In this document: positions 1-64,000 of the stretch, one piece after another | How the letters are laid out: each line of letters starts with the position of its first letter | How positions within the stretch are numbered: the stretch's first letter is position 1 | Sequence record: OP172790 | Reading direction: 5' to 3' (one strand) | Source of the DNA: Escherichia phage ECO319P1 | Length of the DNA: 64,000 nucleotides | Notes under the pieces: generated by a model | Told to the model about the DNA's origin: nothing | Seen by the model: the letters and a program-made list of their open reading frames with translations, nothing else | Database searches by the model: none | Program-made: the position numbers and the translations under genes

Positions 1-594
1 AACCTCACTGTTGGTGCTAATTGGGGTATGATTAGCAAAACTGGTGATAGCAAAGCGGCTGGCTTCTTCAACCGTATGGCATCTGCTCTGGGTGCTGGAG
101 ATACAGTGAAAACCGCTGTTGACCTTGACCTGTCAATGGTCTTCGCTAACGCCAAAGGCGAACTGGTAGACATGTGCTACTACGGCAATAAGCGTCTGTT
201 CAGTGGTGCAGTTCTGCACTCTGGTGACGACCTCGTTGGTGACGACGAGCAGAACGAAGATGATAACGAACTGATTAAGTTCGAAGGCATGAAGGTTCCG
301 TTCGATGTTACCACTGTGTACGTTGTACTGAACTCCTTCCGCCATCAGATGTTCGATGAAATCCCATACATCGGCATCTCTTTCTACGAAGGTCTGGTGA
401 ACAAGGGCTCCAAAGGTCTGCGATTCGCTGAGGCTCGTGTTGAGAAAGAGAAAGAAGCTGCTGGCAAAGAGTGCTGCATCCTCGCTAAGATTGTCCGTAC
501 TGGCAAAGGCTGGAACGTGACTCCGCTGTTCGACTACACCTCGGACACCAATCTGCGCGACCTTGCTCGCACTGCAATTCGTAAGCACGGCTAA
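1..594 (+). CDS. TerD-domain protein, 5' end truncated by window edge
   Basis: Frame is open from nt 1 with no upstream stop; product shows DLD...GDD...GDDE acidic motifs and length typical of TerD-fold proteins. Confidence 0.65.
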   Translation, partial: NLTVGANWGMISKTGDSKAAGFFNRMASALGAGDTVKTAVDLDLSMVFANAKGELVDMCYYGNKRLFSGAVLHSGDDLVGDDEQNEDDNELIKFEGMKVPFDVTTVYVVLNSFRHQMFDEIPYIGISFYEGLVNKGSKGLRFAEARVEKEKEAAGKECCILAKIVRTGKGWNVTPLFDYTSDTNLRDLARTAIRKHG

Positions 595-653
595 TCGTGC
601 CAAGCCCACTTTAGGATAGAGGTGGGCAACAACTATAAGGAGAGTAATCCCCG

Positions 654-1079
654 ATGAGTTGGTTTATGTGCTGGTTAGCACTAACTCTTAACATTTACAC
701 GGAGGCAGGTGGAGAGGGTGAGCAAGGTATGAGGATGATTGCTGATGTAGCGGTCACTCGTACTACGCACAAAGATTACCCAGATAACATTAGCAAAGTT
801 ATTCTTCAACCGGGTCAATTTTCTTGGACTTATAACTTAAAGTCGAGGTCTGAGAAAGGATTAGTTGCTTATAATAAGCGTCTCTTAAAGTCTAAGAGAA
901 TGACTAATCCAAAAGAAAGAGAAGCATATGCCATAGCGATGAAAGTCGCGTACAGAGCTTTACAGCCGGGGTATAAACCCAAGTACAGGTATACTCACTT
1001 CTACAGTGGGACAGACAAGCCCAAGTGGGCTAAAAACAAACGTGCCGTCAAACACGGCAACCATTACTTTATCAAATAA
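654..1079 (+). CDS. SleB-like cell wall hydrolase
   Basis: AAGGAG RBS upstream of ATG; EAGGEGEQG...AVT.RT...LQPGQFSW motif pattern typical of SleB/Hydrolase_2 family; hydrophobic N-terminus. Confidence 0.65.
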   Translation: MSWFMCWLALTLNIYTEAGGEGEQGMRMIADVAVTRTTHKDYPDNISKVILQPGQFSWTYNLKSRSEKGLVAYNKRLLKSKRMTNPKEREAYAIAMKVAYRALQPGYKPKYRYTHFYSGTDKPKWAKNKRAVKHGNHYFIK

Positions 1080-1088
1080 GGATTCACA

Positions 1089-1301
1089 ATGTTCTCCTCC
1101 AACAAACCAACCTTCTCCTCGGCAATGAAGATGTTCACCAAAGCTCAGGAAGAACTGAAAGCTGCTGGTGAAGTGAATGCTGCCGAACTGGCAGAAGCCG
1201 AAGCCGCTGTAGCTGCTGCGAAAGAAGAACGTGATAACATCAATCGCGTTACCTCTTTCTTCGACAACCTGCTGGGTAAAGGCCCGGAGTTGACTAAGTA
1301 A
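1089..1301 (+). CDS. hypothetical protein (Ala/Glu-rich helical)
   Basis: AAGGA RBS, ATG start, tight packing with neighbours. Confidence 0.5.
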   Translation: MFSSNKPTFSSAMKMFTKAQEELKAAGEVNAAELAEAEAAVAAAKEERDNINRVTSFFDNLLGKGPELTK

Positions 1302-1849
1302 TGCGTAAAGTTGCAATCATTGGAGCCTGTATCGGCTCCTTGTTCCTTCTGAGTGGTTGTGATGATAACACTTCCAAGCTGACCGCTGACCAACAGTTCC
1401 AACTGAAACAGATGGAAATGCAGCAAGCTGAGAAGATGCGCAACCAACGTCATGAGTTGGAAATGGCTCGTGCCATGAATCCTGCTCCTGTTATTCAATC
1501 TGAGACTCGCTATGTTGAGTCAGAGCCACAGGTGATTTACCGCGATGTTCCAGCACAACCTGCACCTCAACCCCATTCTGTCAGCCCTGATAGCTATGGG
1601 TACAGTAGCAGCAATAGTGATTCTGGGAGCGGTATTGGCTCACACGTCGCAACGGCAGCCGTAGGTGCTGCTGCTGGCTATTATGCTGGCAAGTACACCT
1701 CAACGCCGAAAGGCCAGCAACAAGTACAGACGATGAAGTCTAAGACTAAATCAATGTACGACACTGGTAAGAAGAAAGCCTACACAGGCTATCGCTTTAC
1801 CAAAAGCAAAACAACCTCAGCGTATCGCTCATTCAAGAAACGAAAGTAA
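1301..1849 (+). CDS. putative lipoprotein
   Basis: N-terminal signal peptide ending in lipobox LLSGC; start overlaps upstream stop (TAATG); basic C-terminus. Confidence 0.6.
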   Translation: MRKVAIIGACIGSLFLLSGCDDNTSKLTADQQFQLKQMEMQQAEKMRNQRHELEMARAMNPAPVIQSETRYVESEPQVIYRDVPAQPAPQPHSVSPDSYGYSSSNSDSGSGIGSHVATAAVGAAAGYYAGKYTSTPKGQQQVQTMKSKTKSMYDTGKKKAYTGYRFTKSKTTSAYRSFKKRK

Positions 1850-1861
1850 CGGAGATTCAAC

Positions 1862-2230
1862 ATGAACCTGATTGAAGTACTGAAAGACCAACTGGATAAA
1901 GAAGGCGCGATTCTGGACAACGCAAAGCGTGACGATAAAAACGTTCGTGCTGCGATTCAAGTCTCGAAAGAGATTCGTAAAGTGCTGGCTGAAAACATTC
2001 GCGGCATCAAAGCGCAGATTAAAGAGTCTGACCGTGCATCGAATGGTGCTAAGTCAAGCCTGCTGCGTCGCTCTCTGGCGTTCTTCCGTGAACAGTACAA
2101 CGACCTGTTCGAAGAAATCTACATGCTTCGTGCTCAGAAGGGCATGATTACTTCCTATCTGAAAACTCAGACGGAACTGGTTGTGTCGCTGGATGCCGAA
2201 TGGGAGAAAGCGAAACGTGAAGCTCAGTAA
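1862..2230 (+). CDS. hypothetical protein
   Basis: GGAG RBS, ATG start, 122 aa ORF. Confidence 0.55.
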   Translation: MNLIEVLKDQLDKEGAILDNAKRDDKNVRAAIQVSKEIRKVLAENIRGIKAQIKESDRASNGAKSSLLRRSLAFFREQYNDLFEEIYMLRAQKGMITSYLKTQTELVVSLDAEWEKAKREAQ

Positions 2231-2465
2231 GTTCAACATCTTTAAGTTGTGCTTTGTAGCTGTGTTGGCGGCCTTAATGGCTGCCTTCTTCTACTTCCGT
2301 GGCATCGACTTCAAAGACTGTCTCATGGCGAAGTATGACCTTCAGCGTGAAACAACCTTCCGCATCCTGACTGGTGCTTGCACTACGAAGGGCAAAGACG
2401 GAAGTCTGATTTATGTTAAGCAACTTCGTGGCTTCGGCGATGATGTTGTTGACGACCATCAATAA
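2193..2465 (+). CDS. hypothetical small membrane protein (start uncertain)
   Basis: ORF with one predicted TM helix (LCFVAVLAALMAAFFYF); track start 2181 is TTG, alternative ATG 2193 or GTG 2214. Confidence 0.3.
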   Translation: MPNGRKRNVKLSKFNIFKLCFVAVLAALMAAFFYFRGIDFKDCLMAKYDLQRETTFRILTGACTTKGKDGSLIYVKQLRGFGDDVVDDHQ

Positions 2466-2475
2466 GAGGTGACAA

Positions 2476-3348
2476 ATGGTTTGGGCAGTTATTGAAAACC
2501 ACAAAGGCCAACGGGAAGATTTCCGTAAGCCGTGCTTTGGTTTCATGTCCTACATTCATCAGTGGTACGAAACTGACGAGTGGGACGACGAAGAGGACGA
2601 TTGGGAATACGAATACCTTGAAGGTTTCGAACCCGCCGAACTCAACCTCATGCACTACTTCCCTGATTTCCGCAACCATATGCCGAGTCAGGATTTGCCT
2701 GAGTTCCGTGAGAAGTATCTGCCTGTGCTGTTGGAAGCTGTGAAGCTTCTGCCTCAGTATTACTCGAACGTTGAGTACACTGCTCCAACTGATAGCACTC
2801 AGGAGACGTTTACGTTCGCCCTGCAAGATGCGAACATGCAAACGACAATCATCGGTGCTATGATGCTGCGTAACATTGCTCAGTATTCTGGTATGCGTCG
2901 CGTGTTCCGTCTTTGCGTTGACGCTGGCCTTGACCCTGTAACCTGCTTCGTTATGGGTAACATGTACAGCAGCAACTACTGCTCGTTTGGTGCTGATGCT
3001 GGTAAGTATCTGGCAAACCCTGTTCACTACGGTGACGAGTCAATCTTCCCAGATGAAACTCGCGCTTGTGATATCCAGGCGTTCATTGACGGTAAGCTCG
3101 GTCACATCTACCAAGGTGTGTGGGGCGATACTGAAAATGGTTATGGTCGTTATGGTGAGTATGACGGTGATACCGCACCTCGCTTTGAACGTACCGGTAA
3201 TCGTTCAACCATCACTGACACTCTGCTGTTGGCTGATGATTACGTTGACTCACCATTGCTGATGGATATCGAAATCGGTGTTTGTTCATCGGCTCGCTTC
3301 AGTGATGAAGAGTTGATTGTTCTTGCTGGTAAAATTACTGGTAAATAA
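2476..3348 (+). CDS. hypothetical protein, first gene of amidoligase cluster (acidic W/E/D-rich N-region)
   Basis: AGAGGTG RBS, ATG start, 290 aa; co-oriented and tightly spaced with downstream ligase genes. Confidence 0.6.
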   Translation: MVWAVIENHKGQREDFRKPCFGFMSYIHQWYETDEWDDEEDDWEYEYLEGFEPAELNLMHYFPDFRNHMPSQDLPEFREKYLPVLLEAVKLLPQYYSNVEYTAPTDSTQETFTFALQDANMQTTIIGAMMLRNIAQYSGMRRVFRLCVDAGLDPVTCFVMGNMYSSNYCSFGADAGKYLANPVHYGDESIFPDETRACDIQAFIDGKLGHIYQGVWGDTENGYGRYGEYDGDTAPRFERTGNRSTITDTLLLADDYVDSPLLMDIEIGVCSSARFSDEELIVLAGKITGK

Positions 3349-3359
3349 AGGATAAAACA

Positions 3360-4304
3360 ATGTCAGTAAAATTCGACGTAGTTTACAAGGATGGATTCAA
3401 ATTGAAAATGACCTCAATTTGTTTCGGTGTAATGGAGAAGGGGCGCTGGAATGAAATCAACGGGTATCGCAATATGCCCGCTGAGAATCATCAGGATGCA
3501 GACCAGCGCTTCATTCAGTTCTACACCAACGCTTACATTCACCCGATGTGGGCGTATGAAGAAGGTATTAAGCGCGATTGGCCTCGTGGTGAAGATAACC
3601 AAGAAGGTCGAAACAAAGCTTCGAAGAACTTCATCAATGAGATGAAAGAACTTCAGAAAGACATGCCGTTCCTGCAAGGGCTTGTCACCTTCCATCCATT
3701 GTTACACGTTGCCCGTGTGCATATCAAAAATCACACGGTTGACCAGATTATGCTGGCATTGTTTTTGGTACGTAACATGTGCCATTACAGCAACAACTGT
3801 TTCACTTACCGCTGGTTACGTGAGACATACAACATGCGTCCAATGCTGGCGGCAGTAATGTGCCATCAGTTCTCAATGGACTTAGGCTCGTTCGGGCGTC
3901 ATTCGTTCTCTCCAGCATGTCTGGGTGAGTACAACTGGATTAACCCCCAGACGTTCGGTAAAGAGTCGTTGCTTCGTTTCATGACCCATACGAAAGAAAC
4001 AGAATTCGAATATCGTCAGGGCATGTGGAAGGACAGTAAAGGTTATCGTCGTGACGACCACTTTGCTCGTAACGATGTTATCTTCGACAGCGAAATCGGC
4101 GGCTCGAACAAATACTGGAAGATGGTAGCACCATTCAGTATTCCGGGCGACGAAGCGATTAATGCCAATCAATGTAAAGACCGTTATAGCGGTATGGTGA
4201 TTGGTCGCAGTTGGAACCACGAACTGAGCCAAGGTGAAGTAGAGAACTACATCAGTGGTGTTCTCGAACTTCTGGCAGAAAACAATATCCCAGCAACTCT
4301 CTAA
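3360..4304 (+). CDS. hypothetical protein (amidoligase cluster)
   Basis: AAGGA RBS, ATG start, 314 aa, 11-nt spacing from upstream gene. Confidence 0.6.
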   Translation: MSVKFDVVYKDGFKLKMTSICFGVMEKGRWNEINGYRNMPAENHQDADQRFIQFYTNAYIHPMWAYEEGIKRDWPRGEDNQEGRNKASKNFINEMKELQKDMPFLQGLVTFHPLLHVARVHIKNHTVDQIMLALFLVRNMCHYSNNCFTYRWLRETYNMRPMLAAVMCHQFSMDLGSFGRHSFSPACLGEYNWINPQTFGKESLLRFMTHTKETEFEYRQGMWKDSKGYRRDDHFARNDVIFDSEIGGSNKYWKMVAPFSIPGDEAINANQCKDRYSGMVIGRSWNHELSQGEVENYISGVLELLAENNIPATL

Positions 4305-4316
4305 GGTAATAAAGAC

Positions 4317-5114
4317 ATGCGTAAGATTTACTTAGGTTCAGACCCAGAGCTGTTTACTCGTGATGCAAACGGCCTCGTATCATCTGTAGCTGGTAAGCTC
4401 GGTGCTGATAAGTATCACAAACGCCATGTCACGGACGACATTCGCATTCAGGAAGATAACGTGCTGGTTGAATTTGATATCAACCCGCATGGCACATTTG
4501 CAGGGTTCAACGATAACATGATGCGTGGTATCGCTGCCTGTAATGACGCTGCGAAATCTGTCGGTCACGAAGTTGACCTGACTATCTGCTCTCACGTTTT
4601 CAGCGATGCAGAGCTTCGTACTTTCCACAAAGACGCATTCGTGTTTGGCTGTGAGCCAGACTTCAATGCCCTGACTGGTTCTCGTAATGCGAAACCGGCT
4701 GCTGCGGATGTAGGTCTGCGTACTGCCGGTGGTCATATTCATATCGGTTATAACGAAGACCGCAACGTTGACTCTGAATCTCAGAAGATTCTGGGTGTAA
4801 TGTGTGATTACTTCCTCGGTATGCCAGCTATCCTTCTGGATGGTGACGACCGTCGTAAAGAACTGTATGGTAAAGCTGGAGCTTGCCGCTTCAAAACCTA
4901 CGGTATCGAGTATCGTGTTCTGTCCAACTTCTGGACTCTGGACGATAAGATGCGTCTGTGGGCTTGGGAACAGGCTCATAAAGCATACGACTTCACTGTT
5001 GGTGATGCAATGGTGTTGGCGTCAATTGTTGACCCGGAAGAAATTCAGCGTGTCATTAATAACAATGACAAGGCAATGGCTGAACATTACATCAAGCTGC
5101 TGGAGATTATGTAA
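4317..5114 (+). CDS. putative carboxylate-amine (COOH-NH2) ligase, amidoligase family paralog A
   Basis: Motifs GSDPELF (acidic pair), GGHIHIG (His-x-His), GIEYRV (Glu-x-Arg) matching the pattern of the neighbouring ligase paralog and of glutamine-synthetase-like amidoligases. Confidence 0.55.
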   Translation: MRKIYLGSDPELFTRDANGLVSSVAGKLGADKYHKRHVTDDIRIQEDNVLVEFDINPHGTFAGFNDNMMRGIAACNDAAKSVGHEVDLTICSHVFSDAELRTFHKDAFVFGCEPDFNALTGSRNAKPAAADVGLRTAGGHIHIGYNEDRNVDSESQKILGVMCDYFLGMPAILLDGDDRRKELYGKAGACRFKTYGIEYRVLSNFWTLDDKMRLWAWEQAHKAYDFTVGDAMVLASIVDPEEIQRVINNNDKAMAEHYIKLLEIM

Positions 5115-5692
5115 TGGCTTTACACGATGATTTTGCAATGTACTATAATGGTACATATGTTGGTTATCGTAAAGATGGGGATGTAGTCCCCTTCTACATC
5201 GAAGCGGTTGATACTGACCGCTCAATCTTTGATTACTCAGAAGCGTCTGAGTCAGAGATGTTCGGTGACCAAGCGCTGAGTGCGTTGACCTTCTACGGAA
5301 GTATCGACGGCAACCGTGCAACGATTAACCACGACGACCCGAATCTGGTTCTTGAAATGCCAGATAGTAAGTACATCCAGTTCCGTGGACGTTACTATTG
5401 GGTTCAATGGCGAGCGAACCGTTCCACTAAGAAGGGAATGGGTCAGCGTCGTCTCTCAGGCATTCCGCAATTCAACCATGAAGTCGCTCGTGCGATGTTC
5501 TCGGAGCGGTCTGCACCAAACGTAATCGCAGGATGCTTGTTACGTCAGAATAATGAACTTCACTACAAGGGTGTGGTGGTCGGTTCAATCAATGGCAACG
5601 AAGTTGTGTTGGTTTCCGAAGCTGCTCACCTGTTACGTTTTGTATCACGGGAGATGCAGGAATGCCAAGTTTCGGTAGCACAAGCGGGCTAA
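5114..5692 (+). CDS. hypothetical protein (amidoligase cluster)
   Basis: Start overlaps upstream stop (TAATG), GGAG RBS; 192 aa. Confidence 0.55.
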   Translation: MALHDDFAMYYNGTYVGYRKDGDVVPFYIEAVDTDRSIFDYSEASESEMFGDQALSALTFYGSIDGNRATINHDDPNLVLEMPDSKYIQFRGRYYWVQWRANRSTKKGMGQRRLSGIPQFNHEVARAMFSERSAPNVIAGCLLRQNNELHYKGVVVGSINGNEVVLVSEAAHLLRFVSREMQECQVSVAQAG

Positions 5693-7173
5693 GTGAGTCG
5701 TCATTAGCAACCCTCCGCGAAGCGGGGGTGATTGACTCAGAAGGTAACTGGTTAACTGGTAACATGCCTTCACCTTTTGGTGGAGGTTTGGTTGGTTATA
5801 ACACTGCTGATGTTATTCCTGACACACCACCACCAAGACCAGCACGGACAAGACACGATGGGCGACCATTGCGTTCAAGTTCGTATGCCGACATGTTCGG
5901 TGGTCTTCGTGCTCAGCCGGTTGCTATGGATGAAATGCCTGAGACTTCAGGTGATTATTATATTTCTGGTAATGTAGAGGCCGATTCAGAAATGCAAACT
6001 ATTGCGCAAATTGTTGGGCACCGTGCAACTTATCCAACTCTTGAGAAGCATCCGCTGATTGTAGGTACAAATTTGGCAGGTGTTGAGATTGAGTTGGAGG
6101 GCATCACTGCTCGTGCTCCACGTTTCAACTACTGGACAGCAAAAGGTGATGGCTCTCTCCGTAACCGTGGGATGGAATTTGTTTGTTCATCTCCGTGGGG
6201 TGGTCGTGACCTGTACAATGCAGCCATTGAAATTGATGGTTGGTTGTTCACTGCTCAGCCAGAAGATACTTGGCGTTGTTCTACTCACGTACACATTGAT
6301 GTTCGTGATATGACTGTGCCGCAGTTGAAGCGAATGATTCTGGCATATGCAGTTTACGAACGTATTCTGTTCAAATGCTCAGGCTTCCATCGTTACAAGA
6401 ATAACTTCTGTGTAGCGTTGGGCTTCGCTCAGGAGTTGGTAACAACTCTGTCTAATGCGTGGGCACTTCCTGATAACCAGTTCATCAGTCGTTTGACTGG
6501 AAATTGGGATAAGTATTCCAGCATCAACATGCTTCCGATTCAGCAGTTCGGCTCTGTCGAATTCCGTATCAGTGAAGCGAAGTGGCGCAAAGGTCGTCTG
6601 ATTCGTTTGGTTAACCGCTTCCTGTCTCTGAAAGAGATTGCGATGCAGCCATTCGAGGGTTCAGAGTCTGAATTCATTCAGATGCTGGTCAATACCCCGA
6701 TTAGCAAAATCATTCGTAAAGGTCTGCCGAAGGTTCTTCCAGATGCAGAGATGGATATCGAGATTGGTTATAAACTGGCTCACGATATCATTAGCATGGC
6801 GGCCTTGCGTCGCCTGTCTATCCGCCCTCTGGTTCCGAATCTGTCAGATGATTCACGACAGTTTAACGTTGAAATCTTCGAGCCGGGTTATGAGCATATT
6901 ATGACTCGTATCAACCGCTCAGATAATAACGTTGAGTTGCCTCGTGAAGCCCCTGCAACTATCAACTTTAGTTGGTGGTATGAAGTTGAGAATCTGATGC
7001 TTCAGATGGGTCATACCTACGAGCGCAGTTGGTTCACAGCATCAAGCAACAACCGTCAGATTCACTCACTGTTCGAAGAGTATTGTCGTGAACGTCGTGC
7101 TGAGCGTCGTCGTCAGGATGAAATCGTTGAACGTGAAGATGATGAAGACGATACCTCTCCAGAGTTCTGGTAA
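5662..7173 (+). CDS. putative carboxylate-amine (COOH-NH2) ligase, amidoligase family paralog B
   Basis: Motifs GVEIELEG, GDGSL, STHVHIDV, GSVEFRI shared with paralog A; N-terminal approx 110 aa low-complexity; start overlaps upstream gene so true start may be later. Confidence 0.6.
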   Translation: MPSFGSTSGLSESSLATLREAGVIDSEGNWLTGNMPSPFGGGLVGYNTADVIPDTPPPRPARTRHDGRPLRSSSYADMFGGLRAQPVAMDEMPETSGDYYISGNVEADSEMQTIAQIVGHRATYPTLEKHPLIVGTNLAGVEIELEGITARAPRFNYWTAKGDGSLRNRGMEFVCSSPWGGRDLYNAAIEIDGWLFTAQPEDTWRCSTHVHIDVRDMTVPQLKRMILAYAVYERILFKCSGFHRYKNNFCVALGFAQELVTTLSNAWALPDNQFISRLTGNWDKYSSINMLPIQQFGSVEFRISEAKWRKGRLIRLVNRFLSLKEIAMQPFEGSESEFIQMLVNTPISKIIRKGLPKVLPDAEMDIEIGYKLAHDIISMAALRRLSIRPLVPNLSDDSRQFNVEIFEPGYEHIMTRINRSDNNVELPREAPATINFSWWYEVENLMLQMGHTYERSWFTASSNNRQIHSLFEEYCRERRAERRRQDEIVEREDDEDDTSPEFW

Positions 7174-7232
7174 GAATAAATGTGGGGTGTAAAAGCCCCA
7201 ACTTCAATGTAAATAGATGAAAGGATTTTTGT

Positions 7233-9203
7233 ATGTGTGGGATTGTTCTCGCTGGTGGTAACTTAATCGCTCGTGATGTTGAACTGTTCGGTCGTCTACT
7301 GTATGCAGATATCGTTCGTGGTGAGCATTCAACGGGTGTGTTCGCAGGGTTTCGTCCTTTTGGTCATGACCCAATCCTGAAACTTCGTAAAGCCGCTGTT
7401 CCGGCAGATATCTTCTTACGCCGCAAAGAGTTATGGGGTGAAGTGCGTGAACACGCAGTTCCTTCAAAGACTGTTGCAAATTCTTTCACAACTGCCTATC
7501 CGAAATTTATGGTAGGCCACAACCGTTATGCAACTCAGGGTGCAATTAACGATACGAACGCTCACCCGTTCAACCACGGTAAAATCACTCTGGTTCACAA
7601 TGGTACATTGACTGACCAGTCTCTGCTCCCAGACCATAAGAACTTCGCTGTTGACAGTGAAAACGTCGCATGGTCAATCAACAAAATCGGTATTGATGAA
7701 ACTATTCAGAAATTGAATGGTGCATTCACTCTGGTTTGGCATAACGCCGAAGACAGCACGGTGAACATCATCCGTAACGAAGAACGTCCATTCCATCTGG
7801 TTGAAACAACTGGTGGTGATTGGTTCGGTGCTTCGGAAGAAGACATGCTTCTGTGGTTAATTAACCGCAAGAAGTTTGCTCCAACAATCAAACGTCACTT
7901 TGAATGTGAAGTAGGTGTTCAGTACGTCTTTGACGTATCCGAAGGCTTCAAGTTCAAGGAGGAACGGAAGCATACGCTTCCAACCTTTCGCTCATATTCC
8001 TACACTGGAAGAACTGGTGGTTATTGGTATGACCAGTGGGATGATGACTATGGGTACGGAAACGGACGAGGAACTTCAACAACTTCTCGCAACCAATCCA
8101 ATAGCCAGAGCTTTAGCTCAAGCTCTTCTAGCGTAACACCGGACAGCCGTTACAAGCAGTTCAATGATATGCTGGAAAGCCACGGCATCAACGTCAAAAT
8201 GGGTGAGCAACTCCGCTTCGAGAGCTTCCAGTTTGACCAGTATCCTAAGTCTCTGGGCAAGGGTAAAATGACCGGGTATACTGGCACTGGCGAGTATATT
8301 GAGGTTCAGGCTCACGGCACTGATATGGGCATCTTTGTTGAAGGTGCTGAGTACGATGGTAAGATTATCTCGTGCTATGAGCAGAATTACATTCTGACAA
8401 TTATCGTTCAAGACCCAAAACCTGCTCATGTTAATCAGACACTGACCCTCGGTGATTTGGTTAACTCGGCGGCAAAGGAAACTCCAATTCCTGATACAGG
8501 GATTAGTCAGGAAGAGTTGAACGAAGAGTACTACGGTGACGAGGAAGAAGACGACGGCAACGAAGTCGAAGTAACCTTGAACGGTGAGGTGTACTCAAAA
8601 AAGGAATGGGAGGGAAACGACTCATTAAATACTTGCGCAAACTGTTCCTCTCCAATCCCCTTCGACGACGTGATTGATACGGTTGTCGATAATGGCGCTG
8701 CATTCTGCCATGATTGCGCAAAGCATTACAACCTGTTACCCCCTGAGACGGAGGAGCCAATTGCTCCTAACCGTTTCGTCTGCCAAAGCTGTGCCAACGA
8801 ATTGCCGGAAGATTTAGAATCGGCAAAGCCGGGTGTCTGCATTCCTTGTCTTTGCGCTGTAACTAAAGACAACAATACGGAAATGGCACGTCAACAGTTA
8901 ATCGAAAAGTACGACCGTTGGGAATCCAATTTGATGCCAGAGGAAGTGGTCACTCCACTGCTTCCGAAACCAACTGAAGTCTCTCTCGGTGAAATTTCAC
9001 TGATTCGCAAGAAGTTGAAAAACAACTTGCTGGTTACTGTTAAGCAGTGGATGAAGATGAACAACTGTGGTTGGTGTCAAAAGCCAATCCAGTGGGTTGA
9101 TGCTGAAGCCACTGAATTTGTTGGTCAGCAGCCATGCTGTCCGGGATGCTCCAAGAAATTAGAGATGGGCATCCTTCCAAAACCTATCAATAAGGATAAA
9201 TGA
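7233..9203 (+). CDS. class-II glutamine amidotransferase-like (Ntn, Cys2) protein with C-terminal multi-CxxC zinc-ribbon region
   Basis: Begins MCGIVLAGG (nucleophile Cys directly after Met) with NRYATQG...HPF motifs of Ntn GATase-II; Ser-rich linker; C-terminal CxxC pairs (CANC..CHDC, CQSC..CIPC, CGWC..CPGC). Confidence 0.7.
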   Translation: MCGIVLAGGNLIARDVELFGRLLYADIVRGEHSTGVFAGFRPFGHDPILKLRKAAVPADIFLRRKELWGEVREHAVPSKTVANSFTTAYPKFMVGHNRYATQGAINDTNAHPFNHGKITLVHNGTLTDQSLLPDHKNFAVDSENVAWSINKIGIDETIQKLNGAFTLVWHNAEDSTVNIIRNEERPFHLVETTGGDWFGASEEDMLLWLINRKKFAPTIKRHFECEVGVQYVFDVSEGFKFKEERKHTLPTFRSYSYTGRTGGYWYDQWDDDYGYGNGRGTSTTSRNQSNSQSFSSSSSSVTPDSRYKQFNDMLESHGINVKMGEQLRFESFQFDQYPKSLGKGKMTGYTGTGEYIEVQAHGTDMGIFVEGAEYDGKIISCYEQNYILTIIVQDPKPAHVNQTLTLGDLVNSAAKETPIPDTGISQEELNEEYYGDEEEDDGNEVEVTLNGEVYSKKEWEGNDSLNTCANCSSPIPFDDVIDTVVDNGAAFCHDCAKHYNLLPPETEEPIAPNRFVCQSCANELPEDLESAKPGVCIPCLCAVTKDNNTEMARQQLIEKYDRWESNLMPEEVVTPLLPKPTEVSLGEISLIRKKLKNNLLVTVKQWMKMNNCGWCQKPIQWVDAEATEFVGQQPCCPGCSKKLEMGILPKPINKDK

Positions 9204-9204
9204 T

Positions 9205-9438
9205 ATGGATAATTCAATGAGTGAAGTGAAGGTTTTGCGTCTGGATTCACCTGTGGTGGTTCGAAAAGTTCCAATGACTGACTTCGGTAGTGATATGCTC
9301 CGAGCCATTCGTCGCTTCCAAACTGAGGCGTATGAACGTGCAAAAGGTCAGAAGGTGGAAATCCCTTATCCTGTGTGTATTCACATGATGATGTCGGATT
9401 ACTGCAAGCTGAAAGGCATCCAAGTAACCAATGGCTGA
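9205..9438 (+). CDS. hypothetical protein
   Basis: AAGGA RBS 8 nt upstream of ATG, immediately after upstream stop. Confidence 0.45.
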   Translation: MDNSMSEVKVLRLDSPVVVRKVPMTDFGSDMLRAIRRFQTEAYERAKGQKVEIPYPVCIHMMMSDYCKLKGIQVTNG

Positions 9439-9643
9439 TAAAGATGTCGAAAAGGCTCGCAAGGAAAGCGAGTCTTGGCACAACCGTCAGATTGGAAACT
9501 TGTTAGAAGAAGAGTGGGAGTACGCAAAACAAATGGGTACTCAGGAGGGCCAAGAGGCCATCTGGTATCTCACTCTTTCTTATGAAACACTGGAAGCAGA
9601 AATCATGGAACACAAACGTGATATCCGTGAACTTCATCTTTGA
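9431..9643 (+). CDS. hypothetical protein
   Basis: ORF overlapping upstream stop; weak RBS. Confidence 0.4.
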   Translation: MADKDVEKARKESESWHNRQIGNLLEEEWEYAKQMGTQEGQEAIWYLTLSYETLEAEIMEHKRDIRELHL

Positions 9644-9713
9644 GTGAGTTATTTATAGGGTGTCGGTGAAGCGCCCTATGTGAAATTCATTCTCAACTAA
9701 AAGGTACTTATCA

Positions 9714-18710: not shown

Positions 18711-18987
18711 GATTATTAAGTTCTACAGCGACACTTGTGCGCCTTGTAAAGCAATGGCTCCAATCTTTGACGACATTGCAGAAGAACTGTCCACAGATAC
18801 TGTGGTATTCGGTTCAACCAACATCGGTGAAAGTGACAACCGCGCTGTTGCTCAGTCATTCGGTGTTCGTGGTCTTCCGACTGTTGTGATTCTGAAAGAT
18901 GATGAAGCAGTTGGCATCAAAACTGGTGCTCAGACTAAAGATTCACTGAAGAAATTCATTACCGACACAATTGGGGAGGCCAGCTAA
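18703..18987 (+). CDS. thioredoxin
   Basis: CAPC redox motif in FYSDTCAPCKAMAP context; AGGAGAAGG RBS before ATG 18703 (track start 18667 is upstream and overlaps dcd). Confidence 0.7.
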   Translation: MYKIIKFYSDTCAPCKAMAPIFDDIAEELSTDTVVFGSTNIGESDNRAVAQSFGVRGLPTVVILKDDEAVGIKTGAQTKDSLKKFITDTIGEAS

Positions 18988-19256
18988 TGGCCTTACTTAA
19001 TCACATCCACCGCGACATGCTTAATCGTGTTATCAAACATGAAGATATTGTCGTCTGGTCAAATGGTAAGTACAACCAAAAGATGCGCTTAGCGCGTGTG
19101 GTTGATACTACACCTCAGAAGGTTCGCATCCAGTTGATTGACTCCCAGACAACCACACTGGCTCGCCCTCGGAATTTAATCGTTATCAGTGCTCAGATTG
19201 CTGCTAATCTGGAAGGTAACGTTGGTGCTAACATGGATATGGAGGCCACCCGATGA
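18987..19256 (+). CDS. hypothetical protein
   Basis: GGGAGG RBS, ATG overlapping upstream stop. Confidence 0.5.
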   Translation: MALLNHIHRDMLNRVIKHEDIVVWSNGKYNQKMRLARVVDTTPQKVRIQLIDSQTTTLARPRNLIVISAQIAANLEGNVGANMDMEATR

Positions 19257-19705
19257 TTCCTACGAAACCTAAATCTTCAAGCAAGTCAAGTACAGACACT
19301 CTGCAAAGTTTGACTGGCAACCTGACTCTGCTTTACATCAAAGCAAAGAACTATCACTGGAATACAACCGGCCCGAACTTCTACGGAGACCATCACACCT
19401 TTGATGGGATTCAGGATGGAGCATTGGACTGGATTGATACAGTTGGTGAACGTATTCGTGCACTGCAACAGGGCATCTGTGCTTGTGCTGCTGCGTATCT
19501 TGAAGATGCGTGGTTCCCAGAAGGTGACTTTGAGTTAGACGCCGAGGGAATGAAAGCGGATATGGTTAAAACTCTTGACTGTATCAGTGCTCATATCATG
19601 GACATGATTAAGAGCGGCGAATTCGATGAAGTAACCTCTAACATCCTTCAGGATTTATGTGCATTCATTGATAAGCAGAATTACTTTGTACGTAGTTCTC
19701 TGTAA
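19253..19705 (+). CDS. hypothetical protein
   Basis: GGAGG RBS, ATG start. Confidence 0.5.
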   Translation: MIPTKPKSSSKSSTDTLQSLTGNLTLLYIKAKNYHWNTTGPNFYGDHHTFDGIQDGALDWIDTVGERIRALQQGICACAAAYLEDAWFPEGDFELDAEGMKADMVKTLDCISAHIMDMIKSGEFDEVTSNILQDLCAFIDKQNYFVRSSL

Positions 19706-19711
19706 GTAATA

Positions 19712-19736
19712 GGCTGGCGGATGCTGGCCTTTTCTG
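19712..19736 (+). terminator. rho-independent terminator
   Basis: 7-bp stem GGCTGGC / GCTGGCC (two wobble pairs), GGAT loop, then TTTTCTG. Confidence 0.55.
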
Positions 19737-19755
19737 TCTATACAAGGAGTGTATA

Positions 19756-21879
19756 ATGGTTCGTGTAACTAAACGTGATGGTAAGAACGTCGAGTTTGAT
19801 ATTAACCGTGTGATTAATGCCATTATGGCTGCTCAAAGCAATTTGGGTAAATCAAACTTTGATGAAGCACTGTCGATTGCAATGGCTGTGCAAGACCGAT
19901 ACATCAACGAAGAAAGTGTAACGATTGCTGATATTCAGAGTATGGTTGAAGACCTGCTGATGGTGAAAGACCCAGAGGTGGCTCGTAAGTATATCGAATA
20001 TCGTGCAAAGCGTGACCGTGCTCGTGAGGAACAGTCCCCATTGGCGGTTGCCATTCGTGGATTAGTGGAGCAGACGGATGAATCAATCCTCAAAGAAAAC
20101 GCTAACAAGGACGCAAAAGTCTTCCCTGTACAGCGAGATTTACTGGCAGGCGTGGTGTCTAAGCACTTCGCTCGCAATTACCTTCTTCCTCGTGATATTG
20201 TTGATGCTCACGAGAGAGGCGAAATTCATTACCACGATTTGGACTACTCTCCATTCCTACCTATGACCAACTGTTGTTTGGTTGACCTCAAGGGTATGTT
20301 GAAGAATGGTTTCAAGTTAGGTAACGCTCAGATTGAGTCACCGAAATCTATTGGTGTGGCATGTGCAGTAATGGCTCAGATTACCGCTCAAGTTGCTTCT
20401 CACCAGTACGGTGGGACGACGTTCGCTAATATTGACCAAGTACTCGCACCGTATGCAGAGACAACCTTTAATAAGCACATGCAACGTGGTTATGATTGGG
20501 GGGTTTCAGATACGGAAGCCTATGCCAAAGAACTCACTGTTAAAGAAATTTATGATGGGATTCAAGCATATGAATACGAAATTAATACCCTCTTCACCAC
20601 AAATGGACAGCAACCATTCGTTACTGTTACATTCGGTATGGGAACTAGCTGGTTCGAACGAGAAATCCAGAAAGCAATCCTCAAGGTTCGTATTAAGGGT
20701 CTCGGCGCGGAAGGTCTCACTGCGGTTTTCCCGAAACTCGTAATGTTCATGGACGAGGGTATCAACCTTAAACCGGAAGACCCGAATTATGATATTAAGC
20801 AGCTTGCACTTGAATGCTCCTCCAAGCGTCTGTATCCAGATATTATCAGCGCGAAAGCTAACAGAGCTATCACTGGCTCAAACGTACCTGTTAGTCCTAT
20901 GGGGTGTCGTTCTTTCCTCAGTGTGTGGAAGGACGGAGATGGAAATGAGGTGCTCGACGGACGCAACAACCTCGGCGTTGTTAGTCTCAACCTTCCTCGT
21001 ATTGCCATCGAATCAGGGAAGGATTTCAACAAATTCCTCACTATCCTTGACGAACGCCTTACACTTGCTAAAAGAGCACTTGATACCCGCATTGAACGCT
21101 TACGTGGTGTTAAAGCTGCTGTTGCCCCAATTCTCTACACCGAGGGAGCGTTTGGAGTTCGTCTCCAACCCGATGATGATATCATCAATATCTTCAAGCA
21201 CGGTCGAAGCTCTATTAGCTTGGGATACATCGGACTCCATGAAGTCGGACTTCTGATGTGGGATAAGTCCCCTTCGGATGATGAAGAAGTTGCACGTTCT
21301 TGTCGAGCAATTATTCGTCATTTAGCTAATGCTACTGAGAGGTGGAAGGAAGAGTCTGAAGAGGGCTGGGGTTATAGCTTATACGCTACACCTTCAGAGT
21401 CTCTGTGTGACCGATTCTGTCGTTTGGATAAAGAACAATTTGGGGAGATTGCTGGTGTCACTGACAAAGATTATTACACTAATAGTTTCCATCAGGATGT
21501 TTATAAGCATTCTAACCCTTTCGACAAGATTGACCATGAAGCGCCTTATCACTTTATTTCAAGTGCGGGTCATATTAGCTATGCTGAGTTTCCGAATGTT
21601 CGTAACAACCTCCAAGGTTTGGAAACAGTTTGGGACTACGCAATGAGCCATCTGGACTACTTCGGGACAAACACTCCGAGCGATAAATGCTTGAAGTGCC
21701 ACTTCGAAGGTGAGTTCAAGATTAACAGTGAAGGTTTCCACTGTCCGAATTGCGGCAATCATGACAGCAAATCAATGTCAGTGATTCGTCGTGTATGTGG
21801 GTATTTGGGTTCTCCAAATGCTCGTGGATTTAACCACGGAAAGAACGAGGAGGTCATTCGTCGTGTCAAACATGTCTGA
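19756..21879 (+). CDS. nrdD: anaerobic ribonucleoside-triphosphate reductase (class III)
   Basis: AAGGAG RBS; N-terminal ATP-cone, C-terminal Zn ribbon CLKCHF...CPNCGNHD and glycyl-radical motif RRVCGYLGSP. Confidence 0.9.
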   Translation: MVRVTKRDGKNVEFDINRVINAIMAAQSNLGKSNFDEALSIAMAVQDRYINEESVTIADIQSMVEDLLMVKDPEVARKYIEYRAKRDRAREEQSPLAVAIRGLVEQTDESILKENANKDAKVFPVQRDLLAGVVSKHFARNYLLPRDIVDAHERGEIHYHDLDYSPFLPMTNCCLVDLKGMLKNGFKLGNAQIESPKSIGVACAVMAQITAQVASHQYGGTTFANIDQVLAPYAETTFNKHMQRGYDWGVSDTEAYAKELTVKEIYDGIQAYEYEINTLFTTNGQQPFVTVTFGMGTSWFEREIQKAILKVRIKGLGAEGLTAVFPKLVMFMDEGINLKPEDPNYDIKQLALECSSKRLYPDIISAKANRAITGSNVPVSPMGCRSFLSVWKDGDGNEVLDGRNNLGVVSLNLPRIAIESGKDFNKFLTILDERLTLAKRALDTRIERLRGVKAAVAPILYTEGAFGVRLQPDDDIINIFKHGRSSISLGYIGLHEVGLLMWDKSPSDDEEVARSCRAIIRHLANATERWKEESEEGWGYSLYATPSESLCDRFCRLDKEQFGEIAGVTDKDYYTNSFHQDVYKHSNPFDKIDHEAPYHFISSAGHISYAEFPNVRNNLQGLETVWDYAMSHLDYFGTNTPSDKCLKCHFEGEFKINSEGFHCPNCGNHDSKSMSVIRRVCGYLGSPNARGFNHGKNEEVIRRVKHV

Positions 21880-21904
21880 TGAACATCCGGATTTTTAGTA
21901 TCGA

Positions 21905-21932
21905 GGGGCTCCTGCGGGAGCCTTTTCTTTTT
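21905..21932 (+). terminator. rho-independent terminator
   Basis: Stem GGCTCC / GGAGCC with UGCG loop followed by TTTTCTTTTT. Confidence 0.7.
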
Positions 21933-21979
21933 GGAGGTTTAAATGATTGTTCGTAACCGATTGACTGGTCAATTCGAAA

Positions 21980-22483
21980 ATGCCACTTTCAAAGATGGCT
22001 GTTGGGGTTTCCATGAAACTGACGTACAAGAAGGGCTGCCTGATTGCAGCACTGAAGAACAAAGAAGTGGAAGCGATAGCTCACCAAGCTAATTGCTTTT
22101 GCACCATGAAGTCTGGCATAGCACCACAGATTGCTAATGCTTGGCCTCAAGTCCGTGAAGTCGATAAGTTGACTAACTACGGTGACAAGGATAAGATGGG
22201 TTCATACTCACTTGCCACTGTTCCCGAAGGTTTTGTGTTCAACATCTATGGTCAATACCATTGGAATCGGAGAAACGCTGGTTATGGCACTTCTTATGAG
22301 CATCTTGGGATGGGGCTGTCTAGCGTCGCTGACTTTATGGTTAATCATAAGGTTCAAACTTTGGGTCTGCCTCGAATTGGTTGTGGACTTGCTGGAGGCG
22401 ATTGGGGGATTGTAGAACACCTAATCAAACACCACTTTGCACACACCGACATTGAAGTAATTGTCTACGAACTGGAGAAGTAA
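21980..22483 (+). CDS. macro domain protein (ADP-ribose binding/processing); start ambiguous
   Basis: VEAIAHQANC and LPRIGCGLAGGDW resemble macro-domain AIVNAAN and GxGxxG blocks; strong GGAGG RBS at 21932 instead precedes an ATG at 21943 in a different frame. Confidence 0.5.
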   Translation: MPLSKMAVGVSMKLTYKKGCLIAALKNKEVEAIAHQANCFCTMKSGIAPQIANAWPQVREVDKLTNYGDKDKMGSYSLATVPEGFVFNIYGQYHWNRRNAGYGTSYEHLGMGLSSVADFMVNHKVQTLGLPRIGCGLAGGDWGIVEHLIKHHFAHTDIEVIVYELEK

Positions 22484-23610
22484 TGTTAAAGTTAAAAGTA
22501 CTGGAAGAACTCGGTAAGCCATACAAAATCTTCACAGACCATGTGGAGAGCAGTGCTATTGAGCAGTTTGTTGCAGTGATGCAGCAGCCTGATGTGAAAC
22601 AAGGTGCATTAATGCCTGATGTTCATGCAGGTTATGTTCTGCCAATTGGTGGTGTAGTTGCTACTGAGTGGACAATCTACCCATCGTTTGTCGGTTACGA
22701 CATTGGTTGTGGTGTCTGCACCATGCCAACGGATATCAGTGCTCTCGACTTACTGGAAAACCCAGCTAAGTATAAAGCAGCAGTTGAAAAGGTTGTACCT
22801 GTGGGCTTCACTGTCCATCAGCAACCATTCGACTTAGCTGAACTGGAACGCCACATTGGTCGTGCTCCAGAAAGTATTCGTGACATTGCTGAGAGCCATC
22901 TGACTCAGGTTGGTACTCTTGGTGGTGGTAATCACTTTGTTGAAATCGGTATCGCTGAGAAAGATGGTCGTGTTCACATCAGCATTCACTCAGGCTCTCG
23001 TGGCATGGGTGCTCGTGTTGCTGAGAAATACATGCAGCTTTCAGGTGGTGAAGGTATCAACCCAATTGACACTCGTGAACCACTTGGTCGTGAGTATCTG
23101 GCTGCTATGAATTACTGCTTACGTTGGGCATTGTTCAACCGTAAGATGATGGTTAAGAATATTATGGAAGAGTTAGGTCTGGAGTTTAACACCTATCGTA
23201 CACCTGATATCTTCATCAACCGTAATCATAACCACGCAGAATTCAAGGATGGTTTGTGGATTCATCGTAAGGGAGCTACACATGCTGAAGATGGAATGTT
23301 CGGCGTTATCCCAGCTAACATGCGTGATGGAGTTTACATTGTACGTGGGCGCGGTAACCCTGACTCTCTTTGCTCTTCTTCTCACGGCGCTGGTCGTGTC
23401 ATGTCTCGGTCAAAAGCCAAAAAGACTTTCTCTCTGGAAGACTTCCAGTATCAGATGGGTAATGTCGATGCTGATGGGTTTACTATTGATGAAAAGCGTA
23501 TTGACGAAGCACCGGGTGCATATAAAGACATTCACGAAGTGATGAAAAATCAGACTGACTTGATTGACATCATTGACCATGTTAAACCAGTTGTAAACGT
23601 TAAGGGTTAA
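22483..23610 (+). CDS. rtcB: RtcB-type RNA ligase
   Basis: Hallmark RtcB blocks MPDVHAGY, GGGNHFVEI, NHNHAEF, SSSHGAGR. Confidence 0.9.
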   Translation: MLKLKVLEELGKPYKIFTDHVESSAIEQFVAVMQQPDVKQGALMPDVHAGYVLPIGGVVATEWTIYPSFVGYDIGCGVCTMPTDISALDLLENPAKYKAAVEKVVPVGFTVHQQPFDLAELERHIGRAPESIRDIAESHLTQVGTLGGGNHFVEIGIAEKDGRVHISIHSGSRGMGARVAEKYMQLSGGEGINPIDTREPLGREYLAAMNYCLRWALFNRKMMVKNIMEELGLEFNTYRTPDIFINRNHNHAEFKDGLWIHRKGATHAEDGMFGVIPANMRDGVYIVRGRGNPDSLCSSSHGAGRVMSRSKAKKTFSLEDFQYQMGNVDADGFTIDEKRIDEAPGAYKDIHEVMKNQTDLIDIIDHVKPVVNVKG

Positions 23611-23612
23611 TT

Positions 23613-23861
23613 ATGAGCTTCACAACAATGCCAACTTGTCCACGCTGTAGCTTCAAGATGCACATCAGTGCTCGCGGTCAGTATAGTTGTTCCAATTGTG
23701 GACACCGTAAGGATATTCCGGGAAGTTCTTCTAACAGTGGAACTCCGGCATATGACCCTTGGGTTATGAGTCAGTACGACTCTACTCCGAGCTATGACCC
23801 AACACCATCTTACTCAAGTGACTGCTCAAGCTCTGACTTTGGCAGTTGCTCTTTCGACTAA
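23613..23861 (+). CDS. small zinc-ribbon protein
   Basis: CPRC...CSNC pair; AAGGG RBS; Ser/Pro/Tyr-rich tail. Confidence 0.5.
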   Translation: MSFTTMPTCPRCSFKMHISARGQYSCSNCGHRKDIPGSSSNSGTPAYDPWVMSQYDSTPSYDPTPSYSSDCSSSDFGSCSFD

Positions 23862-23870
23862 GGCGGAATA

Positions 23871-24371
23871 ATGAATTACCATCAATATTACCCAACGGAT
23901 ATGCTAAATGGGCCGGGAATCAGGAACGTACTCTTCGTCAGTGGTTGCACACACGGATGCAAAGGTTGTTACAATGAGTCTACTTGGAATCCAAAATCGG
24001 GTATGGCCTTCACAAAAGAGTTGGAAGACCAGATTATCCGAGACCTCCAAGATACGCGAATCAAGCGTGATGGACTCACCCTCTCCGGAGGTGACCCGCT
24101 TCATGAAAGAAATATTCTACCCCTCATTCAGTTAGTACAGCGAGTGAGAAAAGAGTGCCCCGATAAGACAATCTGGATGTGGACTGGATATACGCTTCCT
24201 GAACTGGAGGCTATGCGTGACCACACTCAGGTTCACAGTGACCGGTATTATCTGGCAACACTTGTTGATGTTCTTGTTGATGGTAAGTTTGTTCAAGAGT
24301 TGCATGACCCTACGCTGAAGTTTGTTGGGTCGTCCAATCAAAACATTATCGAAATTAAAAATGTATCGTAA
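23871..24371 (+). CDS. nrdG: anaerobic ribonucleotide reductase activating protein (radical SAM)
   Basis: CxxxCxxC cluster in GCTHGCKGCYN near N-terminus; size and adjacency to nrdD. Confidence 0.85.
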   Translation: MNYHQYYPTDMLNGPGIRNVLFVSGCTHGCKGCYNESTWNPKSGMAFTKELEDQIIRDLQDTRIKRDGLTLSGGDPLHERNILPLIQLVQRVRKECPDKTIWMWTGYTLPELEAMRDHTQVHSDRYYLATLVDVLVDGKFVQELHDPTLKFVGSSNQNIIEIKNVS

Positions 24372-24534
24372 CCTGCAACGTCGAAATCCAGAATGTGACT
24401 GGTGTTTTTGTCTCTTACAAGTTGTAAGGGGTGAAGATTATAATGACTATTATAAATGTCCGCAATGTGGTGAGACTACTCCAATGCCTCAACCCAACTT
24501 CGACGATTACGACGATTTAGATTACTTAAATTAA
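24361..24534 (+). CDS. small zinc-ribbon protein
   Basis: CDWC...CPQC pair; ATG 24361 overlaps nrdG 3' end. Confidence 0.35.
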   Translation: MYRNLQRRNPECDWCFCLLQVVRGEDYNDYYKCPQCGETTPMPQPNFDDYDDLDYLN

Positions 24535-24548
24535 GGGAGAAGAGATTC

Positions 24549-24695
24549 ATGGAAGATAAACAATCAATTGCGGAATGGTGCTATACTCAGCGTGACTTGG
24601 CTTTTGCAGAAGGTCGTGTTGATGATGGCAATAATTATCAACGCCTCGGCGCAATGTGGCAAGAGCGCGAGGAGAAGAAAGCTAAGGAGGCATAA
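24549..24695 (+). CDS. hypothetical small protein (48 aa)
   Basis: GGGAG RBS 9 nt upstream of ATG; below ORF-track size cutoff; stop overlaps next start. Confidence 0.35.
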   Translation: MEDKQSIAEWCYTQRDLAFAEGRVDDGNNYQRLGAMWQEREEKKAKEA

Positions 24696-25036
24696 TGCCT
24701 AGCTCTCCGGGATACGTCCGCAATTATAAACAAGAACGCTTGACAGCCATTAAACGCGGTGAAACAAGCGTAGGTGCCAAGTCTAAGGATGCAATGCGAC
24801 ACAAAGCTCGTCGTCTTGTTGAGAAACGACTTGGTAAGAAGTTGCCAACATCAGTTCAGGTTGACCATAAGAAAACACTGAAATCTGGTGGTGGTAATAC
24901 GAGTTCAAACTTACGAGTCCGTGATGCACATAGCAATATGTCGGCGGGTGGTAAGTCAGGTTCTCGTGCTGGTAAGGCTGCTGGTGGTCGCAAAGGTGCT
25001 AGCAAACGTTTACCGGTAAAGAAACCTAGCAAATAA
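24695..25036 (+). CDS. basic protein, degenerate HNH-like
   Basis: AAGGAGG RBS; VDHKKTLKSGGGNTSSNL resembles HNH core without Zn cysteines; Lys/Arg/Gly-rich. Confidence 0.45.
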   Translation: MPSSPGYVRNYKQERLTAIKRGETSVGAKSKDAMRHKARRLVEKRLGKKLPTSVQVDHKKTLKSGGGNTSSNLRVRDAHSNMSAGGKSGSRAGKAAGGRKGASKRLPVKKPSK

Positions 25037-25038
25037 GG

Positions 25039-25064
25039 AAGCTGCCTTCGGGCGGCTTTTGTTG
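25039..25064 (+). terminator. rho-independent terminator (UUCG tetraloop)
   Basis: AGCTGCC / GGCGGCT stem, TTCG loop, then TTTTGTTG. Confidence 0.65.
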
Positions 25065-25206
25065 TCTATGAGATTCAAGTTCTGTAAATGTTGTAACAAG
25101 TGGCTTATGCCATTTGATTTTAAACTCTCTGAGAATTCGGATGATGGACGCTTTCCGATTTGCAAAGAGTGTGTTGAAGATTTATACTTAACTCAGGTAG
25201 AAAACT

Positions 25207-25482
25207 ATGAAAGATATTATGCGTGATATGGAAATCCGTACTTACTCCACTAAAGGTCATTTTGTTGAAGCGGAAGCTCTGACAATTCTGTACCCGAGTG
25301 AAGTTGACCTGTTCGTTGAGGCATTTGTTGATGCCACTGAAAGTGAGTTAAGCTTTGCAGCTAAGCTGTATCGCTCGCAAGGTAAGCTGGACACCAACGA
25401 CCATGTAGCACGTACACTCCGCACTAACATCGCAATCCGTGACCCTAAGACTGGTCGCTTTCTGCCGTGGAGCAAGAAATAA
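25207..25482 (+). CDS. hypothetical protein
   Basis: ATG start, 91 aa, weak RBS. Confidence 0.5.
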   Translation: MKDIMRDMEIRTYSTKGHFVEAEALTILYPSEVDLFVEAFVDATESELSFAAKLYRSQGKLDTNDHVARTLRTNIAIRDPKTGRFLPWSKK

Positions 25483-25790
25483 TGATTGGCGAAATCATCA
25501 CTACAGCACGAGTAATGAATCAGAGCCGCGACACAAGAAGTGTTGCGCTCAAAGTTGCTGAAGAAACTGGTGAGTTGGCTCAAGCAGTCAACAAGAATCA
25601 GGGATATGATGAAATCGTTAGTGAAGTTGCTGACGTTATCATCGCAGTGACAGATGTGGGCTGGCAAGCTTTCCTCGATAAGTGGGGTAAATATGCACTT
25701 GACAATGATGTTAAAGAAAAATACGAAGCCGACTTAATGACCGCTATTGGTGAGAAACTGAACAAATGGGTTCAGGTGTACGGCGAGTAA
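25482..25790 (+). CDS. MazG-like nucleoside triphosphate pyrophosphohydrolase
   Basis: EETGELAQA and EVADVIIAV helices typical of all-alpha NTP-PPase (MazG/HisE) fold; ATG 25482 overlaps upstream stop. Confidence 0.6.
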   Translation: MIGEIITTARVMNQSRDTRSVALKVAEETGELAQAVNKNQGYDEIVSEVADVIIAVTDVGWQAFLDKWGKYALDNDVKEKYEADLMTAIGEKLNKWVQVYGE

Positions 25791-25804
25791 ACTAAGGAGA
25801 AGAT

Positions 25805-27640
25805 ATGGAAATCACATCAAGCTGGGACAAACCGTTCCAACTCGAACAGAAAGTGGCTCACATTATTAGCCAACAAGCAAAGCATGGATGCGACTTCAAT
25901 AGTCGTAATGCTCATTGGTATGTTCATCTGTTAACTGAACGTATCATCAACATTGATTTGCAGTTGGTTCCAACTCTGCCACCTATGATGCACAAAGGCA
26001 CTGAATACAAGGCTCCGTTCAAGATGAATGGTAAGCCGAAGGTGTTTGTCCAGAAGTATATGGACGCTCAAGGTCTGACAGAGGATATGGTAGGTGGCCC
26101 GTTTACAGCGGTGTGGTTTACCCCGTTCGACCCAAGTAAAACTTCACGTCTAAAAGATGTGATGTTGGACATGGGGTGGATGCCTACTGAATGGAACCAG
26201 AAGAAGATGCCGTTTCAACTTTGGACGTATAAAAAGCGTCTGGAGAAGACGACCTTCCGCAAGTTCATGGAAGAGCAGACAAGTACCGACGAACGTGAAC
26301 TATTTCTTCCCTTAGTTAATGGTTTTGTTGCTCAACATTTTGTTGGGAAATCAAAAGGTTACATGAAAGCAATCCTCAGTGCTCTGGGGTTTGATTTAAA
26401 GCGTGTACCGAATTTTGACCAGATTAAGAAGCGTCTTTTGTTGAGTCAGTTCTGGCCGACTTCTCCAAAAATCACTGAAGATTCATTTGAGTCAGTAAGT
26501 GAGGAAGAAGGTCATTCACTGAAACTCCTGAAAGAGCGTATGGTGTGGTCGCACCGTCGTTCACTGATTCAGGGTTTGATTGAACTGACTCGTCAGGATG
26601 GTAAAATCTCTGGTGAAGCTAACCCATGTGCAACTCCGACAGCACGTATGAGACACAAGGGTATTGTAAACATTCCAGCCGCAGGTGCTCCTTTCGGTGA
26701 AGAGTGTCGCTCATTGTTCCGTGGTAATAAACGTACTGGAACAAAAGCAAAGATTATTCATAAACTTACTGCACAGATGGTTGAATCTGGTAAGTTTCGT
26801 CGTAAACCGTTCACTAATATCATGCAGGTTTCAAATGGTAAAGGTGGATGGGAAGACGAAGGTCATGTATCATTCCTGATTCCAGCGGGGCAAGATGCTT
26901 TCGTTGGTGGTGATGGTGCAGGTCTTGAACTTCGAATGTTGACTCACTACCTGATTGCAGTATCCAAAATGCTTCTGAAAGACGCTGAGGAAGCGGGTAA
27001 TGATAAGTTAATCCGTTACTACGGTGCCGCTTTACAGTCAGCATATGAGTATCGTGAGGTTCTTCTGAATGGTGATATTCACAGTCACAACCAGAAGCTC
27101 GCAGGTCTGCCAACTCGTAAGTCAGCTAAGACGTTTATCTACGCATTCTTATATGGTGCTGGTGATGCGAACTTGGGTGGTCAACTTGGTGCAGGCCGTG
27201 AAGAGGGTGCAGCTTTACGTGCTCGATTCTTGAAAGAATGTCCTTGTATTCCAGTTCTGATTGAGTGGGTTCAGGATTTTGCCAAGAAGAATGGTTGGGT
27301 TCCGGCAATTGATGGTCGTAAACTTATCATGCGTCGTGACCCTTTCAGTGGCGAAGTTATGGCTCACAAAGCACTGAATACAATGTTACAAGCAGCAGGT
27401 TCAATCGTGATGAAATATGCAGGTTGTTATCTGACTTCTTGGAATGCTCGTGATTGCTTAGATGCACATCAGGTTATCATGATGCACGATGAATATCAGT
27501 TCACTTGCAAATGGGAAGATGTTGAAGCTTTACGTCGTAACATTGACTCGTGTGTTAAGAAAGCTGGTGAATATTTGAAAATGGAATGTCCATTAGCGTC
27601 TGACTCAATGTTAGGTGCAAACTGGCTTCATACCCACTAA
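25805..27640 (+). CDS. DNA polymerase, family A, polymerase domain only
   Basis: AAGGAG RBS; motif A GGDGAGLELR, motif C HDEYQ; no exonuclease motifs in this ORF. Confidence 0.9.
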   Translation: MEITSSWDKPFQLEQKVAHIISQQAKHGCDFNSRNAHWYVHLLTERIINIDLQLVPTLPPMMHKGTEYKAPFKMNGKPKVFVQKYMDAQGLTEDMVGGPFTAVWFTPFDPSKTSRLKDVMLDMGWMPTEWNQKKMPFQLWTYKKRLEKTTFRKFMEEQTSTDERELFLPLVNGFVAQHFVGKSKGYMKAILSALGFDLKRVPNFDQIKKRLLLSQFWPTSPKITEDSFESVSEEEGHSLKLLKERMVWSHRRSLIQGLIELTRQDGKISGEANPCATPTARMRHKGIVNIPAAGAPFGEECRSLFRGNKRTGTKAKIIHKLTAQMVESGKFRRKPFTNIMQVSNGKGGWEDEGHVSFLIPAGQDAFVGGDGAGLELRMLTHYLIAVSKMLLKDAEEAGNDKLIRYYGAALQSAYEYREVLLNGDIHSHNQKLAGLPTRKSAKTFIYAFLYGAGDANLGGQLGAGREEGAALRARFLKECPCIPVLIEWVQDFAKKNGWVPAIDGRKLIMRRDPFSGEVMAHKALNTMLQAAGSIVMKYAGCYLTSWNARDCLDAHQVIMMHDEYQFTCKWEDVEALRRNIDSCVKKAGEYLKMECPLASDSMLGANWLHTH

Positions 27641-27649
27641 GGTGATAAC

Positions 27650-27823
27650 ATGCACGGATATGGTGACAACAGAAAGGTAGACTGGATGTGGTGCTCTTGT
27701 AAGAAGTGCATGAAGTCCAGTAGCTACAAACTTTCAAACGACTACAAGGCTGAGAAGAAGCTCGGTCGTAGTAAAGCTCGTCAAATTGCTAAACAAGAAT
27801 GTCAGGAGTTAAGTTATGAGTAA
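27650..27823 (+). CDS. hypothetical small Cys-rich protein (57 aa)
   Basis: AAGGTG RBS 5 nt upstream of ATG; CSCKKC motif; below track cutoff. Confidence 0.35.
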   Translation: MHGYGDNRKVDWMWCSCKKCMKSSSYKLSNDYKAEKKLGRSKARQIAKQECQELSYE

Positions 27824-28058
27824 GACACTCACTAAAACCACTTGGGAAGTCGTCACAACGTTTTCTTGGGGTAACCAAGTCAAATCCTCATACCCAACAA
27901 GAAGTCAAGCCAGAAGTGGTCTGAAGAGCGCTAAAGCTACTTATGTGAATGGTAAACCACCTTCATATATTGAATCAGTTGATTTATTCCGAGTTAAGAC
28001 TCTCACTGATGTTGTTGGTACTGGCGAAGCAGTTGCATTTTATAAGAAGGCGCGTTAA
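27816..28058 (+). CDS. hypothetical protein
   Basis: AGGAG RBS, ATG start. Confidence 0.5.
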   Translation: MSKTLTKTTWEVVTTFSWGNQVKSSYPTRSQARSGLKSAKATYVNGKPPSYIESVDLFRVKTLTDVVGTGEAVAFYKKAR

Positions 28059-28059
28059 T

Positions 28060-28209
28060 ATGGAAAAGAAATTTTATTGGTTACACAGTTTCCTCGTTTC
28101 CTCTGGCAAAGAGCGTAAGCTGATTCAAAAGATTTACGACGATGAAAAGGTTGCTAATGAAAACCTAGTGCTGATGGGTGGCGCTTTAAATAAACTTGTG
28201 GAGGTATAA
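28060..28209 (+). CDS. hypothetical small protein (49 aa)
   Basis: AAGAAGG RBS before ATG 28060, directly after upstream stop. Confidence 0.35.
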   Translation: MEKKFYWLHSFLVSSGKERKLIQKIYDDEKVANENLVLMGGALNKLVEV

Positions 28210-28418
28210 TGCAGTACATTGATAAATATAGTGGTGAGAAGGGTGAAGAAACCCTGTTTATCTTTAAAACAGATTGTCTGGAGCAAGGTCAGTTGATTAA
28301 CTTCACTGAACTGGCTAACCTGAAAGAAGAGATTGACCGCTTGTATGGTGATGAACAGTCTCGTATCCTGAACGAATCACTTCTTGGTGATTACACTTGT
28401 GATGGTTGCACAATATGA
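28209..28418 (+). CDS. hypothetical protein
   Basis: GGAGG RBS, ATG start. Confidence 0.45.
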   Translation: MQYIDKYSGEKGEETLFIFKTDCLEQGQLINFTELANLKEEIDRLYGDEQSRILNESLLGDYTCDGCTI

Positions 28419-28618
28419 GTCTTGCAAAAGAGTTCATGGACTTTATCGTTGACAATGAAATACCACTATCAGACAGGGCTGCTGCCCTGATTGGTAAGCT
28501 TGGTGTTGCTGACGAAGAACTTGAGTGGCTTTCCTGTCTCAATGCTGCTGGTGTTGATAATTGGGAAGGCTGTGACTATGCTGCTGACTTGCTGAGGGAG
28601 AGAACAGATGAATGTTAA
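28415..28618 (+). CDS. hypothetical protein
   Basis: ATG 28415 overlapping upstream stop; track start 28406 is TTG. Confidence 0.4.
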   Translation: MSLAKEFMDFIVDNEIPLSDRAAALIGKLGVADEELEWLSCLNAAGVDNWEGCDYAADLLRERTDEC

Positions 28619-29000
28619 ACTAAGTAAGAAAGGTCAGGCTCTTCTGGCTACTCGTAAACAGGCACTTCAAGATGTGATTAATAAGTCCTTTGAGAAGATG
28701 CCGTTCGATATCACAATTCTCGCAAGTACAGTGCGTACTGAAGAGGAGCAACGAGCTAACATAGCCAAAGGTGTGTCTTGGACAATGAAGTCTAAGCACC
28801 TCACTGGAGAGGCCGTGGACATGGCTCCTTATCCGGTTGACTGGAACAACCTTGAACGGTTTGTACAGATGGCTGAAGTGGTTCTGACTACTGCCAAAGA
28901 AATGGGTATTCCCATTGTCTGGGGTGGTACTTGGAAAGAAACCACTGAAGGTTGGAAACAGAATAAACGGTTCGATGGGCCTCATTTCGAACTGAAATAA
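28608..29000 (+). CDS. endolysin, L-alanyl-D-glutamate peptidase (M15/VanY-like)
   Basis: GGGAGAG RBS; SKHLTGEAVDMAPYP and VWGGTW blocks as in T5-type endolysins. Confidence 0.8.
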   Translation: MNVKLSKKGQALLATRKQALQDVINKSFEKMPFDITILASTVRTEEEQRANIAKGVSWTMKSKHLTGEAVDMAPYPVDWNNLERFVQMAEVVLTTAKEMGIPIVWGGTWKETTEGWKQNKRFDGPHFELK

Positions 29001-29018
29001 TTATTGCACATTATAATA
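28998..29018 (+). promoter_or_regulatory. copy 2 of conserved 21-bp motif TAATTATTGCACATTATAATA
   Basis: Identical to copy 3 over 21 bp; 10 bp upstream of ATG 29028. Confidence 0.5.
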
Positions 29019-29027
29019 AGAGTCACT

Positions 29028-29483
29028 ATGGCAAGAAAACCCACTGTAATTGATAACTCATTCCTTGTTGATATGTTCAATTCTATTGACGGTATCGGAG
29101 ATTTGGGAAGTTGGATGCAAGATGTAATTTATGGAAGTGCTCGTCTTGGTCATTCTAACCCATCAGCAGCAGTGGCAATTTTCAAGGCTTTAGCGACTCT
29201 TCCAGTTATTAGCTTTGACACTGTAAAGCACTTCGTAAACAACAGGTCAGAGGTAATTGACCAACGTACATTCAGTGACAGACATGTTTATGCCTTCATG
29301 AACAGAGTCTTATCAGCACGGAAAGGTATTGAGTTTTACTATGAACGTAAGACTGGTCAGAAATTTCATAGCATTGAACCAGTGGAAGATGTTGATTCTA
29401 CTGATTTTGTCTATGCTGATGGTGTAAAAGCCAGTGAATTAGTTTACGAAAATGTTGTAAGAAATCATGGAACCGAACACTAA
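29028..29483 (+). CDS. hypothetical protein
   Basis: Track start 29004 lies inside the conserved motif; ATG 29028 chosen instead. Confidence 0.5.
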   Translation: MARKPTVIDNSFLVDMFNSIDGIGDLGSWMQDVIYGSARLGHSNPSAAVAIFKALATLPVISFDTVKHFVNNRSEVIDQRTFSDRHVYAFMNRVLSARKGIEFYYERKTGQKFHSIEPVEDVDSTDFVYADGVKASELVYENVVRNHGTEH

Positions 29484-29558
29484 TGTATAGTGTCTAATGA
29501 GCGAAGGACGTTTTAACTGAGCCTTCACAATTGAGTTTTATATAAGGAAATATATCAT

Positions 29559-30326
29559 ATGTCTACTGCAATCCCTTCTACCTCCTCTTCTAAAAAATCT
29601 CGCACTGTTTATGATGCAATTGAAAACGATGTTTACGACGCACGTATCGTCCGCTTCATTGGTCTGGGTGTTCAGGAACAACCTGAATGGCAGGGTGAGA
29701 AGAAATCTCCAGCCTTTAAATGCTCCATCTCTTTTGAACTGATTGATATCGACGCAACTGGTCGCACTTTCGAAGGTGATGAAGATAAAGTCGGTAAGCC
29801 GATTGACCCTCGTCCTTCTTGCATGTTCAAAGATTACTACCTGTTCCCAGGCGCTAAACGTGGCGGTGTGTTCGACCTGTGTAAAGCAATCGACCCATCA
29901 ATCACTGAAGTTCCTCGTAATCTGGAATGGTTCATGGATAAGCTGGGTGAAGTTGTGAGTGTTGGTGTTGGTTCTTATACTACCAAAGCTGGTGTAACTC
30001 GTAACAAAGTTACTTCTGTTGGTGCTGTAAGTTCTCGTAACAAGCCTAAAGTTGGTGAAGCACGTTCTGAACTGGTTGGTTTCAACCCGTATGTAGATTC
30101 TCCGGAAATGGTTCAGGCCTACGGTAAAGTTTACAAATTCCAGCGTGACATGCTGACTGAAGCACACGATAAAGCGAATATCCCGTTTGCTGGTAAAGAG
30201 CCAGTTAACGACAGCGGTGATGGTGAGCGTCCAAGCAACACTGAAACTCGTGAAGAGCAGAAGTACTCCAAGACTTCTAATCAAACTCCTAACGATGTTC
30301 CTTTCGACGACGATATCCCGTTCTAA
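29559..30326 (+). CDS. putative single-stranded DNA-binding protein with acidic C-terminal tail
   Basis: C-terminus PFDDDIPF matches the E. coli SSB tip DDDIPF; position within replication module. Confidence 0.55.
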   Translation: MSTAIPSTSSSKKSRTVYDAIENDVYDARIVRFIGLGVQEQPEWQGEKKSPAFKCSISFELIDIDATGRTFEGDEDKVGKPIDPRPSCMFKDYYLFPGAKRGGVFDLCKAIDPSITEVPRNLEWFMDKLGEVVSVGVGSYTTKAGVTRNKVTSVGAVSSRNKPKVGEARSELVGFNPYVDSPEMVQAYGKVYKFQRDMLTEAHDKANIPFAGKEPVNDSGDGERPSNTETREEQKYSKTSNQTPNDVPFDDDIPF

Positions 30327-30351
30327 TTTAACGCGTTGCACCGTTAAGACT

Positions 30352-30374
30352 GAGGCCTTCGGGCCTCTTTATTT
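30352..30374 (+). terminator. rho-independent terminator (UUCG tetraloop)
   Basis: GAGGCC / GGCCTC stem, TTCG loop, then TTTATTT. Confidence 0.7.
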
Positions 30375-30398
30375 GGATTGTAATAACAAGGATGTGTT

Positions 30399-30956
30399 AT
30401 GGCAAAGCGACTAAGTGCTCCAGTTCCAAAGAAGGAACATTATAAAGACTTCGATGAATTATATCGTGAGTATTGGGCACCACTTCAGAAACAATTCTTC
30501 TACATGGAAAAGGATTATCAGCTTGCTGAGGATTTAGCTCAGGAAACGATGCTCCGAGTGTGGCAGTATTGGGACAGAATCCAGTGGGATAAACTTGGTG
30601 GTGTGATTGGTACAATTGCCAACAACGTCCGGTACGGTTATGTTCGAAAAGAATTTGACCGAGTTGATACAGAGATGTACGACAACATTCTGGATTTTGA
30701 ATGTCATGATGATGGCTTAACTGACCCAATTCGTGATGTATTAAATAATGAGGCAAGCACTTTTGTTCAGTATGCTTTTGAGAAGCTTAAACCACAGGAA
30801 CGTGAGTTGTTCTCGGATGTTTATCTGAAGAACCTGAAAACAAAAGATGTTGCAAAGAAACATGGTATGACTACTGGCCATATCTATGTTCAATTGTTCC
30901 GTATTCGAACTCAACTGGTTACTAACCTTGAGCGTCACGATATTGGAACAAACTAA
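30399..30956 (+). CDS. phage-encoded sigma-70 family (ECF-like) sigma factor
   Basis: Region-2-like LAEDLAQETMLRVWQYW and region-4 HTH DVAKKHGMTTGHIYVQLFRIRTQL. Confidence 0.7.
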   Translation: MAKRLSAPVPKKEHYKDFDELYREYWAPLQKQFFYMEKDYQLAEDLAQETMLRVWQYWDRIQWDKLGGVIGTIANNVRYGYVRKEFDRVDTEMYDNILDFECHDDGLTDPIRDVLNNEASTFVQYAFEKLKPQERELFSDVYLKNLKTKDVAKKHGMTTGHIYVQLFRIRTQLVTNLERHDIGTN

Positions 30957-30968
30957 GGAGAATATAAC

Positions 30969-31169
30969 ATGGAAGTTGTATACCAGAACGGCATGTATGA
31001 AGTAAAAGTTAATCGGTACGATAATGAGTACCTAGTTGTTAACGTGAAGACTGATGTGGTTGAGGCTCGTGAATCGGCATTGCCCACAGCAGAATACAAA
31101 GCTGATGCTCTTCGTGAAGTTACGCTGAAACGTAATGAAGTTAAGGGTAAAGCGGAGGCAGCACAATAA
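30969..31169 (+). CDS. hypothetical protein
   Basis: AAGGAG RBS, ATG start. Confidence 0.45.
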   Translation: MEVVYQNGMYEVKVNRYDNEYLVVNVKTDVVEARESALPTAEYKADALREVTLKRNEVKGKAEAAQ

Positions 31170-32065
31170 TGCGAGTCCTCCTTGATTGCGACATTCTAAG
31201 ATATCAAATCGGTTCAGTGAAAGCTGCTCACCCATTCTTAAAGGGAGAGTTTGTTCCTGCTCCTGAGTCGGAGATTTGTCGGTTGGTCGAGGATTTGATT
31301 CAGCATGTGATTAAGATTAATAAGGCAGACAGTTATGTCTGTCCTTTATCCGGTAAAGGTAATTTCCGATTGGACATTGCCAAACAGGAACCCTATAAGG
31401 GTAATCGAGACCCAAACGTAACACGACCTTTTCACTATGACACTGTTGGTGACTACATCATTAAGAACCACCCTCACGTAATTGTTGATGGGATGGAAGC
31501 AGATGATTGGCTAGGCATCGAGCAGCGTAAAGACCCAGAGAATACTTGTATTGCGTCAAGGGATAAAGACCTTGGAACCGTATTTGGTTATCACTACCGT
31601 TGGGCTTGTGGCGAATATCAGCCAGAAAGAACAATTCACTGGATAACTCCATACGAAGCAACTGAGTTCTTCTTCCACCAAATGCTCACAGGCGACAACA
31701 CAGATAATATTCTTGGGTGTGGTAAGCGTGAGATGGTTAAGTGGGGAGGCAAAATGATGCTTCGCCGCAAGGGTGTTGGTAAGGGTGCTGCTGATAAGAT
31801 TTTAGCAACTTGCTCAACCGTACAAGAAATGTATGATGCTGTTAAGGCTGAATACGAAAAAATTTTTAGTGACGAGCACGAGGATGTGATGCTCGAAAAT
31901 GCCAGATTGCTCTACATTGGGCAAACACCAGACAAACTGTTTGAGTGGGACTGGCTTGACTACCAACTAAGTAAGGATACTAACGATGAACTTTTACCAA
32001 CTGAACAGCCTGAATGCACCGGACACCCTACTGATGGTGAATCTGAGCCTTATCACGAAGATTGA
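31169..32065 (+). CDS. 5'-3' exonuclease / flap endonuclease (T7 gp6-like)
   Basis: GGAGG RBS; blocks DGMEADDWLG, ASRDKDL, GDNTDNILGCG paralleling T7 gene 6 exonuclease motifs. Confidence 0.8.
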   Translation: MRVLLDCDILRYQIGSVKAAHPFLKGEFVPAPESEICRLVEDLIQHVIKINKADSYVCPLSGKGNFRLDIAKQEPYKGNRDPNVTRPFHYDTVGDYIIKNHPHVIVDGMEADDWLGIEQRKDPENTCIASRDKDLGTVFGYHYRWACGEYQPERTIHWITPYEATEFFFHQMLTGDNTDNILGCGKREMVKWGGKMMLRRKGVGKGAADKILATCSTVQEMYDAVKAEYEKIFSDEHEDVMLENARLLYIGQTPDKLFEWDWLDYQLSKDTNDELLPTEQPECTGHPTDGESEPYHED

Positions 32066-32405
32066 AGAGTTTGATGAATTCTTCCGAATCTATCTGGTAA
32101 GCGGTGATGTGGAAGAGATTGAGCATGATTCATTTATGAGTGCATTGAATGCTTCCGAGACTGGCTACTTCAAGTATCAGGTTCAAGCAAAAGAAGTAAA
32201 CACAGCGATGATGGGCGTCTCCGATGATGATATTGAAGACATGACCAATCTGAGTACTGTAGAAGTTGTTCCAGAGAGTGCTCTTTCTGATGGTAACACA
32301 GGTAATGCATATGCAGAAGGTAGTAGCGCAGTAGATGTTCGTGATGTGATTAATAACATGTCCAAAGATGAACTTATTGCACTTCTGTCCAAATTGCAGA
32401 AGTAA
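32034..32405 (+). CDS. hypothetical acidic protein (start uncertain)
   Basis: ORF overlapping exonuclease 3' end; acidic composition; no clear RBS. Confidence 0.35.
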   Translation: MVNLSLITKIEEFDEFFRIYLVSGDVEEIEHDSFMSALNASETGYFKYQVQAKEVNTAMMGVSDDDIEDMTNLSTVEVVPESALSDGNTGNAYAEGSSAVDVRDVINNMSKDELIALLSKLQK

Positions 32406-32412
32406 TCAAATA

Positions 32413-32438
32413 AGGCTGTCTTCGGACGGCCTTTCTTT
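32413..32438 (+). terminator. rho-independent terminator (UUCG tetraloop)
   Basis: GGCTGTC / GACGGCC stem, TTCG loop, then TTTCTTTT. Confidence 0.7.
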
Positions 32439-32459
32439 TACCCAAAATTTGAGTGTATT

Positions 32460-33548
32460 ATGAAAAAAGAGCTATTTGCTGTTGATAAGAACGACAACAT
32501 TAAACATTGGACTGTCGAAACTAATGGTGCTGAGATTATTGTCTGTCATGGACGATACCAAGGCAAGATGCAGAAGAAAGTGACAGTCTGTAAAGCTAAG
32601 AATATTGGGAGGGCGAATGAAACAACACCCGAAGACCAAGCGATTCTGGAAGCAGAAGCTAAGTACACCAAGCAAATCGACAAGTGCTATCGGGCGACTA
32701 TTGAAGAGGCAAGACGAGTCGGTCAAGTCCTTCCTATGCTCGCTCATAATTTCCTTGACCACGGGCATCGTATTAGCTTTCCTTGCTATGTCAGTGCTAA
32801 GCTGGATGGTGTACGATGCGTTGCAACTGTGGAAGATGGTGCTGTCACACTAACAAGTCGTGGTGGTAAGGAATATCCTTGCCCAGAGGCAATTCATGAT
32901 GAACTGGTTCACCTTAGTTATCTCACTGGAATTACTAAGTTTGATGGCGAGCTTTATATTCATGGTACGAAGCTTCAACACATTGTGTCGGCTGTTAAAA
33001 AACCTAACGACTTGACTCCGAAGTTGAAGTATTGTATCTTTGACTTACCGAACACTGATAAGTGGGAAGACCGTTGGTTAAAGCTCAAAGACATTAAGAA
33101 TAAATATCGTCTTGACCACATGGAAATCGTTGATTGTATCAAAGTTGAGAACAAACTCTCAGCGGAAATGATGCTTCACAAATACATGGGTCAAGGTTAC
33201 GAGGGTCTGATGCTTCGTAATCTGGATGGGAAGTATGAATACAACCATCGTTCAGCAGATTTACAGAAGTGGAAAATCATGCAAGACCTCGAAGCCAAGG
33301 TAATTAGTGTTGCAGAAGATAAGAATGGTGAGGGTGTCCTGACTTGCCATATAGCGGGTGAACCCGATAAAATCTTCGATGTTAAAATGCGTGGGACACA
33401 TGAGGAACGTCTGGTTGACAATCAGAAGAAGTTGATTGGCAAGTGGATTGTTGTTATTTATCAGGCATTTACAGAAGCAGGGTTGCCTCAGTTCCCGGTA
33501 GGCAGCCATGTCCGTGAATGTGATGAAGAGGGGAACCCAATTGAATAA
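32460..33548 (+). CDS. ATP-dependent DNA ligase
   Basis: Adenylation motif I SAKLDGVRC (KxDG); size and context like T7 ligase. Confidence 0.85.
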   Translation: MKKELFAVDKNDNIKHWTVETNGAEIIVCHGRYQGKMQKKVTVCKAKNIGRANETTPEDQAILEAEAKYTKQIDKCYRATIEEARRVGQVLPMLAHNFLDHGHRISFPCYVSAKLDGVRCVATVEDGAVTLTSRGGKEYPCPEAIHDELVHLSYLTGITKFDGELYIHGTKLQHIVSAVKKPNDLTPKLKYCIFDLPNTDKWEDRWLKLKDIKNKYRLDHMEIVDCIKVENKLSAEMMLHKYMGQGYEGLMLRNLDGKYEYNHRSADLQKWKIMQDLEAKVISVAEDKNGEGVLTCHIAGEPDKIFDVKMRGTHEERLVDNQKKLIGKWIVVIYQAFTEAGLPQFPVGSHVRECDEEGNPIE

Positions 33549-33864
33549 TGTAGCCGAAGGTGTTCTGAGAGAATTAGAACGTGCTGTAGCAATCGCAGAA
33601 GTTGATGGTGTTCATGAGAAAGTTGCTCTGATTACACTGTTAACTTCAGTGAAACGTGTTGTTCGTGAAATGCGGACTCACTCTACAACGTGTCCTTCCT
33701 GTGGTCAACCTAATATGGGTGCTCACTATTGTGTCGGTTCAATGCAAACTGCAAAGACTGGACTGAGGGATTTGCTCGGTAAAGAAGGTTATTATCGAGA
33801 CAGTTCTGAGATACTCAAGGACGTTTGGCCCGGTTGTGATACGAGTAAGATTGGAGCTTGGTAA
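33508..33864 (+). CDS. hypothetical protein with Cys motif
   Basis: CPSCGQP...HYC; start overlaps ligase 3' end, start uncertain. Confidence 0.4.
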   Translation: MSVNVMKRGTQLNNVAEGVLRELERAVAIAEVDGVHEKVALITLLTSVKRVVREMRTHSTTCPSCGQPNMGAHYCVGSMQTAKTGLRDLLGKEGYYRDSSEILKDVWPGCDTSKIGAW

Positions 33865-34076
33865 TGGCTCGAAAACCACGTAAACCAAAAGTTAAACCGA
33901 TTATCAATGTTTGGGACATGGATGAAGAAACGATTCAGAAGGTTATTACGCATCTGGAGAAGGATTTCCCGCTCTCAGGAATGTTAATCCGTTACAAAGC
34001 AGAGATTGGTCGTCGTAATGACGGCCTTTCCGTTGAAGATTTCTATAAAGTTAAGGAAGACGATGAAGATTTATAA
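33858..34076 (+). CDS. hypothetical protein
   Basis: GGAG RBS, ATG start. Confidence 0.4.
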   Translation: MVMARKPRKPKVKPIINVWDMDEETIQKVITHLEKDFPLSGMLIRYKAEIGRRNDGLSVEDFYKVKEDDEDL

Positions 34077-34620
34077 TGCCGGTCATATGCTTACCCGTGG
34101 TGCTCAGTTCCAACGTCAAGTTGAAAAAGATGAACTGAATAGTGTTGCTGATGATTTACAGTGGTACGACCCGAAGGAAAATAAAGAAATCAACGATAAG
34201 GCTAATCTGGATAATAACGATGGACTCGCTGAGAAGATTGTTCGCCAAGACACAAATGCTCTGTTTTGGGCTGATACTGTGGTCATTGAGCCCCTACCTG
34301 AAGCTCTTGGAACTCATGTCGAACTCGGACAGCTCAAAGGCATGCGGGATATGGCGATTGCGATTGTTAATCTTATCAATAACGCTACCTCCGTCGATGA
34401 TGCTTTTATGCAAATCGGTGCTCTCTGTGACAAACAAATAACTCGTTCTGTATACCCACACTATGAGGATATCCGCAGATTCAAAGGGGCGAATGAGTCC
34501 GAAGACCGTCGTTCTTGGGGTATCAATCAATATGTGTATGGTGTATGCCTTGACTTAACAGACGGTAAGGGTTTATACGACTGGAGCGAGGTTCTGAGGG
34601 AACTTAGCAATGAAGATTGA
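34063..34620 (+). CDS. nucleoside 2-deoxyribosyltransferase-like / dNMP N-hydrolase-like protein
   Basis: N-terminal MKIYNAGHM and ADTVVIEPLPEALGTHVELGQL resembling NDT/Rcl MKIYLAGP and DxGTxFELG (catalytic Glu); AAGGAAG RBS before ATG 34063. Confidence 0.45.
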   Translation: MKIYNAGHMLTRGAQFQRQVEKDELNSVADDLQWYDPKENKEINDKANLDNNDGLAEKIVRQDTNALFWADTVVIEPLPEALGTHVELGQLKGMRDMAIAIVNLINNATSVDDAFMQIGALCDKQITRSVYPHYEDIRRFKGANESEDRRSWGINQYVYGVCLDLTDGKGLYDWSEVLRELSNED

Positions 34621-35014
34621 TATCTACCGCAAGAGAGAGGGGGAAAACGTCGTAGGCTTTCCTATGGCGTTTGCCAGAAAGGTTTATGAGGGTTGCCCCA
34701 TTTTCCAACACCGGGATTTCTCCGAGTTTTTCTTTTCAACATCAATGACAATTCGTAATACCCTTCGTTGGGAGTACGTTGTTACAGATGATGATGGCAA
34801 TGTGACGGCCTCTATGGCTGTCTACAAAGACTTTGATATGCATGTAGGCGAATGCCTTAGTGTATTGGTAGCGTTCAGCACAGACGACCACAGCTTGTTT
34901 AAAGCGTACCGTTGGTTGATGAAGCTGGCAAAAGAAGAGATGTGCCCTTTCGTAGCTTATACACGGAAGACTGGTGATTTTACAATGGATTTAGTTTACA
35001 GGAAGGTTTCATGA
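34610..35014 (+). CDS. hypothetical protein
   Basis: GGGA RBS, ATG start. Confidence 0.5.
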   Translation: MKIDIYRKREGENVVGFPMAFARKVYEGCPIFQHRDFSEFFFSTSMTIRNTLRWEYVVTDDDGNVTASMAVYKDFDMHVGECLSVLVAFSTDDHSLFKAYRWLMKLAKEEMCPFVAYTRKTGDFTMDLVYRKVS

Positions 35015-35280
35015 GCGCATTAGATACTATGGTAGGTGGTTCACATTATCAAGCTGAAGGTGGTATTCAGCCAATTCAGTTCTATCATGCAAATCCACAG
35101 CTTGACTTTCAACAGTGTAATATGATTAAATACGCATATCGACACAAAGATAAGAACGGTTTGCAGGACTTACTGAAGGTTATTCACTATGCGCTGCTCG
35201 AAGCTGAGTTTGACTACGGTGACGACAAAGATAAGTTCGAAGCGTTTAAGGAGCAAGTACGTGGCCTCGTCAAAATCTAA
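35011..35280 (+). CDS. hypothetical protein
   Basis: GGAAGG RBS, ATG overlapping upstream stop. Confidence 0.5.
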   Translation: MSALDTMVGGSHYQAEGGIQPIQFYHANPQLDFQQCNMIKYAYRHKDKNGLQDLLKVIHYALLEAEFDYGDDKDKFEAFKEQVRGLVKI

Positions 35281-35376
35281 AAAGAAAGAAAAGAAAGAGG
35301 AGGCTCCGAAGGAGTTCTCCCCTGAAGTGATAGAAGCTGTACGAAAAGAACTCGAATCGCTTCCATTTTAATCAAA

Positions 35377-35397
35377 TAATTATTGCACATTATAATA
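35377..35397 (+). promoter_or_regulatory. copy 3 of conserved 21-bp motif TAATTATTGCACATTATAATA
   Basis: Identical to copy 2; 43 bp upstream of ATG 35440. Confidence 0.5.
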
Positions 35398-35439
35398 GAG
35401 TTCTTTCTTAACACAATTCAAAAGGATTTGTCAATACTT

Positions 35440-36060
35440 ATGTTAAAATTTATTTGGTCTATTATAGCCACTGTAGGTGTACTTGCTTCCTGTTACATAT
35501 CTGATGCTTCTCCTATCATCACAACAGCTTCTGTCATTGGTGTCTTATTTGTTCTTGGTGTAGCTTTCAAGAATGCTTGGACAAACCTGTTAGGTGCTGC
35601 ATTAACGCTGATATATGGATACCTTTCTTACAGTGCAGGTTATTATGCTAACGCACTGATAAATGTGACAGTGCTATTCCCACTACAGTTAATAGCTTTC
35701 TGGTTCTGGAAGAAGACAGAAGGTAAGACGTTTACATTAACTGAAGATTGGAAGAAAGCAATCATAGTGTTATCTGGTATAGGTATCCTCATTTCCTGCA
35801 CACTGACTAAATCCTATGGTTCACATCTTTGGCTTCATGATGGAATCTCAGCGGTATTAGTTATTGTTGCTACTTTCCTCCTGATGTTAAAAGTGAAAGA
35901 ACAGTGGTATGCTTGGATTCCTTATAATGCACTTGAAGTGTTTATGTGGTTCATGGCTGCTTCTTTAAATCCTGATATGTTGGCTATCTTTGTGATGCGT
36001 AGCATCTTCTTTGCTAACTCTCTGATTGGTGCTTACGAGTGGTTCGGTAAGAAATCTTAA
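35440..36060 (+). CDS. polytopic membrane protein, possibly PnuC-like nicotinamide riboside transporter
   Basis: 7-8 predicted TM helices, Trp-rich; segment ALINVTVLFPLQLIAFWFW reminiscent of PnuC; tentative. Track start 35383 lies inside conserved motif. Confidence 0.4.
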   Translation: MLKFIWSIIATVGVLASCYISDASPIITTASVIGVLFVLGVAFKNAWTNLLGAALTLIYGYLSYSAGYYANALINVTVLFPLQLIAFWFWKKTEGKTFTLTEDWKKAIIVLSGIGILISCTLTKSYGSHLWLHDGISAVLVIVATFLLMLKVKEQWYAWIPYNALEVFMWFMAASLNPDMLAIFVMRSIFFANSLIGAYEWFGKKS

Positions 36061-36117
36061 TAACATTCACTATTATATAATGTCATGGTTTTAATCCTCA
36101 TATGTAATGGTGAATTT

Positions 36118-36246
36118 ATGAAAGTCAAAGATTATAATGAAGAACGTTGGGAACGCAACTCTGAATCAAACAAAGAGCGTAAGATTGCTAAGAAACGTTT
36201 TAAAGAGAAACATAATCCTTGGGCTAGTTTGAGTAATAAAAAATAA
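36118..36246 (+). CDS. hypothetical small basic protein (42 aa)
   Basis: ATG ORF ending just before a terminator; weak RBS. Confidence 0.3.
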   Translation: MKVKDYNEERWERNSESNKERKIAKKRFKEKHNPWASLSNKK

Positions 36247-36250
36247 GTTA

Positions 36251-36277
36251 GGGCTGCCTTCGGGCGGCCTTTTTTCG
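36251..36277 (+). terminator. rho-independent terminator (UUCG tetraloop)
   Basis: GGCTGCC / GGCGGCC stem, TTCG loop, then TTTTTTC. Confidence 0.7.
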
Positions 36278-36293
36278 TTTATGGAGGCCAAGG

Positions 36294-36731
36294 ATGGCAA
36301 GAAAGTTTAAGAAGCGCTATGCACCAAAGAAGCAGAATCTAATCAAGGGAACACCTTATGATTCACTGTTCGAGAAGGAAATTCACGAGAGGCTCCTTCA
36401 AGACGCACGTTTTCACGATAAATCGGATAGAGTTGACTATAAAGTTCCCCATTATTACGAACCCGACTTCGTGCTTGAAAAGGACGGTAAGACCTTTTAT
36501 ATTGAGACGAAAGGGAGATTTCGTGATTCGAGCGAGGCTAGGAAATATCTATTTGTTCGGGAGAATTTGCCGGAAGATGCAGAGCTAGTCTTCATTTGGG
36601 AGAAAGCCAACACTGTATTCCCGTTCGCTAAGAAGCGCAAAGACGGAACTAAGGCGACTCACGGAGAGTGGGCAGACAAGAATGGTTTTCGTAATTGGGT
36701 ACAGACGGAGTTTACAGTGGAGAAATTATGA
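36294..36731 (+). CDS. endonuclease I (Holliday junction resolvase, T7 gp3-like)
   Basis: GGAGG RBS; YEPDFVLEKDGKTFYIETKG parallels T7 endonuclease I YTPDFLLPNGIFVETKG. Confidence 0.8.
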   Translation: MARKFKKRYAPKKQNLIKGTPYDSLFEKEIHERLLQDARFHDKSDRVDYKVPHYYEPDFVLEKDGKTFYIETKGRFRDSSEARKYLFVRENLPEDAELVFIWEKANTVFPFAKKRKDGTKATHGEWADKNGFRNWVQTEFTVEKL

Positions 36732-37171
36732 TTAAATATATTGTCGCTGTTCTTGCAATAGTGGCATCATACACAGGGACATTCTATCTGGGAGTAAGTC
36801 ACGGTGTGATTGAAACTCAGAATGGGATGTTAAAGAAGAATACTGAACAGTTAGAAGATTTGATTTCTAATGTTCAAACAGTTGACACGAAACTGAATAA
36901 CAATGCTATGGTTCAAGAAGAAATCAAAGCGAAGCTCAGTTTGAGACAGAATGAAGTAACGAAGGAGGTTATTAAATATGCTCAAAGGCCTGATGCTAAC
37001 GATGTTGTGCTTGATGATGATTGGGTGCGGGTCTACAACGATTCCAACGCCTCAGCAGGAACCGGAGATACCAGTTCCAGCCAAGTACAAGGTCAAACCG
37101 GAAGAGCCAGTAGCGATGCCTCTAAGCCCCTCAAAATTGAAGTCTCTGGAAGTAGTAAAGGACAACAATGA
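36728..37171 (+). CDS. Rz: i-spanin (Rz-like)
   Basis: N-terminal TM helix then helical periplasmic domain; ATG overlaps endonuclease stop (ATGA); contains embedded Rz1 frame. Confidence 0.6.
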   Translation: MIKYIVAVLAIVASYTGTFYLGVSHGVIETQNGMLKKNTEQLEDLISNVQTVDTKLNNNAMVQEEIKAKLSLRQNEVTKEVIKYAQRPDANDVVLDDDWVRVYNDSNASAGTGDTSSSQVQGQTGRASSDASKPLKIEVSGSSKGQQ

Positions 37172-37247
37172 TGCTTGGGCACGGCTGAGACAGCGATATC
37201 TTGATTTGCTCGAATGGACTGAATCTGTTAAGCATACCAGAAAATAA
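36978..37247 (+). CDS. Rz1: o-spanin (Rz1-like outer membrane lipoprotein), embedded in +1 frame of Rz
   Basis: Strong AAGGAGG RBS; signal peptide with lipobox MIGC; Pro-rich; starts inside Rz and extends past it. Confidence 0.65.
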   Translation: MLKGLMLTMLCLMMIGCGSTTIPTPQQEPEIPVPAKYKVKPEEPVAMPLSPSKLKSLEVVKDNNDAWARLRQRYLDLLEWTESVKHTRK

Positions 37248-37249
37248 GA

Positions 37250-37268
37250 AAGGGGCGCAATGCCCCTA
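37250..37268. terminator. bidirectional terminator between convergent transcription units
   Basis: GGGGC / GCCCC hairpin flanked by A-rich tract upstream and T-rich tract downstream, between plus-strand Rz1 and minus-strand 1304-aa gene. Confidence 0.6.
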
Positions 37269-37273
37269 TTCTT

Positions 37274-40200
37274 TTATTTAATGTCTGGTGCATCAATACC
37301 AAACTCACCAATTGCCCCTTCCCCAATCGTAGCGGCTTTCTGACGTTTACGCTCCTCAGCCATCAATTCTTTCAACTTCTTAGTTGTGTGAACAACCATA
37401 TCAGAAGTATTACTCGAACCAAACACTGCAAGACGAGCACGAACACCCAAATCACCCATATACGTTGAAGTCTGGTCAGGACGACGTTTCAATGCATCAT
37501 TAACTGCTCGCATATCAGACTGAGACAACCACAGGTCTGGATTGTTAGGGAACTCTTCTTTACGTTTTAGTGCATCACGAATCGCATCACGGGTCAGGCG
37601 AATTGCTTTCGCATCATCACGAAGACCTACACGGTTCAGACTACCTGCCAACGTATTAACAGAGGTATCAAACATCTGATAACCAATGTCAGAAGTAGAA
37701 CTCAGGTTTTCAGGAATATTGTTAACCAGAGCCTCAGAGATAGCACCCACTTCATCTGGATTCTTACCCTTCATCTCAGCTTCAATAGCTTTCTTCATAC
37801 TCTCTTCCACATTCCCACCTTTCACCTCAGCCTTGTCGATAGCTTCATTGAGTTTAGCTTCATCAGCTTTCTTCTTCGCAGCTTCCATACGTTCAGCTTT
37901 GGCTTTAGCTTTTTCCTGAGCAAGTTCAACACGACGAGTCTGAGCATCATTTGCTTTCTTAACATTATCACGGAACAACTCAAGGTTATTCACCTGACGA
38001 CGCCAGTTAGCAACTTCAGTAGGCTGTGCCGTATTTGGCTTAGCAAGAGCAGCTTGTAAGGCTTCCAGTTCATTATCAATGTAGCTGTGCATTTTATTCA
38101 TGACACTCTTCATGCCAGAATCACTCAGGCCTACACCTTTGTTACCACGATTACGAGTACGTGTAGCTTTCTCGATTTCCTGACGGATTTCACGAGGAAT
38201 TGAAACATTACCTTCACCATCTACAAACAGGTCACGAGCATATTCATTCAACTCATTGTAACTGTCTTGAGCAGTTGGTTTTGGTTTAGCCTCTGGCTTA
38301 GCAGCTTTTGACTTAGTTTCAGTCTTAGCTGGAGCTTCCTCAGCGAGCAAACGCTTAACAAAGTTACCAACCTGACGAGCAGTATACATCTGACCTTCTG
38401 GTGCATTATCCTCAGCCATACGTACAGCACGGGAGAACAATTCATCAGTAACCATGTCAGAAGCAGAACGCATATCAGTTTTAAGCTGTGCTACAGCCTC
38501 ATCACGCTGTTTAATTGTCTTGGCCTGAGTAGACTCTTCAACATTATCAACAACACGTTGAGCGGCTGCTTTCGCATCTTCTGCCAGCTTAACCTTATAC
38601 TCAGCAACAACAGAAGGCAGAGCCTCTTTAACACTGGAGTAACCACGCTCTTCCATTGTACGAGTCAGAGCATCCATACCACCGTGATAGTCGATAGCAG
38701 CATAAATACCTTGTTCAGAGATACCTGAGTTTGGCTGTGCAGCATAACGTTTGATGTTCTGCTCAGTGCTTTCACGGAACTCTTTAGCTTTACGCCATTC
38801 TGGAGTACGTGGCATTGCAGAAGAAACATCTTTGTTACGAACTTTTGAGAACTCAGCTTCACGTTGTTTCAGTGGTAGCATTACCTTCTCTTTATAGTCC
38901 ACAGGTTCGCTAGGAGCCTCTGTACGGGCTTCTGGAGCTTCGGTAGTAGAAGTGCCTTCTGTAGCGGCTGGAGCTTCTTGTGGAGCCTCTGGTGCAGTCT
39001 CAACAGGTTCTTCTGCTGGAGCACGACGCTGAGAATCAACACGAGCATCCTGAGCCATCTGTTCTTGACGAGCAGCACGTTCAGCAGCTACCACTTCTGG
39101 GTCAACTACAGGCTCATTCACAGGCGCTTCACGGCTTGGAGTACGTGCCATAGTATCATCCATAGGTGCACGAGGTGTTGGCTCTACAGGAGCTTCTACA
39201 GGCGTTTCTACAGGTGCTACAGGTTCTACTGGAGCAGTTTCCATTGGAGCAGTCGTATCTGCTGGGTTGATACCCATATCACGCAGGTTATTAGCTGCTT
39301 CATCAGCGGCTGCTGCTGTGTTACCTTGTTCCAAATGTTCCTGCATACGTGCTTGAGAAGTATTCTGTGCATTTTCGATGAATTCATCAGCCTCAGAACG
39401 TGCTTGGTCAAACGCCTTACGATTACGCATAGGGCGGAGTGCACCACGAGCCAGACGGGTTACTGTACGTACTGGAGGAAGGCCAAACTTCATCAGGAGA
39501 GCATCAGAAGCTAAATCACCAGCAACAGCACCTTTACTATTCTCTTTACCTTCCTGTTTCAGAGTATTTGGATTATACTCATGAATACTTGGATTCTGCG
39601 CATGGAATACATCAGAGTAAGTATAAGCTGCTTTTGCAGTCTTAACAGGGTTGAATGCAGTACCATCAAAGTTTTTCAGGTCTTTCAGCATACCAACTTC
39701 ATTCAAAGCTCGCATTAGGGTGATAGAGTTGTTACGAAGTGAACCATCATCTAGTTTATGCAAAGATTTACCAGAAGAGTATTTACTAATACCATCATCC
39801 AAGGCTTTAGCAGCATTCAGTGCAACGTTATAGTTAGGGTCAATACGACCATCAGAATATAGAGAACTGTTTTTATCCTGAATTAAGTTAGTCAGGTTGT
39901 TACGAAGAGAACGAATAGGAGACAGAATCTCAGCATAACCTTCATCGAAAGAGTTACGGAGGTTTTTCATCTGAATTTCAGAGTTATAACCTTGTTCTTT
40001 AGCTTTCTCTTTACCGAACATCAATGGAGACATATCAGCGTACAGAGTACCACCTGCCTGTTCCAATTCACGCTCTGATTTACCCATAATATCACGGGCT
40101 AAGTTACGACCACCAACTTCCACATCCATTGCTTTAGCAGTTAATGGAGCACCTTTACGCTGAGCAAGAGCCAAAGCTGAGAGGGCTGCATCATCTGCAC

Positions 40201-41188
40201 CTGCCGCACTCATAGACACATCAACCATATCATTGATTTTTGCACTAGAGTCTGCTGTGATTGGCATATCCATCAATTCATTGAACTGGTTACCATATTC
40301 GTTAGCATGCTCTGCTGCGTTGTTACCAAAGTCTGAATGAACACCACCAGTTTCCTGATTGATTACATTCACATCACTCTGAACACGACGACCATCATCA
40401 TTGATTGGTCGCTGGAAACGCTGAGCAAAACCACCCATATTACGGGCTGCCATATTAGCACCATGTAAACCAGCACCTGCAACAGCACCAATACCAAATG
40501 CTTCACCTACGTTTTCGTCCCAAGGACGACCCATAGCGATGTTCTGATAAGCTGTCATAGCTGCGTTACTTGAACCAGCCTGTGCTGCCTGAGCACCTAA
40601 TTCACCTGCCACACGAGCAGTAGGACGGGTCAGACCACGAGCAATATTAACACCTTTACTTGCCAGACCTGCTGTAGCATAGTCTGTAACACCAGATGCA
40701 ATACCAGTCGTTAATGCGTTACCCATGTCGTAATTCTGACCAGCTTCCTGCTGTTGAGCAAGAGTATCTGCTGTTGCCAGACCACCAAGAGCCACAGCAC
40801 CTGCTTCTGGAGCCGCAATACCCGCTGCAACTACTGGAGCATAAGTACCAACATCAGCCGCAAAACCTGAAATAGTACCTAATTTACTACGCTCTTGCTG
40901 GTACTCTTTACTTGCAATTTTAGCTTTAGCCAGTTCATAGTCAGACGCATCTTGGTCTGTTACAGTGGCTGCTAGTACGTTACGACCCATACGTGACCAA
41001 CCAGACGTCATAGTGTCCCAGATGGAACCATCATCTGCTGGCTGTGCTTGAGGAGCTTCTTGAGGGGCTTGCTGAGGGGCTGGAGTATCACTATAACCGT
41101 TTTGGTTGTTAATGTACTCAATCATCTGGTCTTGAGACGTTCCTTCCGGGAAGTTGTAAGTCTGACCATTAAAAGTAGCACTAGGCAT
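37274..41188 (-). CDS. large internal virion / ejection protein (1304 aa)
   Basis: AAGGAG RBS; last and largest gene of minus-strand virion operon; Gly/Ala-rich N-region, Pro-rich repeat linker, long helical region. Confidence 0.6.
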   Translation of the reverse strand: MPSATFNGQTYNFPEGTSQDQMIEYINNQNGYSDTPAPQQAPQEAPQAQPADDGSIWDTMTSGWSRMGRNVLAATVTDQDASDYELAKAKIASKEYQQERSKLGTISGFAADVGTYAPVVAAGIAAPEAGAVALGGLATADTLAQQQEAGQNYDMGNALTTGIASGVTDYATAGLASKGVNIARGLTRPTARVAGELGAQAAQAGSSNAAMTAYQNIAMGRPWDENVGEAFGIGAVAGAGLHGANMAARNMGGFAQRFQRPINDDGRRVQSDVNVINQETGGVHSDFGNNAAEHANEYGNQFNELMDMPITADSSAKINDMVDVSMSAAGADDAALSALALAQRKGAPLTAKAMDVEVGGRNLARDIMGKSERELEQAGGTLYADMSPLMFGKEKAKEQGYNSEIQMKNLRNSFDEGYAEILSPIRSLRNNLTNLIQDKNSSLYSDGRIDPNYNVALNAAKALDDGISKYSSGKSLHKLDDGSLRNNSITLMRALNEVGMLKDLKNFDGTAFNPVKTAKAAYTYSDVFHAQNPSIHEYNPNTLKQEGKENSKGAVAGDLASDALLMKFGLPPVRTVTRLARGALRPMRNRKAFDQARSEADEFIENAQNTSQARMQEHLEQGNTAAAADEAANNLRDMGINPADTTAPMETAPVEPVAPVETPVEAPVEPTPRAPMDDTMARTPSREAPVNEPVVDPEVVAAERAARQEQMAQDARVDSQRRAPAEEPVETAPEAPQEAPAATEGTSTTEAPEARTEAPSEPVDYKEKVMLPLKQREAEFSKVRNKDVSSAMPRTPEWRKAKEFRESTEQNIKRYAAQPNSGISEQGIYAAIDYHGGMDALTRTMEERGYSSVKEALPSVVAEYKVKLAEDAKAAAQRVVDNVEESTQAKTIKQRDEAVAQLKTDMRSASDMVTDELFSRAVRMAEDNAPEGQMYTARQVGNFVKRLLAEEAPAKTETKSKAAKPEAKPKPTAQDSYNELNEYARDLFVDGEGNVSIPREIRQEIEKATRTRNRGNKGVGLSDSGMKSVMNKMHSYIDNELEALQAALAKPNTAQPTEVANWRRQVNNLELFRDNVKKANDAQTRRVELAQEKAKAKAERMEAAKKKADEAKLNEAIDKAEVKGGNVEESMKKAIEAEMKGKNPDEVGAISEALVNNIPENLSSTSDIGYQMFDTSVNTLAGSLNRVGLRDDAKAIRLTRDAIRDALKRKEEFPNNPDLWLSQSDMRAVNDALKRRPDQTSTYMGDLGVRARLAVFGSSNTSDMVVHTTKKLKELMAEERKRQKAATIGEGAIGEFGIDAPDIK
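39183..39232. repeat. degenerate tandem repeats (TCTACAGG-like units) encoding PVE/PVA repeats
   Basis: Repeated CTACAGG units visible on plus strand; protein segment PVEPVAPVETPVEAPVEP. Confidence 0.6.
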
Positions 41189-41234
41189 GTTAATCTCCTT
41201 TGGAAGGGGCTGTTACACCCCTTTAGATTTTAGA

Positions 41235-42884
41235 TTAATGAAACGTCACGTTGTTACGAGACGCTTTTGGTTCCCAATTCCCGATACCAGAGCCATTAGC
41301 TTGGAACTTAACTGCTGCACGAGCACGGTCGGCACCAATCTTAGGAATAAGGTTTTCGTACATTGACTGAAGGTTGTCAACAACAACTTGGTGTTCAGTG
41401 TTGATACCACGGTTAGAAGATGCAATAGCACGTTCAATCTCACCAGAGGTAGGAGCACCACGTACACCACGAACAACTGCGTTAGAAGCCTGACCCCACC
41501 AAGTACGTGGGCCTGCAATATCAGACGCATCATGACGGTCGATTTTACCCAAACCACCCTGCATTGCTTTACCATATGATTCCTCATACTGGTCATAAGC
41601 TGCTGCTGCACCTGCGGTATCACCTGCTTCAAGTAACTGTTTCGCTTTCTGGGCTGCTTCTTGAGCAACTGCCATACGAGAACGTTTAAGGTTACTATCA
41701 TCGGTAAATTTCTTACCTTGCTGGAGAACCATACGTGCTTCTGGGTTTGTAATACCCCACTCTGGGTCTTCACCTGCTGCTGCCTGTTTAGCTGCATACT
41801 TCGATTTCTCAAAGTTGAGACGCTCACGAGACAGACCAAGCTGAGCATTAGAGTTCGCAATTGAGTTACGAATCTGCGCTTCAGTGAGAGCATCTTTACG
41901 CTGTTCACGACCAAGCTGATACTGACGCATTTCAGGAGAACCTTCGTACAGTGCATTATCAAGCTGCTGCATCTGGAGTCTCTGCTGAATCATCTTCATC
42001 TGTTTCTCTTGTGGAGAAGTCAGAACTTTAGAATCACCAGTACGTTTCCACTCTTCGATTTCAACAGGGTCATAGCCTTGCTTAGCCAAATCTTCAGCCC
42101 AATAGCTTCGACGTTCTTCACCATACATCTGGTTGAACGCTTCACCTGCTGCACCAAAAGATGTTGCCAAATCATTACCGCTTAACAGGTTCAGACCAAA
42201 AGAGATAAGACCCATGTTAAAAGAGTTAGATTTGTACCAAGCAGGAATCTTGTTCTGGTCAAAAGCAGCCTGTTTACCTTGAGCATTCAAATTCATATCC
42301 TGAACTTGAGTCTGAGTAGGAGGAGTTGGTAATGGTGTATTTACATTACCTGAGAAGCCACCAACACCTTTTGATTTATTTTCATTCAGTGCTGAGATGT
42401 GACCAACGGGGTCTTGACCTGCATCTGGGACTTGTTTATATCCCTGAGCCTGTAAATCAGCCTGTTTCTGCTGACTCTCTTGGATACCCGCTTGAATCTC
42501 ATTCTGCTTATCCTGTGCCTGAGTTGCTGGAGTACTTAAAGCACCTTGCATATCCTTTGCTTTATAGCTTTTATAAGCTGCAAGCTCCTCTGGAGAGGCT
42601 GGATACTGACCACCATGTTCTGCTGCATAATCACGTTCAGCCATAGAATCTGATACATAGTTTGCTGTTGGGCCGACTACATAATCAGACAATGGTTGAG
42701 CAACATACCTGTTTGTCAAATCATTTGCATATAAATACGCATCTTTAGGTACATTAAGAACAGCCTTACCAGCATCAATCAAGCTGTTAAGTGTAGACTT
42801 ACTATTAGAAGTCTGAGGGTTATAGTTACCAGAAATGGTATCAATCATACCACTTGCGGAAACACCATCATACATGCCAGCCAT
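41235..42884 (-). CDS. virion internal protein (hypothetical)
   Basis: AGGAGG RBS; ATG overlaps upstream stop (TAATG); Gln-rich. Confidence 0.6.
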   Translation of the reverse strand: MAGMYDGVSASGMIDTISGNYNPQTSNSKSTLNSLIDAGKAVLNVPKDAYLYANDLTNRYVAQPLSDYVVGPTANYVSDSMAERDYAAEHGGQYPASPEELAAYKSYKAKDMQGALSTPATQAQDKQNEIQAGIQESQQKQADLQAQGYKQVPDAGQDPVGHISALNENKSKGVGGFSGNVNTPLPTPPTQTQVQDMNLNAQGKQAAFDQNKIPAWYKSNSFNMGLISFGLNLLSGNDLATSFGAAGEAFNQMYGEERRSYWAEDLAKQGYDPVEIEEWKRTGDSKVLTSPQEKQMKMIQQRLQMQQLDNALYEGSPEMRQYQLGREQRKDALTEAQIRNSIANSNAQLGLSRERLNFEKSKYAAKQAAAGEDPEWGITNPEARMVLQQGKKFTDDSNLKRSRMAVAQEAAQKAKQLLEAGDTAGAAAAYDQYEESYGKAMQGGLGKIDRHDASDIAGPRTWWGQASNAVVRGVRGAPTSGEIERAIASSNRGINTEHQVVVDNLQSMYENLIPKIGADRARAAVKFQANGSGIGNWEPKASRNNVTFH

Positions 42885-43417
42885 TACTGACCTCCTTGCA
42901 TCTGAGCAGCCTGTTCAGGGGTAACACCCTCTGGAGGAACACCTTGAGGCTCCTGCTGCTGAGGTTGCTGACCTGAGAATTGGTTGATAATACCCATAAT
43001 CTGCTGCTGTTCTTGTTCTGCTTTTGCTTTTTCCATGAGAGGTTTCTCATTACGCTGGAAATGGGCAGCAGAGTCTTGTACAAACTGACGAAGACGTTGT
43101 TCAGCGATTGGCTGTGGCATATAACCCTGTTTAACCTGTTCACGAAGACCAGTGGCAAGCTGTGTTAATTCATCCATGACACCACCAAAATACGGGTCAT
43201 TCTGTTTGAAGTGGTCAAAGTTTTGATAGAAAGTAGATTCTTTATAGGAATTATCTTCTTCTGGCTTTGGTGACTGTCCCGTAGGAACACCACTTGGGGG
43301 TTGATTGGTTTGGGGACGATTGATAGGAAGGCCAGAAGCCTGAGCAATTTCGTCAGCACGTTGACGACGCTGAGCCTCTAGTTCTCCCATTCGTTCCAAA
43401 TAAGCATTAGTGGCCAT
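42884..43417 (-). CDS. virion protein (hypothetical)
   Basis: AAGGAG RBS, ATG start, Gln/Pro-rich. Confidence 0.55.
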   Translation of the reverse strand: MATNAYLERMGELEAQRRQRADEIAQASGLPINRPQTNQPPSGVPTGQSPKPEEDNSYKESTFYQNFDHFKQNDPYFGGVMDELTQLATGLREQVKQGYMPQPIAEQRLRQFVQDSAAHFQRNEKPLMEKAKAEQEQQQIMGIINQFSGQQPQQQEPQGVPPEGVTPEQAAQMQGGQ

Positions 43418-43427
43418 CTAATTCTCC

Positions 43428-44276
43428 TTATTTGATTCTTAACGGGGAATACATTGGTTGACTATAAATATCATTCATAGTTCTAGTTAGTAGCTGATTT
43501 TCCATTTTATTACCACGGAAGTTGGCCCTGTACGCTGGAGCAAGTTGTGGGGCACTAACACGCTGCTGTTCTTGCTCATTTGGTTTCACACTATTAATAA
43601 CACGAGAAACCTGACTCCAAGTATTTGGGTCACTTAGTGCAGAACCACTAGAAGCACCAGTTGATGTAGGAACAGTGCCAAGAGCGCTTGCGGATGCTGG
43701 AGCACTTGCTGCACCATAAGTACCACCTGATGCTGCTGCACCTTGAGTTGTTAACATAGCAGGCGTGAAAGAAGATGCACCAGCAGTAGAACCAGCAGCA
43801 CCGACACCAGCATGACCCATGCTAAGCAAAGACGAGGTTGCTGGCGCTGAGCTTGCCAATGCACCACCTGTGGTAGAAACACCACCGGCTGCTGTAGGAG
43901 CCATATAAGCACCTGCACCCACACCGCCAACTGCACTAGCACCTGTACCTGCTGCTCCAGCACCACCCGCCCCTGCTGCACCTGCCGTACCAGCAGCACC
44001 CGCACCATAAGCACCAGCCGCAGCCCAACCACCAAAGATTGTACCAACAACTGCTGCTGCTGTTTCTTGTGGGTGTTTACCTACCCAACCACCAATCCCA
44101 CCCTTACCAAGCATCTGACTATCATTTCGCTCGTTCTGACCCGGAATCTTCTTCAGCGTATCAAAACCATGCTTTGGGTCTTTGATAATATCACGAGTTA
44201 CTTGAAAAGGTTGTTCAATAAGTTCACCTGCACGATGAATACCACCTTTAAACAGACCACCTAAATCGAATCCCAT
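43428..44276 (-). CDS. Gly/Ala-rich virion protein (hypothetical)
   Basis: GGAGG RBS 6 nt before ATG at 44276 (track start 44288 is TTG); long G/A/T low-complexity core. Confidence 0.55.
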   Translation of the reverse strand: MGFDLGGLFKGGIHRAGELIEQPFQVTRDIIKDPKHGFDTLKKIPGQNERNDSQMLGKGGIGGWVGKHPQETAAAVVGTIFGGWAAAGAYGAGAAGTAGAAGAGGAGAAGTGASAVGGVGAGAYMAPTAAGGVSTTGGALASSAPATSSLLSMGHAGVGAAGSTAGASSFTPAMLTTQGAAASGGTYGAASAPASASALGTVPTSTGASSGSALSDPNTWSQVSRVINSVKPNEQEQQRVSAPQLAPAYRANFRGNKMENQLLTRTMNDIYSQPMYSPLRIK

Positions 44277-44286
44277 TATAACCTCC

Positions 44287-44306
44287 AAAAGAGGGCCGAA
44301 GCCCCC
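44287..44306 (-). terminator. intra-operon terminator/attenuator hairpin
   Basis: On minus strand GGGC-UUCG-GCCC followed by TCTTTTGG, directly after stop of upstream gene. Confidence 0.4.
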
Positions 44307-44309
44307 TTA

Positions 44310-45542
44310 TTATTTGCGTTTACGTTTACTGTTCTTAGGTTTGACACCGACTTTATCGTAGTCAACTGCGAGAGCACCAGTTTTCTTGTCTTTAACAACA
44401 GCTTCAGGTTTGTCCTTCATGACCTGCTGAGCAAGTACGCCAGAACCCTTACCTTTCATGCCTTGTTTCTTACCAGATTCGTTCCACTCCCAATCATACG
44501 TTGAAGTACCATCAGCAGTTTCACCAGTTTTCTTCACATTCTTCTTCATAGAAGCATCTGACCACCAACCAGCTTGAGCACCAGCACCGATAACACCAGC
44601 ACCAGTAGAAGCAGCGCCAAGAATGTTACCAAACATACCACCACCGCCACCAGAAGCTGTAGTCTTACCAGTGGAGTTGGAAGTACCACCCATCCCACCA
44701 ATAGAACCAACCATATTCAGGTAGTTCTGTAGGTTCTGCCAACCAGCCTGAGATTGACCGTACTGGTTGAAGTAATCATTCAGTGCCTTGTTCTGCTCTT
44801 GAGTCTGACCAATGTTAGCTGCACCAAACTGGTTTTCAAGCATCTGTTGATAGATACTCTGGCTCCCCGCTGCAAGTTGGCCCTGATTCATACCTAACTG
44901 ACCAAGAGAGTTGGCAGCATTCAAATTAGTCTGCTGATTACCCTGCAAAGTGCCAAGAGCTTGGTTATAAGCATTAGTACGAGCAGTATTCTGAATATCA
45001 GCAGTACCTTTCGCTAATGCCTCGTTAGCTTTACCAGACATTACACCCTGAGCAACACCGGCACGAGAAGAACCCATATTACCAGATGCTGTAGCCTGCT
45101 GGTTGAGCTGATTAACCTGACCCTCGTATGCCTGATTTACATCTTGAGCAAGTTGTGCAGTCTGTGATTTTACAGTGTCACTGTCATACAACTGACCTGC
45201 AAGTTCATTAACCTGCTGACCTGTAATACCACCTGAAGTCATACCACCAAGTGCATTTGATGCATTATTGACGTTAGAAGCACCACTAGAAGTGATATTA
45301 TTAATCTGGTTTGCAACATTCTGCAAGTTACCAGAGCTAGCCATATTCTGTAGGGCACTTTTCATATCGTCTGTCAAATCTGGATAGTTTTTATCAATCC
45401 AGTTACCATCAAGACCACCAGTTTTCTCATACTCTTTTTGAGCTTCTGAAAGAATATCTTTTAGCTGGTCTTGGGCAGGTGCCCACGGATTATTCTCGGT
45501 CTTGGACTCGGTTTTCTGAGTCTGGGATTTTTTCTTACCCAT
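44310..45542 (-). CDS. virion protein (hypothetical, Asn/Gln-rich)
   Basis: AAGGAG RBS before ATG 45542 (track start 45548 is TTG). Confidence 0.6.
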   Translation of the reverse strand: MGKKKSQTQKTESKTENNPWAPAQDQLKDILSEAQKEYEKTGGLDGNWIDKNYPDLTDDMKSALQNMASSGNLQNVANQINNITSSGASNVNNASNALGGMTSGGITGQQVNELAGQLYDSDTVKSQTAQLAQDVNQAYEGQVNQLNQQATASGNMGSSRAGVAQGVMSGKANEALAKGTADIQNTARTNAYNQALGTLQGNQQTNLNAANSLGQLGMNQGQLAAGSQSIYQQMLENQFGAANIGQTQEQNKALNDYFNQYGQSQAGWQNLQNYLNMVGSIGGMGGTSNSTGKTTASGGGGGMFGNILGAASTGAGVIGAGAQAGWWSDASMKKNVKKTGETADGTSTYDWEWNESGKKQGMKGKGSGVLAQQVMKDKPEAVVKDKKTGALAVDYDKVGVKPKNSKRKRK

Positions 45543-45554
45543 TTTCAATTCTCC

Positions 45555-45821
45555 TTATTTCTGGTCTGGATATGGAAGTACAATCGGTGGCTTACCAGAT
45601 GCAACCAGAAGTACGTTAACGTTATCCACGATGATATTAATCGAGTTAGTAACCCAAATGAGAGCCTGAGAAATACTCTCAAACTCCCTGTCAAGGTCAC
45701 GTTTAAAATGATTTTCATCAAGGAACAGTGGTTTATAGATACGATAGGGTTGCTTTGTACGGTCAACCGCTGTAGTATCTGCATAGGCATATAAAGCTGC
45801 CCTTGAGTTTGTAGGTGTCAT
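45555..45821 (-). CDS. hypothetical protein
   Basis: ATG overlaps upstream stop (TAATG). Confidence 0.5.
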   Translation of the reverse strand: MTPTNSRAALYAYADTTAVDRTKQPYRIYKPLFLDENHFKRDLDREFESISQALIWVTNSINIIVDNVNVLLVASGKPPIVLPYPDQK

Positions 45822-47557
45822 TAACGATTCCCCTCTCTGAAGTAATCCACATCATAACCAATCATATTCCACTCACCTTCCGCTGTATCAAGAATACGGA
45901 TTGCAGGGTAACGATAGTTGCTGAAGCAGTCTACCTTGTGGTCAGTTTCAATGTCGAAGTCCTGCCAAGAATCCCATACAGGTGAACCATTCGGGCTATT
46001 AGAACCACCAATGAAGAATCGTACAGTACCTTTACCACCCATCTGGGGGTAAATCGTTCTCCACCATTTGTGGTACGAGATATCTGGCTCTTGTTCATCG
46101 AAATCCAGTGCATCACGTCGTACTTCACAATAAACAGGTCGAGAAGTTACTGTAGTCTTAGCAGGGTCTAATGGGTTCCAACCCGGCCCACCAATCTTGG
46201 TGTAATCATAATAATCTTGCTTATAACCTGTATCAAGCATGTAGAAACATCTGTCCATCGAAGCACCAAACATCTGGTGTCGGGTAAATGTTTGTGCATA
46301 CTGGTTCCAAACATCCTCTTTGATATCTTCTGAGTTCCATGCATAGTCATTAACACCGGAAGGGTCATAATGCTCCCATGTACGGGAATCAGTCTCTGGA
46401 CTAATACCAAGTGCGATATCATAGATGTTAGGTAGGTCTGCAAAAGTCCAAGTGTTATACTCCCAAGACCAGATGGCTGCTTTGTCACAAGCATATTTAT
46501 CTTCTGGAGCACTACCTGCTACTGCTGCTGGAGCATTCGTGGATACATAGGTAATCCAAATCTCTTTTCGAGTAGGGTAGGAATAAACACGAGTTGCATT
46601 AAAGTTCGTACTTGAAATCTGATTCATGAGGTAGTCTTTAATACGACCGGTTGCAACAGATTGACGAGTAGAACCGTTGTGTACGAAAATATCCTCTTCA
46701 CTGATAACGAAGTGTTGACCTTCAAATTCTACACAACAGTTAGCTGCCAGAATACCAGAGTCAGAGAAGATTTTACGGAAGTTGAATACCATTGTACCAC
46801 CTACATAGTCCATGATAAATGTATCACGGTTAGTGTAGATAACGAAGGAGTCACGAAGTGGACGTCCATCAATGATGTGAGATTGTGAGTCAGTCAGGTC
46901 GTTAAAGCCGCCATCCTTGGTTTCATCATCTTCAATCCAGTCTGGTGGTAAAGTACCAACATATGCTGTATTCGACCAACGAACACGCTGAGGATAATTA
47001 ACACCAGCTTCAGTGATGCCCATGCAAAGCAAGTAGGTTTTATAAGCACGAATACGATTTGTCTTCCAGTCAATTTTTGCCCCACCAGCTTTCTTAGGTT
47101 GTCCCCAACCCGGTAGGTCATGAAAGTTCTTTTCGCTTGGTGCAATACCCTGTGGGTCACTTTTGTTAGTGTTGAAGATAACTGTGTTGGACAGAGTTGT
47201 ATACTCCCAAGGCTCACCCGGTTCAACTTCATAACGAACTGGATTATTATCTGAACCTAATTTGGAGATATTCTTATGTGATACACCCTCTGCACGGTAA
47301 ATAGAACCTTTGTTATCCGCAGGATTCCAAGTACCGTAAACAAGAGACTCCGTAATTGGCTGTTGTACAACCCCTAGAGGAATCTCTTGTGGCATATCAC
47401 GAAGAAGAGCAGCTTTAGCGCCTCCGATTTTCTGAACTCGATTAGCTTCAAACCGGACGTTATTAGCCCAAGACCAATCTGAAGGTGTCAAGTCATATGG
47501 TGGGATATCAGTTGTTACACCAGTTTTCCCAACATTACGTAAGCGCATAATTGTCAT
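45821..47557 (-). CDS. putative tail protein (578 aa)
   Basis: AAGGAG RBS; located between tail fibre genes and internal proteins. Confidence 0.55.
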   Translation of the reverse strand: MTIMRLRNVGKTGVTTDIPPYDLTPSDWSWANNVRFEANRVQKIGGAKAALLRDMPQEIPLGVVQQPITESLVYGTWNPADNKGSIYRAEGVSHKNISKLGSDNNPVRYEVEPGEPWEYTTLSNTVIFNTNKSDPQGIAPSEKNFHDLPGWGQPKKAGGAKIDWKTNRIRAYKTYLLCMGITEAGVNYPQRVRWSNTAYVGTLPPDWIEDDETKDGGFNDLTDSQSHIIDGRPLRDSFVIYTNRDTFIMDYVGGTMVFNFRKIFSDSGILAANCCVEFEGQHFVISEEDIFVHNGSTRQSVATGRIKDYLMNQISSTNFNATRVYSYPTRKEIWITYVSTNAPAAVAGSAPEDKYACDKAAIWSWEYNTWTFADLPNIYDIALGISPETDSRTWEHYDPSGVNDYAWNSEDIKEDVWNQYAQTFTRHQMFGASMDRCFYMLDTGYKQDYYDYTKIGGPGWNPLDPAKTTVTSRPVYCEVRRDALDFDEQEPDISYHKWWRTIYPQMGGKGTVRFFIGGSNSPNGSPVWDSWQDFDIETDHKVDCFSNYRYPAIRILDTAEGEWNMIGYDVDYFREGNR

Positions 47558-47567
47558 TCTTTACTCC

Positions 47568-48446
47568 TTATGCAGTACGACGGAACATGTAAACCACAAT
47601 ATATGGTTGGATGTTGTTGTGTTTTTGGTTACCACCCGTGGTCTGTACACCACCAGTAATCTGGAGTGAGTGTTCATGAGCACCATCAGTTGTAGTACGA
47701 TAAATACCACCATTACCACCGTGAGAACGAGCATCATAGTTAATGTAACGTTCTTTATAGTTAAATGCTTCCAAACCATCATCACCCATGAACAAGTGAT
47801 AGTGAGCACCGTTAGAAAGTGCACGACCACCAATATCATGTGGGTGTGAGTGAGCAGGCATTTCACCAGTAGTTAGTGTGTGATAATATTTACCACCTTG
47901 TGCCAGAACAGTGTTGTAGTTAATAGAATCAGTACCATCGTTACCAACACCATAACCAACAAGAACACGACCCGGAGCAAACTGCTGCCAAGTACCGAAA
48001 CCAAACAGGTCGGCTGGGTTTGTTGCAGTCGCTGAAATGTAGATAGAACCTACAGGCCATGATGCCACCATACCACCATTACGTTCCAGATAACGACGAG
48101 ATACCGCATCATCAAGACCAGCATCACCAGCACGAGGCAGTGGGACACCAGTTACAACGTTTTTATTGGTATTGATACCATCTTTGTTGAAGTTAATGGT
48201 CTTAGAAGTACCAGTCATTAAGAAAGTTTTGTTACAGCTAACGGAGTCAGCATCGAACTTCAAGTTTGCGTCTAACAAGTTCATAGTATCAGAACTGATA
48301 GTAAGCTTCTTATTAAAGCTTGAGAAAGTGTTAGTCAGAGTGGTTTTGATAAGACGAATGTGGTCGTCACCCTCTTTGATTAAGTCACCGCTCAGAGGCC
48401 AAGAAGTATTAAGTTCGCTGACAAATCCAGCCTTCTCTACCGTCAT
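47568..48446 (-). CDS. tail fibre protein with phage tail-collar domain
   Basis: GGGAG RBS; C-terminal GEMPAHSHP motif typical of tail-collar domain. Confidence 0.65.
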   Translation of the reverse strand: MTVEKAGFVSELNTSWPLSGDLIKEGDDHIRLIKTTLTNTFSSFNKKLTISSDTMNLLDANLKFDADSVSCNKTFLMTGTSKTINFNKDGINTNKNVVTGVPLPRAGDAGLDDAVSRRYLERNGGMVASWPVGSIYISATATNPADLFGFGTWQQFAPGRVLVGYGVGNDGTDSINYNTVLAQGGKYYHTLTTGEMPAHSHPHDIGGRALSNGAHYHLFMGDDGLEAFNYKERYINYDARSHGGNGGIYRTTTDGAHEHSLQITGGVQTTGGNQKHNNIQPYIVVYMFRRTA

Positions 48447-48694
48447 TTATGTTTCTCCCGTTGGTTCAAATTATTTACTAAATCAGAGAGTGTTTTAATA
48501 GTTTCTGATTGAACTGCCTGAGTCTTATCAATCCTATTCAGAATCTCCCTCGTTGTGTTAACGATGCTCCCCTGTTCAGCCTGTGTGCTTTTGAGAATCT
48601 GTACATCCACATATGTGTTTATACCGACACCAATCGAAGCGACAGATAACGAGGTGGCTACACCGATAAGAATATTTCTTAGTGCGTCTTCCAT
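48443..48694 (-). CDS. hypothetical protein with N-terminal TM segment
   Basis: ATG start; stop overlaps next ATG (ATGA). Confidence 0.45.
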   Translation of the reverse strand: MEDALRNILIGVATSLSVASIGVGINTYVDVQILKSTQAEQGSIVNTTREILNRIDKTQAVQSETIKTLSDLVNNLNQREKHK

Positions 48695-48755
48695 TTCATT
48701 TTTTCCTTAATTAACCGCCAATAACATTTCTATTAGTGACGGTTAAGGGAAAAGA

Positions 48756-49232
48756 TTACTTATTACTCTCTGGGTCAGGGTCTTCTGGGAATTCAGAACG
48801 TTTCCACTCTGCATACTTATCAATGAAGTCTTTATACTTAATTAAGAAGTCTGCATACTTAACACCAAAATCTGTATACTGAGTTGTGAACCCATCAATC
48901 ATCTTCTGAGTGTTGGTAATCATACCGCTCAATGTGGTAATCTGAGTGTTAGTTTCAGTGACCTGTTTATCAATCACAGCAACCTGAGCCTGAATGTATT
49001 TCAGAGATTCAGCAGCAAAGTCTGCCTGTTCTTGTGCAGATTCAGCAGCCTCCTGAGCCTCTGATACCCAAACAGCCAAATCTTTTACACCAGAAAGGTC
49101 ACGAGAAGTCCAACCAAATTGACCTGCGTTTGGAAGAGAAGCTTCTGTAATCATGACTGCTGAGTTTGGGTCAGTTGCCATTGGGTTAACACGGAGTACA
49201 CGACGTACCCCGTTAGAACTATACAAAGCCAT
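48756..49232 (-). CDS. tail fibre-associated protein, N-terminal domain paralogous to 52143-52922
   Basis: AGGAGG RBS; segment PNAGQFGWTSRDLSGVKDL paralleling GQPNVGLFAWTTNDLTGIKDI of the other gene. Confidence 0.55.
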   Translation of the reverse strand: MALYSSNGVRRVLRVNPMATDPNSAVMITEASLPNAGQFGWTSRDLSGVKDLAVWVSEAQEAAESAQEQADFAAESLKYIQAQVAVIDKQVTETNTQITTLSGMITNTQKMIDGFTTQYTDFGVKYADFLIKYKDFIDKYAEWKRSEFPEDPDPESNK

Positions 49233-52150
49233 TATAAGCCTCCTTGTTCGTACATATCATCTCCCGGTTTGAGATGCTTGTACATCATATATAAGCTAAG
49301 TCCGCGGTAAATCTCACCAGACCAGAAACCAAAGAACATGCCATTGTTTTCAGGGCCATTACCAGTGTTCAAGCGCAAACCCGGACTCCAAGAGCCATTC
49401 ATTACATGGTTTGGAATACCAGTAATGTGATAGTTTGAAGTCAGTTCATTAACCAACATCTCAATCAACCTATCATCGTGTTCAACTTTAGAACCAGCTA
49501 AGTGGGCAATACAAGCGCCAGCTAACCACAAACCACACATATGTCCAGTAAAGTCAGTTGGGTCACAAACAACCTTACCATCTGTAGTGAAATCTGTTGG
49601 AGAGACGCCACCATTGGCTTTCATTGTTTTGTACAGGAACTTAGTCCAGTTCTCAACATATGTAACCAGTTTTGGTGGTACAGGATACTTCTTGATTACC
49701 AATTCATACCAAGCACGAGCAGCACTGAAATAAGCACGAGGTTGATAACCAGCCCAAGCATGACCATCACCCCAATGGTACATAGTCCAAGTGTTTGGAG
49801 TACCATATTTGTAGTTATCCCATCTATCCCAAATATATGCTGATGCACCCGGCCCAAGTTGACCATATTTGTTATAGAACCACTGTTGTGATTGATATAA
49901 GAACTCAACCATGTTATTCAATTTACGACCATCAACATCACCCGGATTGTCAATCCAAATCATTGGGTGTTGGTAACCCGGATAAGGCATACCATGCCAA
50001 CCATCAAACTGACCAGATGCTGATTCATTGTTGTAAATGTTTGAGAATGGAATTGTACCCGGAGTACAGAACAGACCACCATCCACAGCGTTAGTAACAC
50101 GACAATCACCAAGTTTGAAAGTGAAAGCATCACTACCCGCAACAGTTAGGGTGTACATCATGAGAACACGAGTGTTTCCATAGTTGTAAGTGCCCGGTAA
50201 GCTGTTTACACAATACCAAGTGGCATAAGCGAGTGGTGCATTATCAAGTTTCTTAGACAAGTTCATCTGAGTAACTTTCTCCTCACCATTCCACTTTGTA
50301 GGTCGAGTAGGCGGAACCCAAGGCTGACCCGGATGTTCAATATCCCAATTAGGTGGCTTCTGCTCATTTTCCTGATAATTATTCAAAGTAATCTTTGTCC
50401 AATCAAGAGGCGCCTGAGTCCACTGTTCATTAGTGTTTGCAATATCCCAACCCCAAGTCCAATTCTGAGAATCAGTTACAGAAACTCGCATCGGAGAGTT
50501 ACACTTGATTGCAATGCTTTCAGGTTTAATCTTCTCCTCTTCAGTCAGCCAGAAGCCAATAACAGTACCATCATTGTCAGTTGGCATATTACAGTGGGAT
50601 ACGATAGAGCTACGACCATCCACGACACCAGTTTCATATTGCAGAATTGATTGAGCGTCACCGTAGTCAACAATGATTCGCTTGTCAGCCATGATGAAGT
50701 CTTTACCATTGGCATCAACCAGTTGGTAGAAGTCAGTCATTTTGGTTTCGATTGATACGGGAACAAAGCCCGGAGAGTACGGAAGTTTTGCCTGCCATGT
50801 TTCCCACTGAGATTCTGGGGTTTGGCGAGAGTTTGCAACTTTGATTTTAACAGAAGCTTCAAGGTAAGTACCAGTTCTGTCTTGACCAGACATTGTGGTT
50901 AGTACACTTGATTTATTGTTAACATCAAACCAAACCGATTGCTGTTCAAGGGTGTGTTGTGCAGCCCTGTCAGCAGCAACATCAATGTAACCTTGAGAAT
51001 CTCGACCATAAGTAATGTTCACACCATCCGGATAAGTATAATCGTAAGAGATACCGTCAGTGTAAGGTGAGAGTGCACCAACTTCTTTACGGAAGAAATA
51101 GTCATTACTATCAATTCGAGAATACTCGTCAACAGTAACCATTGCACATTTCCAAACCATCTCATACTTAGATTTATCTGGGTCACTATCATCAGCAATC
51201 TTCCACATCACATACGCAGCATCAAGGAACCACTGTTCTGCATCCGAAGCATTACCAAAGTTCAAAGTACCTTCAACTGGAACGTTCATTGGGCGGTTAT
51301 GCCAAGGTTTGTTACGACCCATCAAATAGCCACCATGTTCAACAGGTTGACGGTTACACCAGTTAGCTTTGTGCTGACCGTTAACAGAAGTGTTCTTCAG
51401 TTTGACTGTACCAATCTCCGACAGTGGGTGACCCTCTGAAAGAACATTACCATCCCAATCAATCTTCTGACCAGTATAAGCAATTACCCAATCAACGTCA
51501 TATTGAACACCCTTCTTGTTCCAGTCAGTTGTTACACCATCATCTTTCAAACCATAAACAGTAGCAACAATTGATTTCCAACCTAAAGCACCATCAAATG
51601 CAAAGGTAAACTTATCAAGGTATTCACCCCAAAGAGGAGCACCATGAGGAATCTTAGTCTGTCCATTTGTCCAGTTAAGCATCTCACCTTGGAAGCCACC
51701 ATGAGTTGGGTATCCATCTTCAGCCAGAGGCCAGTTAGCCAGAACAGGCTCTTTACCGTTTATAATCCAGTTACAGATATAACGTTTAGGAGTGTCAGGA
51801 ATAGGGTTATCACCTGCACTGTTATAGAAATGGTCAATATACGCATCAAAACACTCCTTAGCTGCTGTACGATACTCCTCTAAGCCTGTGGCCATGTAAG
51901 CATACGCAAAACCAAGAATCTGTAGGGATTGACCTTCAGTAGTTGCGTCACCATTAGGTTGAGCTTCCATCTGAGCACGGGCAATGAAGTGTCGGTTATT
52001 GGAGAGGATTTTCTCCGGGTTGAAAACATAATGCTCTTTACTTGCATCATTAGTGAGGCCAGTATTAACATCAAGGAATTTTTTGTGCCCACGCATCATC
52101 GAGAGCACATCACTCTGCTCAAAATTGCTATTGAAAAAGCTATTAAGCAT
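49232..52150 (-). CDS. large tail spike/receptor-binding candidate (approx 972 aa)
   Basis: GGAGG RBS 9 nt before ATG at 52150 (track start 52189 is GTG); W/Y/N/D-rich; flanked by fibre-adaptor-like genes. Confidence 0.55.
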   Translation of the reverse strand: MLNSFFNSNFEQSDVLSMMRGHKKFLDVNTGLTNDASKEHYVFNPEKILSNNRHFIARAQMEAQPNGDATTEGQSLQILGFAYAYMATGLEEYRTAAKECFDAYIDHFYNSAGDNPIPDTPKRYICNWIINGKEPVLANWPLAEDGYPTHGGFQGEMLNWTNGQTKIPHGAPLWGEYLDKFTFAFDGALGWKSIVATVYGLKDDGVTTDWNKKGVQYDVDWVIAYTGQKIDWDGNVLSEGHPLSEIGTVKLKNTSVNGQHKANWCNRQPVEHGGYLMGRNKPWHNRPMNVPVEGTLNFGNASDAEQWFLDAAYVMWKIADDSDPDKSKYEMVWKCAMVTVDEYSRIDSNDYFFRKEVGALSPYTDGISYDYTYPDGVNITYGRDSQGYIDVAADRAAQHTLEQQSVWFDVNNKSSVLTTMSGQDRTGTYLEASVKIKVANSRQTPESQWETWQAKLPYSPGFVPVSIETKMTDFYQLVDANGKDFIMADKRIIVDYGDAQSILQYETGVVDGRSSIVSHCNMPTDNDGTVIGFWLTEEEKIKPESIAIKCNSPMRVSVTDSQNWTWGWDIANTNEQWTQAPLDWTKITLNNYQENEQKPPNWDIEHPGQPWVPPTRPTKWNGEEKVTQMNLSKKLDNAPLAYATWYCVNSLPGTYNYGNTRVLMMYTLTVAGSDAFTFKLGDCRVTNAVDGGLFCTPGTIPFSNIYNNESASGQFDGWHGMPYPGYQHPMIWIDNPGDVDGRKLNNMVEFLYQSQQWFYNKYGQLGPGASAYIWDRWDNYKYGTPNTWTMYHWGDGHAWAGYQPRAYFSAARAWYELVIKKYPVPPKLVTYVENWTKFLYKTMKANGGVSPTDFTTDGKVVCDPTDFTGHMCGLWLAGACIAHLAGSKVEHDDRLIEMLVNELTSNYHITGIPNHVMNGSWSPGLRLNTGNGPENNGMFFGFWSGEIYRGLSLYMMYKHLKPGDDMYEQGGL

Positions 52151-52922
52151 CGAACCAACCTCCATTATAGAAGCCGAACCACTTAGCACCAGAATCTTTC
52201 GTTAACAGTGTGATAACATCAATCTTGCCATTATCATATGACAGGACAGGTTCACGACCATTGTTCCAGCGAACTGTGGTAGGCCATTTAATTTTGTTAG
52301 CACCAGTACCCTGTTGAACCATGAGTGTAATCTGACGACACAGGTCAGGTTCATTGGTTGGTGAGTCAATTGTCAAAGTCGTAGTTGAAGCTGTCAGTTT
52401 CAGAAGTTGTACTGTAGCATCTGTTACGTGAACAGTATGTGATGTACCTTCTGCTTTATCTTCATAATACTTATACACTGAAAGCATCTGATATTTCATA
52501 ATCTCTGCTCGCCAAGCATCAATCTGATTATACTGATTGTTTACTGCAACTTGGATATTTCTTGCTTCATCAACATACTTATGAATTTCGTTAACATCAA
52601 CGTTGATTGTGTCAGCGAGTTTCTTCATATCTTCGTACTGTTGGTCAATCTTAACAACAATAGCTTCATATCTATTTGCTACTTCATCCACATGGTCTTT
52701 GGTAGCTTCAGTTTGTGCTGCTGCTGCTTCTGCTCGTTCCGCTGCTGCAAGTGCTGTCTTGACATACGTGATGATATCCTTGATACCAGTTAAATCATTC
52801 GTAGTCCAAGCAAAAAGGCCAACGTTCGGCTGGCCTCCTGCAACAATGTCTTCCGCAGATTCATCTGCCGTCGGGGCAGCATAAGCTCTTGGTTGAACAG
52901 GAGCGTTAAGTGCGATGGACAT
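52143..52922 (-). CDS. tail fibre-associated protein with conserved N-terminal anchor-like domain
   Basis: GGAGG RBS; N-terminal region paralogous to 48756-49232. Confidence 0.55.
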   Translation of the reverse strand: MSIALNAPVQPRAYAAPTADESAEDIVAGGQPNVGLFAWTTNDLTGIKDIITYVKTALAAAERAEAAAAQTEATKDHVDEVANRYEAIVVKIDQQYEDMKKLADTINVDVNEIHKYVDEARNIQVAVNNQYNQIDAWRAEIMKYQMLSVYKYYEDKAEGTSHTVHVTDATVQLLKLTASTTTLTIDSPTNEPDLCRQITLMVQQGTGANKIKWPTTVRWNNGREPVLSYDNGKIDVITLLTKDSGAKWFGFYNGGWFDA

Positions 52923-52936
52923 TTATTAATCCTCCA

Positions 52937-53626
52937 TTAGTGGTCAAAGTAAGGGACAACAAATGCAGAACCAGACCATTCAGCTTCATCAATCTGAGTC
53001 TGAAGCGATTCAGCGGCTTCCTGTGCTTTACTCATCCAGTACTGCTCCATCTCAACATCACGAATGAAGATTGACGCATGACGCATTGACAAGTACAGTA
53101 GAACATCAGGAGCAACCAGAAGTGAATAAGGTTGGTCATTATCAAACTGCATTTCAGGAATATCCTGTCGGTAAATAAGCTCTACAACATCACCAACCTT
53201 TGGGGTTGGCAGGAAGTGAATCTGCTCACCAATACGAGTGAAGAAGTATGACTTGTCTGAAGTAGAACCTGCTTGGTCACTGAGAATTACACCACTATCT
53301 GGGTCATTCTTACTTGTAACATAATCACGAGTGTTGTTAAGATTCTTCATACGCATGAACGTTTCAACATCAACACGGTTATACGGCTTACCATTAACCA
53401 TCATATGTTTTGCACTCAGGAAGTCCTGTGGGATTACCACGTAGTCAAAGTTTTCATCAATAGTAAACTCAGATTTAACTTCATAGTACGGCAACTTAAC
53501 CAAACGTGTAAACTGCTTCTCAGCGAAGTTAATAAACATTGGAATGTTATTAATCGTTGCCGAGTCCTTACGGTTGAGCCAAAGAGCAACCGCTTCTTTC
53601 AAATCTTTATAAGTATCAATATTCAT
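52937..53626 (-). CDS. virion protein (hypothetical; possible head-tail adaptor)
   Basis: GGAG RBS before ATG at 53626 (track start 53638 is TTG). Confidence 0.5.
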   Translation of the reverse strand: MNIDTYKDLKEAVALWLNRKDSATINNIPMFINFAEKQFTRLVKLPYYEVKSEFTIDENFDYVVIPQDFLSAKHMMVNGKPYNRVDVETFMRMKNLNNTRDYVTSKNDPDSGVILSDQAGSTSDKSYFFTRIGEQIHFLPTPKVGDVVELIYRQDIPEMQFDNDQPYSLLVAPDVLLYLSMRHASIFIRDVEMEQYWMSKAQEAAESLQTQIDEAEWSGSAFVVPYFDH

Positions 53627-53638
53627 TCTTGGCTCCAA

Positions 53639-53821
53639 TTATTTCTTGGGGTAATTTTCCTCAATTTTCTCGATGAATTCATCATCAATTGTGGTCGGTG
53701 TTTTATTTGCCAACCACTTAGCAATTTTAAAGAACACCCACTTAATAGTGGGCTCTCCAAAGATAGCTATCAATAAATTTTCACCAAAGAGAATTAAGGC
53801 CTTAATCAGAAAGGCGTACAT
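53639..53821 (-). CDS. small membrane protein (60 aa; holin candidate)
   Basis: GGGAGA RBS; ATG 53821 overlaps upstream stop; hydrophobic helices. Confidence 0.4.
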   Translation of the reverse strand: MYAFLIKALILFGENLLIAIFGEPTIKWVFFKIAKWLANKTPTTIDDEFIEKIEENYPKK

Positions 53822-54117
53822 TAGAAATCTCCCGGATATGGCATCTCTTCCCACCAAGTCTTAGAACCATCAGACAGTGGAATACCACTCATAGCTGGCT
53901 GGTTAATATACTGACTAAATGCTGCGAGAGCACGACGACGAAATTGTCGAGGATAATTGAATCGACGCAAATTGTCATTAGCATTGTCCTCATTCAAGGA
54001 GAAAGCAATGATTGCCTTGATTCGGTTTTGTTTGAAACGAGAAGACCAAAATGCAAGAGCTTCAGGAGTTTCAACAGGATAGTTAAGCTTATACAGTGGT
54101 GATGGTACATCAGCCAT
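53821..54117 (-). CDS. hypothetical protein
   Basis: AAGGAG RBS 8 nt before ATG at 54117 (track start 54156 falls within a hairpin). Confidence 0.5.
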   Translation of the reverse strand: MADVPSPLYKLNYPVETPEALAFWSSRFKQNRIKAIIAFSLNEDNANDNLRRFNYPRQFRRRALAAFSQYINQPAMSGIPLSDGSKTWWEEMPYPGDF

Positions 54118-54136
54118 TTTATACTCCTTAGAAACG

Positions 54137-54174
54137 AAAAAAGGGATGCGAGGCATTAAACCTCAACACCCCTT
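54137..54174 (-). terminator. terminator-like hairpin after Ig-like protein gene
   Basis: GGGG/CCCC and GAGG/CCTC complementary segments followed on minus strand by TTTTTTCG. Confidence 0.4.
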
Positions 54175-54191
54175 TAGGTTAGTTGTTTACA

Positions 54192-54632
54192 TTATTCACT
54201 AGGTGCGGGTTTTGGGTCACAAGATACCCGGCTTGAATCGCTAAACTCAAGACCTTTGTAAGTAACCTTAGCACCAACACGACCACCACCCTCTTTAACA
54301 CCAGTGATAGTTGCCTTGAGTGGGTCAGTACCATCTTTAGCAACAGTTACATAACCATCATCACCAGTATCAGGTTCCACAAACCAATCAACAGTATAAC
54401 CAGTACCAAGACCAGAAACAGTTGCTGTGATTTCAGCAGTACCTTCAACGACAAGACCAGATACGCTGGAAGTTGTTACAGAGCCATCAACAACGGTAAT
54501 TTTTACAGTTGCTTTCTTGGTTGGGTCTGTTTTAGCTGCAACAGTAATGTTGGCGCTACCAGCAGCAACGCCTTGTACATTAACAGTCTGAGCAGCTTTT
54601 GCAGCCAATGCTGCTTTGCTTACTCGTGCCAT
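54192..54632 (-). CDS. Ig-like (Big_2-like) domain protein, possible capsid decoration
   Basis: Thr/Val-rich beta-strand pattern; starts 2 nt after MCP2 stop with RBS inside MCP2 3' end. Confidence 0.6.
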   Translation of the reverse strand: MARVSKAALAAKAAQTVNVQGVAAGSANITVAAKTDPTKKATVKITVVDGSVTTSSVSGLVVEGTAEITATVSGLGTGYTVDWFVEPDTGDDGYVTVAKDGTDPLKATITGVKEGGGRVGAKVTYKGLEFSDSSRVSCDPKPAPSE

Positions 54633-54634
54633 TA

Positions 54635-55720
54635 TTAAGCTCCTTTAGCAATGGATTCATTATCAGACGTAACAGTAACTGTTTGGTCTGCATCTTCAGG
54701 GCTTACAGTAACAGACAGCGCAATTGTTTCACCAACTTTCACAAACTGCTCTGTACCACCTGCGATAGCAACAGATTCAACTGGAGGCTTCGGAGGGGTT
54801 ACACCCATTTTCAGAATACCAGATGCGAATGGGTTAGCATGGCGTAAGCCTACTTCCATTTCAATCATCCACTTCTCGTAGCTACCATCCTTAGCTAGTT
54901 TCACACGCTCTGGTGAACGGAGAACCATCTGAGTCCAATCTTTTGCACGGAAGAAGTAGATTGCATCCTGTGGCATCCAACGGTTAGGGATAAGTCGATA
55001 GCGCTGACCAAGTGGGTCAATGACTTCAGTTACATAAGCATTGAACTTAGTGTCCTTACCATCGAACATCTTAACTCGGTCACCTACACCAACTTCCATT
55101 AAGGAGCTGAAGAAGGAGGCATGTTTTGGATGGAACATGATGATATCAGCATGAGAGCCAGACAGATATAGATTATAAGTCAGACCCCAGATATCAGATT
55201 CGACAGGTTCATCACCAGCAATGCCTTTATGGACAACAGCGCCAGTATCTTCATCTGGTTCATCAAGACCAGCAACCAGAGATTCAAAACCACCAGTAAG
55301 TCGAGGTTTAGTACTCGCATCACCAGCATCTTTCTCTTGAGCAGACAGGAGGATTAACTCTAAGTCACGCTTCAGTTCTTTACCTGCCTTCTCCATTTGG
55401 TATTGCAGTTCACGACCGCGACCATAGTTTGCAAGAGCATTAGCAGTATCAGAAACCTTCAGGACTTTACGGAGAATCTGAGTATAGTTATTGAGAGTTG
55501 TAGTTGAGGCCAGAGCGCCATCGGCAGCAGTTGAACCTTCCACTACAGCATTATCGACAACAGCAGCGAGTGAGTCGGTCTGCCATTGGAAGAGTGTTTG
55601 GGCGATGGATTCTTTACCGGTCATACTAACAAACGGGGTGTCAGTTGGGGACAGGTTAGAAATCCAATTCGCAAACGAGAGTTTCTTACCATTTAGGTCA
55701 TATGAAACTAAAGTCGCCAT
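54635..55720 (-). CDS. major capsid protein paralog 2 with C-terminal Ig-like domain
   Basis: First 36 aa identical to paralog 1 and high similarity across approx 310 aa; extra approx 50 aa C-terminal Ig-like segment; AAAGGAG RBS. Confidence 0.8.
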   Translation of the reverse strand: MATLVSYDLNGKKLSFANWISNLSPTDTPFVSMTGKESIAQTLFQWQTDSLAAVVDNAVVEGSTAADGALASTTTLNNYTQILRKVLKVSDTANALANYGRGRELQYQMEKAGKELKRDLELILLSAQEKDAGDASTKPRLTGGFESLVAGLDEPDEDTGAVVHKGIAGDEPVESDIWGLTYNLYLSGSHADIIMFHPKHASFFSSLMEVGVGDRVKMFDGKDTKFNAYVTEVIDPLGQRYRLIPNRWMPQDAIYFFRAKDWTQMVLRSPERVKLAKDGSYEKWMIEMEVGLRHANPFASGILKMGVTPPKPPVESVAIAGGTEQFVKVGETIALSVTVSPEDADQTVTVTSDNESIAKGA

Positions 55721-55740
55721 TTATGTTTCTCCTTTCCTAT

Positions 55741-55774
55741 AAACACAAAAGGGAAGAGGAATAATCCTCCTCCC
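55741..55774 (-). terminator. rho-independent terminator between the two capsid paralogs
   Basis: On minus strand GGGAGGAGG-AUUAUU-CCUCUUCCC hairpin followed by TTTTGTGTTT, 27 nt after MCP1 stop. Confidence 0.65.
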
Positions 55775-55800
55775 TTAATCATTACTCAACGGTGTTGAGA

Positions 55801-64000: not shown

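What the first reader, a model, noticed from the sequence alone, without database searches (positions are those of the whole stretch)
29559..30326. Putative SSB ending in the E. coli SSB tip DDDIPF
The last six residues are identical to the C-terminal tip of E. coli SSB, which recruits many host replication and repair proteins, while the body of the protein does not obviously resemble host SSB. The phage protein may use this tail to capture host SSB-interacting proteins.
Basis: partly seen in the sequence, partly recalled or inferred. Interest (0 to 1): 0.45.

Follow-up and report, generated by a model that had tools for sequence, protein, structure and literature searches.

The report
Unannotated phage SSB with host-like tail
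This gene most likely encodes the phage's own single-stranded-DNA-binding protein, from a family that databases still call "hypothetical", and it ends in the same seven residues that E. coli SSB uses to recruit replication and repair enzymes.

Summary
Window 29559-30326 (+) is a 255-aa ORF ending ...PFDDDIPF*, and its last seven residues match E. coli SSB. The window is a close relative of Cronobacter phage GAP52, in the 7-11/phiEco32 group.

The gene is "hypothetical protein" in all 137 matching phage records. It has no Pfam family, and its PHROG has no assigned function.

Across 106 full-length homologs the linker is hypervariable, while the tip is more conserved than the core (99 end in PF).

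The gene lies in a T7-style replication module, and no other SSB is annotated in the closely related GAP52 genome.

Best reading: it is the phage's replicative SSB, a new sequence family of a known kind.

Whether the tail captures host partners is untested. It may equally serve the phage's own replisome, because the gp4-like helicase and a conserved 81-aa protein also end in PF, and E. coli Kuravirus orthologues end DSPF.

The parts
29544..29548 (+). Ribosome-binding site AAGGA, 10 nt upstream of the ATG
   Evidence: Read directly from the sequence.
29559..30326 (+). Complete ORF (255 aa plus stop): candidate phage SSB. Orthologue of GAP52_043 and of 7-11 gene 48.
   Evidence: 98.8% aa identity to GAP52 and 85.6% to 7-11. 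phrog_6599 at E 8e-107, function unknown.
29559..29597 (+). N-terminal arm, aa 1-13 (MSTAIPS...). Low model confidence, but I5 and P6 are invariant. Possibly an oligomerisation arm (inference).
   Evidence: Invariant columns in A1. pLDDT 57 for residues 1-10. [quoted passage not shown]
29598..30023 (+). Predicted OB-fold core, aa 14-155: beta1 24-39, beta2 52-66, beta3 85-95, helices 103-111 and 122-127, beta4 132-141, beta5 147-155.
30024..30200 (+). Helical C-terminal extension of the core, aa 156-214, ending in the conserved motif NIPFAGKEP (aa 207-215).
   Evidence: Helices 159-164, 182-189 and 193-200. Y178, Q195, A202, D204, A211 and G212 are invariant.
30201..30299 (+). Disordered, hypervariable linker, aa 215-247.
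   Evidence: pLDDT about 49-51. Column entropy 2.81 bits. The tail after the AGKE motif (linker plus tip) is 13-46 aa long across homologs.
30300..30323 (+). C-terminal tip PFDDDIPF, aa 248-255. The last seven residues are identical to E. coli SSB.
   Evidence: Tip entropy 1.05 bits; 99 of 106 homologs end in PF.
30352..30377 (+). GC-rich hairpin GAGGCC-TTCG-GGCCTC followed by a T-run, 26 nt after the stop and ahead of the sigma gene. It may be a terminator or an RNA processing or stability element.
   Evidence: A stem-loop is described at the same position between 7-11 genes 48 and 47 and in GAP52, with an RNA 5' end mapping there (PMC8948821).
15722..17521 (+). T7 gp4-like primase/helicase whose C-terminus is also acidic and ends ...EDNGKDKPF. 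It could share the SSB tail's docking site.
   Evidence: Pfam DnaB_C, Helic-prim_T7_N and Toprim_2. 30.6% identity to the T7 gp4 helicase domain. Tail read. T7 gp4 tail ...SNDTDF verified.
25805..27640 (+). Family-A DNA polymerase, the polymerase part of a split enzyme. Its 3'-5' exonuclease subunit is at 17518-18012 and a thioredoxin-like CxxC protein at about 18703-18987. It is a candidate partner for the tail.
   Evidence: Pfam DNA_pol_A and DNA_pol_A_exo1. GAP52 annotation. CAPC motif.
10898..11143 (+). 81-aa protein of unknown function ending ...QDEDIPF. It is the third PF-ended protein in the window, and its tip is conserved in homologs.

Best explanation
The gene encodes the phage's replicative single-stranded-DNA-binding protein, the functional counterpart of T7 gp2.5 in a T7-style replisome.

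Proposed mechanism:
- A diverged single OB-fold core with a helical extension coats ssDNA exposed at the fork. It may assemble cooperatively through its conserved N-terminal arm.
- A flexible linker of about 33 residues presents the acidic tip ...FDDDIPF.
- The tip's terminal Pro-Phe and free carboxylate dock into a hydrophobic pocket with a basic rim on partner proteins.
- The primary partners are probably the phage's own polymerase/thioredoxin and primase-helicase.
- Because the tip is identical to the host's, it could also engage host SSB-binding enzymes.

What is shown and what is inferred:
- Shown by computation: the fold, the three-part architecture, the conservation pattern and the genomic context.
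- Inferred: ssDNA binding, the identity of the partners and the oligomeric state.
For: (1) AF2 model: pLDDT 86, pTM 0.76, canonical OB topology b1-b2-b3-helix-b4-b5.
(3) Core, disordered linker and acidic x-P-F tip are conserved, and the tip is more conserved than the core.
(4) In the wider superfamily (268 representatives at 50% clustering with E<=1e-3), 98 of 128 full-length members end in F, W or Y and 114 of 128 have net-acidic last-10 residues.
(5) Context: family-A polymerase, 5'-3' exonuclease, ATP-dependent ligase, gp4-like primase/helicase and thioredoxin.
(6) The same order, polymerase - SSB-like - exonuclease, occurs in a Zobellviridae Vibrio phage.
(7) No other SSB is annotated in the whole GAP52 genome, and there is no E. 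coli SSB homolog in the window.
(8) Precedent: the non-canonical DUF669 SSB of HK620 ends NDYPPF, and its last six residues are required to load its phage partner Sak4 (PMC5928155).
(9) Three of about 88 window genes end in PF against 0.13 expected, P about 4e-4, and the replicative helicase is one of them.
Against: - There is no experimental ssDNA-binding data for any member of this family.
- There is no significant sequence or profile link to any tested SSB: T7 gp2.5; N4 SSB at 0.4% for the family and 19% for the superfamily; DUF669 at about 0.2%.
- The absence of another SSB rests on annotation plus one tblastn. A second cryptic SSB among the many hypothetical proteins was not excluded.
Confidence: 0.75

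Rival explanations
1. Host-interactome hijacker or decoy. The main role of the protein, or of its tail, is to bind host proteins that recognise the SSB C-terminus (Pol III chi, PriA, RecQ, ExoI, RecO, RNase HI, Ung and others). It would either recruit them to phage DNA or draw them away from host SSB.
For: The last seven residues are identical to E. coli SSB. 33 of 106 homologs carry exactly DDDIPF. No DNA-level similarity to E. coli ssb was found, which argues against recent capture of the tail from E. coli ssb. The natural host's ssb gene was not compared. A second small protein in the same phage also ends DEDIPF with a conserved tip.
Against: E. coli Kuravirus orthologues end DDNDSPF. Other tips in the family include DDDKPF, DNDRPF and EDDSPF. 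Distant relatives end EW, EF or PY. The phage's own helicase ends KPF, which points to a phage-internal docking site. No interaction data exist.
Confidence: 0.25
2. Recombination-dedicated SSB. Like HK620 SSB with Sak4, it mainly loads a phage annealase or recombinase rather than serving the replication fork.
For: HK620 precedent (PMC5928155). A RecBCD-inhibitor gene and endonuclease VII lie in the same region of GAP52.
Against: No Sak4, Erf, RecT or other annealase is annotated in GAP52. The gene's neighbours are polymerase, exonuclease and ligase. No second SSB is annotated in GAP52 that could cover the replication role.
Confidence: 0.1
3. Transcription co-activator in the manner of N4 SSB, acting with the adjacent phage sigma factor.
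For: The gene lies immediately upstream of the ECF-like sigma gene. N4 SSB aligns in register with the superfamily profile, but weakly, at 19% probability.
Against: The adjacency is not conserved: four genes separate the two in SU10. The N4 SSB C-terminus (...SLFGKK) is unrelated to this tip. In 7-11, the purified sigma factor was cloned and tested with E. coli core RNAP in vitro, and that paper concludes it directs host core RNAP to the late promoters (PMC8948821).
Confidence: 0.05
4. Replication initiator or primase-like protein, as the weak NCBIfam match to the 'NGO0469 family phage replication initiation protein' would suggest.
For: NF046043 at E 3.6e-7 over residues 19-68.
Against: The score is 29.9 bits against a cutoff of 75, and only beta1-beta2 are covered. 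The NGO0469 label derives from weak 2007 BLAST hits (26% over 109 aa to a nanovirus Rep, 32% over 87 aa to a phage primase) with no experiment (PMC1931599). No nuclease, primase or HUH fold appears in the model. The phage already encodes a gp4-like primase.
Confidence: 0.03

Closest known systems
Bacterial SSB (E. coli SSB; Pfam SSB family)
   Same: An OB-fold core, an intrinsically disordered linker and an acidic tip. The last seven residues, FDDDIPF, are identical.
T7 gp2.5 (and the gp4 tail system)
   Same: A phage SSB of similar size (232 against 255 aa) with an acidic tail ending in Phe, encoded in a replisome with a gp4-like primase/helicase, a family-A polymerase, thioredoxin and a 5'-3' exonuclease. 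The helicase also carries an acidic tail ending in Phe.
DUF669 / N4-SSB group of 'highly evolved OB-fold' phage SSBs (Kazlauskas et al. 2016, PMC4889955; HK620 SSB, PMC5928155)
   Same: A non-canonical phage SSB class with no obvious OB sequence signature, usually an acidic C-terminal tail (HK620 ends ...NDYPPF), found in phages that lack a known SSB. One of 76 superfamily members hits Pfam DUF669 (E 3.5e-4). A DUF669 protein appears in the BFVD fold hits at E 1e-3.
   Different: Profile-profile comparison gives no significant link: about 0.2% to DUF669, and 0.4% (family) or 19% (superfamily) to N4. The N4-DUF669 positive control gives 90.7%. The window protein itself has no Pfam hit. N4 SSB itself lacks the acidic tip.
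PrgE of plasmid pCF10 (PDB 8S4S/8S4T)
   Different: 15% identity and no sequence-level relation. PrgE is much smaller (a 17-kDa monomer; 128-136 residues in the PDB chains) and binds dsDNA as well as ssDNA. No acidic x-P-F tip was seen or checked for it here.

Membership tests
Bacterial SSB family (Pfam SSB) | Significant sequence match to the SSB family profile or to E. coli SSB | tested here: not met
   Pfam scan returned no family at E<=1. tblastn of E. coli SSB aligns only the tail.
Bacterial SSB family (Pfam SSB) | OB-fold DNA-binding core | tested here: met
   Predicted only. AF2 model with OB topology and OB-fold ssDNA binders as top fold hits.
Bacterial SSB family (Pfam SSB) | Disordered linker followed by an acidic C-terminal tip ending in Pro-Phe | tested here: met
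   pLDDT below 52 over aa 221-250. Tip FDDDIPF identical to E. coli SSB. Conserved in 99 of 106 homologs.
Bacterial SSB family (Pfam SSB) | Homotetramer that wraps ssDNA | not testable with these tools
   Only a single-chain prediction was available.
T7 gp2.5-like SSB | Sequence or profile homology to gp2.5 | tested here: not met
   hhalign probability 0.3%. The recalled gp2.5 sequence was verified at 100% over residues 1-211.
T7 gp2.5-like SSB | Acidic C-terminal tail with an essential terminal Phe, in a gp4 / family-A polymerase / thioredoxin replisome | tested here: met
   Tail. Replisome genes. Whether the Phe is essential was not tested.
DUF669 / N4-SSB group | Match to Pfam DUF669, or a profile link to N4 SSB or the HK620 SSB family | tested here: not met
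   No Pfam hit for the window protein. hhalign gives about 0.2% to DUF669 and 0.4% / 19% to N4. The positive control N4 against DUF669 gives 90.7% and reversed-sequence controls give 0.1%. Only 1 of 76 superfamily members touches DUF669.
DUF669 / N4-SSB group | Acidic C-terminal tail, in a phage genome that lacks any other known SSB (criteria used in PMC4889955) | tested here: met
   criteria quoted.
DUF669 / N4-SSB group | The same fold as N4 SSB or HK620 SSB | not tested
PrgE-like OB proteins | Structural similarity of the OB core | tested here: inconclusive
Functional SSB (any family) | Preferential, sequence-independent, high-affinity binding to ssDNA | not testable with these tools
   Requires EMSA or anisotropy with purified protein.

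The most novel reading that the evidence does not exclude
The phage runs a 'PF-tail code'. Its SSB (FDDDIPF), its primase/helicase (...DKPF) and a conserved 81-aa protein (...DEDIPF) would all compete for one class of pocket, the one that recognises the bacterial SSB C-terminus. The phage SSB would then plug phage ssDNA directly into the host SSB interactome. The small protein would act as a soluble SSB-tip mimic that blocks or redirects host repair, restart or defence proteins. That would make it a previously undescribed kind of host-takeover factor.
Probability: 0.12. Interest if true: 0.7.

Novelty: new member of a known kind. Interest (0 to 1): 0.4.

Why it matters
It fills a gap in the replication machinery of the phiEco32 / 7-11 / GAP52 podophages (Kuravirus and Grimontviridae). 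Some of these phages are being characterised as candidates for phage therapy. No SSB is annotated in the records examined here, and none is mentioned in the papers searched.

It also puts a functional hypothesis on a large superfamily: 268 clusters at 50% identity, spread over many phage groups and four PHROGs of unknown function.

The protein combines a non-bacterial OB core with an exact bacterial SSB tip. That makes it a convenient natural chimera for asking which SSB functions reside in the tip alone. It also allows a direct test of whether phage SSBs tap the host SSB interactome.

Tried and rejected
- Sequence searches of the protein and of family and superfamily profiles against all PDB chains found nothing.
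- Profile comparisons with T7 gp2.5, N4 SSB and the HK620/DUF669 family gave no significant link, although the N4-DUF669 control worked.
- A DUF669 profile against the PDB, run to see whether PrgE belongs to DUF669, gave no hit.
- The phiEco32 phage-sigma promoter motif TAATGTATA occurs just upstream of the gene (29481) and once more (18701), against 0.37 expected. At one mismatch there is no excess. Both copies span a stop codon or a stop/start junction. The 7-11/GAP52 sigma factor recognises a different bipartite motif (PMC8948821). Rejected as a promoter.
- Recent capture of the tail from E. coli ssb: no DNA similarity to any E. coli genome.
- The 'replication initiation protein' label from NCBIfam is below cutoff, and the name has no experimental basis.
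- The search for related loci for the 81-aa protein in viral contigs found nothing.
- A tblastn with the tip-plus-extension peptide found nothing.
- The supplementary tables of the 2016 survey of viral replication proteins were not available, so I could not see what it assigned to phiEco32.

Full report
**Observation**

Window 29559-30326 on the + strand is a complete ORF of 255 codons, from ATG to TAA, ending ...NDVPFDDDIPF*. An AAGGA ribosome-binding site sits 10 nt upstream of the ATG.

I recalled the E. coli SSB sequence from memory and verified it as 100% identical to PDB 1EQQ/4MZ9. It ends ...MDFDDDIPF, so seven terminal residues match, not six. tblastn of E. coli SSB against the window aligns nothing but this tail.

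The chance of DDDIPF at a protein C-terminus is about 1.8e-8, or 1.6e-6 for the whole window.

**Origin of the window**

The protein is 98.8% identical to GAP52_043 of Cronobacter phage vB_CsaP_GAP52 (Grimontviridae). It is 85.6% identical to the orthologue in Salmonella phage 7-11 and about 40% identical to orthologues in the E. coli Kuravirus (phiEco32-like) phages.

All 137 phage records with a match call it "hypothetical protein". It belongs to phrog_6599, function unknown, with a weak link to phrog_862, also unknown. The papers I checked on SU10, Privateer, the Kuravirus expansion and 7-11 do not mention an SSB.

**Structure**

An alignment of 52 homologs (A1) gave an AlphaFold2 model with mean pLDDT 86 and pTM 0.76, and pLDDT above 90 for 181 residues. 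Its parts, in order:
- a low-confidence N-terminal arm, in which I5 and P6 are nevertheless invariant;
- a five-stranded barrel with the canonical OB order: b1 24-39, b2 52-66, b3 85-95, helices 103-127, b4 132-141, b5 147-155;
- a helical extension (159-200) ending in the conserved motif NIPFAGKEP;
- a disordered stretch from about residue 215;
- the tip.

PrgE is an atypical and probably phage-derived OB protein. It binds ssDNA as monomers like beads on a string, using an N-terminal tail (PMC11137577). The invariant N-terminal arm here may play the same role, but that is inference.

**Conservation pattern**

110 homologs were found. Of the 106 that are full length, 99 end in PF, 94 fit acidic3-x-PF and 33 are exactly DDDIPF.

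| Region | Mean column entropy (bits) |
|---|---|
| Tip | 1.05 |
| OB core | 1.23 |
| Helical extension | 1.36 |
| Linker | 2.81 |

The tail after the AGKE motif (linker plus tip) varies from 13 to 46 residues. A conserved core, a free-running linker and a strongly selected tip are the hallmark of SSB proteins.

A profile search of 1.84 billion representatives found 268 clusters at E<=1e-3. Of 128 full-length distant members, 98 end in F, W or Y and 114 have net-acidic last-10 residues.

These members fall in four PHROGs of unknown function. Only single members touch DUF669 or an SSB PHROG. In deposited genomes they are nearly always "hypothetical"; a few records, such as Pseudoalteromonas phage RIO-1, say "putative ssDNA binding protein".

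**Context**

The gene lies among the following:
- the family-A DNA polymerase (25805-27640);
- an ECF-type sigma factor (30399-30956);
- a 5'-3' exonuclease (31169-32065);
- an ATP-dependent ligase (32460-33548).

Elsewhere in the window are a T7 gp4-like primase/helicase (15722-17521), whose helicase domain is 30.6% identical to T7's, a separate 3'-5' exonuclease subunit, and a thioredoxin-like CxxC protein.

The re-annotated RefSeq record of GAP52 lists no SSB among its 117 features. This is the same complementarity argument that Kazlauskas et al. used for DUF669 (PMC4889955).

In the unrelated Zobellviridae Vibrio phage PS32B.1, a distant superfamily member ending ...GDDVPW sits between a family-A polymerase and a 5'-3' exonuclease, downstream of a gp4-like helicase.

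**What the tail does**

E. coli SSB uses its tip to bind many partners, and T7 gp2.5 and gp4 both use acidic tails ending in Phe to dock on T7 DNA polymerase. Both statements are established knowledge from memory. The T7 gp4 tail ...SNDTDF was read.

Here the gp4-like helicase ends ...EHEDDMQEDNGKDKPF. Three of about 88 genes end in PF, against 0.13 expected (P about 4e-4).

The SU10 orthologue ends ...EDDNDSPF, although its host tip is DDDIPF. Other family tips include DDDKPF and DNDRPF. So the selected feature is acidic-x-P-F, not literal identity with the host.

The HK620 DUF669 SSB is a direct precedent. Its last six residues, NDYPPF, are required to load the phage partner Sak4 (PMC5928155).

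I therefore rank a phage-internal docking role first. Host capture is a plausible addition and is most plausible for the members with an exact DDDIPF. No DNA similarity to E. coli ssb exists, so the tip was not recently copied from that gene.

**Relation to known families**

No significant sequence link was found to T7 gp2.5, to N4 SSB (0.4% for the family and 19% for the superfamily, in register but not significant), or to the DUF669/HK620 family (about 0.2%). The N4-DUF669 control gave 90.7% and reversed-sequence controls gave 0.1%. Neither this superfamily nor DUF669 has a sequence relative in the PDB.

I file it as a new sequence family of the known kind "non-canonical phage OB-fold SSB with an acidic tail". 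It may be a remote branch of the DUF669/N4 class, but that is not demonstrated.

A sub-threshold NCBIfam hit to the "NGO0469 replication initiation protein" family (29.9 bits against a cutoff of 75, residues 19-68) carries little weight. That name goes back to weak BLAST hits with no experiment (PMC1931599).

**Expression signals**

A GC-rich hairpin with a TTCG loop and a T-run follows the stop codon (30352-30377). The same element was described between 7-11 genes 48 and 47 and in GAP52, with an RNA 5' end mapping there (PMC8948821).

The TAATGTATA match upstream is probably coincidental.

**Verdict**

The SSB assignment is well supported computationally (confidence 0.75). The host-capture idea is open. 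The finding is a useful annotation and a testable lead rather than a new kind of system.

Noticed in passing
window 10898-11143 (+): An 81-aa protein of unknown function, with no Pfam or NCBIfam hit, ends ...QDEDIPF. Its start overlaps the end of a RimK-like ATP-grasp gene (9714-10913). The tip is conserved in Grimontviridae homologs while the preceding residues vary: 7-11 FDDKIPF, Privateer NDDIPF, BUCT695 DDHIPF, PKM.Lu.22.1 DDECPF, GAP52 DEDIPF. It could be a soluble SSB-tip mimic or a replisome adaptor.
   Followed up: partly
window 15722-17521 (+), C-terminus: The T7 gp4-like primase/helicase ends in an acidic tail ...EHEDDMQEDNGKDKPF. Together with the SSB candidate and the 81-aa protein, three of about 88 genes end in PF, against 0.13 expected (P about 4e-4). 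The Kuravirus XT32 helicase ends ...ADGASPW.
   Followed up: partly
homologs P0045, P0060, P0085, P0106: Four family members carry the tip internally, followed by a conserved extension of about 14-16 residues: DDDIPF-AP[IVM]GLQ...[LN][YC]... An internal tip lacks the free carboxylate that SSB-tip pockets normally bind. This is unexplained.
   Followed up: partly
window 30352-30377 (+): The hairpin GAGGCC-TTCG-GGCCTC plus a T-run lies between the SSB candidate and the sigma gene. It corresponds to the stem-loop reported in 7-11 and GAP52, where an RNA 5' end with late kinetics maps (PMC8948821). It may be a terminator, a processing site or a stabiliser.
   Followed up: partly
window 29484-29558 compared with L001 8639-9004 (GAP52) and L002 2254-2667 (SU10): GAP52 has an HNH endonuclease gene inserted immediately upstream of this gene and overlapping its start. 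SU10 has one immediately downstream. The window phage has neither at this position, only a 75-nt spacer. Homing endonucleases seem to cluster around this conserved gene.
   Followed up: no
window 29559-29597 and 30177-30203: Two short conserved motifs lie outside the OB barrel: the N-terminal arm (invariant I5 and P6, low pLDDT) and NIPFAGKEP at the end of the core. The second contains an internal IPF like the tip.
   Followed up: no
window 17518-18012 and 25805-27640: The family-A DNA polymerase is split into a separate 3'-5' exonuclease subunit (164 aa) and a polymerase subunit (611 aa), encoded about 8 kb apart.
   Followed up: no
window 29481-29489 and 18701-18709: There are two exact copies of the phiEco32 sigma-gp36 promoter motif TAATGTATA, against 0.37 expected. 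The published analysis states that no such motif was found in 7-11 or GAP52. Both copies span a stop codon or a stop/start junction, so they are probably coincidental.
   Followed up: yes
NCBIfam NF046043: The NCBIfam family 'phage replication initiation protein, NGO0469 family' shares the beta1-beta2 region with this superfamily. Its name rests on weak 2007 BLAST hits. It may be a mislabelled member of the same SSB-like OB superfamily.
   Followed up: partly

What the first reader, a model, noticed from the sequence alone, without database searches (positions are those of the whole stretch)
30399..30956. Phage-encoded sigma factor and no single-subunit RNA polymerase in the window
Despite a T7-like replication module, no T7-type RNA polymerase is visible in these 64 kb; instead there is an ECF-like sigma factor with recognisable regions 2 and 4. 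Late transcription is therefore probably driven by host core polymerase redirected by this sigma factor.
Basis: partly seen in the sequence, partly recalled or inferred. Interest (0 to 1): 0.55.

Follow-up and report, generated by a model that had tools for sequence, protein, structure and literature searches.

The report
Known phage late sigma factor
The gene is a real phage-encoded sigma factor that redirects the host's RNA polymerase to the phage's non-early genes, but a 78%-identical protein in Salmonella phage 7-11 has already been proven biochemically to do this, so the finding is correct but ordinary.

Summary
Observation confirmed; interpretation supported; already known. ORF 30399-30956 (+), 185 aa, passes the curated cut-offs of Pfam Sigma70_r2 and Sigma70_r4_2 and of NCBIfam TIGR02937 (sigma70-ECF), with no region 1 or 3.

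The window is a Crifsvirus (Grimontviridae), about 89% nucleotide identity and colinear with Cronobacter phage A24. Its sigma is 97.8% identical to A24's annotated 'RNA polymerase ECF sigma factor' and 78% identical to Salmonella phage 7-11 gp47. Lavysh et al. 2022 showed that gp47 binds E. coli core RNA polymerase and transcribes late promoters GTAAtg-N16-aCTA.

That motif occurs 10 times in the window (1.7 expected), always co-oriented with the genes. Nine copies lie 12-117 nt upstream of gene starts and are conserved in A24. They correspond to the nine GAP52 promoters already predicted in that paper's Table S4.

No phage RNA polymerase was found: T7 RNAP tblastn, Pfam and PHROG scans of the large ORFs, and a DxDGD motif scan were all negative for the window. 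The T7 tblastn, the motif scan and the deposited annotation were likewise negative for the complete A24 genome, which covers the ~11 kb missing here.

The only small addition is that a stem-loop plus U-tract directly upstream of the sigma gene is conserved across six genera and looks like an intrinsic terminator.

The parts
30399..30956 (+). Sigma factor gene, 185 aa. Two-domain ECF-type sigma: sigma2 at residues ~22-82, sigma4 at ~124-173.
   Evidence: ORF. Pfam r2 and r4_2 are above gathering score and TIGR02937 is above its cut-off. It is 97.8% identical to A24 gp071, 95.6% to the GAP52 sigma, and 78% to 7-11 gp47. Regions 2.1-2.4 and the region 4.2 positions K154, Y163, V164, L166, R168 and R170 are invariant across 10 phages down to 46% identity.
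30388..30392 (+). Shine-Dalgarno sequence AAGGA, 6 nt before the ATG of the sigma gene.
   Evidence: Read directly from the sequence.
30352..30374 (+). Stem-loop GAGGCC-TTCG-GGCCTC followed by TTTATTT, between the 255-aa gene and the sigma gene. It has the form of an intrinsic terminator or attenuator (or an RNA-stabilising hairpin).
   Evidence: Sequence; flagged as terminator-like. An equivalent stem plus T-run is present in all 10 phages compared, although stem and loop sequences differ. Privateer annotates a terminator at the same spot. Lavysh et al. mapped a late-kinetics primer-extension stop there in 7-11.
29457..29482 (+). Candidate sigma-dependent promoter GTAAGA-N16-ACTA, 76 nt upstream of the 255-aa gene that precedes sigma. 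Equivalent to 7-11 P48 and GAP52 P71, and the likely source of positive feedback on sigma.
   Evidence: Conserved in A24 and GAP52 with spacer changes. Orthologous 7-11 P48 was validated in vivo and in vitro. GAP52 P71 is listed in Table S4.
29559..30326 (+). 255-aa protein of unknown function (homologue of 7-11 gp48 and phiEco32 gp40) with an acidic C-terminus ...DDDIPF. First gene of the sigma cassette.
   Evidence: phrog_6599, function unknown; no Pfam hit. Syntenic in all relatives. The resemblance of its C-terminal tail to T7 gp2.5 SSB is my inference only.
30969..31169 (+). 66-aa protein of unknown function immediately downstream of sigma. Syntenic in every relative.
   Evidence: phrog_26830; no Pfam hit. 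Alignment A2 has 44% mean column identity and no Cys/His zinc motif.
31169..32065 (+). 5'-3' exonuclease, last conserved gene of the cassette.
   Evidence: phrog_107, E = 5.5e-65. The Pfam 5_3_exonuc_N hit is weak and below its cut-off.
32412..32433 (+). Second CTTCGG stem-loop with a T-rich tail, closing the sigma-exonuclease unit.
15644..15669 (+). Candidate sigma-dependent promoter, 52 nt upstream of primase/helicase (GAP52 P46).
   Evidence: The A24 orthologue keeps GTAA and ACTA although the spacer differs, in a region of 82% identity. Listed in Table S4.
18013..18038 (+). Candidate sigma-dependent promoter, 117 nt upstream of dCTP deaminase (GAP52 P48).
   Evidence: Exact matches lie at the same gene boundary in 7-11 (52180, - strand) and Privateer (47928, - strand).
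24424..24449 (+). Candidate sigma-dependent promoter ahead of the gene block that leads to the DNA polymerase (7-11 P69, GAP52 P59).
36047..36072 (+). Candidate sigma-dependent promoter ahead of the small ORF, endonuclease I and Rz-spanin cassette (7-11 P28, GAP52 P86).
43488..43513 (-). Candidate late promoter, 70 nt upstream of the 177-aa gene 42884-43417 (7-11 P22, GAP52 P92).
48734..48759 (-). Candidate late promoter, 39 nt upstream of the 83-aa virion structural gene (7-11 P16, GAP52 P98).
56831..56856 (-). Candidate late promoter, 91 nt upstream of the major head protein gene (7-11 P8, GAP52 P107).
63247..63272 (-). Candidate late promoter at the head of the late operon: first gene, tRNAs, terminase (7-11 P1, GAP52 P1).

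Best explanation
The ORF encodes the late (non-early) promoter-specificity subunit of a Crifsvirus, a 7-11/GAP52-type podophage.

Proposed sequence of events:
1. Early genes, which lie outside this window, are transcribed by host sigma70 holoenzyme. Read-through from them first produces the sigma factor.
2. The sigma binds host core RNA polymerase through its sigma2 domain.
3. It directs the polymerase to bipartite promoters GTAA(G/T)n-N16-ACTA, with sigma4 reading the -35 GTAA and sigma2 reading the -10 ACTA.
4. Nine such promoters are in the window: four in front of structural/packaging operons on the minus strand, and five in front of replication, nucleotide-metabolism, lysis and sigma-cassette genes on the plus strand.
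5. The promoter at 29457 lies upstream of the two-gene unit that ends in sigma, giving positive feedback. A terminator-like stem-loop at 30352-30374, between the two genes, probably limits how much transcription reaches sigma.

No phage RNA polymerase is involved.

What is shown in this sequence: the domain architecture, the orthology, motif enrichment with correct strand, position and spacing, and motif conservation.
What is shown only in the 78%-identical 7-11 orthologue: core binding, promoter-specific initiation, late kinetics, and competition with sigma70.
What is inferred for this phage: the transfer of all of that, the feedback loop, and the terminator role.
For: Domains are above curated thresholds and the protein matches a PHROG sigma family.

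Orthology: 78% identity over the full length to the biochemically characterised 7-11 gp47, with residues 60-92 (the region 2.3/2.4 area) identical. Experimental data for gp47 are in PMC8948821.

Motif GTAA-N18-ACTA:
- 10 matches against 1.69 +/- 1.35 expected; 0 of 100 shuffles reach 10.
- All 10 are co-oriented with local genes, and 9 of 10 lie 12-117 nt upstream of a start codon.
- Only the N18 spacing is enriched, and it is enriched in four genomes: 10, 9, 11 and 17 matches, against 0-5 at other spacings apart from some noise in Privateer (11 at N19, 8 at N21, 6 at N22).
- A24 conserves all 9 gene-proximal sites with diverged spacers. The one intragenic hit (40938) is not conserved.
- The strict pattern marks 7 of the 8 published 7-11 promoter positions.
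- The nine sites correspond to the nine GAP52 promoters in Table S4 of the paper.

The DNA-reading parts of the protein are invariant across 10 phages.

Absence of a phage RNAP is supported.
Against: Nothing was measured for this phage or its host. All biochemistry comes from an orthologue that differs at several positions of the putative -35 recognition helix (TTGHIYVQLFRIRTQL here, TANNIYVSLHRIRNRL in 7-11).

About 11 kb of this genome is unsampled. Its content is inferred from A24, which shares 88.7% nucleotide identity over the aligned part.

The 1304-aa virion protein has no recognisable domains. Its not being a polymerase rests on negative searches and on homology to a virion protein of unknown function.

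One of the ten motif matches is probably chance, so one or two of the nine others could be too.
Confidence: 0.93

Rival explanations
1. A cryptic phage RNA polymerase carries out part of the non-early transcription and the sigma factor is only auxiliary. Candidates would be a divergent N4-like virion-packaged enzyme hidden in the 1304-aa virion protein (37274-41188, - strand), or an enzyme encoded in the unsampled ~11 kb.
For: The 1304-aa ORF has no Pfam domain and no PDB sequence relative. Its PHROG family has unknown function. Its Privateer homologue is virion-associated, as N4 vRNAP is.
Against: There is no similarity to T7 RNAP in the window or in complete A24. The 1304-aa ORF matches no PHROG polymerase family at E <= 1e-3. 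No ORF has the DxD[GA]D motif. In 7-11, early transcripts start at sigma70-type promoters and late ones are reproduced in vitro with host core plus gp47 alone. Its position at the end of the structural module, after the ejection protein, fits a T7 gp16-like internal/ejection protein (my inference). The missing region in A24 has no gene longer than 554 aa.
Confidence: 0.03
2. The protein is sigma-like but acts mainly as a competitor or decoy. It would occupy core RNAP to shut down host transcription without itself directing initiation at phage promoters.
For: In 7-11, gp47 pre-bound to core cannot be displaced by sigma70. No canonical ECF AAC/CGT promoter motif is involved.
Against: The orthologue does initiate specifically from eight promoters in vitro, and open-complex formation was shown by KMnO4 probing. 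No host shut-off is seen in 7-11. The cognate motif is enriched, correctly spaced, correctly oriented and conserved in this window. The sigma4 helix-turn-helix residues are invariant across genera, which a pure decoy would not need.
Confidence: 0.02
3. The sigma factor recognises phiEco32-type single-element promoters (tAATGTAtA), like phiEco32 gp36, rather than the bipartite 7-11-type promoter.
For: An exact TAATGTATA overlaps the -10 of the promoter in front of the sigma cassette (29481-29489). It is kept in A24 and GAP52. The best PDB sequence match is gp36 (9M7Y chain F).
Against: The element is not enriched: 10 matches with at most 1 mismatch against 13.7 expected. The other exact copy lies inside a gene, and 7-11 lacks the element at the orthologous site. 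Similarity to gp36 is limited to region 2 (37% over 49 aa). Per Lavysh et al., gp36 lacks region 4 homology, whereas this protein has a clear region 4.
Confidence: 0.02

Closest known systems
Salmonella phage 7-11 gp47 (SaPh711_gp47), late sigma factor (Lavysh et al. 2022, PMC8948821)
   Same: 78% identity over the full 185 aa. Same gene neighbourhood: gp48 homologue, stem-loop, sigma, small ORF, 5'-3' exonuclease. Same promoter consensus and spacing, at orthologous gene boundaries. No phage RNAP and no gp79 homologue reported for this subgroup.
   Different: Several substitutions in the putative -35 recognition helix. The four structural-gene promoters here start GTAAT rather than mostly GTAAG. 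The endonuclease/spanin cassette with its promoter is on the opposite strand relative to 7-11. The genome is ~75 kb rather than 90 kb.
Cronobacter phages A24 (gp071) and vB_CsaP_GAP52 'RNA polymerase ECF sigma factor' (genus Crifsvirus)
   Same: 97.8% and 95.6% amino-acid identity. Colinear genomes. Identical stem-loop. Nine promoter sites shared with A24 and predicted for GAP52 in Table S4.
   Different: Only 88.7% nucleotide identity to A24 over the aligned 62.7 kb. By the usual 95% criterion this is a different species of the same genus. Nothing differs functionally.
Escherichia phage phiEco32 gp36 (structure 9M7Y, NAR 2025, PMC12276001)
   Same: A phage-encoded, small sigma-like protein in a C3-morphotype podophage with similar genome layout. 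It redirects host core RNAP to non-early promoters located at equivalent genome positions. Region 2 is recognisably similar.
   Different: Only 37% identity over 49 aa. Per the paper, gp36 lacks region 4 homology and reads a single element, tAATGTAtA, with help from gp79, which this subgroup lacks. That element is not enriched in the window.
Bacterial group-4 (ECF) sigma factors, e.g. SigM/SigE-type (TIGR02937 superfamily)
   Same: Two-domain sigma2-sigma4 architecture, ~185 aa, above the superfamily cut-off. Bipartite -35/-10 promoter and likely autoregulation.
   Different: Below the cut-off of every ECF subfamily or equivalog model. The promoter elements GTAA / ACTA are not the usual AAC / CGT. 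No recognisable cognate anti-sigma factor is adjacent. Expression is controlled by the phage's temporal programme rather than by an envelope signal.

Membership tests
Sigma-70 family, group 4 (ECF-type) | Sigma2 domain (regions 2.1-2.4) present | tested here: met
   Pfam Sigma70_r2, residues 22-82, 27.5 bits against a cut-off of 24.
Sigma-70 family, group 4 (ECF-type) | Sigma4 domain (region 4.2 helix-turn-helix) present | tested here: met
   Pfam Sigma70_r4_2, residues 124-173, 27.9 bits against a cut-off of 25.7.
Sigma-70 family, group 4 (ECF-type) | No region 1.1 and no sigma3 domain; small size | tested here: met
   185 aa. No other sigma domain is reported at E <= 1. The TIGR02937 match spans residues 17-175, 63.5 bits against a cut-off of 42.9.
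Sigma-70 family, group 4 (ECF-type) | Membership of a defined ECF subfamily | tested here: not met
   All subfamily and equivalog NCBIfam models score far below their cut-offs (best is the SigM family, 55.5 against 147.95). It is an outlier phage clade.
Sigma-70 family, group 4 (ECF-type) | Co-encoded cognate anti-sigma factor (typical, not universal) | tested here: inconclusive
   The syntenic 66-aa downstream ORF has no Pfam hit and an unknown-function PHROG, and lacks a zinc-binding motif. The Privateer authors also found no candidate.
Sigma-70 family, group 4 (ECF-type) | Binds core RNA polymerase and confers promoter-specific initiation | not testable with these tools
   Shown for the 78%-identical 7-11 gp47. 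Not tested for this protein.
7-11 gp47-type late sigma of Grimontviridae and allied phages | Full-length orthology to gp47 | tested here: met
   142 of 182 residues identical, E = 1e-111. phrog_1740, E = 6.6e-42.
7-11 gp47-type late sigma of Grimontviridae and allied phages | Conserved synteny: gp48 homologue, stem-loop, sigma, small ORF, 5'-3' exonuclease | tested here: met
7-11 gp47-type late sigma of Grimontviridae and allied phages | Cognate bipartite promoters GTAAnn-N16-aCTA in front of late genes | tested here: met
   10 observed against 1.69 expected. Specific to the N18 spacing. Nine of the ten sit at gene boundaries, are conserved in A24, and match the GAP52 list.
phiEco32 gp36-type sigma (Kuravirus) | Full-length similarity to gp36 | tested here: not met
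   Only region 2 aligns (49 aa, 37% identity).
phiEco32 gp36-type sigma (Kuravirus) | Single-element promoters tAATGTAtA enriched upstream of middle/late genes | tested here: not met
   10 matches with at most 1 mismatch against 13.7 expected.
T7-type single-subunit RNA polymerase (claimed absent) | A protein with the Pfam RNA_pol fold or similarity to T7 gp1 anywhere in the genome | tested here: not met
   tblastn best E = 2.8 in the window and 0.63 in A24, against 1844 bits for the control. No such Pfam or PHROG hit in any ORF of 399 aa or more scanned.

The most novel reading that the evidence does not exclude
The GC-rich stem-loop plus U-tract immediately upstream of the sigma gene (30352-30374) may be a working intrinsic terminator or attenuator, conserved across six phage genera. 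It would throttle read-through from the strong promoter at 29457, and from early transcripts, into the sigma gene. That would set the timing and ceiling of the sigma's positive feedback loop, and might require a still unknown phage antitermination step. The paper instead suggests a CUUCGG RNA-stability or processing hairpin. The invariably syntenic ~65-aa protein downstream of sigma could be a partner in this control.
Probability: 0.35. Interest if true: 0.3.

Novelty: already known. Interest (0 to 1): 0.12.

Why it matters
It matters little as a discovery. The gene is annotated as an ECF sigma factor in the closest relatives. Its orthologue's biochemistry, promoters and expression programme were published in 2022, and the promoter set of the sister phage GAP52 was already predicted there.

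The practical value is for annotation. The window can be labelled as a new Crifsvirus species whose non-early genes are read by host RNA polymerase carrying a phage sigma, with nine mapped candidate promoters.

The one point that could repay an experiment is the conserved terminator-like element in front of the sigma gene. It bears on the question Lavysh et al. left open: how early transcription reaches the sigma gene, and how the early-to-late switch is timed.

Tried and rejected
1. A weight matrix built from the eight 7-11 sites was overfitted to spacer columns and found only 3 window sites. I replaced it with the core-element pattern plus shuffle, spacing and conservation controls.

2. I first took the sites upstream of primase/helicase (15644) and dCTP deaminase (18013) to be new additions to the regulon. 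Table S4 of Lavysh et al. already lists them for GAP52 as P46 and P48. Only the exact match upstream of 7-11 gp081 (52180, - strand) is missing from that table.

3. My initial claim that the strict pattern recovers 8 of 8 published 7-11 promoters was wrong for P1. The published P1 is GTAATG-N16-gCTA at 1637, not my hit at 1369, so the figure is 7 of 8.

4. The phiEco32-type element TAATGTATA occurs exactly at the -10 of the promoter in front of the sigma cassette. It is not enriched in the window and is absent at the 7-11 orthologous site, so I treat it as coincidence or a relic.

5. Folding the whole 72-nt intergenic region gives an unremarkable z-score of -1.4. The evidence for the hairpin is comparative, not thermodynamic.

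I did not pursue it, since the curated domain thresholds were already met.

7. A PDB sequence search with the 1304-aa protein found nothing meaningful.

8. The large-database protein searches were not used, because the answer did not depend on them.

Full report
**What is there.** The finding's coordinates coincide exactly with an ATG-initiated ORF, 30399-30956 on the + strand, 185 aa. An AAGGA ribosome-binding site precedes it. The protein passes the curated gathering thresholds of Pfam Sigma70_r2 (residues 22-82) and Sigma70_r4_2 (residues 124-173). It also passes the NCBIfam superfamily model TIGR02937, sigma70-ECF: 63.5 bits against a cut-off of 42.9, covering residues 17-175. It matches PHROG phrog_1740, 'RNA polymerase sigma factor', at E = 6.6e-42. 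No region 1 or region 3 is detected. It is therefore a two-domain, ECF-type member of the sigma-70 family. It falls below the cut-off of every defined ECF subfamily model.

**Which genome this is.** The 8 kb around the gene is 91.7% identical to Cronobacter phage A24 and 90.0% identical to vB_CsaP_GAP52. It is more distantly related to Salmonella phage 7-11. The whole window is colinear with A24 (75,106 bp; Grimontviridae, genus Crifsvirus), in reverse orientation, at a mean 88.7% identity over 62.7 kb. It spans A24 positions ~489 to ~64,194. The sigma protein is 97.8% identical to A24 gp071 and 95.6% identical to the GAP52 protein, both deposited as 'RNA polymerase ECF sigma factor'. It is 78% identical to 7-11 gp47. 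Relatives with 46-74% identity occur in Proteus, Aeromonas and other Salmonella and Cronobacter phages.

**What is already known about the orthologue.** Lavysh, Mekler, Klimuk and Severinov (Viruses 2022, PMC8948821) purified 7-11 gp47. They showed the following:
- It forms a stable complex with E. coli core RNA polymerase that sigma70 cannot displace.
- It directs in vitro transcription and open-complex formation at eight promoters with consensus GTAAtg-N16-aCTA, in front of genes 1, 8, 12, 16, 22, 28, 48 and 69.
- Seven of these promoters gave in vivo transcripts, which appear 20 min after infection; P12 showed no activity in vivo.
- Sigma70 holoenzyme does not use these promoters.
- Early genes are read from two sigma70 promoters at the genome end.

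They also noted that 7-11 and GAP52 lack a homologue of the phiEco32 regulator gp79. Their Table S4 lists nine predicted late promoters for GAP52.

**Testing that mechanism in this window.**
- *Enrichment.* The pattern GTAA-N18-ACTA occurs 10 times, against 1.69 +/- 1.35 expected. None of 100 dinucleotide-preserving shuffles reaches 10.
- *Orientation and position.* All ten copies are co-oriented with the local genes. Nine lie 12-117 nt upstream of a start codon, at gene boundaries. The tenth (40938) is deep inside the 1304-aa gene.
- *Spacing control.* Only the N18 spacing is enriched, and it is enriched in four genomes. Window, A24, 7-11 and Privateer have 10, 9, 11 and 17 matches, against 0-5 at other spacings apart from some noise in Privateer.
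- *Conservation.* A24 has exact matches at the nine gene-proximal positions with diverged spacers. It has none at the intragenic one.
- *Positive control.* In 7-11 the strict pattern marks seven of the eight published promoter positions. The published P1 has gCTA and is missed.
- *Match to the literature.* The nine window sites are 63247, 56831, 48734 and 43488 on the - strand, and 36047, 29457, 24424, 18013 and 15644 on the + strand. Their -35 hexamers and gene contexts correspond to GAP52 P1, P107, P98, P92, P86, P71, P59, P48 and P46 of Table S4.

The promoter map is thus confirmed but not new.

**The protein.** An alignment of ten orthologues shows invariant blocks down to 46% overall identity:
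- regions 2.1-2.4: AEDLAQE...YWDRIQWDKL...NNVR;
- the region 4.2 positions K154, Y163, V164, L166, R168 and R170;
- several conserved positions in the sigma2-sigma4 linker: F100, H103, D104, G106, D109, P110 and R112.

This is what one expects of a working sigma with a conserved promoter. The best PDB sequence match is 9M7Y chain F, which is phiEco32 gp36 in a gp79-dependent open complex. The similarity there is confined to region 2.

**No phage RNA polymerase.**
- T7 RNA polymerase has no tblastn match in the window (best E = 2.8) or in complete A24 (best E = 0.63). The T7 control scores 1844 bits.
- All ORFs of 600 aa or more are accounted for: NrdD, DNA_pol_A, a glutamine amidotransferase, a tail protein, an SU10-type portal, and a 1304-aa protein.
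- The 1304-aa protein is homologous to 7-11 gp024/gp027 and to the mass-spectrometry-verified virion protein gp023 of Privateer.
- No ORF of 100 aa or more in the window or A24 has the DxD[GA]D motif of two-barrel polymerases.
- The part of the genome missing from the window corresponds to A24's early region. That region holds Ter-like stress proteins, NAMPT, PRPP synthetase, an Srd-like 'anti-sigma/decoy' protein, a DksA-like protein and small ORFs. Its largest gene is 554 aa.

The residual uncertainty is the unannotated 1304-aa virion protein and the unsampled 11 kb of this particular genome.

**Local regulation.** The sigma gene sits in a cassette that is syntenic in all relatives examined. 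The order is a ~250-aa protein ending in an acidic ...DDD(I/V)PF tail, then sigma, then a 61-78-aa protein, then the 5'-3' exonuclease. The promoter at 29457 (equivalent to 7-11 P48) precedes the cassette, which implies positive feedback, as the paper proposed.

A GC-rich stem-loop followed by a T-run lies between the first gene and sigma (30352-30374). Lavysh et al. described it in 7-11 and GAP52 as a CUUCGG-type (printed 'GTTCGG') hairpin, possibly for RNA stability or processing.

Comparing ten phages shows that stem sequence, stem length and loop all vary: the loop is TTCG, TTTA(T), CTAGT or ATGAT. Pairing and the downstream U-tract are always kept. Privateer's authors annotated a terminator there. 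This is the signature of an intrinsic terminator or attenuator, and it is the only point on which my reading goes slightly beyond the literature. It is comparative inference only. The thermodynamic z-score of the whole spacer is unremarkable.

**Verdict.** Everything essential is already known and annotated, so interest is low. The window is a new species-level relative of A24/GAP52, and its sigma factor is an ordinary member of the experimentally characterised gp47 family.

Noticed in passing
window 30352-30374; loci L009-L014, L004, L007 upstream of position ~1500: A stem-loop plus U-tract directly upstream of the sigma gene is present in all ten phages compared, which span six genera. Stems and loops differ (TTCG, TTTA(T), CTAGT, ATGAT). 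It therefore looks like a conserved intrinsic terminator or attenuator, not specifically a CUUCGG stability hairpin. The paper prints the loop as GTTCGG, but the coding-strand sequence in 7-11 and here reads CTTCGG.
   Followed up: partly
window 25037-25060, 30352-30367, 32412-32433, 36250-36271 (+) and 44289-44308 (-): Five CTTCGG-loop hairpins with T-rich tails. All are intergenic and co-oriented with transcription. Terminator-like sites in 28-38 kb number 18 against 6.8 +/- 2.6 expected.
   Followed up: partly
window 30969-31169 (+): A 66-aa protein of unknown function (phrog_26830) follows the sigma gene directly in every relative. It is poorly conserved (44% mean column identity), has no Cys/His motif and no Pfam hit. 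It is a possible sigma partner, but this is untested.
   Followed up: partly
window 36047-37171 (+), compared with 7-11 29211-30306 (L004): The cassette of small ORF, endonuclease I and Rz-like spanin lies on the early/replication strand here, in A24 and in Privateer. In 7-11 it lies on the structural-gene strand. In each case a GTAA-N18-ACTA site precedes the cassette, so the module appears to have been inverted together with its promoter.
   Followed up: partly
7-11 genome 52180-52205 (-), L005 2180-2205; Privateer 47928-47953 (-); window 18013-18038: An exact late-promoter match lies upstream of the dCTP deaminase gene in 7-11 (gp081) and in Privateer, orthologous to GAP52 P48. The 7-11 site is not in the paper's list of eight promoters or in Table S4. 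It lies upstream of what the paper calls the first late promoter (P69).
   Followed up: partly
window promoter sites, 0-7 nt downstream of ACTA: Six of the nine window sites and five of nine 7-11 sites carry ATGT within 0-7 nt after the ACTA element, around the expected transcription start. Background is about 0.06 per 17-nt stretch. My rough binomial estimate for 6 of 9 is ~1e-7. This may be a third promoter or initiation element.
   Followed up: partly
window 29481-29489 (+); A24 35347 (-); L009 219: An exact phiEco32-type promoter element, TAATGTATA, overlaps the -10 of the promoter in front of the sigma cassette in the window, A24 and GAP52. The paper states that GAP52 has no matches. The element is not enriched overall and is absent at the orthologous 7-11 site, so it is probably coincidence.
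   Followed up: yes
window promoter -35 hexamers: All four structural-gene promoters on the - strand begin GTAAT. Four of the five + strand promoters begin GTAAG. 7-11 shows no such split. This may mark two promoter strength or timing classes.
   Followed up: no
window 17518-18012 and 25805-27640 (+): The family-A DNA polymerase is split into a separate 3'-5' exonuclease subunit gene and a polymerase gene about 8 kb apart, as in phiEco32. The replication module is therefore T7-like in content but not in organisation.
   Followed up: partly
window 5662-10913 (+): A cluster of amidoligase, glutamine amidotransferase and RimK-like ATP-grasp genes, shared with phiEco32-like phages. Its function in infection is unknown.
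   Followed up: no
window 62263-62696 (-): Three tRNA genes (Phe-GAA, Pro-TGG, Trp-CCA) sit between the first late promoter and the terminase gene, as in A24.
   Followed up: yes
A24 69368-69859 and 71456-71716 (L002), outside the window: The unsampled early region of the closest relative encodes an Srd-like 'anti-sigma / decoy of host sigma70' protein and a DksA-like zinc-finger protein. These are further candidate modulators of host RNA polymerase, and could assist the sigma switch even though no sigma70 shut-off was seen in 7-11.
   Followed up: no

What the first reader, a model, noticed from the sequence alone, without database searches (positions are those of the whole stretch)
34063..34620. 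Nucleoside 2-deoxyribosyltransferase / dNMP N-hydrolase-like gene
The N-terminal MKIYNAGHM and an internal GTHVELG segment resemble the nucleotide-binding start and catalytic Glu motif of NDT/Rcl-type enzymes. In a phage this could serve nucleotide salvage, base exchange linked to DNA modification, or hydrolysis of a nucleotide signal.
Basis: inference. Interest (0 to 1): 0.45.

Follow-up and report, generated by a model that had tools for sequence, protein, structure and literature searches.

The report
Phage deoxyribosyl-transferase gene linked to importers
This is a real phage gene for a base-swapping enzyme of the nucleoside deoxyribosyltransferase superfamily, already labelled as such in related phages, but its altered sugar pocket and its usual neighbours (a membrane importer, sometimes a nucleotide kinase) suggest it re-bases DNA building blocks rather than acting as a textbook NDT.

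Summary
The ORF is real: 34063-34620 (+), 185 aa, good ribosome-binding site, both quoted motifs present. The window is a Grimontviridae phage, about 88% identical to Cronobacter phages A24 and GAP52, whose orthologue RefSeq already calls "nucleoside 2-deoxyribosyltransferase".

Across 170 members the Tyr4-Asp63-Glu87 triad, the transferase-type Pro37 and Asn155 are conserved. The Asp that holds the sugar 5'-OH in true NDTs is always Ala or Gly, and Arg18, Arg138 and Arg149/150 are near-invariant.

In 27 of 41 dereplicated phage loci a transporter gene follows within 4 kb: a uracil-permease-like NCS2, PnuC-like as here, or an unnamed multi-pass membrane protein. One member is fused to a guanylate-kinase-like NMP kinase and abuts a PnuC-like gene. 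Others abut a dNMP kinase or a dUTPase.

Best reading: a covalent-Glu 2'-deoxyribosyl transferase in an import, base-exchange and phosphorylation salvage module. It possibly works on dNMPs, like the recently described DmtZ. Substrates are inferred, not shown. There is no evidence for DNA modification or for hydrolysis of a signalling nucleotide.

The parts
34063..34620 (+). NDT-superfamily gene, 185 aa, PHROG 1817. Key codons: Y4 at 34072-34074, P37, D63 at 34249-34251, A81 at 34303-34305 (the position of the 5'-OH Asp in NDTs), E87 nucleophile at 34321-34323, then R138, R149/R150 and N155.
34053..34059 (+). Shine-Dalgarno-like AAGGAAG, ending 3 nt before the ATG.
   Evidence: Read directly from the sequence.
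33858..34076 (+). Small conserved upstream ORF (72 aa, cluster c70) overlapping the NDT-like start by 14 nt. Function unknown.
   Evidence: It recurs in L001, L002, L008 and L011. No Pfam or PHROG hit.
34610..35014 (+). 134-aa protein of unknown function (phrog_3986). Its start overlaps the NDT-like stop by 11 nt. In relatives it travels with DUF3310 rather than strictly with the NDT-like gene.
   Evidence: It is unrelated to the L008 dNMP kinase.
35011..35280 (+). DUF3310 protein, 89 aa. RefSeq relatives label it 'nucleotide kinase', but it covers only the C-terminal part of the kinase PHROG profile.
   Evidence: PF11753, 2.1e-10; phrog_26149, positions 92-173 of 176.
35440..36060 (+). PnuC-like Pnu-family transporter, 206 aa. 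It belongs to the subclade that is always found next to NDT-like genes, and two or three of the four NR-coordinating polar residues of NmPnuC are replaced.
   Evidence: PF04973, 2.5e-25; TIGR01528, 66.4 bits.

Best explanation
The gene encodes a phage-specific member of the nucleoside 2'-deoxyribosyltransferase/DNPH1 superfamily. Glu87, positioned by Tyr4 and assisted by Asp63, most likely attacks C1' of a 2'-deoxyribosyl substrate. This releases the base, forms a covalent deoxyribosyl-enzyme intermediate, and passes the sugar to a different free base (base exchange), with hydrolysis as a possible side reaction. It is one step of a small salvage module. A membrane importer encoded just downstream (PnuC-like here, a uracil-permease-like NCS2 transporter in other lineages) supplies a base or nucleoside. 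The enzyme re-bases deoxyribosyl units that come from host DNA breakdown or from outside the cell. Nucleotide kinases then push the product towards dNTPs, which suits a 44% GC phage. The Asp that binds the 5'-OH in true NDTs is replaced by Ala or Gly, conserved arginines lie in the active-site loop, and one member is fused to an NMP kinase. For these reasons I think the substrate may well be a dNMP, meaning deoxyribose-5-phosphate transfer as in DmtZ, rather than a nucleoside. Shown: fold class, catalytic residues, the altered 5' pocket, gene linkage and the fusion. Inferred: the chemistry, the deoxy specificity, the phosphate on the substrate, the transporter's cargo and the physiological role.

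For: Residues over 170 sequences: Y4 in 163 of 163, D63 in 170, E87 in 170, P37 in 164 of 167, N155 in 163. The position six residues before the Glu is Ala in 157 and Gly in 13, never Asp or Ser. R18 is in 164, R138 in 170, R149 in 168 and R150 in 165.

Residue roles come from papers. In CtNDT the triad is Y7/D62/E88, and D82 (six before the Glu) and N118 contact the 5'-OH (PMC10913048). In DNPH1, S98 and S128' hold the phosphate (PMC10603095). Tyr rather than Phe marks deoxy rather than ribo specificity (PMC4081090, PMC10603095). DmtZ has small uncharged residues in its 5'-phosphate pocket, and its Pro is a transferase marker (PMC12884076).

Context: 27 of 41 dereplicated loci have a transporter within 4 kb downstream on the same strand (16 NCS2, 8 PnuC-like, 3 c111), and none of these families appears elsewhere in the +-10 kb loci. 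P0183 is a guanylate-kinase-like domain fused to the NDT-like domain, with a PnuC-like gene 10 nt downstream. In L008 the order is NDT-like, a 58-aa ORF, DNMK-type dNMP kinase, PnuC-like. In L012 and L019 a dUTPase-domain protein follows the NDT-like gene. Other regular neighbours are DNA ligase, RNR, NrdD and dNMP kinase. The window is 44.2% GC.
Confidence: 0.55

Rival explanations
1. It is a classical nucleoside 2'-deoxyribosyltransferase, as annotated. It exchanges bases between free deoxynucleosides. In Enterobacteria, whose only deoxynucleoside kinase to my knowledge is Tdk, this would funnel deoxyribose onto thymine or uracil. The PnuC-like protein would act as a PnuN-type deoxynucleoside importer.
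For: The triad, the transferase Pro37 and the 5'-OH Asn155 are conserved. Some family members pass the Pfam NDT cut-off (P0121 at 36.4 bits, P0138 at 36.5 bits). A PnuN deoxynucleoside-transporter subfamily has been predicted (PMC7749635). Thymidine kinase lies nearby in L007 and L008. Vibrio phage AG74 carries a T5-type dNMP 5'-phosphatase, which produces deoxynucleosides.
Against: The Asp six residues before the Glu, present in the bona fide NDTs aligned here, is Ala or Gly in all 170 members. The near-invariant arginines have no role in nucleoside-level NDTs. The fused or adjacent kinases are NMP or dNMP kinases, not nucleoside kinases.
Confidence: 0.27
2. It is a pure dNMP N-glycosidase of the DNPH1/Rcl type. 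It destroys particular dNMPs, for example to deplete or sanitise a pool, and the released base leaves through the neighbouring transporter.
Against: The phosphate-binding serines of DNPH1 and MilB are absent: Ala81 stands in place of S98/S97, and Asn155 in place of S128'. Pro37, reported as conserved in transferases and absent in hydrolases, is near-invariant (PMC12884076). Wasting dNMPs is hard to reconcile with the biosynthetic neighbours (RNR, dNMP kinase) and with an NMP-kinase fusion.
Confidence: 0.08
3. It belongs to the phage NAD+ module and acts on nicotinamide riboside or NMN brought in by PnuC, either as a glycohydrolase or base-exchange enzyme, or by using the pyridinium riboside as an activated ribosyl donor.
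For: It is adjacent to a PnuC-like gene that passes the NR-transporter equivalog model. A24 and AG74 both encode NAMPT and Prs but no annotated NMNAT or NadR. An SPbeta-like phage has PnuC plus a NadR-like gene 8 kb away. NARP3 shows that phage PnuC can import NR (PMC13464706).
Against: Tyr4 is invariant, and MilB, the riboside-specific relative, has Phe at this position (PMC10603095). In most lineages the partner transporter is a uracil-permease-like NCS2 protein, not PnuC. The NDT-linked PnuC-like proteins have lost two or three of the four NR-coordinating residues. The fused kinase resembles guanylate kinase, not NR kinase. No NadR-like partner is adjacent.
Confidence: 0.07
4. It is an anti-defence enzyme that cleaves the glycosidic bond of a nucleotide immune signal.
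Against: The catalytic residues match NDT/DNPH1, not TIR. The gene sits among replication and nucleotide-metabolism genes. It is linked to importers and kinases rather than to anti-defence islands. No known anti-defence family appeared among the Pfam and PHROG hits.
Confidence: 0.03

Closest known systems
Nucleoside 2'-deoxyribosyltransferases (Pfam PF05014; L. leichmannii NDT, C. thermalis CtNDT, B. psychrosaccharolyticus 6EVS, D. psychrophila 7O62)
   Same: Flavodoxin-like fold. The Tyr/Asp/Glu triad is shared (Y4/D63/E87 here, Y7/D62/E88 in CtNDT), as are the Y-x-P-x-x-N segment with the transferase Pro, the D-x(7)-N loop and the G-x-x-x-E motif (PMC10913048).
7M5H, an uncharacterised 'conserved protein' from Enterococcus faecalis V583 (deposited as an NDT)
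   Different: 7M5H keeps the Asp six residues before the Glu (IDAGVASE) and lacks the DRRS arginines. It has no published activity that I could find.
DmtZ of Z-genome phages (Gordonia phage Ghobes AOE44404.1; PMC12884076)
   Same: It is a phage NDT-superfamily enzyme with a Tyr/(Asn or Asp)/Glu triad, the transferase Pro and non-acidic residues in the 5' pocket. It was shown to hydrolyse dAMP and to transfer deoxyribose-5-phosphate to a free base. It is paired with a Dut-like enzyme, as some family members are here (L012, L019).
   Different: There is no detectable sequence relationship (hhalign probability 0.2%). No PurZ or Z-genome context appears in this phage lineage (A24 annotation). DmtZ has no transporter partner reported.
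DNPH1/Rcl and MilB/BlsM (d)NMP N-glycosidases
   Same: Same triad geometry. The GTHVE[LI]G motif is identical to MilB's. A small residue replaces the Asp six positions before the Glu.
   Different: The phosphate-binding serines (S98 and S128' in DNPH1, S97 in MilB) and the Arg six residues after the Tyr are absent. Pro37 is present. MilB has Phe where this family has Tyr.
Pnu transporter plus trapping-enzyme pairs (PnuC-NadR, phage NARP3; predicted PnuN)
   Same: A Pnu-family facilitator is encoded next to cytoplasmic enzymes that convert its cargo, and in L073 the partner includes a P-loop kinase (PMC5749112 for the trapping principle).
   Different: The partner here is an NDT-like enzyme, with or without an NMP kinase, instead of NadR. 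The NR-coordinating residues are partly replaced. The cargo is unknown.

Membership tests
Nucleoside 2'-deoxyribosyltransferase (PF05014) | Score above Pfam's gathering threshold | tested here: not met
   17.8 bits against a cut-off of 28.8. Some other family members do pass (P0121 at 36.4, P0138 at 36.5, P0174 at 31.7).
Nucleoside 2'-deoxyribosyltransferase (PF05014) | NDT-type flavodoxin-like fold | tested here: met
Nucleoside 2'-deoxyribosyltransferase (PF05014) | Catalytic triad: Tyr, Asp and the Glu nucleophile (CtNDT Y7/D62/E88) | tested here: met
   Y4, D63 and E87 align with the triad in the profile alignments and are invariant in 170 sequences.
Nucleoside 2'-deoxyribosyltransferase (PF05014) | Asp six residues before the Glu, contacting the sugar 5'-OH (LlNDT D92, CtNDT D82) | tested here: not met
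   Ala81 in the window. Ala in 157 and Gly in 13 of the 170 family sequences, never Asp. The NDTs aligned here (7M5H, 7O62, 6EVS, CtNDT) all have Asp (PMC10913048).
Nucleoside 2'-deoxyribosyltransferase (PF05014) | Asn contacting the 5'-OH (LlNDT N123, CtNDT N118) | tested here: inconclusive
   N155 (163 of 170) fits the N-x-x-x-x-G pattern and the D-x(7)-N spacing. However, the alignment of this region rests on a weak second HMM domain to 7M5H and on motif matching.
Nucleoside 2'-deoxyribosyltransferase (PF05014) | Conserved Pro after strand 2, reported for all transferases | tested here: met
   P37 aligns with the Pro of 7M5H, 7O62, 6EVS and CtNDT and is present in 164 of 167 sequences (PMC12884076).
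Nucleoside 2'-deoxyribosyltransferase (PF05014) | Transglycosylation between a deoxynucleoside and a free base | not testable with these tools
   This needs an enzyme assay.
DNPH1/Rcl dNMP N-hydrolase | Phosphate pocket: Ser six residues before the Glu (S98) and Ser from the partner subunit (S128') | tested here: not met
   Ala81 and Asn155 occupy these positions (PMC10603095).
DNPH1/Rcl dNMP N-hydrolase | Tyr/Asp/Glu triad | tested here: met
   DNPH1 chains are hit by the broad profile at E of about 5e-3 over the D63-E87 segment.
MilB/BlsM CMP hydrolases | Phe in place of the triad Tyr (ribose specificity) and Arg six residues after it | tested here: not met
   Tyr4 is invariant, and the position six residues later is Leu or Met (PMC4081090, PMC10603095).
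DmtZ (dAMP hydrolase / deoxyribose-5-phosphate transferase) | Sequence relationship to DmtZ | tested here: not met
   hhalign of the family alignment A1 against Ghobes DmtZ gives probability 0.2% and E = 0.36.
DmtZ (dAMP hydrolase / deoxyribose-5-phosphate transferase) | Triad plus transferase Pro plus non-acidic 5' pocket | tested here: met
   Y4, D63, E87, P37 and A81/G83, compared with Y6, N77, E103, P57 and V98/G99 in DmtZ (PMC12884076; sequence read).
DmtZ (dAMP hydrolase / deoxyribose-5-phosphate transferase) | Z-genome context (PurZ, DatZ or DutZ) | tested here: not met
   No PurZ or PurA-like gene is annotated in the close relative A24, and there is no Dut next to the gene in the window. 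A dUTPase is adjacent only in L012 and L019.
NARP3 (PnuC plus NadR-like NAD+ salvage) | NadR-like bifunctional enzyme encoded next to PnuC | tested here: not met
   The genes flanking the window's PnuC-like gene are DUF3310 and a 53-aa ORF. No NadR is annotated in A24 or AG74.
PHROG 1817 | Full-length profile match | tested here: met
   E = 1.8e-60, residues 1-183 against profile positions 7-186 of 192.

The most novel reading that the evidence does not exclude
PHROG 1817 proteins are natural phosphodeoxyribosyltransferases. They move deoxyribose-5-phosphate from one dNMP onto a different free base. Together with a dedicated importer (a Pnu-family protein repurposed from vitamin uptake, or a uracil-type NCS2 permease) and an NMP kinase, they would form a widespread phage route independent of PRPP, RNR and nucleoside kinases. 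This route would convert host-derived dNMPs into the mix that an AT-rich phage genome needs. It would make DmtZ-type chemistry, so far described only in Z-genome phages, a general phage strategy. It would also define a new cargo class for Pnu transporters.
Probability: 0.3. Interest if true: 0.7.

Novelty: new variant of a known kind. Interest (0 to 1): 0.42.

Why it matters
If only the conservative reading holds, this is a correctly annotated auxiliary nucleotide-salvage gene and is ordinary. The findings beyond the annotation are three. First, the family systematically lacks the residue that defines nucleoside binding in NDTs. Second, it carries a conserved arginine set. Third, it is genetically coupled to importers and NMP kinases across unrelated phage families: Grimontviridae, Demerecviridae, Pol III-alpha phages whose close protein matches are named for Bacillus and other Firmicutes, and a large uncultured clade. 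That makes a concrete biochemical prediction that is cheap to test: base exchange at the dNMP level, fed by imported bases. It also flags a subclade of phage 'PnuC' genes, currently all annotated as NMN or NR transporters and now being read as NAD+ counter-defence, that may carry something else. NDT-family enzymes are also valued biocatalysts for nucleoside and nucleotide analogue synthesis, so a natural nucleotide-level transferase family would have practical use.

Tried and rejected
- A single-sequence search against PDB found nothing, and NCBIfam had no model for the family. Profiles were needed.
- The broad alignment A2 was too divergent for the genome-contig scan. A1 found only 6 bacterial loci, mostly tiny contigs, so bacterial context could not be used.
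- I tested whether the window's two small ORFs between the NDT-like and PnuC-like genes (134 aa and DUF3310) are a split version of the dNMP kinase that sits in that place in L008. There was no similarity.
- Typing the PnuC-like protein as NR-specific or deoxynucleoside-specific from binding residues was suggestive (Q196 to T or M, Y242 to F), but not decisive. No PnuN reference sequence was available.
- Direct profile comparison with DmtZ found no relationship.
- The paper on engineered phosphodeoxyribosyltransferases (PMC3585086) is not held. My recollection that F13R, D92S and N123S confer nucleotide use is unverified memory.
- The preprint that assayed phage NDTs gives its sequences only as images, so I could not tell whether the inactive ones belong to this family.
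- The DNA-modification reading found no supporting gene near the locus or in the A24 annotation (no PurZ, DpdA or hydroxymethylase). It was not pursued further and is not chemically excluded.
- The anti-defence reading found no support.
- Most N- or C-terminal extensions of longer family members have no recognisable domain. Only P0183 was informative.
Full report
**1. The observation.**
The ATG is at 34063 and the TGA stop at 34618-34620, giving 185 aa. An AAGGAAG ribosome-binding site lies at 34053-34059. The ORF tool's longer version, starting at a TTG at 34006, is not supported, because all homologues start at MK[IV]Y. The gene overlaps the preceding small ORF by 14 nt and the following ORF by 11 nt, so it sits in a tightly packed operon-like array on the + strand. 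Both quoted motifs are present and conserved far beyond chance.

**2. Where the window comes from.**
Bases 33000-36000 are 87-88% identical to Cronobacter phages A24 and GAP52 (Grimontviridae, Crifsvirus). A shorter stretch, bases 34063-35014 of the window, is 74% identical to Aeromonas phage BUCT695. In the RefSeq records of these phages the orthologue is already named "nucleoside 2-deoxyribosyltransferase". That label derives from PHROG 1817, which this protein matches end to end at E = 1.8e-60. At the level of annotation the finding is therefore already known.

**3. Is it really NDT/Rcl-like?**
- Pfam's NDT model scores only 17.8 bits, below its 28.8-bit cut-off. NCBIfam has no model, and the single sequence finds nothing in PDB.
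- With an alignment of 49 homologues (A1) the profile hits 7M5H, an E. faecalis protein with the NDT fold, at 1.2e-6.
- A broader profile (A2) also hits two bona fide NDTs (7O62 at 2.6e-5, 6EVS at 3e-4), the C. thermalis CtNDT chains (about 1e-3) and human and rat DNPH1 (about 5e-3).

So the protein belongs to the superfamily, but as a divergent branch.

**4. The family.**
There are 503 homologues at 90% clustering. An exhaustive HMMER scan of 1.84 billion cluster representatives gave only 230 at E <= 1e-3. A pattern scan of 185,579 species-representative bacterial genomes gave only 6 loci, most on tiny contigs. This is a compact family that is essentially viral. It is unusually well conserved, at about 50% identity between Grimontviridae, Vibrio Demerecviridae and proteins that NCBI names for Bacillus and Viridibacillus species, one of them on a Pol III-alpha phage contig.

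**5. Diagnostic residues.**
I took residue roles from the structural literature.
- In CtNDT the triad is Y7/D62/E88. D82 (six residues before the Glu) and N118 contact the sugar 5'-OH, and D111 contacts the leaving base (PMC10913048).
- In DNPH1 the triad is Y24/D80/E104, and the 5'-phosphate is held by S98 (six before the Glu) and S128' (PMC10603095).
- MilB has Phe instead of the Tyr, which gives it ribo specificity, and uses R23, S97 and G99 for the phosphate (PMC4081090).
- DmtZ has small uncharged residues instead of the Asp and Asn of the 5' pocket, and retains a Pro described as conserved in all transferases (PMC12884076).

Over 170 distinct family sequences:
- Y4, D63 and E87 are invariant.
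- P37 is present in 164 of 167, and N155 in 163 of 170.
- The position six residues before the Glu is Ala in 157 and Gly in 13, never Asp or Ser. The four NDT-fold proteins aligned here (7M5H, 7O62, 6EVS, CtNDT) all have Asp at that position.
- The family adds near-invariant R18, R138, R149 and R150, and Lys or Arg at position 12.
- R149 and R150 lie between D148 and N155. That pair has the same seven-residue spacing as the base-contacting D111 and the 5'-OH-contacting N118 of CtNDT. This placement in the active-site loop is inference from sequence. I had no model coordinates to measure it.

The protein thus meets the catalytic definition of the superfamily. It looks like a transferase (Pro) with deoxy specificity (Tyr). 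It fails the feature that defines nucleoside 5'-OH binding in NDTs, and it also fails the serine phosphate pocket of DNPH1 and MilB.

**6. Genomic context in the window.**
Upstream lie a flap-endonuclease-like exonuclease and an ATP-dependent DNA ligase. Downstream lie a 134-aa protein of unknown function, a DUF3310 protein, a PnuC-like transporter (PF04973, 2.5e-25) and an endonuclease I.

**7. Genomic context across the family.**
I collected 60 loci: 53 from IMG/VR, several from other sources, and the window. I called ORFs, clustered them and asked which families recur.
- The regular neighbours are nucleotide and DNA metabolism genes: DNA ligase, Pol III alpha, RNR, NrdD, dNMP kinase and dUTPase.
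- The most striking pattern is a transporter gene just downstream on the same strand.
- It is PnuC-like in Grimontviridae-type phages and in Vibrio Demerecviridae. In the Vibrio phages the two genes often abut directly; in AG74 itself a homing-endonuclease gene lies between them.
- It is an NCS2 permease (PF00860, 4.5e-67) in a large clade of uncultured phages and three other sublineages. Its closest NCBIfam model is uracil permease, at 3.1e-77 but below the cut-off.
- It is a multi-pass membrane protein with a weak PQ-loop match (E = 0.031, below the cut-off) in three loci.
- After dereplication at 90% identity, 27 of 41 groups with enough downstream sequence have one of these within 4 kb, with a median gap of 502 nt. 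No member of these three transporter families occurs anywhere else in the +-10 kb loci.

Many of these groups share ancestry, so the number of independent events is much smaller than 27. The PnuC pairing is seen in at least three unrelated phage types, and the NCS2 pairing in several NDT-like subclades.

**8. A Rosetta-stone fusion.**
Among longer family members, P0183 (380 aa) is a continuous fusion of a P-loop kinase to the NDT-like domain.
- The kinase matches phrog_1815 "guanylate kinase" at 3.6e-21. Its closest PDB entry is guanylate kinase 6MFU, with the TTR...R...E...Y.F NMP-binding signature.
- On its 71.9-kb Pol III-alpha phage contig the next gene, 10 nt downstream, is again PnuC-like.
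- In L008 a DNMK-type dNMP kinase (phrog_139, 2.7e-34) lies between the NDT-like and PnuC-like genes.
- In L012 and L019 a dUTPase-domain protein follows the NDT-like gene directly. This recalls the DmtZ-DutZ pairing and fusion (PMC12884076).

The kinases involved act on nucleoside monophosphates. Together with the altered 5' pocket and the arginines, this is why I rate a dNMP-level reaction (deoxyribose-5-phosphate transfer) as a serious possibility.

**9. The transporter.**
The window's PnuC-like protein aligns with N. mucosa PnuC (4QTN, 1.5e-14) and passes the NCBIfam PnuC model. Phage PnuC-like proteins more than 37% identical to it all come from phages with an adjacent NDT-like gene. Those of the jumbo, Tsamsa-like and Yersinia phiR2-01 phages are below 30%, and those of the 140-150-kb Klebsiella and Salmonella phages align over only the C-terminal third.

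The NARP3 paper lists four polar NR-coordinating residues for NmPnuC (PMC13464706). All 13 NDT-linked proteins have Q196 changed to Thr or Met and Y242 changed to Phe. Seven also have Q124 changed to Ser or Thr. N214 and the Trp cage are kept. This fits a changed cargo, and a deoxynucleoside-transporting PnuN subfamily has been predicted (PMC7749635). It does not prove a changed cargo.

The main counter-observation is that A24 and Vibrio phage AG74 both also encode NAMPT and PRPP synthetase, with no annotated NMNAT or NadR. The PnuC-like gene may therefore serve NAD+ salvage with host NadR. I keep an NAD-related role for the NDT-like enzyme as a low-probability rival. Against it stand the invariant Tyr4, the NCS2 partners in other lineages and the guanylate-kinase-type fusion.

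**10. Mechanism proposed.**
Glu87, oriented by Tyr4 and assisted by Asp63, displaces the base of a 2'-deoxyribosyl donor and forms a covalent intermediate. A second base, plausibly delivered by the neighbouring importer, then attacks to give a new deoxynucleoside or dNMP. NMP or dNMP kinases carry the product on. For a 44.2% GC phage on a host I recall as about 57% GC (my own knowledge, not checked here), this would convert surplus G and C deoxyribosyl units into A, T or U ones. Every step of the chemistry and the physiology is inferred. Only the residues, the fold and the gene linkages are shown.

**11. Comparison and novelty.**
The protein is not a textbook NDT, because the 5'-OH Asp is missing. 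It is not DNPH1 or MilB, because the serines are missing and the Pro is present. It is not a DmtZ homologue (hhalign probability 0.2%). It shares DmtZ's combination of features and may work like it.

One preprint reports that several phage PF05014 proteins showed no purine transglycosylation with nucleosides. That is compatible with a non-nucleoside substrate, but those sequences could not be matched to this family.

I rate the finding as a new variant of a known kind. The gene itself is ordinary and already annotated. What is new is the family's altered pocket and its coupling to transporters and NMP kinases, which yields a specific, testable hypothesis.

**12. Verdict.**
- Observation: confirmed.
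- Most likely role: salvage or base exchange.
- DNA modification and signal hydrolysis: unsupported.
- Interest: moderate (0.42).
- Most novel reading not excluded: a widespread natural phosphodeoxyribosyltransferase plus importer module, probability about 0.3, interest about 0.7 if true.

Noticed in passing
window 35440-36060 (+): The PnuC-like transporter belongs to a subclade found only next to NDT-like genes. All 13 such proteins replace NmPnuC Q196 with Thr or Met and Y242 with Phe, and 7 of 13 also replace Q124, while N214 and the Trp cage are kept. All are currently annotated as NMN or NR transporters, and the cargo may differ.
   Followed up: partly
window 35011-35280 (+) and 34610-35014 (+): The 89-aa DUF3310 protein is labelled 'nucleotide kinase' in RefSeq relatives but matches only positions 92-173 of the 176-position kinase PHROG profile. 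It always travels with the 134-aa phrog_3986 protein of unknown function. The pair is unrelated to the P-loop dNMP kinase that occupies the same place in L008.
   Followed up: partly
Cronobacter phage A24 (NC_070973.1, 66597-69139) and Vibrio phage AG74 (NC_055848.1, 106975-110005); just outside the window's left end: Two unrelated phage families that carry the NDT-like/PnuC-like pair both also encode NAMPT and ribose-phosphate pyrophosphokinase but no annotated NMNAT or NadR. This is an incomplete NARP2-like set, and its NMN-to-NAD+ step is unexplained.
   Followed up: no
L002 6949-7311 (Aeromonas phage BUCT695); L018 11192-11596: Small proteins (120-134 aa) next to PnuC-like genes match the YspA/SLOG family (PF10686, 1.2e-8), another nucleotide-binding Rossmannoid domain. 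The BUCT695 one is annotated 'DNA recombination-mediator protein A', which is probably a misannotation. There is no counterpart in the window.
   Followed up: partly
L005 8519-9304 and equivalents in L007, L010, L013, L015-L017, L027, L028: In nine loci, most of which also carry a Pol III-alpha gene within 4.5 kb upstream, the gene directly downstream of the NDT-like gene is a conserved protein of about 222 aa (phrog_8902, unknown function). It has a Nudix-like GX5EX7REx2EE-type stretch but no Pfam hit.
   Followed up: partly
window 4317-5114, 7233-9203, 9714-10913, 14707-15141 (+): By synteny and equal gene length with A24, this is an amidoligase-type set: COOH-NH2 ligase, glutamine amidotransferase, ATP-grasp 'S6 glutaminyl transferase' and gamma-glutamyl cyclotransferase. 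It suggests synthesis or modification of a peptide-like metabolite. I did not examine it directly.
   Followed up: no
window 12620-13585, 21980-22483 and 22483-23610 (+): By synteny with A24, an RNA repair set: RNA ligase 2, a phosphatase and an RtcB-like ligase. This presumably counters tRNA-cleaving host defences. I did not examine it directly.
   Followed up: no
L074 14693-15178 (Gordonia phage Ghobes, KX557278.1): The experimentally characterised DmtZ (AOE44404.1) is still annotated 'deoxyuridine triphosphatase' in GenBank.
   Followed up: yes
L006 6539-7036 (Vibrio phage AG74): A NUMOD4 homing-endonuclease gene is inserted exactly between the NDT-like and PnuC-like genes. These two genes abut directly in the sister phages L021, L022, L024 and L056.
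   Followed up: no

What the first reader, a model, noticed from the sequence alone, without database searches (positions are those of the whole stretch)
47568..52922. Tail-fibre module with a shared anchor domain on two genes flanking a large spike candidate
The proteins from 52143-52922 and 48756-49232 share a related N-terminal segment and bracket the approx 972-aa W/Y/N/D-rich protein; a separate tail-collar-domain fibre lies just downstream. A shared N-terminal anchor on different distal domains is typical of exchangeable receptor-binding proteins, suggesting two receptor-binding devices.
Basis: partly seen in the sequence, partly recalled or inferred. Interest (0 to 1): 0.5.

Follow-up and report, generated by a model that had tools for sequence, protein, structure and literature searches.

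The report
Podophage tail-fibre module, duplicated anchor
This is the tail-fibre gene block of a long-headed, short-tailed enterobacterial phage, in which two genes share one tail-attachment motif: one links to a large, sugar-cleaving-enzyme-like tip protein, and the other is a bare coiled-coil stub. It is mostly ordinary phage architecture with two uncharacterised details.

Summary
The proteins from 52143-52922 (259 aa) and 48756-49232 (158 aa) share a highly significant N-terminal motif and flank a 972-aa protein. A fibre gene lies just downstream.

The window is a Crifsvirus-like (Grimontviridae) prolate podophage; the 259-aa protein is 100% identical to one from Escherichia phage ECO319P1. 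The shared motif sits directly after a SU10-type adaptor gene. It recurs on two pectate-lyase-like tailspikes in Aeromonas phage APT65 and resembles, weakly, the adaptor-binding N-terminus of the SU10 long fibre.

- The 158-aa protein has no distal domain. It is the anchor plus about 100 residues of coiled coil.
- The 259-aa protein ends in a widespread beta-sandwich fibre knob. That knob is found at the C-terminus of the gene immediately upstream of the large protein in all 11 unfused contexts checked (podo-, myo- and prophage).
- The downstream fibre is the SU10 gp16-type short tail fibre.

The two receptor devices are therefore probably the anchor plus large tip, and the short fibre. The stub's role is open. 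Novelty and interest are modest.

The parts
52937..53638 (-). Head-to-tail adaptor (233 aa). It lies outside the finding but is the presumed docking platform for the two anchor-bearing proteins.
   Evidence: Pfam SU10_adaptor 5e-30. 32% identity to SU10 gp11, E = 1.6e-27.
52143..52922 (-). Fibre proximal/anchor subunit (259 aa). Anchor motif at residues ~25-62 (nt 52737-52850), a single long helix/coiled coil at residues 46-146 (nt 52485-52787), and a C-terminal beta-sandwich knob at residues 152-258 (nt 52149-52469).
   Evidence: AF2 model pLDDT 85, knob >90. Heptad a/d hydrophobic fraction 0.83. The knob family has 6782 cluster representatives, mostly at protein C-termini. PHROG tail-fibre families match residues 145-257.
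49232..52150 (-). Large distal protein (972 aa). A split (alpha/alpha)6 barrel (helices 10-109, 302-344, 742-957) with beta-sandwich insertions (129-300, 368-700). It overlaps the upstream gene by 8 nt.
48756..49232 (-). Paralogous anchor-plus-coiled-coil stub (158 aa). Anchor motif at residues ~27-64 (nt 49041-49154); four exact heptads [KQ]Yx[DE][FW] at residues 118-143 (nt 48804-48881); no globular distal domain. Its start overlaps the stop of the large gene by 1 nt.
   Evidence: Its Privateer homolog gp010 (138 aa) lies directly after the adaptor gene in a phage that lacks the 259/972 cassette. The same N-terminus heads the 1172-aa tailspike APT65_15.
48443..48694 (-). Small protein (83 aa) with an N-terminal hydrophobic helix and a coiled coil. 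It is conserved between the stub gene and the short-fibre gene; its role is unknown (holin-like or a virion component).
   Evidence: PHROG 13258, 'virion structural protein', 1.6e-37. Kyte-Doolittle maximum 1.79 at residues 8-26; it occupies the same slot as SU10 gp14, annotated 'putative holin'. 100% identical in GAP52 and A24.
47568..48446 (-). Short tail fibre (292 aa), homolog of SU10 gp16.
   Evidence: BLASTP to SU10 gp16, E = 9e-19. Pfam Gp10_C 1.7e-26. PHROG 6465, 'tail protein'.
45821..47557 (-). Nozzle protein (578 aa), homolog of SU10 gp17. It is the dock for the short fibre in SU10 and lacks about 470 residues of the SU10 protein.
   Evidence: BLASTP aligns residues 1-67 to gp17 1-68, and residues 116-557 to gp17 536-983, E = 1.8e-64.

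Best explanation
The region is the adaptor-proximal receptor-recognition module of a Crifsvirus-like (Grimontviridae) prolate podophage. Its layout parallels the tail of Kuravirus SU10.

(1) The 259-aa protein is the proximal subunit of a two-part lateral fibre. Its N-terminal motif docks the trimer on the adaptor ring, as the first ~90 residues of SU10 gp12 do. A ~100-residue coiled coil forms a stalk of about 15 nm, and a C-terminal beta-sandwich knob ends it.

(2) The 972-aa protein, translationally coupled to the 259-aa gene, is the distal subunit held by that knob. It consists of a conserved (alpha/alpha)6 glycoside-hydrolase-like barrel, which binds and probably cleaves a conserved surface glycan, plus a variable beta-sandwich module that probably tunes specificity.

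(3) The 158-aa protein is an old paralog of the anchor-plus-stalk with no tip. It most likely also sits on the adaptor as a tip-less stub, possibly bracing or latching the short fibres. In SU10 the long-fibre stalk contacts the short fibre.

(4) The 292-aa protein is the nozzle-borne short tail fibre that makes the second, terminal contact.

Shown here: the homologies, the folds and the gene adjacency. Inferred: every physical attachment, the enzyme activity, the substrate and the stub's role.
For: Identity and synteny:
- 100% identity of the 259-aa protein to Escherichia phage ECO319P1; 87% nucleotide identity to Cronobacter phages GAP52 and A24, Grimontviridae.
- The adaptor, short fibre, nozzle and ejection protein are homologous to SU10 gp11, gp16, gp17 and gp22, in the same order.

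Anchor:
- The similarity is significant and lies outside the coiled coil.
- The same invariant positions are found in both families, in Privateer gp010 and in APT65_14/15.
- The anchor profile picks SU10 gp12 residues 12-74 as the best of 12 SU10 proteins, E = 5e-4. hhalign against four Kuravirus gp12 N-termini gives P = 4.9e-5, probability 68%.
- Cryo-EM showed that the first 90 residues of SU10 gp12 bind the adaptor and that residues 71-78 touch the short fibre (PMC9509320).

Cassette:
- The knob lies at the C-terminus of the gene immediately upstream of the large gene in GAP52, A24, 7-11, Lu221, T7-like Atoyac13, phi92-like VEcB, FelixO1-like M7, and in Pseudomonas, Spongiibacter, Salmonella/Rosemountvirus and Gluconobacter loci. 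E-values are 1e-24 to 2e-38, and the N-termini are unrelated, including a T7 tail-fibre domain.
- In T7-likes this pair is the only fibre locus seen in the stretch examined.
- One relative replaces the small protein with a fused Tail_P2_I domain.
- The genes overlap by 8 nt and 1 nt.

Large protein:
- Confident model and GH-like barrel.
- Invariant D/E/H/R/W/Y residues sit at helix N-termini.
- The barrel is conserved and the insert is variable.
- In phage S144, proteins of 21 and 111 kDa in the same gene slots were detected in virions by mass spectrometry (PMC7432712). Orthology there is inferred from size and synteny.
Against: - The sequence link to SU10 gp12 is weak. The motif-only profile scores a Kuravirus gp12 at only E = 0.82 among 1388 six-frame segments.
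- No experiment or multimer model shows the knob binding the large protein, and no knob-to-large-protein fusion was found.
- The knob family is far larger than the large-protein family. In many fibres it is terminal or repeated, so it may itself be a binding tip.
- The large protein matches no curated GH family by sequence, and catalytic residues were not mapped in 3D.
- SU10 has six fibre sites, each using two adaptor subunits. How two anchor-bearing trimers share them is unexplained.
- No data show that the 158-aa protein is in virions.
Confidence: 0.6

Rival explanations
1. One reading: two interchangeable receptor-binding proteins use the same anchor, each with its own distal receptor-binding domain, giving two adaptor-borne receptor devices. 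The large protein is a separate spike.
For: The shared anchor is real. In APT65 two anchor-bearing genes do carry different pectate-lyase-like distal domains.
Against: The 158-aa protein is anchor plus coiled coil up to a short acidic tail, with no globular domain. The knob of the 259-aa protein travels with the large protein across phage families. The distal parts are not swapped between the E. coli and Cronobacter members.
Confidence: 0.1
2. The 259-aa protein is a complete short fibre whose knob is itself the receptor-binding tip. The large protein attaches elsewhere, or only loosely, as an accessory glycan-degrading enzyme.
For: The knob is the terminal domain of thousands of small fibre-like proteins that have no large partner, and it follows collagen-like or coiled-coil shafts.
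Against: The large protein has no recognisable tail-binding domain of its own. In T7-like phages the only T7-type tail-fibre N-domain in the locus is on the small protein. Adjacency and overlap held in all 11 contexts. The Tail_P2_I fusion shows that the large protein needs an attachment module.
Confidence: 0.15
3. The 158-aa protein is not a virion appendage. It is an assembly factor for the fibre (a coiled-coil chaperone), or it co-assembles with the 259-aa protein into heterotrimers that fit the three non-equivalent N-terminal contacts seen in SU10.
For: It lies directly downstream of the fibre genes and is translationally coupled to them, like many fibre chaperones. Its stalk is about as long as that of the 259-aa protein, roughly 90-100 residues after the motif. 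The three N-termini of a SU10 fibre make different contacts.
Against: Privateer keeps the stub directly after the adaptor gene without the 259/972 cassette, so it cannot be only their chaperone or partner. Its anchor residues are conserved like those of true tailspikes. The coiled-coil sequences of the two proteins are dissimilar beyond the anchor.
Confidence: 0.15

Closest known systems
Kuravirus SU10 long tail fibre (gp12 proximal + gp13 distal) on the gp11 adaptor, with short fibre gp16 on nozzle gp17 (PMC9509320)
   Same: Same gene order after a homologous adaptor. An N-terminal motif followed by a coiled coil, a two-protein fibre (proximal plus distal), and homologous short fibre and nozzle.
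   Different: The proximal subunit is 259 aa rather than 786 aa and ends in a knob. The distal subunit is an unrelated (alpha/alpha)6 protein. There is a second anchor-bearing gene. The nozzle lacks about 470 residues of SU10 gp17.
T7-type modular fibres: conserved N-terminal tail-binding domain (Pfam Phage_T7_tail) on variable distal parts
   Same: The principle of a conserved anchor with a variable remainder. T7-like Aeromonas phage Atoyac13 carries the same knob-plus-large-protein cassette behind a T7 anchor.
   Different: The anchor here is unrelated in sequence to Phage_T7_tail.
Branched or dual RBP systems with docking domains (CBA120 TSP4 N-terminal domains, T4 gp10-like; Klebsiella anchor-branch RBPs)
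   Different: The similarity is weak. The recruited protein is not a beta-helix tailspike. No interaction has been shown.
(alpha/alpha)6-barrel glycoside hydrolases (GH8, GH76, GH88/GH105)
   Different: 7-12% identity and no family-level sequence match. About 500 residues of beta-sandwich insertions. Activity is unknown.
T4 fibritin (wac) whiskers
   Different: No sequence relation and no foldon. It attaches to the adaptor rather than the neck, and its function is untested.

Membership tests
SU10/Kuravirus-type adaptor-bound long-fibre anchor (gp12 N-terminus) | The gene lies directly downstream of a SU10-type adaptor gene | tested here: met
   The adaptor at 52937-53638 matches Pfam SU10_adaptor at 5e-30, and the 259-aa gene starts 15 nt after it. 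Privateer gp010 and APT65_14 hold the same position.
SU10/Kuravirus-type adaptor-bound long-fibre anchor (gp12 N-terminus) | N-terminal sequence homologous to gp12 residues 1-90 | tested here: inconclusive
   hmmsearch E = 5e-4 among 12 SU10 proteins, in the right register. hhalign P = 4.9e-5, probability 68%. The motif-only HMM gives only E = 0.82 in a search of 1388 segments. Pairwise BLAST gives E = 0.94.
SU10/Kuravirus-type adaptor-bound long-fibre anchor (gp12 N-terminus) | Physical binding of the trimer's N-termini to adaptor subunits | not testable with these tools
   This needs cryo-EM or multimer modelling; only monomer prediction was available.
Exchangeable receptor-binding proteins sharing one anchor | Two or more proteins with a homologous N-terminal anchor in one genome | tested here: met
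   The same holds in 7-11, GAP52, A24, Lu221 and APT65.
Exchangeable receptor-binding proteins sharing one anchor | Each anchor carries a different distal receptor-binding domain | tested here: not met
   The 158-aa protein has no distal domain. The feature is met in APT65, where both proteins are pectate-lyase-like and one also carries an S74 chaperone.
Glycoside hydrolase with (alpha/alpha)6 barrel (GH8/GH76/GH88/GH105-like) | (alpha/alpha)6 barrel fold | tested here: met
Glycoside hydrolase with (alpha/alpha)6 barrel (GH8/GH76/GH88/GH105-like) | Sequence membership in a curated GH family | tested here: not met
   No Pfam hit at E <= 0.1. Against PDB, the family profile gives one 25-residue match to a GH76 chain at E = 0.012.
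Glycoside hydrolase with (alpha/alpha)6 barrel (GH8/GH76/GH88/GH105-like) | Catalytic acid/base pair in the barrel funnel; measurable activity | not testable with these tools
   Invariant D68, D303, E305, D778 and E946 and nearly invariant E72 lie at or near helix N-termini.
Beta-helix tailspike depolymerase | Right-handed parallel beta-helix | tested here: not met
Phage tail collar domain fibre (Pfam Collar PF07484), for the 292-aa protein | Match to the Collar family | tested here: not met
   The only Pfam hit is Gp10_C (PF21939), 1.7e-26. The protein is a SU10 gp16 homolog.

The most novel reading that the evidence does not exclude
The adaptor ring of Grimontviridae carries two kinds of trimer through one duplicated anchor. 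Enzyme-tipped fibres are interleaved with tip-less coiled-coil stubs, using all twelve adaptor subunits or forming mixed trimers. The stubs act as the latch that holds and then releases the short tail fibres. The large tip protein founds a new, structurally unsolved family of virion-borne (alpha/alpha)6 glycosidases. These would act on a conserved envelope glycan, which would explain why the family stays about 45% identical across podo-, myo- and prophage lineages instead of diversifying like ordinary receptor-binding proteins.
Probability: 0.15. Interest if true: 0.6.

Novelty: new variant of a known kind. Interest (0 to 1): 0.38.

Why it matters
Conserved anchors on modular fibres are the handles used to re-target phages, and defining this one gives such a handle for Grimontviridae (shown in two family members, and in the related Aeromonas phage APT65, Aquaneticvirus), possibly also for Kuravirus if the weak link to SU10 gp12 holds.

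The knob-plus-large-protein cassette occurs in more than 500 sequenced phages, including phi92-like, rV5-like, Rosemountvirus, FelixO1-like Erwinia, jumbo and T7-like phages. It has no solved structure and no known substrate. If the large protein is an enzyme acting on a conserved glycan, it would be a broadly useful reagent, and it would explain part of the 'conserved tail-fibre locus' puzzle noted for Vequintavirinae (PMC8594841).

The same module occurs in the plasmid-dependent phages Lu221 and Hi226, whose receptor-binding protein is unknown.

Tried and rejected
- A beta-helix spike or an internal virion protein for the 972-aa protein. Rejected by fold and by tail-locus context and fusions.
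- Direct PDB sequence relatives for the 972-, 259- and 158-aa proteins and for the family profiles. None found.
- The word-indexed homolog search for the 158-aa protein gave only 2 hits. tblastn against phages was used instead.
- A Rosetta-stone fusion of the knob and the large protein. None among 15 long knob-bearing proteins.
- The Pfam hits of the 158-aa protein (MIP-T3_C, Laminin_II and others) are treated as coiled-coil noise.
- Virion evidence for the stub. The Privateer proteomics paper does not mention gp010 in the text searched, and the 7-11 expression paper has nothing on tail genes.
- Host-range determinants by comparison with GAP52 and A24. No swapped domain, only modest divergence, highest in the two anchor proteins.

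Full report
**What is there.** All genes of the finding lie on the minus strand.

| Coordinates | Product | Identification |
|---|---|---|
| 52937-53638 | 233 aa | adaptor |
| 52143-52922 | 259 aa | anchor, stalk and knob |
| 49232-52150 | 972 aa | large protein |
| 48756-49232 | 158 aa | anchor and stalk only (stub) |
| 48443-48694 | 83 aa | small hydrophobic/coiled-coil protein |
| 47568-48446 | 292 aa | short tail fibre |
| 45821-47557 | 578 aa | nozzle |
| 45555-45821 | 88 aa | needle N-terminal domain homolog |
| downstream | | ejection proteins |

The 259-aa protein is 100% identical to a protein of Escherichia phage ECO319P1. The nearest records in the phage collection are Cronobacter phages GAP52 and A24 (87% nucleotide identity; Grimontviridae, Crifsvirus), followed by Salmonella phage 7-11 and the plasmid-dependent phages Lu221 and Hi226. 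The adaptor matches Pfam SU10_adaptor (5e-30). The short fibre, nozzle and an ejection protein are homologous to SU10 gp16, gp17 and gp22, in the same order. The published cryo-EM description of the SU10 tail (PMC9509320) is therefore the right frame of reference.

**The observation.** The two flanking proteins do share an N-terminal segment.
- BLASTP gives E = 4e-11.
- Each protein hits the other's PHROG family.
- The pair is conserved in 7-11.
- The first 62-64 residues, upstream of the coiled coil, score 97 against 22.5 +/- 4.4 in 5000 shuffles. Coiled-coil composition therefore does not explain the match.
- The core is P-N-[VAS]-G-x-F-[GA]-W-T-[ST]-x-D-L-[ST]-G-[IV]-K-D-[IL]-x-x-[YW]-V.
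- A profile of this core finds exactly two ORFs in the 64-kb window.

**What the shared segment is.**
- In Proteus phage Privateer a 138-aa homolog of the stub follows the adaptor gene directly, and the 259/972 pair is absent.
- In Aeromonas phage APT65 the motif heads two consecutive genes after the adaptor. One encodes a 607-aa and the other a 1172-aa pectate-lyase-like tailspike; the second also carries an S74 chaperone domain.
- A profile of the Grimontviridae anchors picks SU10 gp12 residues 12-74 as the best of the 12 SU10 tail-region proteins (E = 5e-4). Profile-profile alignment with four Kuravirus gp12 N-termini gives P = 4.9e-5, probability 68%.
- This link is weak. The motif-only model scores a Kuravirus gp12 at only E = 0.82 in a larger search. 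It is, however, positionally and syntenically coherent.
- In SU10 the first 90 residues of gp12 bind the adaptor.

I conclude, with moderate confidence, that the shared segment is the adaptor-docking anchor.

**The 259-aa protein.** AF2 with 104 sequences gives pLDDT 85.
- Residues 1-45 have no assigned secondary structure (block-mean pLDDT 51-62).
- Residues 46-146 form a single helix with an unbroken heptad register.
- Residues 152-258 form a beta-sandwich with pLDDT above 90.

**The large protein.** AF2 with 86 sequences gives pLDDT 90.7 and pTM 0.86.
- The barrel is split into helices 10-109, 302-344 and 742-957, with about 500 residues of beta-sandwich insertions between them.
- There is no beta-helix, no Pfam family, no PDB sequence relative, and no full-length structural relative.
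- Invariant D, E, H, R, W and Y residues lie at or near helix N-termini.
- Across 86 family members the barrel keeps about 0.6 identity to the query. Residues 441-680 fall to 0.12-0.35, and the same patch is the least conserved against GAP52.
- The segment 496-652 is also found in another tail protein, M7 gp040.

The family is in 535 phage records, including phi92-like, rV5-like, Rosemountvirus, FelixO1-like Erwinia phages, jumbo phages and T7-like phages. It is unusually conserved, at about 45% identity across hosts.

**How the large protein is attached (inferred).** In every unfused context examined, the gene immediately upstream ends in the knob while its N-terminus differs. These contexts were four Grimontviridae, T7-like Atoyac13, phi92-like VEcB, FelixO1-like M7, a P2-like Pseudomonas prophage, a Spongiibacter prophage, a Rosemountvirus-like Salmonella contig and a Gluconobacter prophage. 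In Atoyac13 the N-terminus is a Pfam Phage_T7_tail domain. One relative instead has a Tail_P2_I domain fused to its own N-terminus. In the window the genes overlap by 8 nt, and the stub gene overlaps the large gene by 1 nt. This pattern fits a two-gene cassette: a lineage-specific anchor with a knob, plus a large tip. It parallels SU10 gp12 and gp13. No fusion of the knob to the large protein was found, so the interaction remains an inference. In phage S144, proteins of 21 and 111 kDa in the corresponding gene slots were detected in virions (PMC7432712). I infer orthology there from size and synteny with a Rosemountvirus-type locus, not from sequence.

**The stub.**
- The 158-aa protein is anchor plus coiled coil. 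Its a/d hydrophobic fraction is 0.93, and it has four exact [KQ]Yx[DE][FW] heptads, a repeat also present in Privateer gp010 and in APT65_15.
- It has no distal domain, so it is not a second receptor-binding protein in the usual sense.
- Its stalk is about as long as that of the 259-aa protein.
- It persists in Privateer without the cassette, so it has a function of its own.
- In SU10 the long-fibre stalk contacts the short fibre. My preferred, low-confidence reading is therefore a tip-less strut or latch on the adaptor.
- How two anchor-bearing trimers share the six double-subunit sites described for SU10 is unexplained. The options are twelve sites, mixed occupancy or heterotrimers.

**Comparison within the genus.** Against GAP52 and A24 the two anchor proteins are the most divergent, at 79-88% identity. 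The large protein (94-95%), the short fibre (97%) and the 83-aa protein (100%) are nearly invariant. No domain swap accompanies the difference in named host, E. coli versus Cronobacter. This argues for a conserved receptor, or for host range being set elsewhere.

**Verdict.** This is a recognisable kind of system, a modular podophage fibre with a conserved anchor and an enzymatic tip, with two uncharacterised twists: the tip-less paralog, and a widespread, unsolved knob-plus-(alpha/alpha)6 cassette. Interest is modest (0.38).

Noticed in passing
window 45821-47557 (-): The nozzle protein aligns to SU10 gp17 only at residues 1-68 and 536-983. About 470 residues of the SU10 protein are missing. 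If these are the four 'nozzle domains', this phage could not build the SU10-type 28-nm nozzle extension in the same way.
   Followed up: partly
window 45555-45821 (-): This 88-aa ORF matches only the N-terminal part of Privateer gp014, a 520-aa tail-tip protein with a Phage_Tail_Tip domain. It sits in the slot of the SU10 needle gp18 (322 aa), so the needle/tip protein appears drastically shortened here.
   Followed up: partly
window 54635-55720 and 55801-56739 (-), plus 54192-54632 (-): Two paralogous major-capsid genes have identical first ~36 residues; the second copy has an Ig-like C-terminal extension. They are followed by a separate 146-aa ORF that sits in the slot of SU10's annotated 'Ig-like domain protein' (not tested here). 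Privateer makes its longer capsid form by frameshifting instead.
   Followed up: no
window 44310-45548 (-): The ejection protein (PHROG 4287, homolog of SU10 gp22) has a Peptidase_S74 'chaperone of endosialidase' match at residues 330-384 (E = 7e-5, just above the Pfam cut-off). This is unusual for an internal ejection protein.
   Followed up: no
window 48443-48694 (-): This 83-aa protein has an N-terminal hydrophobic helix and a coiled coil, and a weak XhlA-type 'hemolysin' PHROG hit (0.007). It is 100% identical in GAP52 and A24 and is conserved in Privateer (gp011) and APT65 (gene 16). It occupies the slot of SU10 gp14, annotated 'putative holin'. Databases call it a virion structural protein; which is right is unclear.
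   Followed up: partly
L009 (phage PKM.Lu.22.1) 3344-8646: The plasmid-dependent phages Lu221 and Hi226 carry the same anchor / large protein / stub / short-fibre module (large protein 70% identical, anchors 48-50%). One of these proteins may therefore recognise a plasmid-encoded structure, and the dependence of other family members on conjugative plasmids has apparently not been tested.
   Followed up: no
L007 (Erwinia phage M7) 3038-4546; window 50195-50665 (-; residues 496-652 of the large protein): The variable beta-sandwich segment of the large protein (residues 496-652) is shared with a different tail protein, M7 gp040 (27% identity, E = 9e-15), and with PHROG 23426. It is thus a mobile sub-domain.
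   Followed up: partly
P0012, P0037, P0061 (metagenomic relatives of the large protein): Some relatives carry C-terminal extensions. One has an N4 gp65-like non-contractile tail sheath domain pair (NCTSP_N plus TIM barrel); others have a Gly_rich_2 domain. The large protein can therefore serve as a platform for further distal modules.
   Followed up: no
window ~36000-40000: Cumulative GC skew peaks here and GC skew changes sign, consistent with a switch in coding strand between the two halves of the window. Not examined further.
   Followed up: no
window 43428-44288 (-): A 286-aa protein made largely of Ala/Gly/Ser/Thr low-complexity sequence (PHROG 27929, unknown function) lies among the ejection-protein genes.
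   Followed up: no
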